A DNA stretch of 32,000 bases, taken from Thauera aromatica K172. GTDB taxonomy: Bacteria > Pseudomonadota > Gammaproteobacteria > Burkholderiales > Rhodocyclaceae. The notes beneath the pieces were generated by a model that had not been told where the DNA came from, ran no database searches, and saw only the letters and a program-made list of their open reading frames with translations. Below, piece by piece: positions 1 to 32,000 of the stretch. Made by a program: the position numbers and the translations under genes. Numbering within the stretch: position 1 is the first letter of the stretch; each line of letters begins with the position of its first letter. The stretch spans positions 2,952,041-2,984,040 of the forward strand of contig NZ_CP028339.1 of the NCBI RefSeq assembly GCF_003030465.1. The letters are read 5' to 3'.

Positions 1-1647
1 GTCACGAACGGTGATCTGCGCAGCGGTTGCGGCGGTGTGGCGGCGGATGTTGGTGAGCGCCTCGCCGACGATGGGGAAGATCGCCGCGGCGAGGCGGCGG
101 CCGATCGACAGTCCGGCGTCGCAGCCTACCACGACATCGAGGCCGAACAACTCGGTGAAGCGCCGGGCCTGGCGCTGCAGCGCCGGCGCCAGGGCGTTGT
201 CGGCGGCGCTCGTGCCGCTGCGCATGCCGCTGACCAGCTCGCGCAGGTTGTGCAGCTCGCCGACGGTGACCTCCTGCAGCGACAGGATGTCGGCGCGCAG
301 CGGGTTGTCGGGCGCGGCCTTGCGGGCGAGCGCTTCGATGCCGTACTTGAGGCCCAGGTAAGGCTGGATCGCGGTGTCGTGCAGGTCGCGGCCGATGCGG
401 GCGCGTTCGGTGGCCATCGCCTCGTCGGCGAGGCATTCGAGCAGGCCGGCGTTTTCGACCAGGGGGGCGAGCGGCTCCATCACCGCCGACAGCAGTTCGA
501 GGTCGCGGCTGCGGTAGCGCCGGCGCCGCGAGTCGAGCACCAGCCAGTTCGGATGCGGCGAGCGCCGGCAGATCGGCAGCGCGAGCAGCGAGCGGGCTTC
601 GAGCAGTTCGGCCAGCTGCTGCATCGGGACGCGCGCGGCGCCGCTCGCCCGACGGCGCGCGAGTTCCAGCCCGAGGGGGCCGGCGAAACACCACCGTCGC
701 GGCCCCGCCGTGCGCTGGTGGACGGCAGCGACCGTGGCCGGCAAACGGCCGAGCGCATCGATCAGGGTGGCGCGCAGTTCGCCGTGCAGCTCGGCGCAGG
801 CGCCGTCGGCGCCGACCCGGAACAGGCGCGCTTCGCTGCCCGGCAGCCAGATCAGCAGCCAGCCGCGGTCGGCGGCGAAACGCGGCGCAAGGGTGCGCAG
901 CAGGGTGTCGGCCATTCGCGCCACGCCCAGGCGCGGGTCGAGCAGCGCGAGCAGGCGTTCGGCGATCGTCATCTGCTCGTTGATGCGCATGCCGACGCAG
1001 GCGAGCGCGGCGAGCACCGGGCCGAACACGAGGATCAGCAAGGGCGGCAGCATCGCTTCGGGGAGGATGGCGGCGCCGTCCTGCACCCGGACCATGATCT
1101 GGGCTGCGGTGAGCGCAGCGGCGATCAGCGACACCAGCAGCCCGGACAGGAAGCCGAAGCTCACCGCAGCGAACAGCACCGGGAAGAAGAGCAGCATCAG
1201 CAGGCTGCTGTGCATTGCCGCCAGCCAGGCGAACGTCAGGATCCAGGCGACATCGACCCAGGCGATGAGCCGGGGCCACAACAGGCGGTGGCCGCGGAAC
1301 TCGATCCAGCACAGCCCGCCGGCGTAGGCGGCGTAACCGAACGCGGCGTAGGCCATCGCCCCACCGCGGCTGGCAACGGATAAGGGCGAAGAGAGGGACA
1401 AGACTTCGGCGATGGCGAAGATAGCGACCAGCACGCGCATGTTGGCGAGCACGCGGCGGATCTCCGGGCTGGTGTAGCTGGCGACGCCGGCATCGACGGC
1501 CGGCTCGGCGACGGGCGCCGTGTCGGCGCGCGCGCCGGGGGTTACGCCGGGGGTCGCAACACGCTGTTCCATCGCTTCGCGCGCCTCCTGTGGCTGACGG
1601 ACCTGTTCGCGCCGTCCAGGCTGCAACCGCTCCCAGACCTTGTCCAT
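1..1647 (-). CDS. Membrane sensor histidine kinase, HisKA_3 (NarX/DegS-like) class; partial, C-terminus lies beyond the left window edge
   Basis: My own translation of the minus frame with codon first bases at 1647, 1644 and so on. This frame is absent from the ORF track because it has no stop inside the window. It shows several hydrophobic helices (RVLVAIFAIAEVL, AYAAFGYAAYAGGL, WVDVAWILTFAWLAA, LLMLLFFPVLFAAVSFGFLSGLLVSLIAAAL, LPPLLILVFGPVLAALA). These are followed by the H-box ERARIGRDLHDTAIQPY (His codon 379-381) and the N-box IVGEALTNIRRHT (about 1-60). Third-position GC is very high. The start is ambiguous: ATG at 1647 (MDKVWERL) or ATG at 1572 (MEQRV, AGGAGG 12 nt upstream). Confidence 0.8.
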   Translation of the reverse strand, partial: MDKVWERLQPGRREQVRQPQEAREAMEQRVATPGVTPGARADTAPVAEPAVDAGVASYTSPEIRRVLANMRVLVAIFAIAEVLSLSSPLSVASRGGAMAYAAFGYAAYAGGLCWIEFRGHRLLWPRLIAWVDVAWILTFAWLAAMHSSLLMLLFFPVLFAAVSFGFLSGLLVSLIAAALTAAQIMVRVQDGAAILPEAMLPPLLILVFGPVLAALACVGMRINEQMTIAERLLALLDPRLGVARMADTLLRTLAPRFAADRGWLLIWLPGSEARLFRVGADGACAELHGELRATLIDALGRLPATVAAVHQRTAGPRRWCFAGPLGLELARRRASGAARVPMQQLAELLEARSLLALPICRRSPHPNWLVLDSRRRRYRSRDLELLSAVMEPLAPLVENAGLLECLADEAMATERARIGRDLHDTAIQPYLGLKYGIEALARKAAPDNPLRADILSLQEVTVGELHNLRELVSGMRSGTSAADNALAPALQRQARRFTELFGLDVVVGCDAGLSIGRRLAAAIFPIVGEALTNIRRHTAATAAQITVRD

Positions 1648-1813
1648 TGTAGGGGCATGCCCCCGGCGGAGAGAAGCCGCCGACCGCGCCGGGCCGCTTC
1701 TCGCGTCATGAATACAACACCCGCCGCGGCCACATTCTTCCCTGCCGCGGGTAACATGGCCCCCGGACCGCGGCGCTGGCGGCCCGCCTCCGCGAACGAT
1801 CGACGGTGAACAC

Positions 1814-2908
1814 ATGACCCTGGAACAGCAGTCGTTGAAGACGTTTACCAAGCCCGTCCACGTCACCACCTGGATGGGCCTTTTCCTCGCCCTGGTCGCC
1901 CTGGTGGCCGCCGTGCTGGTGCCCCAGCTCAAGCACGCCTTCGCCGCCAACATCGCCTTCAACGGCCTGATCCTGTTCGTGCTCGCGGTCGGGATCGCGG
2001 TGAACCTGCGCCAGGTCTGGCGGCTGCAGCGCGAAGTGCTGTGGATCGAAGACTTCCAGTACAGCGAGGACGGGCAGGCCGGCCTGTCCCGGCCGGTGCT
2101 GCTGGCGCCGATGGCGCGCCTGCTGTCGAGCCGCGAGCGCGGCAAGTTCCACCTGTCGCCGGCGTCGATGCGCTCGATCCTCGACAGCGTGCAGATCCGC
2201 CTCGAAGAACAGCGCGACCTGTCGCGCTACCTGATCGGGCTGCTGATCTTCCTCGGCCTGCTCGGCACCTTCTGGGGCCTGCTGGCGACGATCCGCTCGA
2301 TCGGCGACATCATCGGCGGGATGAGCGTGGGCAGCGACCCGGTGGCGATGTTCGAGGCCCTCAAGACCAAGCTCAACGAACCGCTGGGCGGCATGGCGAC
2401 GAGCTTTTCCACCTCGCTGTTCGGCCTCGCCGGTTCACTGATCGTGGGCTTTCTCGACCTCCAGTCCGGCCACGCCCAGAACCGCTTCTACAACGAGCTG
2501 GAAGAGTGGCTGTCGCACATCACCCGCCTGCCTTCGGGGATGGGCATCGAGGGCGAAGGCAGCGTGCCGGCCTACGTCCAGGCGCTGCTCGAGCAGACCG
2601 CCGAGAGCCTCGACCGCATGCAGCGCACGGCCGCGGAGTCCGAGCGCGAGCGCCGCGCCACCGCTGACCAGCTCGGCGAGCTGAATGGCCAGCTCACCCG
2701 CCTCGCCGACCTCATCGCACGCGAGTCGCGCGACCTGTCGGCGCTGTCCAGCGCGCAGGACGACCTCCACGGCCTGATCCGCCAGCTCGCCCACGCGCCC
2801 GCCCAGGGCGCCCAGTCCACCGCGCAGTTCTCGGAAGAGCTGCGCAACGAGCTGCGCCTGATGTCGCGCACCATCGCCGCCGCCCTCGGCGGCCACAAGG
2901 CGGACTGA
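1814..2908 (+). CDS. MotA/TolQ/ExbB-family proton-channel protein with C-terminal coiled-coil tail
   Basis: 364-aa ORF with four predicted TM helices (WMGLFLALVALVAAVLV; FNGLILFVLAVGIAV; YLIGLLIFLGLLGTFWGLLATI; MATSFSTSLFGLAGSLIVGFL). The TM3-TM4 block resembles the MotA_ExbB channel core. The last ~130 aa are A/E/L/Q/R-rich and heptad-like. Only 4 nt separate it from the next gene. Confidence 0.75.
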   Translation: MTLEQQSLKTFTKPVHVTTWMGLFLALVALVAAVLVPQLKHAFAANIAFNGLILFVLAVGIAVNLRQVWRLQREVLWIEDFQYSEDGQAGLSRPVLLAPMARLLSSRERGKFHLSPASMRSILDSVQIRLEEQRDLSRYLIGLLIFLGLLGTFWGLLATIRSIGDIIGGMSVGSDPVAMFEALKTKLNEPLGGMATSFSTSLFGLAGSLIVGFLDLQSGHAQNRFYNELEEWLSHITRLPSGMGIEGEGSVPAYVQALLEQTAESLDRMQRTAAESERERRATADQLGELNGQLTRLADLIARESRDLSALSSAQDDLHGLIRQLAHAPAQGAQSTAQFSEELRNELRLMSRTIAAALGGHKAD

Positions 2909-2912
2909 AGCG

Positions 2913-4019
2913 ATGGCCTCGCTGTCGCGCCGCCGCCGGCCGCTGGATTTCTGGCCCGGCTTCGTCGACGCCCTCGCCTCGTTGCTGATGGTGATGGTGT
3001 TCGTGATCCTGATCTTCGTCATCGGCCAGTTCGTCCTCGCCGACGCGGTCAGCGGGCGCGACCGCGCCCTCACCCGCCTCAACGCCGAACTGGCGGCGCT
3101 GGCGCAGACCCTGAGCCTGGAACAATCCGCACGCGAGCGCGCCGACGCCCGCATCGGCGAACTCAGCGCCTCGCTCGCCAGCGCCACCCGCGAGCGCGAC
3201 GCCCTGGCGCTCGACCTGCAGGGCACGCGGGCGGCCCTCGACGCACAGCGCACCGAGGCCGCCCGCCTCGGCGCCGACATCGCCGCGCTGCAGCGGCTGA
3301 AGGCCGAGCTCGAAGCCGAGGCCGCGCGCCTGGCGAGCGCGCTCGACACTTCCGAGCGCGGGCTGAAGGAACAGACCGAACTGTCGGCGCAGGCGATCGC
3401 CCAGGTCGAGCTCCTCAACCGCCAGCTCGCCGCGGTGCGCACCCAGCTCGAGCAGTTGAACAACGCCCTGGCCGCAGCCGAGGCCGCAGCCCGCGACAAG
3501 GACCTGCGCATCGAGGAACTGGGGCGCGAGCTGAACCTGGCGCTCGCCGCCCGGGTGCAGGAGCTGGCGCGCTACCGCTCGGAGTTCTTCGGCCGCCTGC
3601 AGGCGGTGCTGGGCAAGCGCAAGGACATCCAGATCGTCGGCGACCGCTTCGTGTTTTCCAGCGAGGTGCTGTTTCCCACCGCCTCCGACGAGGTCAGCGC
3701 CGAAGGCCTGGTCCAGCTCACCCGCCTGGCGGAAACATTGAAGACACTCGCCGCCGAGATTCCCGCGGATCTGCCGTGGGTGCTGCAGGTCGATGGCCAC
3801 ACCGACCGCCGTCCGATCGCCACCGCGCGCTTTCCGTCGAACTGGGAATTGTCCACCGCGCGCGCGCTGGCAATCGTCAAGTTCCTGCGCACCCAGGGGA
3901 TCGCGCCGCAGCGCCTGGCCGCCACCGGCTACGGCGAGTTCCACCCGCTGGATGCGCGCACCAGTGAAGAAGCGCTCGCCCGCAACCGCCGCATCGAGCT
4001 GAAGCTGACCAGCCGCTGA
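2913..4019 (+). CDS. MotB/OmpA-family peptidoglycan-binding protein with long coiled-coil spacer
   Basis: 368-aa ORF. The N-terminus RRRRPLDFWPGFVDALASLLMVMVFVILIFVI is a single TM helix with Asp19 (codon 2967-2969) at its cytoplasmic edge, as in MotB/ExbD/TolR. About 190 aa of coiled coil follow. The C-terminus is an OmpA_C-like domain (VDGHTDRRPI...SNWELSTARALAIVKFL...GYGEFHPL...NRRIELKL). Confidence 0.85.
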   Translation: MASLSRRRRPLDFWPGFVDALASLLMVMVFVILIFVIGQFVLADAVSGRDRALTRLNAELAALAQTLSLEQSARERADARIGELSASLASATRERDALALDLQGTRAALDAQRTEAARLGADIAALQRLKAELEAEAARLASALDTSERGLKEQTELSAQAIAQVELLNRQLAAVRTQLEQLNNALAAAEAAARDKDLRIEELGRELNLALAARVQELARYRSEFFGRLQAVLGKRKDIQIVGDRFVFSSEVLFPTASDEVSAEGLVQLTRLAETLKTLAAEIPADLPWVLQVDGHTDRRPIATARFPSNWELSTARALAIVKFLRTQGIAPQRLAATGYGEFHPLDARTSEEALARNRRIELKLTSR

Positions 4020-4076
4020 GCTTCAGAAGCAGGCCCGAAGGACCACGGCAACCACCTGCCCGCCCCCGGCGCCCCC

Positions 4077-4481
4077 TCAGGCGCCGCCGCCCGAGCGTGC
4101 CGCCCGTTCCAGATCCTTCACCACCAGCGACAGCGCTTCGGTGGAGATCAGCACTTCGATCAGCGACAGCACCAGCGACAGCGTCAGGCTCAGGATGCTG
4201 GCGCCGAACAGCCATTTCCCGGGCAGTTCGGCATCGAGGAACAGGGCGAACATCGACAGCGCGCACAGCAGGAAGCTGAACACGCCGAAGCCCTGCATGT
4301 ACTGGGTCAGGGCGATGCGCCGCTTGAGCCCGGGGAGCTGGCGCTGCACCAGGGCCGCGGCGCGATCGGTGGAGGCGTTGAGCTGGCGGATGACCTGGGC
4401 GAGGGTGAGAAAGCGGTTGGTGTAGGCGAGCAGCAGCAGCGAGATCGCCGGAAAGAGCAGTGCCGGAGTGGTGAGGTTCAT
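4077..4481 (-). CDS. Small integral membrane protein, DUF2721-like
   Basis: I start the 4077..4703 ORF at the internal ATG (4481), giving 134 aa: MNLTTPALLFPAISLLLLAYTNRFLTLAQVIRQL plus two further TM helices. The N-terminal motif matches what I recall of DUF2721 proteins. The upstream extension is Arg/Gly/Pro-rich and looks non-coding. Confidence 0.6.
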   Translation of the reverse strand: MNLTTPALLFPAISLLLLAYTNRFLTLAQVIRQLNASTDRAAALVQRQLPGLKRRIALTQYMQGFGVFSFLLCALSMFALFLDAELPGKWLFGASILSLTLSLVLSLIEVLISTEALSLVVKDLERAARSGGGA

Positions 4482-4561
4482 GGTCGCGCCCGTCTTTGCC
4501 GCAGAGTCGTCGGAACGGCATTCTAACCGCCCCGGGCGGCCCCCTACCCTTGGCCGCCCGG

Positions 4562-7500
4562 CTACATGTTGCGCCGGTACTGGCCGCCGACCTCGTACAG
4601 CGCCGCGGTGATCTGGCCGAGCGAGCAGTGGCGCACGGCCCCCATCAGCACCTCGAACACATTGCGCTCTTCGAGCACGGCCTGTTGCAGGCGGGCGAGC
4701 CACAGCGGCGCGGCCGCCTGGTGGCGGGCGTGGAAGTCGGCGAGGCGGGCGAGCTGGGACTGCTTTTCGGCCTCGGTCGAGCGCGCCAGCGCGGGCGCCG
4801 GAGCGAGCGCCGCCCCCTGCGGATCGAGGAAGGTGTTTACGCCGACGATCGGCAGCGAACCGTCATGCTTGCCGCACTCGTAGCGCAGCGACTCTTCCTG
4901 GATCCTGCCGCGCTGGTAGCCGCTCTCCATCGCCCCGAGCACACCACCGCGGGCAGCCAGGGCGTCGAACTCGCGCAGCACCGCCTCTTCCACCAGATCG
5001 GTGAGCCGGTCGATGATAAAGCTGCCCTGGTTGGGGTTCTCGTTCTGCGCCAGCCCCCATTCGCGGTGGATGATGAGCTGGATCGCGAGCGCGCGCCGCA
5101 CCGAGGCTTCGGTCGGGGTGGTGACCGCCTCGTCGAAGGCGTTGGTGTGCAGCGAGTTGCAGTTGTCGTAGATCGCGATCAGCGCCTGGAGCGTGGTGCG
5201 GATGTCGTTGAAGTCCATTTCCTGCGCATGGAGCGAGCGCCCGGAAGTCTGCACGTGGTACTTCAGCTTCTGGCTGCGCTCGTTCGCGCCGTATCTGTCC
5301 CGCATCGCCACCGCCCAGATGCGGCGGGCGACGCGACCGATCACGGCGTATTCCGGGTCCATGCCGTTGGAAAAGAAGAACGACAGGTTGGGGGCGAAGT
5401 CGTCGATGTGCATGCCGCGCGCCAGATACGACTCGACGTAGGTGAAGCCGTTGGCCAGCGTGAACGCGAGCTGGGTAATCGGGTTCGCCCCCGCTTCGGC
5501 GATGTGGTAGCCGGAAATCGACACCGAGTAGAAGTTCCTGACCCGATGGCGAATGAAATACTCCTGGATGTCGCCCATCATCTTCAGCGCGAACTCGGTC
5601 GAGAAGATGCAGGTGTTCTGGCCCTGGTCTTCCTTCAGGATGTCGGCCTGGACCGTGCCGCGCACGCTCGACAGGGTCCGCGCCTCGATCTCGCGGTACT
5701 CGTCCGCGCTCGGCGGGCGGTGCCGGTCGGCCTCGAAGCGGGCCACTTGCTGGTCGATCGCGGTGTTGAAGAAGAACGCGAGGATCGCCGGCGCGGGGCC
5801 GTTGATCGTCATCGACACCGAAGTCGTCGGCGCGCACAGGTCGAAGCCGTCGTACAGCGCCTTCATGTCGTCGAGGGTGGCGATGCTGACGCCGGCGTTG
5901 CCGATCTTGCCGTAGATGTCGGGGCGCAGCGCGGGATCGCAGCCGTACAGGGTCACCGAGTCGAACGCGGTGGATAGCCGATGCGCCGCCATCCCCGCGC
6001 ACAGCTGCCGGAAGCGGCGGTTGGTGCGAAAGGCGTCGCCTTCGCCGGCGAACATGCGGGTCGGGTCTTCGCCTTCGCGCTTGAGGGGAAACACGCCGGC
6101 GGTAAACGGGAAGGCGCCGGGCAGGTTTTCCTGCAGCAGGAAGCGCAGCAGTTCGCCTTCGTCGTCGAAATTCGGCAGCGCAACCCGGGGAATCGCGGTG
6201 CCCGACAAGGTTTCGTGGAACAGGCGGGGAGGGTCGCCCCCCCCCGCCGCAGCGGAGCACGCCGAAGCGGGAGCGGAGGCGGCGGAACTCTCCGCCCCAC
6301 CAAGGCGGGCGCGGGTGGCCGGCCACTGTTCGAGCAGCGCCTTCGCCGCGGGGGCGAGTTCGGCGTCCTTGGCGGCGATCAGCGCATCGAACGCCGCCAG
6401 CGGCACCGAGGGCTCGCCCCGCTCGAACAGCGCCCGGGCGAGCTTCAGCGCCTGGCGCTCGCGGGCGACGCGGACCTGCTGTCCGGCTGCGGCGCGATAC
6501 GCACGCACGGTGTCGGCGATCTCGGCGAGGTGGCGCGCGCGCTCGGGCGGCACCGCCGTGCGCCCGGCGGAAGAGGCTTTCACCGCGACCGCCGGCAGGC
6601 GTGCCGCCGCAGCGTCCGCAACCGCATCGAAGCCTTTGTCCGCCAGTGCCGGCAGCAAGGCCTGGTACAGCGCGGTGACGCCGTCATCATTGAAGCGCGC
6701 CGCCACGGTGCCGAACACCGGCATCGCCGCAGCCGGCAGGTCGAACAGCGCGCGGTTGCGCTGGACCTGCTTGCACACGTCGCGCAGCGCATCCGCCCCA
6801 CCCTGGCGGTCGAACTTGTTGATCGCGACGAAATCGGCGAAATCGAGCATGTCGATCTTCTCCAGCTGGCTCGCCGCGCCGAACTCGGGCGTCATCACGT
6901 AGAGAGACAGATCGACGAAGGGGACGATCGCGGCATTGCCCTGGCCGATGCCGGAGGTCTCGACGATGACCAGCTCGAAACCGGCGAGCTTGCACGCCGC
7001 GATCACCTCGGGCAGCGCGGCCGAGAGTTCCGAGGCGGTGGCGCGGGTGGCGAGCGAGCGCATGAAGATGCGCTCGTGGGCGATCGCGTTCATGCGGATG
7101 CGGTCGCCCAGCAGCGCCCCGCCGGTGCGCTTGCGCGACGGGTCGATGGAGACGATGGCAATCTTCAGCCGGTCGTCGAAGTCGAGGCGGAAGCGGCGCA
7201 CCAACTCGTCGGTGAGGGAGGATTTTCCCGCGCCGCCGGTGCCGGTGACGCCGAGCACGGGAGTACGGACGGCCGCGGCGGCAGCGCGCAGCGCCTGCTT
7301 CGCCTCGGCACCGCAAACGCCGTTTTCGAGCACGGTGATGATGCGCGCGAGGTAGCGCAGGCGCGCCGCGCGCTCACCCGCGCCCAAGGCCTCCAACATC
7401 GCTTCGGCAGTCTGCGGCGCATCGGCGGCAAGGTCGAAGTCGGCACGCTCGACCACGCGGTCGATCATGCCCTGCAGCCCCATCCGCACGCCGTCCTCCG

Positions 7501-7888
7501 GCGAAAACACCCGCGCCACGCCGTAGGCGTGCAGTTCGCGGATTTCGTCCGGCACGATCACCCCGCCGCCGCCGCCGAACACCTGGATATGGCCACCGCC
7601 GCGGGTCCTGAGCAGATCGATCAGGTACTTGAAGAACTCGACGTGCCCGCCCTGGTAGCTGCTCACCGCGATGCCGTGCACGTCCTCCTGCAGCGCCGCG
7701 CTCACGACCTCCTCGACCGAGCGGTTGTGGCCGAGGTGGATGACCTCCACCCCGCTCGCCTGCAGCAGCCGGCGCACGATGTTGATCGCGGCATCATGGC
7801 CGTCGAACAGCGCGGTCGCGGTGATGAAGCGGACCTTGTTCCTGGGCGTGTACGCCGCAGGCCTGCTTGTGGCGCTCGGATCGGTCAT
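4562..7888 (-). CDS. icmF: Fused isobutyryl-CoA mutase (B12-binding domain + MeaI-type G-protein + mutase barrel)
   Basis: 1108 aa. The N-terminus is a B12-binding domain ([15 protein letters not shown]...[12 protein letters not shown]). The centre has a P-loop [17 protein letters not shown] with an ArgK/MeaB-like region. The C-terminus is a methylmalonyl-CoA-mutase-like substrate barrel ([23 protein letters not shown]...RTNRRF). GGAGG lies 9 nt upstream of the ATG. Length and domain order are typical of IcmF. Confidence 0.9.
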
Positions 7889-8032
7889 CGGGGTGCCTCC
7901 GGGCAGAAAGCCGTGCCTCCCCGTAATCCTAGAGATTCCGCCCCGCCTTCGCCACCGCTGTCGCGGCGGACGCGCACGGCGCGCGGAATGCGGCGCGCCG
8001 GCATCCGGGGGCGGCGCCCGGCGCGGCGCGGA

Positions 8033-8503
8033 TCATGGCCTGCCGTCGCGGCAGTCGATCTCGTCCCGGTGGCCGAAGCCGCGCGAGTTGTCGATGAAAT
8101 ACAGCCGTTCGGGCACGAAACGGTACCAGTGCACCTTCGCCAGGGCCTGCAGGATCGCGGCCGGCGCACCCCCCAGCGTGCCGACGACGGGGTATTTCGC
8201 CCCGTAGAGCGCGCGCGCCTGCCCTGCGGCATCGCCGGACAGTTCCACGACATGGCCTTCGGCCTGGATGCCCTTGACCTCACGCCAGTCGGAGCAGTCC
8301 TCCTGGATGGTCACCGCGGCACGCCCATCGCGCGCGATGTTGCTGCTGTGGCGGGCGCCTGGCTTGGACAGGAAGTACAGGTCGAAACCGTCGCTGGCGT
8401 AAAACACCGCCGCCGCCCACACCCCCTGCTCGCCCTGCGTCGCCAGCGTCATCGTGTGGTGCGCGCGCAGCCAGTCGAGGACATGGGCCTGGTGCCCGTT
8501 CAT
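8033..8503 (-). CDS. Pyridoxamine 5'-phosphate oxidase-like (FMN-binding split-barrel) family protein
   Basis: 156 aa. The segment HHTMTLATQGEQGVWAAAVFYASDGFDLYFLSKPGARHSSNIARDGRAAVTIQED is typical of the PNPOx/general-stress-protein-26 fold. Its ATG overlaps the stop codon of the upstream regulator gene (ATGA, 8500-8503). Confidence 0.7.
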   Translation of the reverse strand: MNGHQAHVLDWLRAHHTMTLATQGEQGVWAAAVFYASDGFDLYFLSKPGARHSSNIARDGRAAVTIQEDCSDWREVKGIQAEGHVVELSGDAAGQARALYGAKYPVVGTLGGAPAAILQALAKVHWYRFVPERLYFIDNSRGFGHRDEIDCRDGRP

Positions 8504-10248
8504 GCGTGCGCCCTCCCGGACAGGGTGTCGGTCACGTCAGCTCCGGGACCGGCACCACTTTCTTCACCGCGCAGACGCTTGAGGCGGTAGGCGAATTGCG
8601 GCCGGGTCAGGCCGAGCATGCGCGCCGCCGAAGACAGGTTGCCGCGCGCCTTGTCGAGCGCGGTTTCGAGCAGGGTGGTCTCGATCTGCTCGAGGGTCAG
8701 GGCACCATCGCACACCGCGCTGCACAGGCTGCGCGCCAGGCTGTCCTGTTCGGTGTCGATCTTTCCGTTCGGCCCGAGGCCGAACCCGTCTTCATCCTCG
8801 ATGTGCGCACCGGACAGGAAAAGGTGGTCCACTTCGACCCGGCCGCCGTTCGGCGCAAGGATCACCCCGCGTTCCACCGTGTTCTGCAGTTCGCGGATGT
8901 TGCCCGGCCAGGCATGGCCGACCAGCGCCTTCTTCGCCTTGTCGGAAAATCCGAGCAGCTTCTTGCCGTTGATCGCCGCATATTTCCTGAGGAAATGCTT
9001 GGCCAGAGGGGAGATGTCCTCCCTGCGCTGGCGCAGCGGCGGAATGTCGATCTGGAAAGCATTGAGACGGTAGTACAGGTCGGCCCTGAAACGCCCTTCC
9101 TTCACCAACTGGGCGAGGCTGGCATTGGTCGCGGCGACGAGGCGGACGTCGATACGGCGGGTCTTGTCATCGCCCAAACGCTCGACCTCGCCTTCCTGGA
9201 GCACCCGCAGCAGCTTGCTCTGCGCCGTCAGCGGCAGATCGCCGATTTCGTCCAGGAACAGGGTGCCGCCGTTGGCGCGCTCGAACCTGCCCGGGCGGGC
9301 TGCCAGCGCGCCGGTGTATGCCCCTTTTTCCACGCCGAAAAGCTCGGCCTCCACGAGGTCGTGCGGAATCGCGGCGCAGTTGATCGCAACCAGCGGGCGA
9401 TCGCGGCGGGCGCTCATTTCGTGCAGCGCGCGCGTGAACAGTTCCTTGCCGACCCCCGTTTCGCCGAGCAGCAAAATGGCGATGCTGCTGCCCGCGGCCT
9501 GCTGCAGCAAGCTGAGCGCGAACCGGAACCCGGGCGAGTCGCCGATCATGTCGCCAGGCAGCCTGGCGCGTTCATCGATCGTGGAGCGCAGCTGTTCCAC
9601 CTGGGCCTGCAGGTCGATCAGTTGCTCGGCGATCGATTCGGGGGCGAACAGGCGTCTGTATTCCTCGGCATCCGGCCATTCCTCGGCCGGCTTGCCGACG
9701 ATGTGGCAATGCTCGGCACCCATGCCCGCGCACTCGGCTTCCTTGTACAGGATCGGTCGCCCCATGAAGGCCGTGGAGTAGCCGCAGGCATAGCCGATCT
9801 GGGTCCAGCACACCGGTTCCGAGCAGGTTCCGAAGTGGCGCTTGTGCGACTGCCCCTCCCACGAATTGATCCAGCGGAACTCGGCATTGAAGGTGCCGGC
9901 GGCGCGGTCGAATTCCAGCTGGAGCGGGATGACGCCGACAATGCCCTCGAGCGCGTGCAGCTGCGGCCCGGTCATGAATGCCGCAAGGTCGTCGCCGGTC
10001 CTGATCCGTGTCTGCGCGAGCTCCGCATCACGGGCACCGGATGCGAACCCCATGCGCAGCAGCAACCCGCGCGCGCGCGCCATGCCGAGCGTATCGATCA
10101 GCTCCTTGCGCAAGGCCGCCTGCGCCTCGGCGTGCACGAGCAGCATCCGATGCTCATGAAGCCAGATCTGCCCGGTATCGGCGCAGAAATGGATGCGCGA
10201 CCGGAGATCACCGCCGTCTATGCAGCTCATATCGTGAAGCTTGGCCAT
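8500..10248 (-). CDS. Sigma54-dependent transcriptional activator, XylR/DmpR/MopR phenol-sensor class (PdeR-like)
   Basis: The N-terminus has XylR_N/V4R sensor domains with a CWTQIGYACG...YKEAECAGMGAEHC motif. The AAA+ core has Walker A GETGVGKE, GAYTGA (a GAFTGA variant) and GGTLFLDEIGDL. The C-terminal HTH is NLSSAARMLGLTRPQFAYRLKRL. I prefer the ATG at 10248 (GGAGGAAGGGTG immediately upstream) over the GTG at 10290. It lies divergent to ppsA. Confidence 0.9.
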   Translation of the reverse strand: MAKLHDMSCIDGGDLRSRIHFCADTGQIWLHEHRMLLVHAEAQAALRKELIDTLGMARARGLLLRMGFASGARDAELAQTRIRTGDDLAAFMTGPQLHALEGIVGVIPLQLEFDRAAGTFNAEFRWINSWEGQSHKRHFGTCSEPVCWTQIGYACGYSTAFMGRPILYKEAECAGMGAEHCHIVGKPAEEWPDAEEYRRLFAPESIAEQLIDLQAQVEQLRSTIDERARLPGDMIGDSPGFRFALSLLQQAAGSSIAILLLGETGVGKELFTRALHEMSARRDRPLVAINCAAIPHDLVEAELFGVEKGAYTGALAARPGRFERANGGTLFLDEIGDLPLTAQSKLLRVLQEGEVERLGDDKTRRIDVRLVAATNASLAQLVKEGRFRADLYYRLNAFQIDIPPLRQRREDISPLAKHFLRKYAAINGKKLLGFSDKAKKALVGHAWPGNIRELQNTVERGVILAPNGGRVEVDHLFLSGAHIEDEDGFGLGPNGKIDTEQDSLARSLCSAVCDGALTLEQIETTLLETALDKARGNLSSAARMLGLTRPQFAYRLKRLRGEESGAGPGADVTDTLSGRAHA

Positions 10249-10270
10249 CACCCTTCCTCCTGAACTGGTC

Positions 10271-10312
10271 CTTTTACGCGCAGCCACCACGGGTCGTATT
10301 GACGTGCGTCAA
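10271..10312 (-). promoter_or_regulatory. Candidate FNR/CRP-family class II promoter for the activator gene (box TTGACGTGCGTCAA + TAAAAG -10)
   Basis: Perfect palindrome TTGAC-N4-GTCAA at 10299-10312. Exactly 22 nt downstream on the minus strand is TAAAAG (10276-10271). That geometry places the box at -41.5. The predicted TSS is near 10264, 16 nt before the ATG. Confidence 0.4.
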
Positions 10313-10582
10313 ACGGCCCGGCGCGCGACTGCGCAGCGCCGGAAACGAAGAGAAGCCCCTGCGTTCATCTAATGGTCAATCCTGCAGCCGGCCGGAAGGA
10401 GAACTGATCATTTGATGAATCGCATCCAATGGCCGCTTTTTCCAATTACCCGGCACAAACGCCCCGCCAGAAATTTATTTTTTGCAACTGCATGAAATGC
10501 TCGAAAGGCCTGCACAACGGGCAAACAGCGCTCCCGGCGTATGCGCCCGAAGGCTGAATTGCTGCTCTGCCGCAATTAATCG

Positions 10583-10598
10583 TGGCACACCCTTTGCA
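10583..10598 (+). promoter_or_regulatory. Sigma54 (-24/-12) promoter of the pps-ppc operon
   Basis: TGGCAC-ACCCT-TTGCA is an exact match to TGGCAC-N5-TTGCW. It lies 78 nt upstream of the ppsA ATG and next to a divergent sigma54 activator gene. An A/T-rich tract (10470-10500) sits ~90-110 nt upstream and could be a bending/IHF site. Confidence 0.85.
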
Positions 10599-10675
10599 TT
10601 GGATGCCTGGCAGGCGTCGTCCAACAAATCCGGTCGCAACGATCGACAACGGAAATAGCAAAGGAGGGGCATCAG

Positions 10676-12514
10676 ATGAAGTTTCCTGTTCCGCACGACA
10701 TCCAGGCCAAGACGATTCCGGGGACCGAAGGCTGGGAGCGGATGTACCCGTACCACTACCAGTTCGTCACCGACGATCCGCAGCGTAACCAGTACGAGAA
10801 AGAAACCTTCTGGTTTTACGACGGATTGCATTACCCGGAGCCGCTTTATCCGTTCGACACGATCTGGGACGAGGCCTGGTATCTCGCCCTGTCGCAATTC
10901 AACAATCGAATTTTCCAGGTGCCGCCGGTGCGCGGCGTCGATCACCGGATCATCAACGGTTACGTCTATATCTCGCCGGTTCCGATCAAGGACCCCGATG
11001 AAATCGGCAAGCGCGTGCCCAATTTCATGGAGCGCGCCGGTTTCTATTACAAGAACTGGGACGAGCTCGAGGCGAAATGGAAAGTGAAGATGGAGGCGAC
11101 GATCGCCGAGCTCGAAGCGCTCGAGGTTCCGCGCCTGCCCGACGCCGAAGACATGTCGGTGGTGACCGAAGGAGTCGGTGAATCGAAGGCCTACCACCTG
11201 CTCAAGAATTACGACGACCTGATCAACCTCGGCATCAAGTGCTGGCAATACCACTTCGAATTCCTCAATCTTGGCTATGCCGCCTACGTTTTCTTCATGG
11301 ATTTCGCGCAGAAGCTGTTTCCGAGCATTCCGCTCCAGCGCGTCACCCAGATGGTGTCGGGGATCGACGTCATCATGTACCGCCCGGACGACGAACTGAA
11401 GGAACTGGCAAAGAAGGCCGTTTCACTCGAAGTCGATGAAATCGTCACCGGCCATCGGGAGTGGAGCGACGTCAAGGCGGCGCTTTCGGCACACCGCCAC
11501 GGTGCCGAATGGCTCGAAGCATTCGAGAAATCCCGCTACCCGTGGTTCAACATTTCGACCGGCACGGGATGGTTCCATACCGACCGCAGCTGGAACGACA
11601 ACCTCAACATTCCGCTCGACGGCATCCAGACCTATATCGGCAAGCTTCACGCCGGCGTCGCCATCGAGCGGCCGATGGAAGCGGTCCGTGCCGAGCGCGA
11701 CCGGATCACCGCCGAGTACCGCGATCTGATCGACAGCGACGAGGACCGCAAGCAGTTCGACGAACTGCTCGGCTGCGCCCGGACGGTGTTCCCCTACGTC
11801 GAGAACCATCTGTTCTACGTCGAGCACTGGTTCCACTCGGTGTTCTGGAACAAGATGCGCGAAGTCGCTGCGATCATGAAAGAACACTGCATGATCGACG
11901 ACATTGAAGACATCTGGTATCTGCGCCGCGATGAAATCAAGCAGGCGCTGTGGGATCTGGTCACCGCCTGGGCAACCGGCGTCACCCCTCGCGGCACCGC
12001 CACCTGGCCGGCCGAAATCGAATGGCGCAAGGGGGTGATGCAGAAGTTCCGCGAATGGAGCCCGCCGCCGGCCATCGGCATCGCACCGGAAGTGATCCAG
12101 GAGCCCTTCACCATCGTGCTCTGGGGGGTCACCAACAGCTCGCTCTCGGCCTGGGCCGCCGTCCAGGAAATCGACGACCCCGACAGCATCACCGAGCTGA
12201 AAGGCTTCGCCGCCAGCCCGGGCACGGTCGAAGGCAAGGCGCGCGTGTGCCGCAGCGCCGAAGACATCCGCGACCTGAAGGAGGGCGAAATTCTCGTCGC
12301 CCCGACCACCTCGCCTTCGTGGGCGCCGGCCTTCGCCAAGATCAAGGCCTGCGTCACCGATGTCGGCGGCGTCATGAGCCATGCCGCGATCGTATGCCGC
12401 GAATACGGCATGCCGGCGGTGGTGGGCACCGGGCTATCGACCCGTGTGGTCCGCACCGGCATGACGCTGCGGGTCGATGGTTCGAGCGGGCTGATCACGA
12501 TCATCACGGATTGA
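10676..12514 (+). CDS. ppsA: Phenylphosphate synthase subunit A (70-kDa, phosphohistidine swivel-domain protein)
   Basis: 612 aa with AGGAGG 7 nt upstream. The C-terminus is a PEP-utilising mobile domain (GFAASPGTVEGKARV...LVAPTTSPSWAPAF...DVGGVMSHAAIVCREYGMPAVVG). Size, position and context match protein 1 of the Thauera aromatica phenol cluster. Confidence 0.92.
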   Translation: MKFPVPHDIQAKTIPGTEGWERMYPYHYQFVTDDPQRNQYEKETFWFYDGLHYPEPLYPFDTIWDEAWYLALSQFNNRIFQVPPVRGVDHRIINGYVYISPVPIKDPDEIGKRVPNFMERAGFYYKNWDELEAKWKVKMEATIAELEALEVPRLPDAEDMSVVTEGVGESKAYHLLKNYDDLINLGIKCWQYHFEFLNLGYAAYVFFMDFAQKLFPSIPLQRVTQMVSGIDVIMYRPDDELKELAKKAVSLEVDEIVTGHREWSDVKAALSAHRHGAEWLEAFEKSRYPWFNISTGTGWFHTDRSWNDNLNIPLDGIQTYIGKLHAGVAIERPMEAVRAERDRITAEYRDLIDSDEDRKQFDELLGCARTVFPYVENHLFYVEHWFHSVFWNKMREVAAIMKEHCMIDDIEDIWYLRRDEIKQALWDLVTAWATGVTPRGTATWPAEIEWRKGVMQKFREWSPPPAIGIAPEVIQEPFTIVLWGVTNSSLSAWAAVQEIDDPDSITELKGFAASPGTVEGKARVCRSAEDIRDLKEGEILVAPTTSPSWAPAFAKIKACVTDVGGVMSHAAIVCREYGMPAVVGTGLSTRVVRTGMTLRVDGSSGLITIITD

Positions 12515-12527
12515 GGGAGTGACTGAC

Positions 12528-13652
12528 ATGGGAAGTATCGTTTCCACCGTAGCCCTGTCCGCGGCCACCGCCGACAGCACTTCGCCGAAGGTCTGCCCGT
12601 TCGAGGCCTGCGGCAAGGACTCGGTCCCGCTGGTGGGCGGCAAGTGCGCGTCCCTGGGCGAACTGATCAACGCCGGCGTACGGGTGCCGCCGGGCTTTGC
12701 CCTGACCACCAGCGGCTATGCCCAGTTCATGCGTGAAGCCGGCATCCAGGCGGACATCGGCGCGCTGCTCGAAGGCCTCGACCACCAGGACATGGACAAG
12801 CTCGAGGAAGCATCGAGGGCGATCCGCGAAATGATCGAATCGCGCCCGATGCCGATCGAGCTCGAAGACCTGATCGCCGAGGCCTACCGCAAGCTGTCGG
12901 TCCGCTGCTATCTGCCCGCGGCGCCGGTGGCGGTGCGTTCGAGCGCGACCGCCGAGGACCTGCCCGGTGCGAGCTTTGCCGGCCAGCAGGATACCTACCT
13001 GTGGATCCGCGGCGTCGATGACCTCATCCACCACGTCCGGCGCTGCATCTCCAGCCTCTACACCGGCCGGGCGATCGCCTACCGGATGAAGATGGGCTTC
13101 CCGCACGAGCAGGTCGCGATCAGCGTCGGCGTCCAGATGATGGCGAACGCCTACACCGCGGGGGTGATGTTCACGATCCATCCGGGCACCGGCGACCGCT
13201 CGGTGATCGTCATCGATTCGAATTTCGGCTTCGGTGAATCCGTGGTGTCGGGCGAAGTCACGCCGGACAACTTCGTCGTCAACAAGGTCACCCTCGACAT
13301 CATCGAGCGCACGATTTCGACGAAGGAGCTGTGCCACACCGTCGATCTGAAGACCCAGAAATCAGTCGCACTTCCGGTCCCTGCCGAGCGCCAGAACATC
13401 CAGTCGATTACCGATGACGAAATCAGCGAACTCGCCTGGGCCGCCAAGAAGATCGAAAAGCATTACGGCCGCCCGATGGACATCGAATGGGCGATCGACA
13501 AGAACCTGCCCGCGGACGGAAACATTTTCATCCTCCAGGCCCGGCCCGAAACGATCTGGAGCAACCGCCAGAAAGCCAGCGCGACGACCGGCAGCACGTC
13601 GGCGATGGATTACATCGTATCGAGCCTGATCACGGGCAAGCGGCTCGGCTAG
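12528..13652 (+). CDS. ppsB: Phenylphosphate synthase subunit B (ATP-binding, PEP synthase N-terminal-like)
   Basis: It has a PPDK_N/ATP-grasp-like domain (VPLVGGKCASLGEL, VRSSATAEDLPGASFAGQQDTYL, IDSNFGFGESVVSGEVTPD, MDIEWAID). I prefer the ATG at 12528 (GAGGGAG 8 nt upstream) to the GTG at 12519. Confidence 0.9.
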   Translation: MGSIVSTVALSAATADSTSPKVCPFEACGKDSVPLVGGKCASLGELINAGVRVPPGFALTTSGYAQFMREAGIQADIGALLEGLDHQDMDKLEEASRAIREMIESRPMPIELEDLIAEAYRKLSVRCYLPAAPVAVRSSATAEDLPGASFAGQQDTYLWIRGVDDLIHHVRRCISSLYTGRAIAYRMKMGFPHEQVAISVGVQMMANAYTAGVMFTIHPGTGDRSVIVIDSNFGFGESVVSGEVTPDNFVVNKVTLDIIERTISTKELCHTVDLKTQKSVALPVPAERQNIQSITDDEISELAWAAKKIEKHYGRPMDIEWAIDKNLPADGNIFILQARPETIWSNRQKASATTGSTSAMDYIVSSLITGKRLG

Positions 13653-13664
13653 GAGGACGAAAAA

Positions 13665-14336
13665 ATGATCGTACGCAACTGGATGCAGACCAATCCGATC
13701 GTGCTCACCGGGGACACCTTGCTGTCCGAAGCGAAGCGGATCTTTTCCGAAGCCAATATCCACGCATTACCGGTCGTCGATGACGGCCGCCTGCGCGGAC
13801 TCATCACCCGCGCCGGCTGCCTGCGGGCCGCGCATGCCGCGCTGCGGACCCAGGACACCGACGAGCTCAACTACTTCTCGAACCGGGTCAAGGTCAAGGA
13901 CATCATGGTCCGCAACCCGGCCACCATCGATGCCGACGACACGATGGAACACTGCCTGCAGGTCGGCCAGGAACACGGCGTCGGCCAATTGCCGGTGATG
14001 GACAAAGGCAATGTCGTCGGAATCATTTCGGCAATCGAAATGTTCTCGCTGGCGGCGCATTTCCTTGGTGCCTGGGAAAAGCGCAGCGGCGTCACCCTGG
14101 CCCCGATCGATCTCAAGCAGGGAACCATGGGCCGCATCATCGACACCGTCGAAGCCGCCGGCGCCGAGGTGCACGCGATCTACCCGATCTCGGCCCATGA
14201 CAGGGAGTCCGCCTCGGCCAGGCGGGAGCGGAAAGTGATCATCCGCTTCCACGCCGCGAACGTCGCGGCAGTCATCGAGGCGCTCGCCCACGCCGGCTAC
14301 GAAGTCATCGAGGCCGTTCAAGCCGCAGCGCATTGA
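13665..14336 (+). CDS. ppsC: Phenylphosphate synthase subunit C (CBS-pair stimulating protein)
   Basis: 223 aa with two CBS motifs (VRNWMQTNPIVL...LPVVDDGRLRGLIT; VKDIMVRNPATID...LPVMDKGNVVGIIS) and an ACT-like tail. It is the third gene of the pps block. AGGAGGA lies upstream. Confidence 0.85.
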   Translation: MIVRNWMQTNPIVLTGDTLLSEAKRIFSEANIHALPVVDDGRLRGLITRAGCLRAAHAALRTQDTDELNYFSNRVKVKDIMVRNPATIDADDTMEHCLQVGQEHGVGQLPVMDKGNVVGIISAIEMFSLAAHFLGAWEKRSGVTLAPIDLKQGTMGRIIDTVEAAGAEVHAIYPISAHDRESASARRERKVIIRFHAANVAAVIEALAHAGYEVIEAVQAAAH

Positions 14337-14398
14337 GCCCAGCCCCACCCATCCTGCCTCACCCCGGTTTCACCCATTTCTGCCAAGGAGCGACACCC

Positions 14399-15817
14399 AT
14401 GGACCTGCGCTACTTCATCAACCAGTGTGCCGAAGCCCACGAACTGAAGAGAATCACCACCGAGGTCGATTGGAATCTGGAGATTTCCCATGTTTCCAAG
14501 CTGACCGAAGAGAAAAAAGGCCCGGCGCTGCTGTTCGAAAGCATCAAGGGCTACGACACGCCGGTGTTCACCGGGGCCTTCGCGACCACCAAGCGCCTCG
14601 CCGTCATGCTCGGCCTGCCGCACAACCTGTCGCTGTGCGAATCCGCCCAGCAATGGATGAAGAAAACGATCACCTCCGAAGGGCTGATCAAGGCGAAGGA
14701 AGTGAAGGACGGCCCGGTGCTGGAAAACGTGCTCAGCGGCGACAAGGTCGATCTCAACATGTTCCCGGTGCCGAAGTTCTTCCCCCTCGACGGCGGGCGC
14801 TACATCGGCACGATGGTATCGGTGGTGCTGCGTGATCCGGAGACGGGCGAGGTCAACCTCGGCACCTACCGCATGCAGATGCTCGACGACAAGCGCTGCG
14901 GGGTGCAGATCCTGCCCGGGAAGCGCGGCGAACGGATCATGAAAAAGTACGCCAAGATGGGCAAAAAGATGCCCGCCGCGGCGATCATCGGCTGCGATCC
15001 GCTGATCTTCATGTCCGGCACGCTGATGCACAAGGGCGCCAGCGACTTCGACATTACCGGCACCGTGCGCGGCCAGCAGGCCGAGTTCCTGATGGCGCCG
15101 CTGACCGGGCTGCCGGTGCCGGCCGGGGCCGAGATCGTGCTCGAAGGCGAGATCGATCCGAACGCCTTCCTGCCCGAAGGCCCGTTCGCCGAATACACCG
15201 GCTACTACACCGACGAACTGCACAAGCCGATCCCGAAACCGGTGCTCGAAGTGCAGCAGATCCTGCACCGCAACAGCCCGATCCTGTGGGCCACCGGCCA
15301 GGGCCGCCCGGTGACCGACGTCCATATGCTGCTCGCCTTCACCCGGACCGCGACCTTGTGGACCGAGCTCGAGCAGATGCGCATTCCCGGCATCCAGTCG
15401 GTGTGCGTGATGCCGGAATCGACCGGGCGCTTCTGGTCGGTGGTGTCGGTCAAGCAGGCCTACCCGGGGCACTCGCGCCAGGTGGCCGACGCGGTGATCG
15501 CCAGCAACACCGGCTCGTACGGCATGAAGGGTGTGATCACGGTCGATGAGGACATCCAGGCCGACGATCTGCAGCGCGTGTTCTGGGCGCTGTCGTGCCG
15601 CTACGACCCGGCGCGCGGCACCGAGCTGATCAAGCGCGGCCGCTCGACGCCGCTCGATCCGGCGCTCGACCCGAACGGCGACAAGCTCACCACGTCGCGG
15701 ATCCTGATGGACGCCTGCATCCCCTACGAGTGGAAGCAGAAGCCGGTCGAAGCGCGCATGGACGAAGAGATGCTGGCGAAGATCCGCGCCCGCTGGCACG
15801 AGTACGGCATCGACTGA
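14399..15817 (+). CDS. ppcB: Phenylphosphate carboxylase UbiD-like subunit (beta, 472 aa)
   Basis: It carries UbiD-family motifs GEVNLGTYRMQ (14855-14872 covers N..R) and EGPFAEYTGYY. The start is taken at the ATG at 14399 (AAGGAG 7 nt upstream), not the track start at 14333. Confidence 0.9.
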   Translation: MDLRYFINQCAEAHELKRITTEVDWNLEISHVSKLTEEKKGPALLFESIKGYDTPVFTGAFATTKRLAVMLGLPHNLSLCESAQQWMKKTITSEGLIKAKEVKDGPVLENVLSGDKVDLNMFPVPKFFPLDGGRYIGTMVSVVLRDPETGEVNLGTYRMQMLDDKRCGVQILPGKRGERIMKKYAKMGKKMPAAAIIGCDPLIFMSGTLMHKGASDFDITGTVRGQQAEFLMAPLTGLPVPAGAEIVLEGEIDPNAFLPEGPFAEYTGYYTDELHKPIPKPVLEVQQILHRNSPILWATGQGRPVTDVHMLLAFTRTATLWTELEQMRIPGIQSVCVMPESTGRFWSVVSVKQAYPGHSRQVADAVIASNTGSYGMKGVITVDEDIQADDLQRVFWALSCRYDPARGTELIKRGRSTPLDPALDPNGDKLTTSRILMDACIPYEWKQKPVEARMDEEMLAKIRARWHEYGID

Positions 15818-15839
15818 GCCCTTAGCCGCATGACAAACC

Positions 15840-15862
15840 ACGGCCGCCGATGGGGCGGCCGT
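15840..15862 (+). other. Intercistronic GC hairpin (9-bp stem ACGGCCGCC/GGCGGCCGT, 5-nt loop)
   Basis: Read directly from the sequence between ppcB and the HAD subunit gene. There is no U-tract, so it is more likely an mRNA stability or processing element than a terminator. Confidence 0.3.
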
Positions 15863-15881
15863 CACTGGAGGACATGGAGAC

Positions 15882-16391
15882 ATGGAACAGGCGAAGAACA
15901 TCAAGCTGGTGATCCTCGACGTCGATGGCGTGATGACCGACGGGCGCATCGTGATCAATGACGAAGGCATCGAGTCGCGCAACTTCGACATCAAGGACGG
16001 CATGGGCGTGATCGTGCTGCAACTGTGCGGCGTCGAGGTCGCGATCATCACCTCGAAGAAATCCGGCGCGGTGCGCCATCGCGCCGAGGAGCTGAAGATC
16101 AAGCGCTTCCACGAGGGCATCAAGAAGAAGACCGAGCCCTACGCGCAGATGCTCGAGGAGATGAACATCTCCGATGCCGAAGTCTGCTACGTCGGCGACG
16201 ACCTCGTCGATCTGTCGATGATGAAGCGCGTCGGCCTGGCCGTGGCGGTCGGTGACGCCGTGGCCGACGTCAAGGAAGTGGCCGCTTATGTGACGACTGC
16301 GCGCGGCGGGCACGGCGCGGTGCGCGAAGTCGCGGAGCTGATCCTGAAAGCGCAGGGCAAGTGGGACGCGATGCTCTCGAAGATCCATTGA
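15882..16391 (+). CDS. ppcD: Phenylphosphate carboxylase 18-kDa HAD-phosphatase subunit (KdsC-like; delta as I recall the nomenclature)
   Basis: 169 aa. HAD motif I is LVILDVDGVMTDG. It also has ITSKKS and YVGDDLVDL motifs like KDO-8-P phosphatase. It lies between the two UbiD-like subunit genes. The gamma/delta naming is from memory and could be swapped. Confidence 0.85.
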   Translation: MEQAKNIKLVILDVDGVMTDGRIVINDEGIESRNFDIKDGMGVIVLQLCGVEVAIITSKKSGAVRHRAEELKIKRFHEGIKKKTEPYAQMLEEMNISDAEVCYVGDDLVDLSMMKRVGLAVAVGDAVADVKEVAAYVTTARGGHGAVREVAELILKAQGKWDAMLSKIH

Positions 16392-16427
16392 TTCATCCGC
16401 ATGACATCCATCGACAAGGAGATCGAC

Positions 16428-17885
16428 ATGGGAAAGATTTCAGCACCGAAAAACAACCGTGAATTCATCGAGGCATGCGTCAAGTCCGGCGATGCGGTCC
16501 GGATCAGACAGGAAGTGGACTGGGACAACGAGGCCGGCGCCATCGTGCGCCGCGCCTGCGAGCTCGCCGAAGCCGCCCCGTTCATGGAGAACATCAAGGA
16601 CTACCCCGGCTTCAGCTACTTCGGCGCGCCGCTGTCGACCTACCGCCGCATGGCGATCTCGCTCGGCATGGACCCGGCATCGACCTTGCCGCAGATCGGC
16701 GCCGAGTACCTCAAACGTACCAACAGCGAGCCCGTGGCGCCGGTGATCGTCGACAAACGGGACGCCCCGTGCAAGGAGAACATCCTGCTCGGCGCCGACG
16801 TCGATCTGACCAAGCTGCCGGTACCGCTGGTCCATGACGGCGACGGCGGCCGCTACGTCGGCACCTGGCACGCGGTGATCACCAAGCACCCGGTGCGCGG
16901 CGACGTGAACTGGGGCATGTACCGGCAGATGATGTGGGACGGCCGCACGATGTCGGGCGCCGTGTTCCCGTTCTCGGATCTGGGCAAGGCGCTCACCGAG
17001 TACTACCTGCCGCGCGGCGAGGGCTGCCCGTTCGCGACCGCGATCGGCCTGTCGCCGCTCGCCGCGATGGCCGCCTGCGCGCCCTCTCCGATCCCCGAGC
17101 CCGAGCTCACCGGCATGCTCGCCGGCGAGCCGGTGCGCCTGGTGAAGTGCGAGACCAACGACCTCGAAGTCCCGGCCGATGCCGAGATCATCATCGAGGG
17201 CGTGATCCTGCCCGACTACAAGGTCGAGGAAGGCCCGTTCGGCGAATACACCGGCTACCGCACCAGCCCGCGCGACTTCCGCGTCACCTTCCGCGTCGAT
17301 GCGATCACCTATCGCAACAACGCGACGATGACGATCTCGAACATGGGCGTGCCGCAGGACGAGGGCCAGCTGCTGCGCTCGTTCTCGCTCGGGCTCGAAC
17401 TCGAGAAGCTGCTGAAGAGCCAGGGTATCCCGGTGACCGGCGTGTACATGCACCCGCGCTCGACCCACCACATGATGATCGTCGGCGTGAAGCCGACCTA
17501 CGCCGGCATCGCGATGCAGATCGCGCAGCTCGCGTTCGGCTCCAAGCTCGGGCCGTGGTTCCACATGGTGATGGTGGTCGACGACCAGACCGACATCTTC
17601 AACTGGGACGAGGTCTATCACGCGTTCTGCACGCGCTGCAATCCGGAGCGCGGCATCCACGTGTTCAAGAACACCACCGGCACCGCCCTCTATCCGCACG
17701 CCACCCCGCACGACCGCAAGTACTCGATCGGCTCGCAGGTGCTGTTCGATTGCCTGTGGCCGGTCGATTGGGACAAGACCAACGACGTGCCGACGCTCGT
17801 CAGCTTCAAGAACGTCTATCCGAAGGACATCCAGGAAAAGGTCACGAACAACTGGACCGACTACGGCTTCAAGCCGGTGAAATAA
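16428..17885 (+). CDS. ppcA: Phenylphosphate carboxylase UbiD-like subunit (alpha, 485 aa)
   Basis: It carries UbiD-family motifs GDVNWGMYRQM (N..R at 16908-16925) and EGPFGEYTGYR. I prefer the ATG at 16428 (AAGGAG 7 nt upstream) to the one at 16401. Confidence 0.9.
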   Translation: MGKISAPKNNREFIEACVKSGDAVRIRQEVDWDNEAGAIVRRACELAEAAPFMENIKDYPGFSYFGAPLSTYRRMAISLGMDPASTLPQIGAEYLKRTNSEPVAPVIVDKRDAPCKENILLGADVDLTKLPVPLVHDGDGGRYVGTWHAVITKHPVRGDVNWGMYRQMMWDGRTMSGAVFPFSDLGKALTEYYLPRGEGCPFATAIGLSPLAAMAACAPSPIPEPELTGMLAGEPVRLVKCETNDLEVPADAEIIIEGVILPDYKVEEGPFGEYTGYRTSPRDFRVTFRVDAITYRNNATMTISNMGVPQDEGQLLRSFSLGLELEKLLKSQGIPVTGVYMHPRSTHHMMIVGVKPTYAGIAMQIAQLAFGSKLGPWFHMVMVVDDQTDIFNWDEVYHAFCTRCNPERGIHVFKNTTGTALYPHATPHDRKYSIGSQVLFDCLWPVDWDKTNDVPTLVSFKNVYPKDIQEKVTNNWTDYGFKPVK

Positions 17886-17896
17886 GGAGACGCAAC

Positions 17897-18151
17897 ATGA
17901 ACCAGTGGGAAGTATTCGTCATGGACCCGGCGGAACTGCCGGAAGGCAAGCAGCTCGAGCTGAGCGTGCGCACCCTCAACCCCGGGCTGAAGAAATACAC
18001 CTATCAGCGCGTCAGGGCTGAAGTGTCACCCGCGCTCGACAAGTTCCCCGACCAGCTCCAGGTCCGGCTCGGGCGCGGCCAGCTGAGCCCCCAGCGCTTC
18101 TCGATCCGCATCATCGAGACCGTCCAGCGCATGCCGGCCAAGTACCTGTAG
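17897..18151 (+). CDS. ppcC: Phenylphosphate carboxylase 10-kDa subunit (gamma as I recall)
   Basis: Only the last 84 aa of the 16934..18151 track ORF are used: MNQWEVFVMDPAELPEGK...RMPAKYL. AAGGAG lies 8 nt upstream, 11 nt after the ppcA stop. Size and position match the small subunit. It has no recognisable domain. Confidence 0.75.
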   Translation: MNQWEVFVMDPAELPEGKQLELSVRTLNPGLKKYTYQRVRAEVSPALDKFPDQLQVRLGRGQLSPQRFSIRIIETVQRMPAKYL

Positions 18152-18162
18152 TGACGGCGGAC

Positions 18163-18192
18163 GGCGCCGGGCAACTGCCTCTGCCCGGCGCC
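18163..18192 (+). terminator. Strong hairpin between the ppc genes and the ubiD/ubiX sub-cluster (possible partial terminator/attenuator)
   Basis: Perfect 11-bp stem GGCGCCGGGCA/TGCCCGGCGCC with an 8-nt loop, 12 nt after the ppcC stop. A T-tract (CCTTTTG) occurs only ~17 nt further on, so it is not a canonical intrinsic terminator. Confidence 0.35.
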
Positions 18193-18271
18193 GGAAGCGT
18201 GACCGCCGCCTTTTGTCCGCCCGCGGCAGCGCCGCGGCCGGCACTCAACCCGCTAAAGCATTGGGGGAACG

Positions 18272-19615
18272 ATGGCCTATTCCGATCTGCGTGCCTTCCT
18301 CGCCGACCTCGGTGACGACTTGCTGCGCATCCGCGATGAGTTCGACCCGCGCTTCGAAGCGGCAGCCTTGCTCCGCACCCTCCCCGCCGAAGGGCCGGCC
18401 GTGCTGTTCGAGAACGTCCGCGCCTACCCCGGCGCACGCATCGCCGGCAACCTGATCGCCAGCCGCAGCCGCCTGGCGCGCGCACTCGGCACCACCGCCG
18501 ACGCGCTGCCGCGGACCTGGCTGGAGCGCAAGGAGCACGGCATTGCACCGATCCAGGCGCGGGACGCGGCCCCGGTCAAGGAAGTGATCCACCGCCATCC
18601 GGACGATCTGCTGTCGCTGCTGCCGATCCTGACCCACCACGAAAAGGATGCGGCCCCCTTCATCACCACCGGCGTGGTGTTGTGCACCGACCCCGAGACC
18701 GGCCGGCGCGGCATGGGCATCCACCGCATGATGGTCAAGGGCGGGCGCCGGCTCGGCATCCTGCTCGCCAATCCGCCGATTCCGCATTTCCTCGCCAAGG
18801 CCGAAGCGGCCGGCAAGCCGCTCGATGTCGCCATCGCGCTCGGTCTCGAACCCGCCACCCTGCTGTCGTCGGTGGTCAAGGTCGGCCCGCGGGTGCCCGA
18901 CAAGATGGCCGCTGCCGGCGCCCTGCGTGGCGAACCGGTCGAGCTGGTGCGCGCCGAAACGGTGGATGTGGACATCCCGGCGCGCGCCGAAATCGTCATC
19001 GAAGGCCGGATTCTGCCGGGCGTGCGCGAACTCGAGGGCCCGTTCGGGGAGAACACCGGGCACTATTTTTCCAACGTCAGCCCGGTCATCGAGATCAGCG
19101 CCGTCACCCATCGCGACAACTTCATCTACCCGGGCCTGTGCCCATGGTCGCCCGAGGTCGATGCGCTGCTGTCGCTGGCGGCCGGTGCCGAATTGCTCGG
19201 CCAGTTGCAGGGGCTGATCGACGGCGTCGTCGATCTGGAGATGGCCGGCGGCACCAGCGGCTTTTCCGTGGTTGTCGCAGTCCATCGGACCACTGCGGCC
19301 GACGTCAGACGGCTGGTCATGCTCGCGCTCAATCTCGACCGCCGCCTGAAGACGATCACCGTCGTCGACGACGACGTCGACATCCGCGACCCGCGCGAAG
19401 TCGCCTGGGCCATGGCTACCCGCTACCAGCCCGCCCGGGACACGGTCGTGATCCACGGCTGCGAAGCCTATGTCATCGATCCTTCGGCGACCGGGGACGG
19501 CACATCGAAAGTCGGGTTCATCGCCACCCGTGCCAGCGGCGCGGACTCGGACCGCATCACCCTGCCGCCGGCAGCGCTCGCGAAGGCGCGCGCCATCATC
19601 GCCAGACTGCATTGA
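18272..19615 (+). CDS. Third UbiD-family (de)carboxylase paralogue, 447 aa, divergent
   Basis: It has EGPFGENTGHY and the overall UbiD layout. The N-x-G-x-Y-R motif reads GRRGMGIHRMM (18701-18733). It is shorter than PpcA/PpcB. Confidence 0.85.
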   Translation: MAYSDLRAFLADLGDDLLRIRDEFDPRFEAAALLRTLPAEGPAVLFENVRAYPGARIAGNLIASRSRLARALGTTADALPRTWLERKEHGIAPIQARDAAPVKEVIHRHPDDLLSLLPILTHHEKDAAPFITTGVVLCTDPETGRRGMGIHRMMVKGGRRLGILLANPPIPHFLAKAEAAGKPLDVAIALGLEPATLLSSVVKVGPRVPDKMAAAGALRGEPVELVRAETVDVDIPARAEIVIEGRILPGVRELEGPFGENTGHYFSNVSPVIEISAVTHRDNFIYPGLCPWSPEVDALLSLAAGAELLGQLQGLIDGVVDLEMAGGTSGFSVVVAVHRTTAADVRRLVMLALNLDRRLKTITVVDDDVDIRDPREVAWAMATRYQPARDTVVIHGCEAYVIDPSATGDGTSKVGFIATRASGADSDRITLPPAALAKARAIIARLH

Positions 19616-19629
19616 ACAGGGAGCAAGCC

Positions 19630-20214
19630 ATGAGAATCGTCGTCGGAATGTCCGGTGCCAGCGGTGCGATCTACGGCATCCGGATCCTCGAGGCACTACA
19701 GCGCATCGGTGTCGAAACCGACCTGGTGATGTCGGATTCGGCCAAGCGGACCATCGCATACGAAACGGACTATTCGATCAGCGACTTGAAGGGACTCGCG
19801 ACCTGCGTCCATGACATCAATGATGTCGGGGCGTCGATCGCCAGCGGCTCGTTCCGCCATGCCGGCATGATCATCGCGCCCTGTTCGATCAAGACCCTGT
19901 CCGCAGTCGCCAACTCGTTCAACACGAATCTGTTGATCCGCGCCGCCGACGTCGCGTTGAAGGAGCGGCGCAAGCTCGTGCTGATGCTGCGCGAGACGCC
20001 GCTGCACCTGGGCCACCTGCGCCTGATGACCCAGGCCACGGAGAACGGCGCGGTTCTCCTCCCTCCCCTGCCCGCGTTCTACCACCGCCCCAAGACGCTC
20101 GACGACATCATCAACCAGTCGGTGACGAAAGTGCTCGACCAGTTCGATCTCGACGTCGATCTCTTCGGGCGGTGGACGGGCAACGAAGAACGCGAACTGG
20201 CGAAATCCCGATAG
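19630..20214 (+). CDS. ubiX: Flavin prenyltransferase UbiX/Pad1 family
   Basis: Only the last 194 aa of the 18682..20214 track ORF are used: MRIVVGMSGASGAIYGIRILE..., MIIAPCSIKTLSAVANS, LMLRETPLHLGHLRLM. These are hallmark UbiX motifs. GGGAG lies upstream, 14 nt after the ubiD-like stop. Confidence 0.9.
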   Translation: MRIVVGMSGASGAIYGIRILEALQRIGVETDLVMSDSAKRTIAYETDYSISDLKGLATCVHDINDVGASIASGSFRHAGMIIAPCSIKTLSAVANSFNTNLLIRAADVALKERRKLVLMLRETPLHLGHLRLMTQATENGAVLLPPLPAFYHRPKTLDDIINQSVTKVLDQFDLDVDLFGRWTGNEERELAKSR

Positions 20215-20224
20215 GACGCTTCCG

Positions 20225-20656
20225 ATGCCACCGATCGCCCTTCCCCTGTCACTCGAAGGCGTCGTCTGCACGGGACTCGGTGCAGGCGCGCAGTTCACCA
20301 CCCTCGACTGGGTCGTCGATGAATGCCGGGAAAAGCTCGGCTTCATCCCCTGGCCCGGCACCTTCAACGTGAGGACGCAGGGCGCGCTTGCGGGCGTGGA
20401 CCGCACCCGCCTCCTGCGCTCGGGATACAGCATCCGCATCCGGCCGGCGCCCGGCTACTGTGCCGCGGAATGCCTCGTGGTCAACATCGCGGGGCGGATC
20501 TCCGGCGCGGTGCTATTCCCAGAGGTGCCCGGCTACCCGGACGGCCAGCTCGAAATCATCGCTCCGGTGCCGGTACGAAGAACCCTCGGCCTCAATGACG
20601 GCGACCGGGTCAACCTCTCCATCGGCATCAGCACCTCCCTTTTCTGCCGGGCCTGA
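20225..20656 (+). CDS. Archaeal-type (CTP-dependent, MJ0056/DUF120-like) riboflavin kinase homologue
   Basis: 143 aa. EGVVCTGLGAGAQF, KLGFIPWPGTFNV and ISGAVLFPEVPGYPDGQLEIIAPVPVRRTLGLNDGDRVNLSI align by eye with my recollection of MJ0056 ([69 protein letters not shown]). Confidence 0.75.
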   Translation: MPPIALPLSLEGVVCTGLGAGAQFTTLDWVVDECREKLGFIPWPGTFNVRTQGALAGVDRTRLLRSGYSIRIRPAPGYCAAECLVVNIAGRISGAVLFPEVPGYPDGQLEIIAPVPVRRTLGLNDGDRVNLSIGISTSLFCRA

Positions 20657-20694
20657 ACAGTCGGGAGCCGGCAAACGTCAGCAAGGAGATTCAC

Positions 20695-21243
20695 ATGGCA
20701 CCGAAGTTCTGCCCGCAATGCGGCACCGCCCTGGTCCTGGCGACGATCCATGGGCGCGAACGTGAAACCTGTCCGGCCTGTGGCGAAACCTTTTTCCACA
20801 AGCCCGCGCCCGTCGTGCTGGCGGTGATCGAGCACGCCGGGCAACTCGTGCTGATCCGCCGCAAGCTCGATCCGCTCGCCGGCTACTGGGCACCGCCGGG
20901 CGGCTACGTCGAACGCGGCGAATCGCTCGAGGAGGCGGTCGTACGCGAGGCGCGCGAGGAAAGCGGACTCGAGGTCGCCGTCGATGAACTGATCGGCGTG
21001 TATTCGCAGGCCGACGTGCGCGCGGTGATCCTCGCCTACCGCGCGCACTCGATCGGCGGCGAACCGGTCGCCGGCGACGACGCCGGCGAGATCTGCCTCG
21101 TCGCCCCGGGCCAGCTGCCGGTGCAGCGCCCGCCGCAGAGCGGCATACCGATCGAACACTGGTTTTTCAGCGTAGTGGAGGAAGTCACCGATCCATGGAA
21201 GTGGGGGCGCCGCAACAGCGCCAAGAAAATGATGAGGAGATAG
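20695..21243 (+). CDS. Nudix hydrolase with N-terminal zinc ribbon (MutT-like)
   Basis: 182 aa with a CPQCG...CPACG ribbon. The Nudix box is a perfect GX5EX7REUXEEXGU match: GYVERGESLEEAVVREAREESGL (20902-20970). AAGGAG lies upstream. Confidence 0.88.
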   Translation: MAPKFCPQCGTALVLATIHGRERETCPACGETFFHKPAPVVLAVIEHAGQLVLIRRKLDPLAGYWAPPGGYVERGESLEEAVVREAREESGLEVAVDELIGVYSQADVRAVILAYRAHSIGGEPVAGDDAGEICLVAPGQLPVQRPPQSGIPIEHWFFSVVEEVTDPWKWGRRNSAKKMMRR

Positions 21244-21246
21244 AAC

Positions 21247-21720
21247 GTGAATATCATCGATACACCCCCGATCACCCCCGAGATGCCGCCAAACCTGCTG
21301 GATTACCTGCGCGGCGGCGGACCTGCCCTGCTGCTGACGACGGGCACCGACGGATACCCGAGCTCGGCCTACACATGGGCAATCGCCCTCGACGGCACGC
21401 ACCTGCGCTTCGGCGCGGACGAGGGCGGCTCCGGCTACGCCAACCTGGAGCGCACCGGACAGGCCGCGATACACATCATCGGCCCGAATGACCTCGCCTT
21501 CCTCGTCAAGGGAACGGCACGTCTTCTCAAGGCGCACATCGACACTGCCTCGCCCGCGCGCATGGCGCTGTACGAACTCGAAGTGATCGGAGCCCGCGAT
21601 CAGTCCTTCCCCGGCGTCACGGCCAAGCCCTTCACCTATGAATGGCCGGCGGCGCAGCGCGCGGCGCTGACGAAGATGGAACAGTCGGTGTTTACCGAAA
21701 TGCGCGAATTCGCCCAGTGA
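21247..21720 (+). CDS. PNPOx-like FMN-binding split-barrel protein
   Basis: 157 aa with a GTG start 3 nt after the Nudix stop and GAGGAG 7 nt upstream. PALLLTTGTDGYPSSAYTWAIALDGTHLRFGADEGGSGYANLERTGQAAIHIIG is typical of the pyridoxamine-5'-phosphate-oxidase-related fold. Confidence 0.7.
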   Translation: MNIIDTPPITPEMPPNLLDYLRGGGPALLLTTGTDGYPSSAYTWAIALDGTHLRFGADEGGSGYANLERTGQAAIHIIGPNDLAFLVKGTARLLKAHIDTASPARMALYELEVIGARDQSFPGVTAKPFTYEWPAAQRAALTKMEQSVFTEMREFAQ

Positions 21721-21771
21721 CAAAGGCCGCACGCTCCTGGACCCCCCATTCAAACCTTCAGGAATTTTCTC

Positions 21772-23073
21772 ATGTCGTATTTCGACCAGACCACCGAAAC
21801 CCTTCCCCGCGAACGCCTGGCCGCCCTGCAGTTCGACAAGCTGCAGGCGATGATGAACGAGCTGTGGGGCAGGAACCGCTTCTACACCAACAAGTGGAAA
21901 GCCGCCGGCGTCGAACCGGGTGACATCCGGACGCTCGACGATCTCGCCCGCCTGCCGCTGACGACCAAGTCGGAGCTGATGGAAGATCAGGCCACGAACG
22001 GACCGTTCGGTTCGAACCTGACCTATCCGCTCGAAGCCTATGTCCGCCTGCACCAGACTTCCGGCACCACCGGCGTGCCGCTGAAGGTTTTCGACACCGC
22101 CGAATCATGGGACTGGTTCGGACGCTGCTGGGCGCATGTCCTGGCCGGCGCCGGCGTGACCGCTTCCGACCGGGTCTTCCTGGCCTTTTCATTCGGACCT
22201 TTCATCGGCTTCTGGTCGGCGCTGGAAGGCGCGCGCAAGCTCGGCGCCGTCCTGATTCCCGGCGGCGGGCGCGACTCCCTGCAGCGCCTCGAACTGATGC
22301 GCGACACCGGTGCCAGCGTGCTGTGCTGCACTCCGACGTATGCGCTTCGGCTCGCCGAAGTGGCGCGTGAAGTCGGTTTCGACCTGAGCTCGATCCCGAT
22401 GCGCGCCACGGTGCATGCCGGTGAGCCCGGCGCAAGCATTCCCGCAACCAAGCACCGCATCGAGGACGCATGGTCGTCGAAATGCTTCGACCACGCCGGG
22501 GCGTCGGAAATCGGCGCCTACTCCTTCGAGTGCGAACATCAGCCCGGCGGCACCCACCTGATCGAAAGCGAGTTCATCGCCGAGGTCATCGACCCGGCCA
22601 CGGGCAAGGCCGTCCCTCCCGGACAGCGCGGTGAACTGGTAATCACCAACCTCGGGCGCTGGGGCTTTCCGGTGCTGCGCTACCGCACCGGCGACCTGGT
22701 CGAAGTGAATCACGCCCCGTGCGACTGCGGCCGCGGCTTCCTGCGCTTCGAAGGCGGGATTCTCGGCCGTGCCGACGACATGATTACCGTGCGCGGGGTC
22801 AACGTTTACCCCTCCGGCGTCGAGAACATCATCCGCAAGTTCACCGAAGTCGATGAGTTCCGCATCAAGGTCAGCCGCGTGCGCCAGATGGATGAGATGG
22901 ATGTGGAAATCGAGCTGTGCGAAGGCGCCGATCCGGAAGTCGTGCATGCCATCGCCGAAAAGCTGGACACCATGCTCGCCTTCCGCCCGCGCGTCCATCA
23001 CGTCGGGCGCAACGTGCTGCCCCGCTTCGACATGAAGGCGCGGCGCTTCCACGTGAACCGCGAAGCTTCGTAA
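21772..23073 (+). CDS. PaaK-type adenylate-forming ligase (phenylacetate-CoA ligase / coenzyme F390 synthetase family)
   Basis: 433 aa. The N-terminal region (LPRERLAALQFDKLQAMMNELWGRNRFY...LDDLARLPLTTKSEL), the LHQTSGTTGVPLKV adenylation motif and the RTGDL..., ITVRGVNVYPSGVE C-terminal domain are all typical of PaaK. Confidence 0.8.
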   Translation: MSYFDQTTETLPRERLAALQFDKLQAMMNELWGRNRFYTNKWKAAGVEPGDIRTLDDLARLPLTTKSELMEDQATNGPFGSNLTYPLEAYVRLHQTSGTTGVPLKVFDTAESWDWFGRCWAHVLAGAGVTASDRVFLAFSFGPFIGFWSALEGARKLGAVLIPGGGRDSLQRLELMRDTGASVLCCTPTYALRLAEVAREVGFDLSSIPMRATVHAGEPGASIPATKHRIEDAWSSKCFDHAGASEIGAYSFECEHQPGGTHLIESEFIAEVIDPATGKAVPPGQRGELVITNLGRWGFPVLRYRTGDLVEVNHAPCDCGRGFLRFEGGILGRADDMITVRGVNVYPSGVENIIRKFTEVDEFRIKVSRVRQMDEMDVEIELCEGADPEVVHAIAEKLDTMLAFRPRVHHVGRNVLPRFDMKARRFHVNREAS

Positions 23074-23186
23074 CCCCTCCGGGCCATGGCAGGGAGCAGC
23101 CCCCGCATCCCGCCATAGCCCGAACCGCGCGGGGCAAACCACCAAACCAGAACAACGAAACGCACAACGCAGTGAGGAGGAAACAA

Positions 23187-24116
23187 ATGGGGATCAAGCA
23201 GATTGCAGTCGCAGCAATGCTTTCAGGACTCGCTGCCGCAAGCGCCAGCGCAAAGGAAGGCGGCGACCAGTATCCGAACGGAGGCGAAAACTGGCTGGTC
23301 GGCGCAATGCCGCCCCCCGGTGACTACTTCCTGAACTACGCCGGTTATTACGATGGAGAACTGCGCGACGGCAGCGGCGACAAGGTCCCTGGCGCTTCGG
23401 TGACAGCCTGGTTCGACGCGCTGCGCTACGTCAAGGTCACCGACAAGCAGATCCTCGGCGGAAACTGGGCGGTGCACATGATCGTGCCCATCGTGCACCA
23501 GAAGCTGAGTCTCGGCGGCGGCAGCAAGACCGTGACCGGTCTGGGCGACATCGTGTTTTCCCCTCTGGCCATCGCCTGGCATGCCGGCAACTGGCACTGG
23601 GTCGCCGTGCTCGACATCTATGCGCCGACCGGGAAGTACAAGTCGGGCGAACCGCGCAAGAGCATCGGTGCCAATTACTGGAGCATCGAGCCGGTCTTCG
23701 CCGTCACTTGGCTTTCGCCGCGGGGCTGGGAAGTGACGGGCAAGTTCATGTACAACTTCAAGGCGGAGAACAAGGATTTCCGGCCCGCCCCCGGTGCGCC
23801 GAAGATGGATTACGACTCCGGCGACGAATTCCACATGGACTTTCTCGTCGGCAAGCGCTTCGGCCCCTGGGGCGTCGGGGTCTCGGGCTATTACGTGAAA
23901 CAGACCACGGACGACAAGCTGGACGGAAAGTCGATTTCATCGGCTCTCGGGCCGTGGTCGACCGGACGCAGGGGAGAAGCTTTCGCTGCCGGGCCGAGCG
24001 TCAGTTACACGACCAAGACAGGCACCCAGTTCATTGCGCAATGGCAGCACGAAATCGAAGCCGACAATCGCTTCCGTGGCGACAAGGCGTGGTTCAAACT
24101 GGTGACTTCGTTCTGA
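23187..24116 (+). CDS. Outer-membrane beta-barrel channel, phenol-degradation MetA-pathway family (PF13557-like)
   Basis: Only the last 309 aa of the 22917..24116 track ORF are used. The signal peptide is [22 protein letters not shown]|KEGG and GAGGAGG lies 7 nt upstream. It is Gly/Tyr/Trp-rich with an alternating beta-strand pattern, and the C-terminus ends in Phe (WFKLVTSF). Confidence 0.75.
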
Positions 24117-24145
24117 TCGGCGACTCAGACTTCTCGAGAGCGCCG

Positions 24146-24186
24146 CCTGGCATGACACCCCACCGCGTTTGGGGCGCCATGCCAGG
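24146..24186 (+). terminator. Compound stem-loop after the OMP gene (possible terminator, no U-tract)
   Basis: CCTGGCATG (24146-24154) pairs with CATGCCAGG (24178-24186). An inner CCCC/GGGG stem lies in the loop. It starts 30 nt after the stop codon. Confidence 0.3.
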
Positions 24187-24288
24187 CCTGGCGCCGTAGC
24201 CGGCCGATCGCCGCCTCTCCGGCATTGCCCGGACACTCGGTCCAGCGCAAGCACCCGACGGGCAAGGCTGAATCTCAATGCTCCACTC

Positions 24289-24324
24289 GCTTGTGCTTAT
24301 AATTATGAATTCTTTATCACAAGC
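24289..24324 (+). promoter_or_regulatory. AT-rich candidate promoter/operator: TATAAT (24298-24303) inside the inverted repeat GCTTGTG/CACAAGC
   Basis: This is the only strongly AT-rich patch in this intergenic region. It lies 34 nt upstream of the VOC gene ATG. The -35 element is weak. Confidence 0.25.
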
Positions 24325-24336
24325 ACCGGAGCCGCT

Positions 24337-24816
24337 ATGACCCCACGCCCCTTCAAGATCCTCGGTATCCAGCAGATCGCCATCGGCGGCCCGAGCAAGG
24401 AGCGGCTCAAGGCCTTGTGGGTGGACATGCTCGGGCTGGCAGTCACGGGCAACTTCGTTTCCGAGCGCGAGAACGTCGACGAGGACATCTGCGCGATCGG
24501 TAGCGGACCGTTCAAGGTCGAAGTGGACCTGATGCAGCCGCTGGATGCGGAGAAGAAGCCGGCGGTGCACACGACCCCGCTCAACCACGTCGGTTTGTGG
24601 GTGGACGACCTGCCCCAGGCGGTGGACTGGCTCAGCGCCAACGGCGTGCGCTTCGCCCCCGGCGGCATCCGCCGCGGTGCGGCCGGCTTCGACATCACCT
24701 TCGTGCACCCGAAAAGCAACGACGCCTTCCCCATCGGCGGAGAAGGCGTGCTGATCGAGCTGGTCCAGGCCCCCGCCGAAGTGGTGGACGCTTTTGCCCG
24801 GCTGGCGGCCGGCTAA
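24337..24816 (+). CDS. VOC (glyoxalase/dioxygenase) superfamily protein, methylmalonyl-CoA-epimerase-like
   Basis: 159 aa from the internal ATG of the track [14 protein letters not shown] and FVHPKS...[10 protein letters not shown] resemble epimerase motifs (HHMAWRVDDI, FMHPKS..GVLIELTQYP, as I recall them). The neighbours are PCC and MeaB genes. The first metal-ligand position appears to read Gln rather than His (IQQIAIG). Confidence 0.55.
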
Positions 24817-24863
24817 GGCCGTCCGACAAGCGCGGGACTGGCCGCCGCGACAGTCCGACTGCG

Positions 24864-25729
24864 TTATAGCGCGGCGGCACTGAAGGTGTCACATACCGTC
24901 AGCTCTCCGCGCTCCAGCCCATTGCGGAACCATCGCACACGCTGTGCGGCACTGCCATGGGTGAAGCTGTCGGGCACGGCATAGCCCTGGGCCTGCTTCT
25001 GGATGCGGTCGTCACCAATCGCGGTGGCCGCGGCGAGCGCCTCTTCGACATCGCCCTCCTCGAGCACCTGGCGTAGCCGGTGCGCGTGATGCGCCCATAC
25101 GCCGGCCAGGCAGTCGGCCTGTAATTCGAGCCGCACCGACAACTGGTTGGCTTCGCGTTCCGGCGCCCGTTGCCGCGCCTGTTGCACCTTGTCCGATAAA
25201 CCAAGCAGGTTCTGCACGTGATGCCGATCTCGTGGGCGATCACATAGGCCTGGGCGAAGTCGCCAGGGGCACCGAAGCGGTGGTGCAGTTCATCGAAGAA
25301 GGACAGATCGAGATACACCTTGCTGTCGGCGGGGCAGTAGAAGGGACCCATTTCAGCCTGCCCGACGCCGCATGCGCTGCGCGTAGCGCCGGTGAACAAC
25401 ACCAGCTGCGGCTCCCGGTATTGCCTCCCCCCGGCGCTGAAGATCGGGCCCCAAGTGTCCTCGGTATCGGCGAGCACCATGGAGGCGAAGCGGGCAAGTT
25501 CATCCTCGGCAGCGGAGCGCGGCTGAGCGGGGAGGGAGGATTCGGTTTCCGGCCCCCGAATCATGCTCGTGGTGTCGAGCACAACGCTGGGATCAATGCC
25601 GAAATACATCGCGACCAGGGCCAGCACGATGGTGGCGATGCCGATCCGGCCGCGCCCCCTGTACCCCTGCCCTCCCTGGCCACGACGATCTTCTACGTTG
25701 CGGCTTTCCCTGCCGTTGCGAAAATCCAT
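24864..25729 (-). pseudogene. YpfJ-family neutral zinc metallopeptidase, disrupted by a 1-nt deletion inside HExxH
   Basis: Two track ORFs (24899..25729 and 24864..25217) join to ~288 aa. Frame A reads ...AYVIAHEIG then ITCRTC. Frame B reads [14 protein letters not shown]... Restoring one C in GGC(C)AT (around 25222-25225) gives [17 protein letters not shown], the family motif. Confidence 0.8.
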
Positions 25730-25774
25730 GCCGGCTGCTCCTGATATGAGTCCACTTTTTCATCGTAGCAGCCA

Positions 25775-25805
25775 GAAACCGAAAGAGGCCCGCACGGCGG
25801 GCCTC
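25775..25805 (-). terminator. Rho-independent terminator of the KamA-like gene
   Basis: The minus strand reads GAGGCCCGC-CGT-GCGGGCCTC (perfect 9-bp stem) followed by TTTCGGTTTC. It lies 45 nt after the stop codon. Confidence 0.6.
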
Positions 25806-25849
25806 GGCAGACAGGATTCGGCCAGCGGAGAGCGGCAGTGGCGCTCCGC

Positions 25850-27259
25850 TCAGGCCGCTGCGAGCCGGTCCTCGCGGATCGCTTCGTACTCGTCCTGCCA
25901 GAACCACTTTTCCTCGCCGAAGGCGGGAACGAGCTGGTCGAGCCAGGTCGCCTTGTCGTCGAACTTGGCGAAGAACGGGCGCTGCACCCAGTCGGGGTTG
26001 CGCCCCTGGATGAAGCGCAGGACGAAGACTTTTTCGCCGGCGATCTCGGCAACGCCCTGGATCTCGACCTTGCCCGGACTCGCGCTCATGCTCGGGCCGC
26101 GCGCGGTGCGGGCCAGGCCCGAGACCTGCTGCATGGCCTCGCGGTAGATTTCCCAGGCACGCACCAGCGGCACTTCGAAGTAGTTGCGCGCACCGGTGTC
26201 GCGCTCGACGAACATGTAGTAGGGGACCAGGCCGAGCTTCACTTCCAGCTTCCACAGCTTCGCCCATACCGCGGGGTCGTCGTTGATGTGCGCGACCAGC
26301 GGCCCCTGGGCACGGATCACCGCGCCGGTGCCGCGGATGCGGCGAATCGCGGCCTGCGCGGCCTCGGTGTCGAGTTCCTTCCAGTGGTTGTAGTGCGCCA
26401 TCAGGGCGACGTGCTTGCCGGCCTCGACGAGCTGGGTCAGCAGGCGGATCAGGTCGTCGGCATCGTCGGCGCCGAGGAAGCGGTGCGGCCAGAAGGTGAG
26501 CGCCTTGGAGCCGATGCGGATGGTCTGGACGTGGTCGAACTCGGGCTGCAGCAGGGGCTCAAGAAAGTCGCGCAGGTGGCGCGTCTTCATCACCATCGGG
26601 TCACCACCGGTGACCAGCAGGTCGGTGACTTCGGGGTGGCGGCGCAGGTAATTGTGCAGCTCGATGGCTTCGGACGAGCAGATGCGCAGCTCCTTGTCAC
26701 CGACGAACTGCGCCCAGCGGAAGCAGAAGCTGCAGTAACTGTGGCAAGTCTGCCCCTGGGTGGGGAAGAACAACACCGTCTCGCGGTACTTGTGCTGCAT
26801 GCCTTCGAGACGCTTGCCGTGCTCGTCGCGCGGCATGTTCATTTCCATCTGGTCGGCCGGGTGCGGGTTCAGCGCATGGCGCACTTCACCCACCGCCCGC
26901 TCCAGTTCGGCCTTGTCGGCGCCGCCGCGGATCAGGCCGGCGATGCGCTCGTAGTGCTCGGGCGCAAGCATCCCGCGCTGCGGGAAAGTGAGCTGGAAGA
27001 TCGGGTCGTCGGGAACCTTGCTCCAGTCGATCAGTTCGTCGATGACGTACTGGTTGACGCGGAAGGGCAGCACCGAAGACACCACTTTCATCTCGAAGCG
27101 CTGCTCGGACGACAGCCTGGCCAGCGGGGCAATGCGGTCGAGGTCGCGCTGGGTATACACCTTGAACGGGACGGGATCGAAGAAATCGACACCGGCGGGG
27201 GGGATCTGCGCGAGGGGCTGGATGTGATGGGGCTGGAGAGCCTGCACTTGAGCGCTCAT
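25850..27259 (-). CDS. KamA-family radical SAM protein (lysine-2,3-aminomutase-like)
   Basis: 469 aa from the ATG at 27259 (GGAGGA 6 nt upstream). The track extension to 27574 is Arg/Pro-rich junk. It has a CX3CX2C cluster CHSYCSFCFRW, a LAM-like N-terminus (LPFRVNQYVIDELIDW...DDPIFQLTFPQ) and LLVTGGDPMV. Confidence 0.8.
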   Translation of the reverse strand: MSAQVQALQPHHIQPLAQIPPAGVDFFDPVPFKVYTQRDLDRIAPLARLSSEQRFEMKVVSSVLPFRVNQYVIDELIDWSKVPDDPIFQLTFPQRGMLAPEHYERIAGLIRGGADKAELERAVGEVRHALNPHPADQMEMNMPRDEHGKRLEGMQHKYRETVLFFPTQGQTCHSYCSFCFRWAQFVGDKELRICSSEAIELHNYLRRHPEVTDLLVTGGDPMVMKTRHLRDFLEPLLQPEFDHVQTIRIGSKALTFWPHRFLGADDADDLIRLLTQLVEAGKHVALMAHYNHWKELDTEAAQAAIRRIRGTGAVIRAQGPLVAHINDDPAVWAKLWKLEVKLGLVPYYMFVERDTGARNYFEVPLVRAWEIYREAMQQVSGLARTARGPSMSASPGKVEIQGVAEIAGEKVFVLRFIQGRNPDWVQRPFFAKFDDKATWLDQLVPAFGEEKWFWQDEYEAIREDRLAAA

Positions 27260-27469
27260 GGGACGTCCTCCTGGTGTGGTCTTGTGGGTTTTGCAGGGGC
27301 GCGCGGTTACGGCGCCCGCAAGCCTGCGTCCAGACACGGAAAAACCACGTCTGGCAGTCGGCAGGGAAAACGGAGCAGACCCGGAATGATCGTGAAAACG
27401 GCTGGATGCCAGCCTCGGGCCCTGTTTATTCATGCTCCCGCGAGTGCGGCAAGCAGATTGCTGATTTGA

Positions 27470-27498
27470 ATCATATTCCACGAAATACTTTTGTGCAA
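27470..27498 (-). promoter_or_regulatory. Candidate sigma70 promoter TTGCAC-N17-TATGAT for the KamA-like gene
   Basis: The minus strand has -35 TTGCAC (27498-27493), a 17-nt spacer and -10 TATGAT (27475-27470). This predicts a ~200-nt leader. Confidence 0.45.
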
Positions 27499-27610
27499 AT
27501 ATGACACTCCGTGCGGAGTGAAGTTCCACGGCGCCGGGCGGCCTCCGAAACAGCCCGGCCGCCGCGGCCGGCATTCGATCGAGCGGGAGCGCCCTGCCCC
27601 ACGCGCATCG

Positions 27611-27638
27611 AAAAAAAAGGCCTGCTTGCGCAGGCCTT
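27611..27638 (-). terminator. Rho-independent terminator of the meaB-pccB-pccA transcription unit
   Basis: The minus strand reads AAGGCCTGC-GCAA-GCAGGCCTT followed by a T run (A8 on the plus strand at 27611-27618). It lies ~70 nt after the pccA stop. Confidence 0.8.
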
Positions 27639-27709
27639 CCGCCGACAGGCGCCCGGGCACGTGGCCCGGACCTCCCTCCCCATCGATCAAAACCGTTCCA
27701 CGGCGGCGA

Positions 27710-29701
27710 TCACTCGAACTCGATGATGACCTCGTCCACCGACAGGCTGGCCCCCGGACGGGCGACGATCTTTTTGACCTTGCCGTCCTGCTCGGCCTTG
27801 AGCACGTTCTCCATCTTCATCGCCTCGATGGTCGCGAGCTTCTCGCCCGCCTTCACTTCCTGCCCCTCGGCGACCGCGACTTCGCGCAGCAGGCCGGGCA
27901 TCGGCGACAGCAGGAACTTCGACAGGTCGGGCGGCAGCTTCTCGGGCATCAGCGCCAGCAGGCGCGCGGCGCGCGGTGTCATGACCATCGGCTCGACCTG
28001 CAGGCCGAAATGGGCGATGCGGTAGCGCAGCCCCCGGCGCTCGATCTGCAGGCAGATGGGCGCGCCGTTGACGGTGCCGGCAAACAGCAGGTCGCCGAAC
28101 GTCCATGCGGAAACAATGGCGTAGGTCCGCCCTTCGTGGCTGACCTCCAGCCCGCCTTCAAGCGGCCGGGTGCTCACCGGGTACTGCCGGCCGGCCATCA
28201 CCACCACCCACTCGCGCGAGACTTTGCGCCCGTGCCCGGCAAGCTGGCCTTCGATCTGCGTCGCGCGCTCGATGTAGCGCACCCGGGCGAAGGTGGCGAC
28301 CGCGGCGAGCAGCACCGGGTCGTCATGCGGCACCATCGAGGCGTCGAAGCCCCGCGGATATTCCTCGGCGATGAAGCCGGTGTTGAAGTTGCCCGAGCAG
28401 AAGCGCGGGTGCTGCAGCAGCGCCGCCTGGAACGGGATGTTGGAGCTGATGCCGCGGATCACGAAGGCGTTGAGCGCGTCGCGCATGCGCTCGATGGCCT
28501 GCTCGCGGTTGGCGCCATGGACGATGAGCTTGGCGATCATCGAGTCGTAGAACATCGAGATCTCGCCGCCTTCATAAACGCCGGTGTCGACGCGCACCTG
28601 GCCCTCGACCTCCTGCGGCGCCTGGAACTTCACCAGGCGGCCGGTGGAGGGCAGGAAACCGCGGAACGGGTCTTCCGCGTTGATGCGGCATTCCATAGCC
28701 CAGCCGTTGATCTTCACCTCGGCCTGGGTGATCGGCAGCTTCTCGCCGGCAGCGACGCGGATCATCTGCTCGACGAGATCCAGCCCGGTGATGAGCTCGG
28801 TGACCGGGTGCTCCACCTGCAGGCGGGTGTTCATCTCGAGGAAGTAGAACTCCTTGGTCGCGCCGCTGACGACGAACTCGACCGTGCCGGCCGACTCGTA
28901 ATTCACCGCGCGCGCCAGCGCCACCGCCTGCTCGCCCATCGCGCGGCGCATCTCGGGATCGACGAAGGGGCTGGGCGCCTCCTCGATGACCTTCTGGTGG
29001 CGGCGCTGGATCGAGCAGTCGCGCTCGTTCAGGTACACGTAGTTGCCGTGCGCATCGCCCAGCACCTGGATCTCGATGTGGCGCGGCTCGAGGACGTACT
29101 TCTCGATGAACACGCGATCGTCGCCGAACGAGTTCTTGGCTTCATTGACGCACGACGAGAAGCCCTCGAAGGCCTCCTGGTCATTGAACGCGACGCGCAG
29201 GCCCTTGCCGCCGCCACCGGCGGAGGCCTTGATCATCACCGGGTAGCCGATCTTTTTCGCGATTTCGACGGCTTCTGCCGGACCGGCGATGGCGTCGTTG
29301 TAGCCGGGGATGGTGTTCACGCCGGCTTCGATCGCGAGCTTCTTCGACTCGATCTTGTCGCCCATCTTGGCCACCGAATAGTGCTTCGGGCCAATGAACT
29401 TGATGCCTTCCTCTTCCAGGCGGCGCGAGAACTCGGCATTCTCGGACAGGAAGCCGTAACCCGGGTGGACCGCCTCGGCGCCGGTCTGCTTGCAGGCGGC
29501 GATGATCCTGTCCATGACCAGGTAGGACTCTTTCGACGGCGCCGGGCCGATGCACACGGCCTCGTCGGCGAGTTCGACGAAGAGTGCATCCTGGTCGGCC
29601 TCGGAATGCACGGCGACGGTGGCGATGCCCATCTTGCGGGCGGTCTTGATCACGCGGCAGGCGATTTCACCGCGGTTGGCAATCAGTATCTTCTTGAACA
29701 T
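27710..29701 (-). CDS. pccA: Propionyl-CoA (acyl-CoA) carboxylase alpha subunit: biotin carboxylase + BCCP
   Basis: 663 aa. It has MFKKILIANRGEIACRVIKTARKMGI, an ATP-grasp core, and a C-terminal biotinyl domain with EAMKMEN. GGAGGA lies upstream. Confidence 0.9.
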   Translation of the reverse strand: MFKKILIANRGEIACRVIKTARKMGIATVAVHSEADQDALFVELADEAVCIGPAPSKESYLVMDRIIAACKQTGAEAVHPGYGFLSENAEFSRRLEEEGIKFIGPKHYSVAKMGDKIESKKLAIEAGVNTIPGYNDAIAGPAEAVEIAKKIGYPVMIKASAGGGGKGLRVAFNDQEAFEGFSSCVNEAKNSFGDDRVFIEKYVLEPRHIEIQVLGDAHGNYVYLNERDCSIQRRHQKVIEEAPSPFVDPEMRRAMGEQAVALARAVNYESAGTVEFVVSGATKEFYFLEMNTRLQVEHPVTELITGLDLVEQMIRVAAGEKLPITQAEVKINGWAMECRINAEDPFRGFLPSTGRLVKFQAPQEVEGQVRVDTGVYEGGEISMFYDSMIAKLIVHGANREQAIERMRDALNAFVIRGISSNIPFQAALLQHPRFCSGNFNTGFIAEEYPRGFDASMVPHDDPVLLAAVATFARVRYIERATQIEGQLAGHGRKVSREWVVVMAGRQYPVSTRPLEGGLEVSHEGRTYAIVSAWTFGDLLFAGTVNGAPICLQIERRGLRYRIAHFGLQVEPMVMTPRAARLLALMPEKLPPDLSKFLLSPMPGLLREVAVAEGQEVKAGEKLATIEAMKMENVLKAEQDGKVKKIVARPGASLSVDEVIIEFE

Positions 29702-29723
29702 TCGATTTAATCCTCCCCGCCGA

Positions 29724-31256
<1,533 letters not shown>

Positions 31257-31311
31257 GGAGAGTCTCCTGTCGGATCGTTCCGCCCGGCCCTGTGCGGCGG
31301 GGCGGCCTGTT

Positions 31312-32000
31312 TCAAGCCTGGACGTAGCCGAGCAGGCGCAGCGCGGCGGCCGAAGGCGTGGTCGTGCCCTCCTCCACCGCGCGGGCGAACCCGGGCAATG
31401 CGTGCTTCACCTGCGGATGGGTGCGGAAGCGGCTGCGCAGCCCCGCATCGATCAGTTCCCACATCCAGGCCAGGGCCTGGTGGCGGCGTCTGGCGTCGAA
31501 CTCGCCGGAGGCGGTGAGCGTCCGGCGGTAGTCGCTCACCGCCTGCCAGAATTCGGCGATGCCTTCCTTCTTCAGCGCCGACAGCGTCAGCACCGGCACC
31601 GTCCAGTTCGGGCTGGCCGGGCGCAGCATGTGGAGCGCGGTCTTGATCTGGGCCTTCGCCCGCATCGCCGCCGCCGGATCGAGGTCGGCCTTGTTGATGA
31701 CGATCAGGTCGGCAAGCTCCATGATCCCTTTCTTGATCGCCTGCAGCTCATCGCCGGCGTTGGGCAGCTGGAGCAGGCAGAAGAGGTCGGTCATGCCCGC
31801 CACCGCAGTCTCGCTCTGGCCGACGCCGACGGTCTCGACGATGAGCACGTCGAAACCGGCGGCCTCGCACACCAGCATCGTCTCGCGCGTTTTCTCTGCC
31901 ACCCCGCCGAGCGAACCGGCCGACGGGCTGGGACGGATGAACGCGGCCGGATTCTGCGAGAGCCGTTCCATGCGCGTCTTGTCGCCGAGGATCGAGCCGC
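31312..32000 (-). CDS. meaB: MeaB/ArgK methylmalonyl-CoA-mutase-associated GTPase; partial, N-terminus beyond the right window edge
   Basis: The frame stays open upstream of the track Met: ...[14 protein letters not shown]..., then [13 protein letters not shown] and INKADL (NKxD). The P-loop part lies outside the window. Confidence 0.85.

Follow-up and report, generated by a model that had tools for sequence, protein, structure and literature searches.

Directly behind the phenylphosphate carboxylase genes of Thauera aromatica K172 lie five further genes on the same strand, and the question is what they contribute to the carboxylase. The initial annotation of the window (the whole stretch of 32,000 nucleotides that was analysed) had read them as a candidate self-contained, O2-independent module for the supply and maturation of prFMN, consisting of a UbiD paralogue, UbiX, a RibK-like protein, a Nudix hydrolase and a PNPOx-like protein.

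Gene arrangement

Both the list of open reading frames and the raw sequence confirmed the five genes, with gaps of exactly 14, 10, 38 and 3 nt from the UbiD paralogue to the PNPOx-like gene (Table 1). All five family assignments were right by Pfam and NCBIfam matches, with a marginal PNPOx_N match. Four of the five genes have a purine-rich Shine-Dalgarno-like motif ahead of the start (GGGGGA, GGGAG, AAGGAG, GAGGAG); the RibK-like gene shows no more than a weak AGGA. Upstream, the carboxylase genes are in the order beta, delta, alpha, gamma, and the 120-nt spacer 3' of gamma contains a GC-rich hairpin without a U-tract. The PaaK-type aryl-CoA ligase, whose gene is downstream of the PNPOx-like gene in many loci, is the next pathway step and bounds the module within the catabolic operon.

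Table 1. Genes of the phenylphosphate carboxylase locus and their family matches (positions in the window)
Feature	Position	Strand	Remarks
Phenylphosphate carboxylase beta	14333-15817	+	TIGR02724, 1134 bits, above NCBIfam equivalog cut-off
Phenylphosphate carboxylase delta (HAD)	15882-16391	+	TIGR02726, 380 bits, above equivalog cut-off
Phenylphosphate carboxylase alpha	16401-17885	+	TIGR02723, 1183 bits, above equivalog cut-off
Phenylphosphate carboxylase gamma	17897-18151	+	TIGR02725, 193 bits, above equivalog cut-off
UbiD paralogue PpcX	18272-19615	+	447 aa; UbiD_N/UbiD/UbiD_C
UbiX flavin prenyltransferase PpcY	19630-20214	+	194 aa; NF004685
DUF120/CTP-dependent riboflavin-kinase homologue (RibK-like)	20225-20656	+	143 aa; PF01982
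Zinc-ribbon Nudix hydrolase	20695-21243	+	182 aa; NUDIX + Zn_ribbon_Nudix
PNPOx-like split-barrel protein	21247-21720	+	157 aa, GTG start; PNPOx_N
PaaK-type aryl-CoA ligase	21772-23073	+	AMP-binding + AMP-binding_C_2; PaaK models below cut-off
YhbP-like PNPOx gene	8036-8503	-	PNPOx_N, E 1.2e-9
Sigma54 XylR-type regulator	8500-10290	-	divergent from ppsA

The window contains a second PNPOx-like gene, which overlaps the sigma54 XylR-type regulator gene by 4 nt and whose product matched the YhbP family below cut-off (64 bits, cut-off 176). Its homologues (37-58% identity) are beside RibK-like, UbiX or PNPOx-like genes in L004, L006, L118 and L142, and they head the L181/L182 phenol clusters. This gene was absent from the initial annotation and is probably a sixth member of the flavin set.

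PpcX lacks two metal ligands of canonical UbiD

In canonical UbiD, an Asn and a Glu hold Mn2+ at the prFMN phosphate. PpcX, which matched TIGR00148 with 303 bits (cut-off 245), has Gly147 and Lys211 at these sites, and it retains the catalytic Arg152, Glu255 and Glu260. All 46 orthologues carry the same type of substitution, as do the low-GC and delta copies and roughly 50 of the 150 closest representatives (50%-identity clusters). Thus the "divergent UbiD" of the initial annotation is borne out in every orthologue. Compared with E. coli UbiD (N175/E241), the clade has Gly, Ala or Ser at the Asn and Lys at the Glu, while the carboxylase alpha and beta subunits retain equivalents of both ligands (E or D at the second) together with the catalytic R/E/E. 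By alignment, PpcX belongs to a "K-type" UbiD clade that lost two canonical Mn2+ ligands and kept the catalytic Arg/Glu/Glu; the loss in this clade (Asn to Gly/Ala, Glu to Lys) is, at sequence level, a new observation. The closest solved relative is the 2,5-furandicarboxylate decarboxylase HmfF (6h6x, 283 bits; also 6h6v), which shares the three-domain architecture, the catalytic Arg and the Glu-x4-Glu with PpcX. Since the full catalytic Arg/Glu/Glu is retained, PpcX may be an enzyme instead of a carrier.

UbiX and the candidate suppliers of its substrates

UbiX prenylates FMNH2 with dimethylallyl phosphate (DMAP), giving prFMNH2. PpcY scored 255 bits against NF004685 (cut-off 188) and 245 bits against TIGR00421, and on these matches it is a bona fide member of the flavin prenyltransferase family. 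Its orthologues (53-93% identity) adjoin other module genes in many loci.

The RibK-like protein is a short form without the HTH domain, and a T. aromatica database entry matches it with 100% identity. It matched PF01982 (CTP-dep_RFKase, E 2.7e-27) and the archaeal RibK MJ0056 (2p3m, also 2vbs; E 2.6e-8), with which it shares the glycine-rich loop GLGxG, PxPGTxN and EIIAP; judged by these motifs, nucleotide and riboflavin binding sites of the archaeal CTP-dependent kinase are kept. Unlike archaeal RibK, it falls in a bacterial UbiX-linked clade and reached 52 bits where the equivalog cut-off is 168 bits. RibK-like genes adjoin UbiX in unrelated lineages, copies linked to UbiX or PNPOx-like genes group apart from context-free copies, and in one Anaerolineales genome the domain is fused to a HAD hydrolase. 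The host is presumably already equipped with RibF, and we propose the RibK-like protein as a candidate for dedicated FMN supply.

The Nudix protein has a NUDIX domain (E 6.6e-17) with an intact Nudix box, GGYVERGESLEEAVVREAREESGL, and a zinc ribbon. It was below every equivalog cut-off in the NCBIfam search. The nearest named models, also below cut-off, represent NAD(H) diphosphatases, which carry this zinc ribbon too, and the best solved relative, 3cng, is functionally uncharacterised. The NudC-specific motif SQPWPFPxS is absent from the Thauera sequence. The beta clusters, the Anaerolineales locus L083 and L181 all have the Nudix gene linked to UbiX. We propose conversion of DMAPP to DMAP as its candidate role; DMAPP, FAD and other substrates are all compatible with the sequence.

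The PNPOx-like protein shares the fold of PhdC

The PNPOx-like protein matched PNPOx_N at 29.0 bits (gathering score 28.1) and is a distant relative of NCBIfam PRK06733, with a score below the cut-off. Its AF2 model has a pLDDT of 93. A Foldseek search of this model against the PDB returned 2q9k first, and entries of the prFMN oxidative maturase PhdC (9nk0-4, 9o5m, 9srg) at ranks 2-8 (TM 0.61-0.66, E 3e-7 to 2e-6), matching over the full length at TM about 0.62-0.66. The top hit 2q9k is an uncharacterised PRK06733-family protein, a relative of which in a Bacillus genome is not near UbiX or UbiD. Among characterised split-barrel proteins, PhdC is the best match. The predicted fold is thus that of PhdC, solved in 2025-26, a likeness noted here for the first time. 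The initial annotation had this protein reduce FMN or oxidise prFMNH2; the fold match supports action on prFMN, but at sequence level the relationship to PhdC is distant (about 20% identity, profile E 0.023).

The PNPOx-like family is tight (116 clusters, 46-96% identity), and one member is annotated as a flavin reductase (JGI). A YEWP motif ahead of the C-terminal helix is invariant or nearly so, and PhdC has its catalytic ExW motif in the loop region ahead of the corresponding helix (PMC13040415). The conserved Glu-Trp of the Thauera protein lies in this loop, in a YEW and not an ExW motif. From the model, the PNPOx-like protein is proposed as a candidate prFMN oxidative maturase or prFMN-binding helper.

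Co-conservation across genomes

The PNPOx-like gene served as anchor for 61 genome loci with 2.5 kb or more of upstream sequence. UbiX was nearby in 51 of them, the RibK-like gene in 47, Nudix in 46 and PpcX in 44. Because related Rhodocyclales make up most of the 80 genome loci, these counts overstate the number of independent events. The Thauera gene order is repeated in about 50 betaproteobacterial genomes. Rearranged sets that are still linked occur in delta BM512 (L062), Kiloniellaceae (L019), Anaerolineales (L083, L084), low-GC metagenome lineages (L132, L153, L165) and the L181/L182 cluster type. Since the order is repeated in the betaproteobacteria and the linkage survives rearrangement in other phyla, the arrangement is not due to chance.

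Four loci keep the linkage without pps or ppc in the sequence covered. L004 has RibK-like, UbiX, FMN_dh, YhbP-like and PRK06733-like genes, L128 has Hcr-like genes, a CoA ligase, a K-type UbiD, UbiX and a RibK-like gene, and in L123 and L156 the RibK-like gene adjoins UbiX. The PNPOx-like gene shares 4 nt with UbiX in L182 and with Nudix in L095, an overlap that suggests translational coupling. By gene neighbourhood, the RibK-like, Nudix and PNPOx-like genes are co-conserved with UbiX, often with such apparent coupling, across several phyla. The co-occurrence expected by the initial annotation is thus found, also outside the betaproteobacteria.

"Self-contained" was an overstatement, because the set is modular and its members are missing cluster by cluster. 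Nudix is missing from L035, L039, L067, L077, L081 and L182, which keep UbiX, RibK-like and PNPOx-like genes, and other clusters have neither the RibK-like gene nor PpcX. In the phenol cluster of Aromatoleum aromaticum the PNPOx-like gene is missing, and this gene is therefore not indispensable in cis. Family members of the PNPOx-like protein also occur apart from UbiX in Deferrisomatales, Desulfobacterales and Burkholderiaceae.

Proposed function and alternatives

We somewhat favour the view, from sequence, model and analogy, that the five genes and the YhbP-like gene form an accessory set that would supply and activate prFMN for the alpha and beta subunits upon induction of the phenol operon, with the alpha/beta/delta/gamma phenylphosphate carboxylase as the client enzyme. 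The RibK-like protein would convert riboflavin to FMN, bypassing RibF and its expected onward conversion of FMN to FAD. FMNH2 would come from one of the PNPOx-like proteins or a housekeeping reductase, and the Nudix enzyme would make DMAP from DMAPP, a reaction known in vitro for NudB, NudF, NudI and NudJ of E. coli. UbiX would then make prFMNH2, and the PhdC-like protein would bind prFMN species and catalyse or assist oxidation to the iminium form. No electron acceptor gene is present in the five-gene module; in a denitrifier the acceptor is presumably not O2. PpcX, without the metal ligands and with Lys for the Mn2+-binding Glu, might receive prFMN and hand it over, or might be a separate (de)carboxylase using the same cofactor. 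A kit that recurs in distant anaerobes would provide concrete candidates for O2-free prFMN maturation.

PpcX and PpcY could instead be an independent 4-hydroxybenzoate decarboxylase of the UbiD/UbiX type, or a direct carboxylase of phenol, with the three small genes, earlier described as MutT-like or unknown, as unrelated passengers. The decarboxylase role has already been a matter of speculation in the literature (PMC5946492), and it would suit the intact catalytic residues, the relationship to the true decarboxylase HmfF, and L128, whose only visible UbiD is K-type and is beside CoA ligase and Hcr-like reductase genes. Yet the consistent loss of both Mn2+ ligands argues against it, the alpha and beta subunits need UbiX in any case, and the small genes keep their linkage to UbiX where PpcX is absent (L095-97, L083, L182, L004), so they are not passengers. 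The carboxylase purified by Schuhle and Fuchs in 2004 reportedly had four subunits and lacked PpcX, which also counts against this reading, and we regard it as unlikely. It is likewise improbable that, in a module that does serve prFMN, the PNPOx-like protein is no oxidative maturase but a reductase giving UbiX its FMNH2, or a passive flavin carrier, with maturation autocatalytic in PpcAB or PpcX. UbiX strictly requires reduced FMN, one of the two different PNPOx-like proteins could be a reductase, the JGI annotation agrees, and PhdC itself is structurally among the HpaC-like short flavin reductases (PMC13040415); against this, PhdC entries rank above every flavin reductase in the fold search, and the conserved Glu-Trp is where PhdC has its catalytic motif.

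The Nudix enzyme might cleave FAD and so raise FMN, or act on NADH, CDP or CTP derivatives, with DMAP coming from elsewhere or UbiX using DMAPP directly. This we find rather doubtful. It would fit the nearest named models, the uncharacterised best structures, the clusters that dispense with Nudix, and the acceptance of the pyrophosphate donor by some UbiX/Pad1 enzymes ("dimethylallyl-(pyro)phosphate"), but the NudC motif is absent, several E. coli Nudix enzymes are DMAP makers in the work cited below, and the recurrent position beside UbiX fits supply of a UbiX substrate. That the PNPOx-like and RibK-like proteins serve the phenylphosphate synthase PpsAB is very unlikely. In the delta- and alphaproteobacterial clusters L062, L019, L011 and L064, ppsA and ppsB are directly followed by the PNPOx-like gene (and RibK-like gene), but the same genes are beside UbiX in the four loci without pps, the structural match is with a prFMN maturase, and we know of no flavin requirement of the synthase.

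Comparison with known systems

Analogous functions published in 2018-2025 (PhdC, LpdD and, as cited in PMC12359138, Nudix-derived DMAP in E. coli) were not mentioned in the initial annotation. In Mycolicibacterium fortuitum, PhdA, PhdB and PhdC are a UbiD decarboxylase, UbiX and the prFMN oxidative maturase (Whittall et al. 2025, PMC13040415). The Phd operon and the Thauera locus have in common a UbiD enzyme, UbiX and a small split-barrel protein of flavin-binding type (predicted in Thauera), whereas the RibK-like, Nudix, YhbP-like and K-type UbiD genes are found in the Thauera set and not in the Phd operon. PhdC depends on O2 or ferricyanide; under strict anoxia it is inactive unless an artificial oxidant is supplied. 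PhdC-like sequences are reported from Actinomycetota only, where the setting is aerobic and O2 serves as the oxidant (PMC13040415). In contrast, hosts of the Thauera type are denitrifiers and strict anaerobes.

Accessory proteins that activate UbiD are an accepted concept. LpdD, a prFMNH2 chaperone from the LpdB/LpdC/LpdD system, is a non-UbiX helper encoded next to UbiD/UbiX that raises holo-UbiD (Gahloth et al. 2024, PMC10865409), but its Pba3/4-like fold is unrelated to any protein of the Thauera module. In VdcBCD/YclD, an accessory protein encoded beside UbiD/UbiX likewise leads to more holo-UbiD (PMC13040415).

Precursor supply for prFMN in E. coli involves NudB/F/I/J, ThiM and Fre (Wang et al. 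2018, as cited in PMC12359138); the Nudix enzymes among them form DMAP in vitro, as proposed here for the Thauera protein. The E. coli enzymes are promiscuous housekeeping proteins with genes dispersed over the genome, whereas the Thauera protein, of putative activity, is from a different, zinc-ribbon subfamily and its gene adjoins UbiX in a catabolic operon. A polycistronic UbiD-UbiX-Nudix transcript has been found in an anaerobic benzene culture (PMC5852087).

Gene organization downstream of the carboxylase genes

Directly upstream of the gene set described here lie all four phenylphosphate carboxylase subunit genes, each scoring above its TIGR equivalog cut-off. ORFs, sequence, and Pfam/NCBIfam matches bore out the initial annotation of five same-strand genes behind the carboxylase, separated by gaps of exactly 14, 10, 38, and 3 nt. 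The products of the first two have been named PpcX and PpcY, and PpcY is ORF8 of T. aromatica (PMC5946492). On balance, we lean toward regarding these genes as a dedicated, operon-embedded set for prFMN supply and activation, whose client would be a very highly expressed, O2-sensitive UbiD-type enzyme.

A purine-rich ribosome-binding motif precedes four of the five starts; for the RibK-like gene there is no more than a weak AGGA. A PaaK-type CoA ligase gene starts 51 nt 3' of the PNPOx-like gene. A scan of the intergenic spacers revealed neither promoter-like nor terminator-like sites. Between the carboxylase gamma gene and ppcX, a 120-nt spacer (18152-18271) can form a long GC-rich hairpin that lacks a U-tract. 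This hairpin scores no better than shuffled sequence does (z -1.6); it may still tune how strongly the accessory genes are expressed compared with ppcBCAD.

Genes of the phenylphosphate carboxylase region and the proposed accessory set
Feature	Coordinates	Strand	Remarks
YhbP-like PNPOx gene	8036-8503	-	PNPOx_N E 1.2e-9; YhbP below cut-off
ppsA, ppsB, ppsC	10676-14336	+	5' of carboxylase genes
Phenylphosphate carboxylase beta	14333-15817	+	NCBIfam equivalog, far above cut-off
Phenylphosphate carboxylase delta	15882-16391	+	NCBIfam equivalog, far above cut-off
Phenylphosphate carboxylase alpha	16401-17885	+	NCBIfam equivalog, far above cut-off
Phenylphosphate carboxylase gamma	17897-18151	+	NCBIfam equivalog, far above cut-off
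UbiD paralogue (PpcX)	18272-19615	+	447 aa
UbiX (PpcY)	19630-20214	+	194 aa
RibK-like, DUF120/CTP-dependent riboflavin-kinase domain	20225-20656	+	143 aa
Zinc-ribbon Nudix	20695-21243	+	182 aa
PNPOx-like	21247-21720	+	157 aa, GTG start

UbiX, RibK-like, and Nudix proteins

By sequence, the family identity of UbiX is unambiguous (NF004685, 255.5 bits against a cut-off of 188; TIGR00421, 245 bits against 108.9). The RibK-like protein matched PF01982 with 95.6 bits (gathering score 25) and aligned with the solved CTP-dependent riboflavin kinase MJ0056 (E 2.6e-8). A glycine-rich loop (GLGxG), PxPGTxN, and EIIAP are kept across 21 diverse homologues, and P42, T46, N48, P99, and E110 are invariant in the MJ0056 alignment and the family alignment. 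While MJ0056 and the Thauera protein have the kinase motifs in common, the latter scored only 52.2 bits against the equivalog NF040694 (ribK_Meth), far below the archaeal cut-off of 168. The RibK-like protein is predicted to convert riboflavin to FMN. A T. aromatica database entry matches it at 100% identity. In a neighbour-joining tree, RibK-like sequences linked to UbiX or PNPOx-like genes were set apart from context-free, presumably ordinary, RibK (nearest-neighbour table: POS-POS 70, POS-NEG 3, NEG-POS 4, NEG-NEG 15). A word-indexed search found almost nothing beyond Thauera, as if the gene were lineage-specific; this was ruled out by tblastn, which found orthologues throughout the loci examined (47-56% identity).

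Plants have a riboflavin kinase/FMN hydrolase fusion. A 351-aa fusion of RibK-like and HAD hydrolase domains, encoded directly 3' of the PNPOx-like gene in the Anaerolineales genome H5_CFX7 (L084:10435-11490), resembles it and fits a role in flavin metabolism. The fusion gene adjoins a gene for a luciferase-like (FMN-dependent) monooxygenase.

The Nudix protein has an N-terminal zinc ribbon and an intact Nudix box, GX5EX7REUXEEXGU (GGYVERGESLEEAVVREAREESGL in translation; PF00293, E 6.6e-17). It reached no NCBIfam equivalog cut-off, including that of the NADH pyrophosphatase NudC (53 bits, cut-off 158), it does not have the SQPWPFPxS motif, and its best solved relative, 3cng, is uncharacterised; therefore, its substrate cannot be inferred from the sequence. 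To our knowledge, no sequence signature defines the functional class of DMAPP-to-DMAP Nudix phosphatases. We propose that the enzyme would convert DMAPP to DMAP, based on its position beside UbiX and on E. coli precedent: NudB, NudF, NudI, and NudJ produce DMAP for prFMN (Wang 2018, as cited in PMC12359138). In an anaerobic Peptococcaceae culture that degrades benzene, UbiD, UbiX, and Nudix genes were reported to share one polycistronic transcript (PMC5852087). A Deferrisomatales locus (L087:10578-12017) encodes a fusion of a methyltransferase domain with the same type of zinc-ribbon Nudix (35% identity); an orphan PNPOx-like gene, preceded by a nitroreductase-family gene, lies about 1.1 kb away.

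Conservation of the gene set

A scan of one genome per species with the PNPOx-like profile yielded 80 loci, which were compared with all proteins of the window by tblastn. Among the 61 loci having at least 2.5 kb of upstream sequence, UbiX was encoded within 2.5 kb in 51, the RibK-like gene was present in 47, the Nudix gene in 46, and PpcX in 44; all four occurred together in 39. Being encoded alongside UbiX and a UbiD enzyme is a trait that the PNPOx-like protein shares with PhdC-type maturases. About 50 of these loci come from Rhodocyclales or other Betaproteobacteria and share the full order ppsABC-ppcBCAD-ppcX-ubiX-ribK-like-nudix-PNPOx-like(-paaK-like), and thus they are not independent events.

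More telling are the loci with rearrangements. In the deltaproteobacterium BM512 (L062) the order is ppsA-ppsB-PNPOx-like-RibK-like ... ppcBCAD-ppcX-ubiX, in a Kiloniellaceae MAG (L019) ppsB-PNPOx-like-RibK-like ... ppcBCAD, and in an Anaerolineales locus (L083) ppsB-Nudix-UbiX-PNPOx-like. A second betaproteobacterial cluster type (L095-L097) reads ppsAB-UbiD(522 aa)-UPF0261-ppsC-UbiX-Nudix-PNPOx-like, with a 4-nt overlap of the Nudix and PNPOx genes. A third type (L181/L182) reads PNPOx#2-GntR-UbiD-HAD-ppsAB-(Nudix)-UbiX-PNPOx-like-His_Phos-ligase, and in L182 the UbiX, PNPOx-like, and His_Phos genes overlap by 4 nt each. The phenol clusters L095-L097 have the single 522-aa UbiD and the UPF0261 protein where PpcABCD would be. 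In L181-L182, GntR and HAD genes flank a 490-aa UbiD, and the gene translationally coupled 3' of PNPOx-like belongs to the His_Phos_1 histidine-phosphatase family.

In metagenomes scanned with the RibK-like profile, the RibK-like gene adjoins UbiX in low-GC lineages (L132, L153, L165, L168, L169, and L178). It also adjoins UbiX in L123 and L156, where the stretch examined has no pps or ppc genes. The stretch examined of L128, likewise without them, encodes an Hcr-like Mo-hydroxylase, a CoA ligase, UbiD, UbiX, and a RibK-like protein (Pfam). Two further loci with no pps/ppc in the stretch examined, L004 and L005, encode a RibK-like protein, UbiX (62% identical), FMN_dh, a YhbP-like PNPOx, and a PRK06733-like PNPOx; on its 11-kb contig, L004 has no UbiD, pps, or ppc gene. 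The L004 flavin cluster (7643-10797, Logan SRR29324611) sits 3' of CoxD/CoxE/XdhC-type Mo-hydroxylase maturation genes. The linkage therefore tracks UbiX rather than phenylphosphate synthase. Taken with the RibK-like tree, the rearranged and pps/ppc-free loci answer the phylogenetic-profiling check proposed in the initial annotation, which had also named a lack of such co-conservation as refuting: the set is co-conserved with UbiX/UbiD well outside this lineage.

The set is also modular. Five betaproteobacterial loci lack the Nudix gene, and seven lack both the RibK-like gene and PpcX. The phenol cluster of Aromatoleum aromaticum (L091, CP091977.1) ends after ppcX-ubiX-RibK-like-Nudix and is without a PNPOx-like gene; some 4 kb downstream of it is a gene for GTP cyclohydrolase II (RibA-type). 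Deferrisomatales, Desulfobacterales, and Burkholderiaceae also have PNPOx-like family members that are solitary or have unrelated neighbours.

Two probable split-barrel flavoproteins

The PNPOx-like family is tight (116 clusters, 46-96% identity) and occurs in Rhodocyclales, Deferrisomatales, Desulfobacterales, other Deltaproteobacteria, and Anaerolineales. An AlphaFold2 model built with the family alignment (pLDDT 93) was compared with the PDB using Foldseek. The first hit was 2q9k, an uncharacterised Exiguobacterium protein (TM 0.76). Ranks 2-8 and 10 were all entries of PhdC, the "prenylated-FMN maturase" of Mycolicibacterium fortuitum (9nk0-4, 9o5m, and 9srg; E 3e-7 to 3e-6, TM 0.61-0.66, full length), whose structures were released from December 2025 to February 2026; other split-barrel proteins followed (TMq at most 0.58). 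In the model, the protein has the PhdC fold, a split barrel plus a C-terminal helix, matched over its full length. At the sequence level, PhdC was the second-best PDB match of the family profile at an E of only 0.023 (0.023-0.14 across PhdC chains), over 52 residues only.

With O2 or ferricyanide as oxidant, but not with NAD+, PhdC turns the prFMN radical into the active iminium form, and it is inactive in strict anoxia unless an oxidant is added (Whittall et al. 2025, PMC13040415). In the same study, catalysis was ascribed to Glu47 and a strictly conserved ExW motif in the loop before the C-terminal helix, YclD, a distant homologue, also activated E. coli UbiD, and BLAST found PhdC-like sequences in Actinomycetota only. 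In the PNPOx-like family, Tyr-Glu-Trp-Pro (131-134; E132-W133) is invariant or nearly so in the loop just ahead of the C-terminal helix (135-154). By topology it lies where PhdC has Glu136-x-Trp138; its spacing differs, and it is at most a candidate counterpart. Most members have Asp in the column equivalent to Glu47, which is not fully conserved.

NCBIfam PRK06733 includes the first Foldseek hit, 2q9k, and is also matched weakly by all 26 PNPOx-like family members. We considered whether PRK06733 might be the YclD family found beside VdcBCD and dropped this idea, as a Bacillus relative, picked by its 32% identity to 2q9k and not by a PRK06733 scan, adjoins typA- and PhoH-like genes and not UbiX/UbiD.

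The window encodes a second PNPOx protein, which is YhbP-like. Its gene overlaps by 4 nt a XylR-type sigma54 regulator gene (8500-10290, minus strand) that diverges from ppsA. Homologues with 56-58% identity head the L181/L182 phenol clusters, beside their GntR regulator, and others (37-50%) lie directly beside RibK-like, PNPOx-like, or UbiX genes (L118, L142, L004/5, and L006); the loci with these homologues (37-58%) include other phyla. A sequence search of the PDB with the YhbP-like protein gave no PhdC match. Since its homologues recur beside genes of the set, the accessory set seems to hold two different split-barrel flavoproteins. Reduction of FMN for UbiX could fall to one PNPOx-type protein and oxidation of prFMN to the other.

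PpcX and the K-type UbiD clade

PpcX contains UbiD_N, UbiD, and UbiD_C domains and scored 302.9 bits against TIGR00148 (cut-off 244.85). E. coli UbiD, HmfF, PpcA, and PpcB were aligned together with 46 orthologues. As the His-ligand column aligned unreliably, the metal-ligand comparison rests on the Asn and Glu columns. From Fdc1/UbiD structures, N175 and E241 of E. coli UbiD, whose numbers the alignment reproduces, are ligands of the Mn2+ that holds the phosphate of prFMN; their A. niger Fdc1 counterparts are N168 and E233. PpcX has Gly147 at the N175 position (Gly in 44 of the 46 orthologues, Ala in 2) and Lys211 at the E241 position (Lys in all 46), so the canonical Asn/Glu pair is absent from PpcX and every orthologue aligned. 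PpcA, PpcB, E. coli UbiD, and other cluster UbiDs retain Asn and Glu/Asp, and so does the decarboxylase HmfF (283 bits), which is the best solved relative of PpcX but differs from it at these two positions. The catalytic Arg and Glu-x4-Glu (R152, E255, and E260; R173, E277, and E282 in Fdc1) are kept in 45-46 of the 46 orthologues.

In an exhaustive search, Lys together with a non-Asn partner (Gly, Ser, or Ala) occurred in about 50 of the nearest 150 representatives at 50% identity (P0258-P0407), and 43 of these keep R-E/D-E. Therefore, PpcX belongs to a sizeable clade of such K-type UbiDs, of which we found no description in the literature. The one UbiD visible in L128 is of the K-type. Judging from these residues, the clade probably binds flavin without the canonical metal bridge. 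PpcX and PpcY were speculated to be a 4-hydroxybenzoate decarboxylase (PMC5946492). The K-type features are compatible with PpcX being a carrier or maturase, as the initial annotation had it, and equally compatible with a working decarboxylase.

Implications for prFMN maturation

The initial annotation treated this chemistry as a field in which nothing is known, a framing that is out of date. Oxidation has published analogues in PhdC (2024-25) and YclD, chaperoning in LpdD (2024), and precursor supply in the E. coli Nudix enzymes and Fre (2018). Since every proposed step has such an analogue, the idea is not categorically new. The new elements are a distinct family of PhdC-like proteins that is widely conserved among denitrifiers and strict anaerobes, the companions of this family (a RibK linked to UbiX, a Nudix with a zinc ribbon, and a YhbP-like protein), and the K-type UbiD clade. 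In the open-access literature, we found no paper tying the PNPOx-like, RibK-like, or companion families to UbiX/UbiD, in anaerobes or otherwise.

Oxidation of prFMNH2 without O2 was called an open question in papers of 2024 and 2025 (PMC10865409; PMC13040415). It is conceivable, though in our judgment unlikely, that PpcX, the PhdC-like protein, and the YhbP-like protein form an O2-independent machinery for prFMN loading and oxidation with PpcX as the carrier. PpcX would bind prFMNH2 metal-free via Lys211, the two split-barrel flavoproteins would relay the two electrons of prFMNH2 to a cellular acceptor, and the mature iminium cofactor would be passed on to O2-sensitive PpcAB. If true, this would be how UbiD enzymes are activated in strict anaerobes, and the widespread metal-ligand-less UbiD clade would comprise maturases or carriers, not decarboxylases.

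UbiD-type (de)carboxylases have a central part in the anaerobic breakdown of phenol, aniline, and phthalates, and probably in that of benzene and naphthalene; they are sought as CO2-fixing biocatalysts, and many are not obtainable in active form. A dedicated prFMN set is not surprising in principle, and it narrows the question of anoxic maturation to a few testable genes. This locus and its relatives provide a short, conserved list of candidates from organisms obliged to solve maturation anoxically: the PhdC-like and YhbP-like proteins, a dedicated riboflavin kinase, a Nudix enzyme, and a UbiD clade without the metal site. If their co-expression with recalcitrant UbiD enzymes works, anaerobic carboxylases would be opened to study and use. 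Should the genes turn out to be dispensable, the cofactor genes would be redundant and the locus would remain an ordinary catabolic operon.

Other genes in the window

A Phenol_MetA_deg outer-membrane protein gene lies at 22917-24116, and a minus-strand ORF at 25850-27574 (573 aa) has no Pfam match. The flanks at 4562-7888 and 27710-31971, both on the minus strand, code for an IcmF-like fused B12 mutase that includes a MeaB domain, for both propionyl-CoA carboxylase subunits (alpha and beta), and for MeaB.

Follow-up and report, generated by a model that had tools for sequence, protein, structure and literature searches.

A RibK/DUF120-type riboflavin kinase homologue encoded beside UbiX in the phenol cluster of Thauera aromatica

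Bacteria normally make FMN by means of the bifunctional enzyme RibF, which is near-universal in Proteobacteria, and the DUF120-type kinase is the archaeal solution. In plants, the AtFMN/FHy-type protein is a fusion of a HAD FMN hydrolase with a riboflavin kinase. Among the archaeal enzymes are RibK (MJ0056, EC 2.7.1.161) and RbkR of T. acidophilum (5TRD/3CTA), in which the phosphate loop contacts the nucleotide through backbone amides, and RibK-type kinases have been described as absent from Bacteria (PMC5397151). The DUF120 type and the RibF/RFK type share a convergent T-x-N phosphate/metal motif, which reads GTLN in the former and PTAN in the latter (bioRxiv 10.1101/2021.04.15.440061).

The other systems to be considered are the UbiX-UbiD systems (E. 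coli UbiX/UbiD, Pad1/Fdc1, VdcBCD/LpdBCD), in which the gene of UbiX lies beside those of UbiD-family (de)carboxylases and small accessory proteins. UbiX converts FMNH2 and dimethylallyl phosphate (DMAP) to prFMNH2. In anaerobes, UbiD-family carboxylases act on phenylphosphate, naphthalene, benzene and phthaloyl-CoA, and the active enzymes are hard to obtain because of the supply and maturation of prFMN; we know of no explanation, so far, for the oxygen-independent maturation of prFMN in strict anaerobes. To our knowledge, a riboflavin kinase, a Nudix or a PNPOx-like protein of their own has not been reported for the described UbiX-UbiD systems. In E. coli, DMAP can be obtained either by phosphorylation of prenol (ThiM) or by hydrolysis of DMAPP by Nudix enzymes, and the DMAP produced by the latter is used for prFMN (PMC12359138).

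The kinase homologue and its operon

The window, that is the whole stretch of 32,000 nucleotides of T. aromatica K172 that was analysed, corresponds to the pps/ppc phenol cluster of this species (Table 1). The kinase reading frame runs from ATG to TGA and fills exactly the interval in which the original prediction had placed an archaeal-type RibK/DUF120 homologue in a betaproteobacterium. The search against the Pfam family of archaeal CTP-dependent riboflavin kinases (PF01982, DUF120), which had been proposed along with it, gave a significant match (95.6 bits, cutoff 25) over the full length of the model, with kinase residues 14-133 aligned to positions 1-121 of 121. The three motif blocks on which the prediction had been based were all found, namely G12-x-V-x-x-G17-L-G19-A-G21-A-Q-F24, L38-G-F-I-P-W-P-G45-T46-F-N48 and L109-E110-I-I-A-P ... 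R118 ... L-N-D-G126-D-R-V, and the agreement with the family is far beyond chance. The equivalog cutoffs of NCBIfam were missed both for NF040694 (ribK_Meth, 52.2 vs 168 bits) and for NF010762 (wHTH/riboflavin kinase, 69.1 vs 279 bits); by these scores the protein is a member of the family and not a curated orthologue. Neither Pfam nor NCBIfam gave a match of the reading frame to the RibF-type flavokinase domain with its PTAN motif.

Table 1. Features of the phenol cluster (coordinates of the window)
Feature	Coordinates	Strand	Matches and remarks
XylR/DmpR-type sigma-54 activator, divergent from the pps/ppc operon	8500..10290	-	PF06505, PF02830, PF00158, PF02954
Phenylphosphate synthase, ppsA, ppsB, ppsC	10676..14336	+	PEP-synthase-like, CBS-domain matches
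Phenylphosphate carboxylase genes	14333..18151	+	four genes
ppcB	14333-15817	+	TIGR02724/TIGR02723 matches in ppc genes: 1134 and 1183 bits
HAD-like ppc subunit	15882-16391	+	HAD domains
ppcA	16401-17885	+	UbiD-family subunit
ppc gamma subunit	17897-18151	+	PF09662 3.7e-49
Third UbiD-family paralogue (not PpcA/PpcB)	18272..19615	+	TIGR00148 303 bits (cutoff 245)
UbiX flavin prenyltransferase	19624..20214	+	NF004685 256 bits (cutoff 188), TIGR00421 245 bits, PF02441 6.6e-43
RibK/DUF120-type riboflavin kinase homologue, 143 aa	20225..20656	+	PF01982 E 2.7e-27
Nudix hydrolase, N-terminal NudC-like zinc ribbon	20695..21243	+	PF00293 6.6e-17, PF14803 6.2e-6
PNPOx-like split-barrel flavin-binding protein (PRK06733-like)	21247..21720	+	PF01243 1.5e-6
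PaaK-like aryl-CoA ligase, last enzyme gene of the run	21772..23073	+	PF14535, PF00501
Outer-membrane channel, Phenol_MetA_deg family	23187..24116	+	PF13557 5.3e-66; start codon chosen by inference as a signal-peptide-like Met

The sequence relatives of the kinase in the PDB, as found by phmmer, are MJ0056 (2.6e-8) and T. acidophilum RbkR (8e-8) and no others, with an identity of about 26% to the solved structures. The AlphaFold2 model (mean pLDDT 88) points in the same direction, the only significant Foldseek matches being 5trd, 2vbu, 2vbv, 2vbs, 2oyn and 2p3m (E 1.5e-10 to 2e-8, TM 0.69-0.79), and the next match after these MJ0056/RbkR structures having an E of 0.1 or more; the match to human RFK (1nb0, 1q9s) was not significant in this search (E ~0.1-0.3, TM ~0.33-0.35). 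The kinase is thus predicted to adopt the cradle-loop barrel fold of MJ0056/RbkR (TM 0.72-0.79), with which it also shares the same full-length domain, the glycine-rich phosphate loop, the GT(L/F)N motif, the catalytic Glu, most of the flavin contacts and an LR-type motif near the base-binding helix. Unlike RibK and RbkR, it is found in a bacterial host, at low identity and under the equivalog cutoffs, it belongs to a subfamily with Trp29-Val30 in place of the archaeal Tyr115, it has no wHTH domain, by which it differs from RbkR, and it would be the product of an accessory gene beside UbiX in a catabolic/cofactor operon and not of an archaeal housekeeping gene. It would share with RibF and eukaryotic RFK the reaction from riboflavin to FMN, although it is unrelated to them in sequence.

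Ligand residues were transferred from the taRbkR and mjRibK structures (PMC5397151) through the phmmer PDB alignment. In the CTP site, Gly102/104/106 correspond to G17/G19/G21, Thr131 to T46, Asn133 to N48 and Arg203 to R118, so that the Gly, Thr, Asn and Arg positions of the nucleotide-phosphate site are all kept, with conservative changes at Leu132 (F47) and Leu202 (V117). The equivalents of the SGxGEGR loop and of the YxGTLN and xxLR motifs are T16-G-L-G-A-G-A22, W43-P-G-T-F-N48 and V115-P-V-R118, respectively, with Ala20 and Ala22 in place of Glu105 and Arg107 in the loop. At the FMN site, five of the six contacts are kept or conservatively replaced, namely Tyr109 (F24), Phe165 (Y78), Pro185 (P99), Tyr190 (Y104) and Glu195 (E110), the last being the catalytic base proposed for taRbkR, which is present in all groups and invariant in 61/61 sequences. 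The exception is Tyr115, replaced by Val30, which adjoins Trp29 in an arrangement that is subfamily-wide and common to Bathyarchaeia sequences. The invariants of the subfamily (G12, G45, T46, N48 and E110) are all present in the Thauera protein.

The kinase gene belongs to a co-directional run of UbiD-like, UbiX, DUF120, Nudix, PNPOx-like and CoA ligase genes with gaps of 8, 10, 38, 3 and 51 nt, ubiX, next to which the original prediction had placed it, lying immediately upstream. No promoter-like sites were found in 17800-24300, where terminator-like sites showed no excess over shuffles, and no Rfam elements, the FMN riboswitch included, were found in the window. The third UbiD paralogue, which scores under the cutoffs for PpcA, PpcB and VdcC, is also found upstream of UbiX in related loci, and is presumed to be a prFMN client, just as the UbiD-family Ppc subunits are presumed to be prFMN consumers. 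The Nudix gene, whose position after DUF120 is conserved in the Rhodocyclales loci and whose nearest PDB structures are uncharacterised or generic only, may supply either DMAP, made from DMAPP, or FMN, made from FAD. The PNPOx-like protein scores 4.9e-7 against NF005232, under the cutoff, has no sequence relative in the PDB and has orthologues of 53-72% identity adjoining DUF120 in other loci; it may serve in the reduction or handling of FMN, or in prFMN maturation. The aryl-CoA ligase is under the PaaK equivalog cutoffs and is conserved in related loci.

Linkage to UbiX across genomes and descent of the gene

The premise of the original prediction that this kinase type is confined to Archaea or rare elsewhere was overstated: when sequences are clustered at 50% identity, 905 clusters match the PF01982-type family, and the sample of loci, drawn from the first 120 species genomes that a hand-made degenerate motif of the subfamily matched, is about half bacterial. 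Among the matches listed, UbiX lies in the same 8-kb block as DUF120 in 30/58 bacterial species-level loci, in all cases co-oriented and in 27 of these 30 with a gap below 250 nt, and either UbiX or UbiD in 0/60 archaeal loci. The linkage, which comes in two gene orders, extends over at least nine lineages and was seen in Rhodocyclales, Rubrivivax, Syntrophorhabdus, Syntrophobacterales, Thermincola, Chloroflexota, Binatia and Alphaproteobacteria; it exceeds the shared ancestry of one lineage. In three loci (L007, L009 and L012) the DUF120 and UbiX genes overlap by 4-26 nt, which suggests translational coupling, and another (L004), a separate and independent module of DUF120 with UbiX, has in a row DUF120, UbiX, the type-2 IPP isomerase IDI-2 (TIGR02151, 411 bits) and two PNPOx-like genes. 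Aromatoleum buckelii has at least three DUF120 copies, all of them in aromatic-degradation clusters.

UbiX is absent nearby in the other 28/58 bacterial loci among the matches listed, and in 15 of these DUF120 is paired with a HAD hydrolase, a pairing also present in two UbiX-containing loci (L079 and L125); UbiX supply is therefore not the sole role of the family in bacteria. DUF120 is also fused in other proteins to Nudix (P0159), PNPOx (P0058 and P0100), IDI-2, HAD, MFS transporter and MarR domains. Many bacterial DUF120 proteins have a HAD hydrolase as fusion partner or neighbour and follow the same domain logic as plant AtFMN/FHy, although the kinase domain is of another family and the Thauera protein is single-domain, UbiX-linked and without a HAD partner. 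Candidate UbiX-DUF120 fusions, looked for among homologues of 330-390 aa, proved to be HAD, MarR, Nudix, PNPOx, IDI-2, glyoxalase, LMWPc or MFS fusions, and a protein of 4178 aa (P0053) was discarded as a cadherin-repeat false positive of the exhaustive search. In the literature, we found neither enzymology on bacterial members of the PF01982 family nor a published link of riboflavin kinase, DUF120 or MJ0056 to UbiX, UbiD, prFMN or phenylphosphate carboxylase; the protein itself is annotated already.

Between close Aromatoleum/Azoarcus orthologues the dN/dS of the kinase gene is 0.12-0.14; the gene is under purifying selection, and a pseudogene was rejected on these values. It is also the fastest-evolving and most divergent gene of the cluster: the kinase is 56% identical to that of Azoarcus sp. 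Aa7, compared with 91-94% for UbiX, PpcA and PpcB, and its dN exceeds that of UbiX by a factor of 6-8, a combination of low identity and high dN from which weak constraint follows. At the Thauera-Aromatoleum distance, with dS near saturation, its dN/dS is 0.37-0.61. As for its origin, the original prediction had offered a horizontal acquisition dedicated to UbiX. The feeding of UbiX is favoured by the distribution of the linked loci and by the retained residues. A recent or Thauera-specific transfer was rejected, since the gene is syntenic throughout the Rhodocyclales and has GC and GC3 (0.83) like those of its neighbours. An ancient link to a Bathyarchaeia-type subfamily is plausible. A neighbour-joining tree sets the bacterial sequences apart from those of Bathyarchaeia, with bootstrap values of at most 37%, which are too low to establish this link or the direction of a transfer.

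Proposed role and competing explanations

We consider it fairly probable that the protein is a monofunctional riboflavin kinase with an accessory role, from which UbiX receives FMN for the synthesis of prFMN. As ubiX is directly adjacent in many anaerobic bacteria, the FMN made by the kinase would most likely serve the prFMN cofactor needed by the phenol carboxylase. The kinase gene would be co-transcribed with ubiX inside the phenol-induced pps/ppc operon, and its product would phosphorylate riboflavin to FMN, with CTP, by analogy to the archaeal enzymes, as the likely phosphate donor. Because the protein has no FMN adenylyltransferase domain, FMN would not be passed on to FAD, and a local FMN pool could form without the drain into FAD that occurs with bifunctional RibF. 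Reduced FMN and DMAP would then be converted to prFMN by UbiX, and prFMN would be taken up by PpcA, PpcB and the third UbiD paralogue, the abundant UbiD-family proteins, while the Nudix protein (type-2 IPP isomerase in other lineages) and the PNPOx-like flavoprotein may supply or condition the other inputs. Against an FMN supply it counts that the cell presumably has RibF, which makes an extra need for FMN puzzling; the missed equivalog cutoffs, the Val30 substitution, the Ala20/Ala22 loop and the fast divergence were counted on the same side.

The other option of the original prediction is a changed substrate, in which case a modified flavin would be phosphorylated, or simply bound and handed over: the candidates are reduced riboflavin, a dephosphorylated prenyl-flavin (salvage), or FMN or prFMNH2 held for UbiX/UbiD by a carrier or chaperone similar in role to the prFMNH2 chaperone LpdD. 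The idea of a chaperone dedicated to prFMN is established (PMC10865409), and the tight coupling to UbiX, the fast evolution of the gene and the occurrence of F47 for Leu132 in 15/34 UbiX-linked sequences, as opposed to 1/32 other bacterial and 0/56 archaeal ones, would agree with it, as would the replacement of the FMN contact Tyr115 next to a near-invariant Trp29. This replacement is the sole non-conservative difference in the flavin site, and it gives the claim little support, since Bathyarchaeia share it: their sequences lack a nearby UbiX or UbiD and are assumed to be housekeeping kinases. Moreover, the phosphate loop, T46, N48 and E110 are invariant in UbiX-linked members (T46, N48, P99 and E110 in 34/34 bacterial sequences), which would be needless for a pure binding protein, and we regard a changed substrate within the flavin world as unlikely. 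Quite improbable, in our opinion, is a kinase of the prenyl branch, which would phosphorylate prenol (dimethylallyl alcohol) to DMAP for UbiX and leave flavin aside: the source of DMAP is unsettled in most bacteria, and two enzymes of the prenyl branch, IDI-2 and Nudix, occur together with DUF120 and in fusions with it, but the five archaeal flavin-contact positions kept or conservatively replaced, and the fusions to an MFS transporter, a MarR-type regulator (RbkR-like) and HAD, suit riboflavin/FMN metabolism instead.

A housekeeping riboflavin kinase, standing in for the kinase domain of RibF as a non-orthologous replacement and lying next to ubiX by accident, would correspond to the role filled by the family in Archaea (PMC5397151). 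It is nevertheless very hard to reconcile with a gene located inside a substrate-induced catabolic operon, with a UbiX linkage that recurs across lineages and gene orders, with the multiple copies of A. buckelii, with a constraint that is weak, unlike that of an essential gene, and with the wide occurrence of RibF in Proteobacteria. Least credible of all is that the gene is decaying, or has lost its function, and simply persists in the operon, as the lowest Thauera-Aromatoleum identity of all cluster genes and the dN/dS at this distance might suggest, considering that the reading frame is intact, all family invariants are kept, dN/dS is low in close pairs, the position is conserved across phyla and the fold is confidently predicted. 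Beyond FMN supply by an accessory kinase, a broader proposal, to which we give a low likelihood, is that DUF120, UbiX, Nudix/IDI-2 and PNPOx-like proteins form a self-contained prFMN factory of anaerobes, in which a RibK-type protein acts beyond bulk FMN synthesis: FMN may be channelled into UbiX, or a reduced or prenylated flavin may be acted on, and the PNPOx-like partner would account for the reduction step or for oxygen-independent prFMN maturation.

Significance for anaerobic prFMN enzymes and for the kinase family

In contrast to what is reported of the described UbiX-UbiD systems, the inputs of UbiX (FMN, and DMAP or DMAPP) appear to be provided for within the phenol operon itself, and likewise in related loci: next to UbiX stand a riboflavin kinase for FMN, a Nudix protein or IDI-2 for the prenyl donor and a PNPOx-like flavoprotein. 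If this is true, co-expression of these small genes would be a route to active UbiD-family enzymes and a handle on the oxygen-free synthesis of prFMN. For the family, the published absence of RibK-type kinases from Bacteria is corrected to a broad bacterial subfamily with two contexts that recur, linkage to UbiX and linkage to HAD hydrolases.

Family membership and predicted ligand contacts

One ORF of 143 codons (ATG to TGA) makes up the DUF120 gene, and its product matches Pfam PF01982 (CTP-dep_RFKase / DUF120) across model positions 1-121 of 121, with 95.6 bits (cutoff 25) and E 2.7e-27. Among all PDB sequences it has no relatives but the archaeal riboflavin kinases MJ0056 (2.6e-8) and Thermoplasma acidophilum RbkR, the latter through its kinase domain (8e-8). 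The AlphaFold2 model, made from an alignment of 61 sequences (mean pLDDT 88, pTM 0.83), gave significant Foldseek matches in the PDB to MJ0056 and RbkR entries only (E 1.5e-10 to 2e-8, TM 0.69-0.79); beyond these the best E-value was at least 0.1, and human RFK (TM 0.33-0.35) was not significant. Since family match, PDB relatives and fold matches are all archaeal riboflavin kinases, the three motif blocks behind the original prediction of an archaeal-type CTP-dependent kinase are real and homologous, and the family HMM search proposed with it bears them out over the whole model. The NCBIfam RibK equivalog cutoffs were not reached (52 vs 168 bits; 69 vs 279 bits), and by sequence the Thauera protein is to be classed as a family member, not as a curated orthologue. 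A 100% identical Thauera aromatica protein is named "DUF120 domain-containing protein" at NCBI and "Riboflavin kinase" in UniRef.

The ligand contacts described for T. acidophilum RbkR (taRbkR) and MJ0056 (mjRibK) (PMC5397151) were carried onto the Thauera protein through a HMMER alignment (3CTA chain index = paper numbering + 2). Gly102, Gly104 and Gly106 of the taRbkR CTP phosphate loop correspond to G17, G19 and G21; Thr131, Leu132, Asn133, Leu202 and Arg203 of the CTP site to T46, F47, N48, V117 and R118; the FMN contacts Tyr109, Phe165, Pro185 and Tyr190 to F24, Y78, P99 and Y104; and the proposed catalytic base, Glu195, to E110. Residues G12, G45, T46, N48 and E110 are invariant in the 61-sequence alignment. 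The phosphate loop differs from that of taRbkR at Glu105 and Arg107, replaced by Ala20 and Ala22; in taRbkR/mjRibK the phosphates are contacted by loop backbone amides (PMC5397151). The FMN contact Tyr115 is also replaced, by Val30, with Trp29 just before it. This pair, of which the search motif itself demanded Trp29, occurs in 31/34 UbiX-linked bacterial, 27/32 other bacterial and 43/57 Bathyarchaeia sequences, and in the same column counts all euryarchaeal references have Tyr at the Val30 position. On these counts Trp29-Val30 is a subfamily trait, and the Tyr115 replacement alone is no argument for a new substrate, because it is common to Bathyarchaeia members whose loci lack both UbiX and UbiD and which presumably serve as housekeeping kinases.

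Genomic setting and linkage to UbiX

The genes from the UbiD-like one through the ligase are separated by 8, 10, 38, 3 and 51 nt, no promoter-like sites were found in 17800-24300, where terminator-like sites were not above shuffle expectation, and no Rfam elements were found in the window; this run looks like one transcription unit. In related loci the third UbiD paralogue always lies directly upstream of UbiX. The flanks carry genes apparently unrelated to DUF120, the IcmF-like protein among them combining B12-binding, MeaB and mutase parts. Some of the long unmatched ORFs may not be genes, because sequence of 66% GC yields many spurious opposite-strand shadows.

Features of the window around the DUF120 gene
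Feature	Position	Strand	Match or remark
Long ORFs	37-1383, 1814-2908, 25850-27574	- (25850-27574)	no Pfam/NCBIfam match
IcmF-like fused B12 mutase, propionyl-CoA carboxylase alpha/beta, MeaB GTPase	4562-7888, 27710-29701, 29724-31256, 31312-31971	-	
XylR/DmpR-type sigma-54 activator	8500-10290	-	
ppsA	10676-12514	+	
ppsB	12519-13652	+	
ppsC	13665-14336	+	
ppcB	14333-15817	+	TIGR02724, 1134 bits
HAD-like subunit	15882-16391	+	
ppcA	16401-17885	+	TIGR02723, 1183 bits
gamma subunit	17897-18151	+	
third UbiD paralogue	18272-19615	+	distinct from PpcA/PpcB; under VdcC cutoff
UbiX	19624-20214	+	NF004685, 256 bits
DUF120	20225-20656	+	PF01982
Nudix hydrolase	20695-21243	+	NudC-like N-terminal zinc ribbon
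PNPOx-like flavoprotein	21247-21720	+	split-barrel, PRK06733-like
PaaK-like CoA ligase	21772-23073	+	
Phenol_MetA_deg outer-membrane protein	23187-24116	+	

An exhaustive HMMER search returned 905 clusters (50% identity) of DUF120 homologues at E <= 1e-3 and 294 at <= 1e-10; one listed homologue of 4178 aa with 16 matched stretches, P0053, proved to be a cadherin/Ig-repeat protein and was discarded as a repeat-driven false positive. Bacterial members named in the profile search come from Sulfuritalea, Rhodocyclaceae, Aromatoleum buckelii, Chloroflexi and Thermodesulfobacteriota, alongside Bathyarchaeia. The Thauera arrangement recurs on contigs with 40-55% identical homologues (L007-L014): ppcB, HAD, ppcA, gamma, UbiD, UbiX, DUF120 and pps on a metagenome contig (L007); UbiD, UbiX, DUF120, Nudix and a 153-aa protein in Sulfuritalea (L009); complete ppsABC, ppc, UbiD, UbiX, DUF120, Nudix, a 151-aa protein and ligase in metagenomes (L012-L014); ppc genes, DUF120 and ligase, with a second DUF120 adjoining Nudix, in A. 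buckelii (L008); and UbiD, DUF120 and, not directly following, PNPOx, with pps close by, in Chloroflexi (L010/L011). A. buckelii has at least three DUF120 paralogues, all inside aromatic-degradation clusters: a ppc cluster without UbiX, next to Nudix, and a UbiD-UbiX-DUF120-Nudix-ligase run (L008 9001-9408, L008 18294-end and L028 about 2477). In an unrelated arrangement (L004, L005), DUF120 is followed in turn by UbiX, a type-2 IPP isomerase (IDI-2; TIGR02151, 411 bits, cutoff 281) and two PNPOx-like proteins; this module occupies L004 7580-10797, beside XdhC-like genes, and is also seen at L053, L057, L069 and L079.

To survey the linkage, a degenerate DNA motif encoding W-x8-L-G-F-x-P-x-x-G-T-[FL]-N (one match in the window, none in 100 shuffles) was run against GTDB genomes, one for each species, and the at least 120 loci obtained were then searched by tblastn with the Thauera cluster proteins. 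Among the matches listed, UbiX lay in the same 8-kb block in 30/58 bacterial loci with a DUF120 match, always on the same strand (30/30) and with an HSP gap below 250 nt in 27, and neither UbiX nor UbiD lay near DUF120 in any of the 60 archaeal loci, which are nearly all from Bathyarchaeia; the linkage of kinase homologue and ubiX is a recurrent one. By our own estimate, a gene present about once in a 3-5 Mb genome would share such a block by chance in ~0.2-0.8% of cases. Of the 30 linked loci listed, about 17 are betaproteobacterial (mainly Rhodocyclales, with Rubrivivax in addition) and therefore not mutually independent; the others belong to Syntrophorhabdus/Syntrophorhabdales, Syntrophobacterales, other deltaproteobacterial MAGs, Thermincola, Chloroflexota, Binatia and one alphaproteobacterium. 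In all loci examined, metagenome contigs included, UbiX precedes DUF120 in 27 and follows it in 10, and overlaps of 4-26 nt of this gene pair in L007, L009 and L012 suggest translational coupling.

A possible cofactor supply chain and its alternatives

UbiX uses reduced FMN and dimethylallyl phosphate (DMAP), and RibF passes FMN on to FAD. Read most simply, the conserved genes would encode a cofactor supply chain together with the proteins that consume the cofactor. The analysis shows homology, conserved residues and linkage; all chemistry but the UbiX reaction we infer. DUF120 would convert riboflavin to FMN, and a monofunctional kinase, unlike RibF, would not carry FMN onward to FAD; the Nudix protein could turn DMAPP into DMAP or, given its NudC-like architecture, FAD into FMN, and in other lineages IDI-2 would act instead, producing DMAPP; UbiX would join FMN and prenyl donor, the PNPOx-like flavoprotein would reduce or handle the flavin, and PpcA, PpcB and the third UbiD paralogue would receive the prenylated FMN (prFMN). 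In E. coli, NudB, NudF, NudI and NudJ turn DMAPP into DMAP for prFMN synthesis (PMC12359138).

In close homologues DUF120 is fused to Nudix (P0159), PNPOx (P0058, P0100) and IDI-2 (P0120), exactly the neighbours at UbiX-linked loci, and also to an MFS transporter, a MarR-type wHTH, an LMW phosphatase and a glyoxalase-fold domain. The IDI-2 fusion and the L004-type module give the kinase a link to the prenyl-donor branch that does not depend on phenol genes. A Nudix gene after DUF120 is conserved. PNPOx-like proteins recur beside UbiX-DUF120 in Rhodocyclales, with a related one in the Binatia/delta-type module (L004 10315-10794); the window protein, for which no PDB sequence relative was found, is a candidate for flavin reduction or for the handling (maturation) of prFMN in anaerobes.

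A modified-flavin substrate or a carrier role would agree with Val30/Trp29 at the archaeal FMN contact, with fast evolution and with the higher frequency of F47 among UbiX-linked sequences (15/34, vs 1/32 other bacterial and 0/56 archaeal); we hold it to be rather unlikely, as the invariant phosphate loop, T46, N48 and E110 favour catalysis on a riboflavin-like substrate. The genomic context makes a prenol kinase yielding DMAP attractive, but such an activity is at odds with the conserved flavin contacts and appears still less probable. Housekeeping replacement of RibF is unlikely in view of the operon context, the multiple A. buckelii copies and the weak constraint on DUF120. Between Thauera and Azoarcus sp. 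Aa7 it is the least conserved and by far the fastest-evolving cluster gene, with 56% identity against 73% (UbiD-like), 82% (Nudix), 85% (ligase), 91% (UbiX) and 94% (PpcA, PpcB), and its dN is 6-8x that of UbiX, which fits an accessory rather than an essential function. With dN/dS of 0.12-0.14 among close orthologues (Azoarcus sp. Aa7, Aromatoleum toluolicum, an Aromatoleum MAG), a pseudogene is rejected, and the substitution pattern in these pairs indicates a functional gene under purifying selection.

Origin and uses of the bacterial subfamily

Horizontal acquisition, also part of the original prediction, has left no trace in its recent form: DUF120 (GC 0.674, GC3 0.833) is indistinguishable from its neighbours (GC3 0.82-0.92). 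In a neighbour-joining tree (131 sequences x 132 columns; deep-node bootstrap all <= 37%) one group holds 58 bacterial and no archaeal sequences, with Bathyarchaeia adjacent and the euryarchaeal references outside. That Bacteria and Bathyarchaeia have the Trp29-Val30 subfamily in common could stem from an old transfer between the domains, with later spread among anaerobic aromatic degraders.

Breinig et al. (2000) reportedly noted one ORF resembling MutT in the Thauera cluster, along with several that had no database match. In the searchable literature the kinase family is viewed as archaeal: the CTP-dependent kinase is contrasted, as an archaeal enzyme class, with bacterial and eukaryotic kinases (10.1101/2021.04.15.440061, a 2021 preprint), and RibK orthologues are stated to be absent from Bacteria (PMC5397151), in conflict with the members found here in Pseudomonadota, Desulfobacterota, Chloroflexota, Bacillota, Binatota, Acidobacteriota, Methylomirabilota and others. 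A UbiD-UbiX-Nudix transcript was noted in a metatranscriptome, its Nudix being read as a hydroxylase candidate (PMC5852087). Among the journals covered by the search, no paper was found joining riboflavin kinase, DUF120 or MJ0056 with UbiX, UbiD, prFMN or phenylphosphate carboxylase. The domain annotation, kinase family and reaction are already known; a conserved subfamily in Bacteria, and its place within UbiX operons, appear undescribed.

A HAD hydrolase is paired with DUF120 in 15/28 bacterial loci without UbiX, mostly Desulfobacterales, and two UbiX-containing loci (L079, L125) also have this partner, giving 17 HAD-linked loci among the matches listed. They include L035, L047, L050, L071, L072, L094, L117, L118 and L125, often with a UbiE-like methyltransferase upstream. 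Many fusions to HAD hydrolases also occur (P0042, P0047, P0057, P0065, P0087 and P0094 among HAD-adjacent or fused entries), reminiscent of the plant FMN hydrolase/riboflavin kinase fusions. Because this HAD-linked context exists without UbiX, the family would have at least two uses in Bacteria, supply of UbiX being one.
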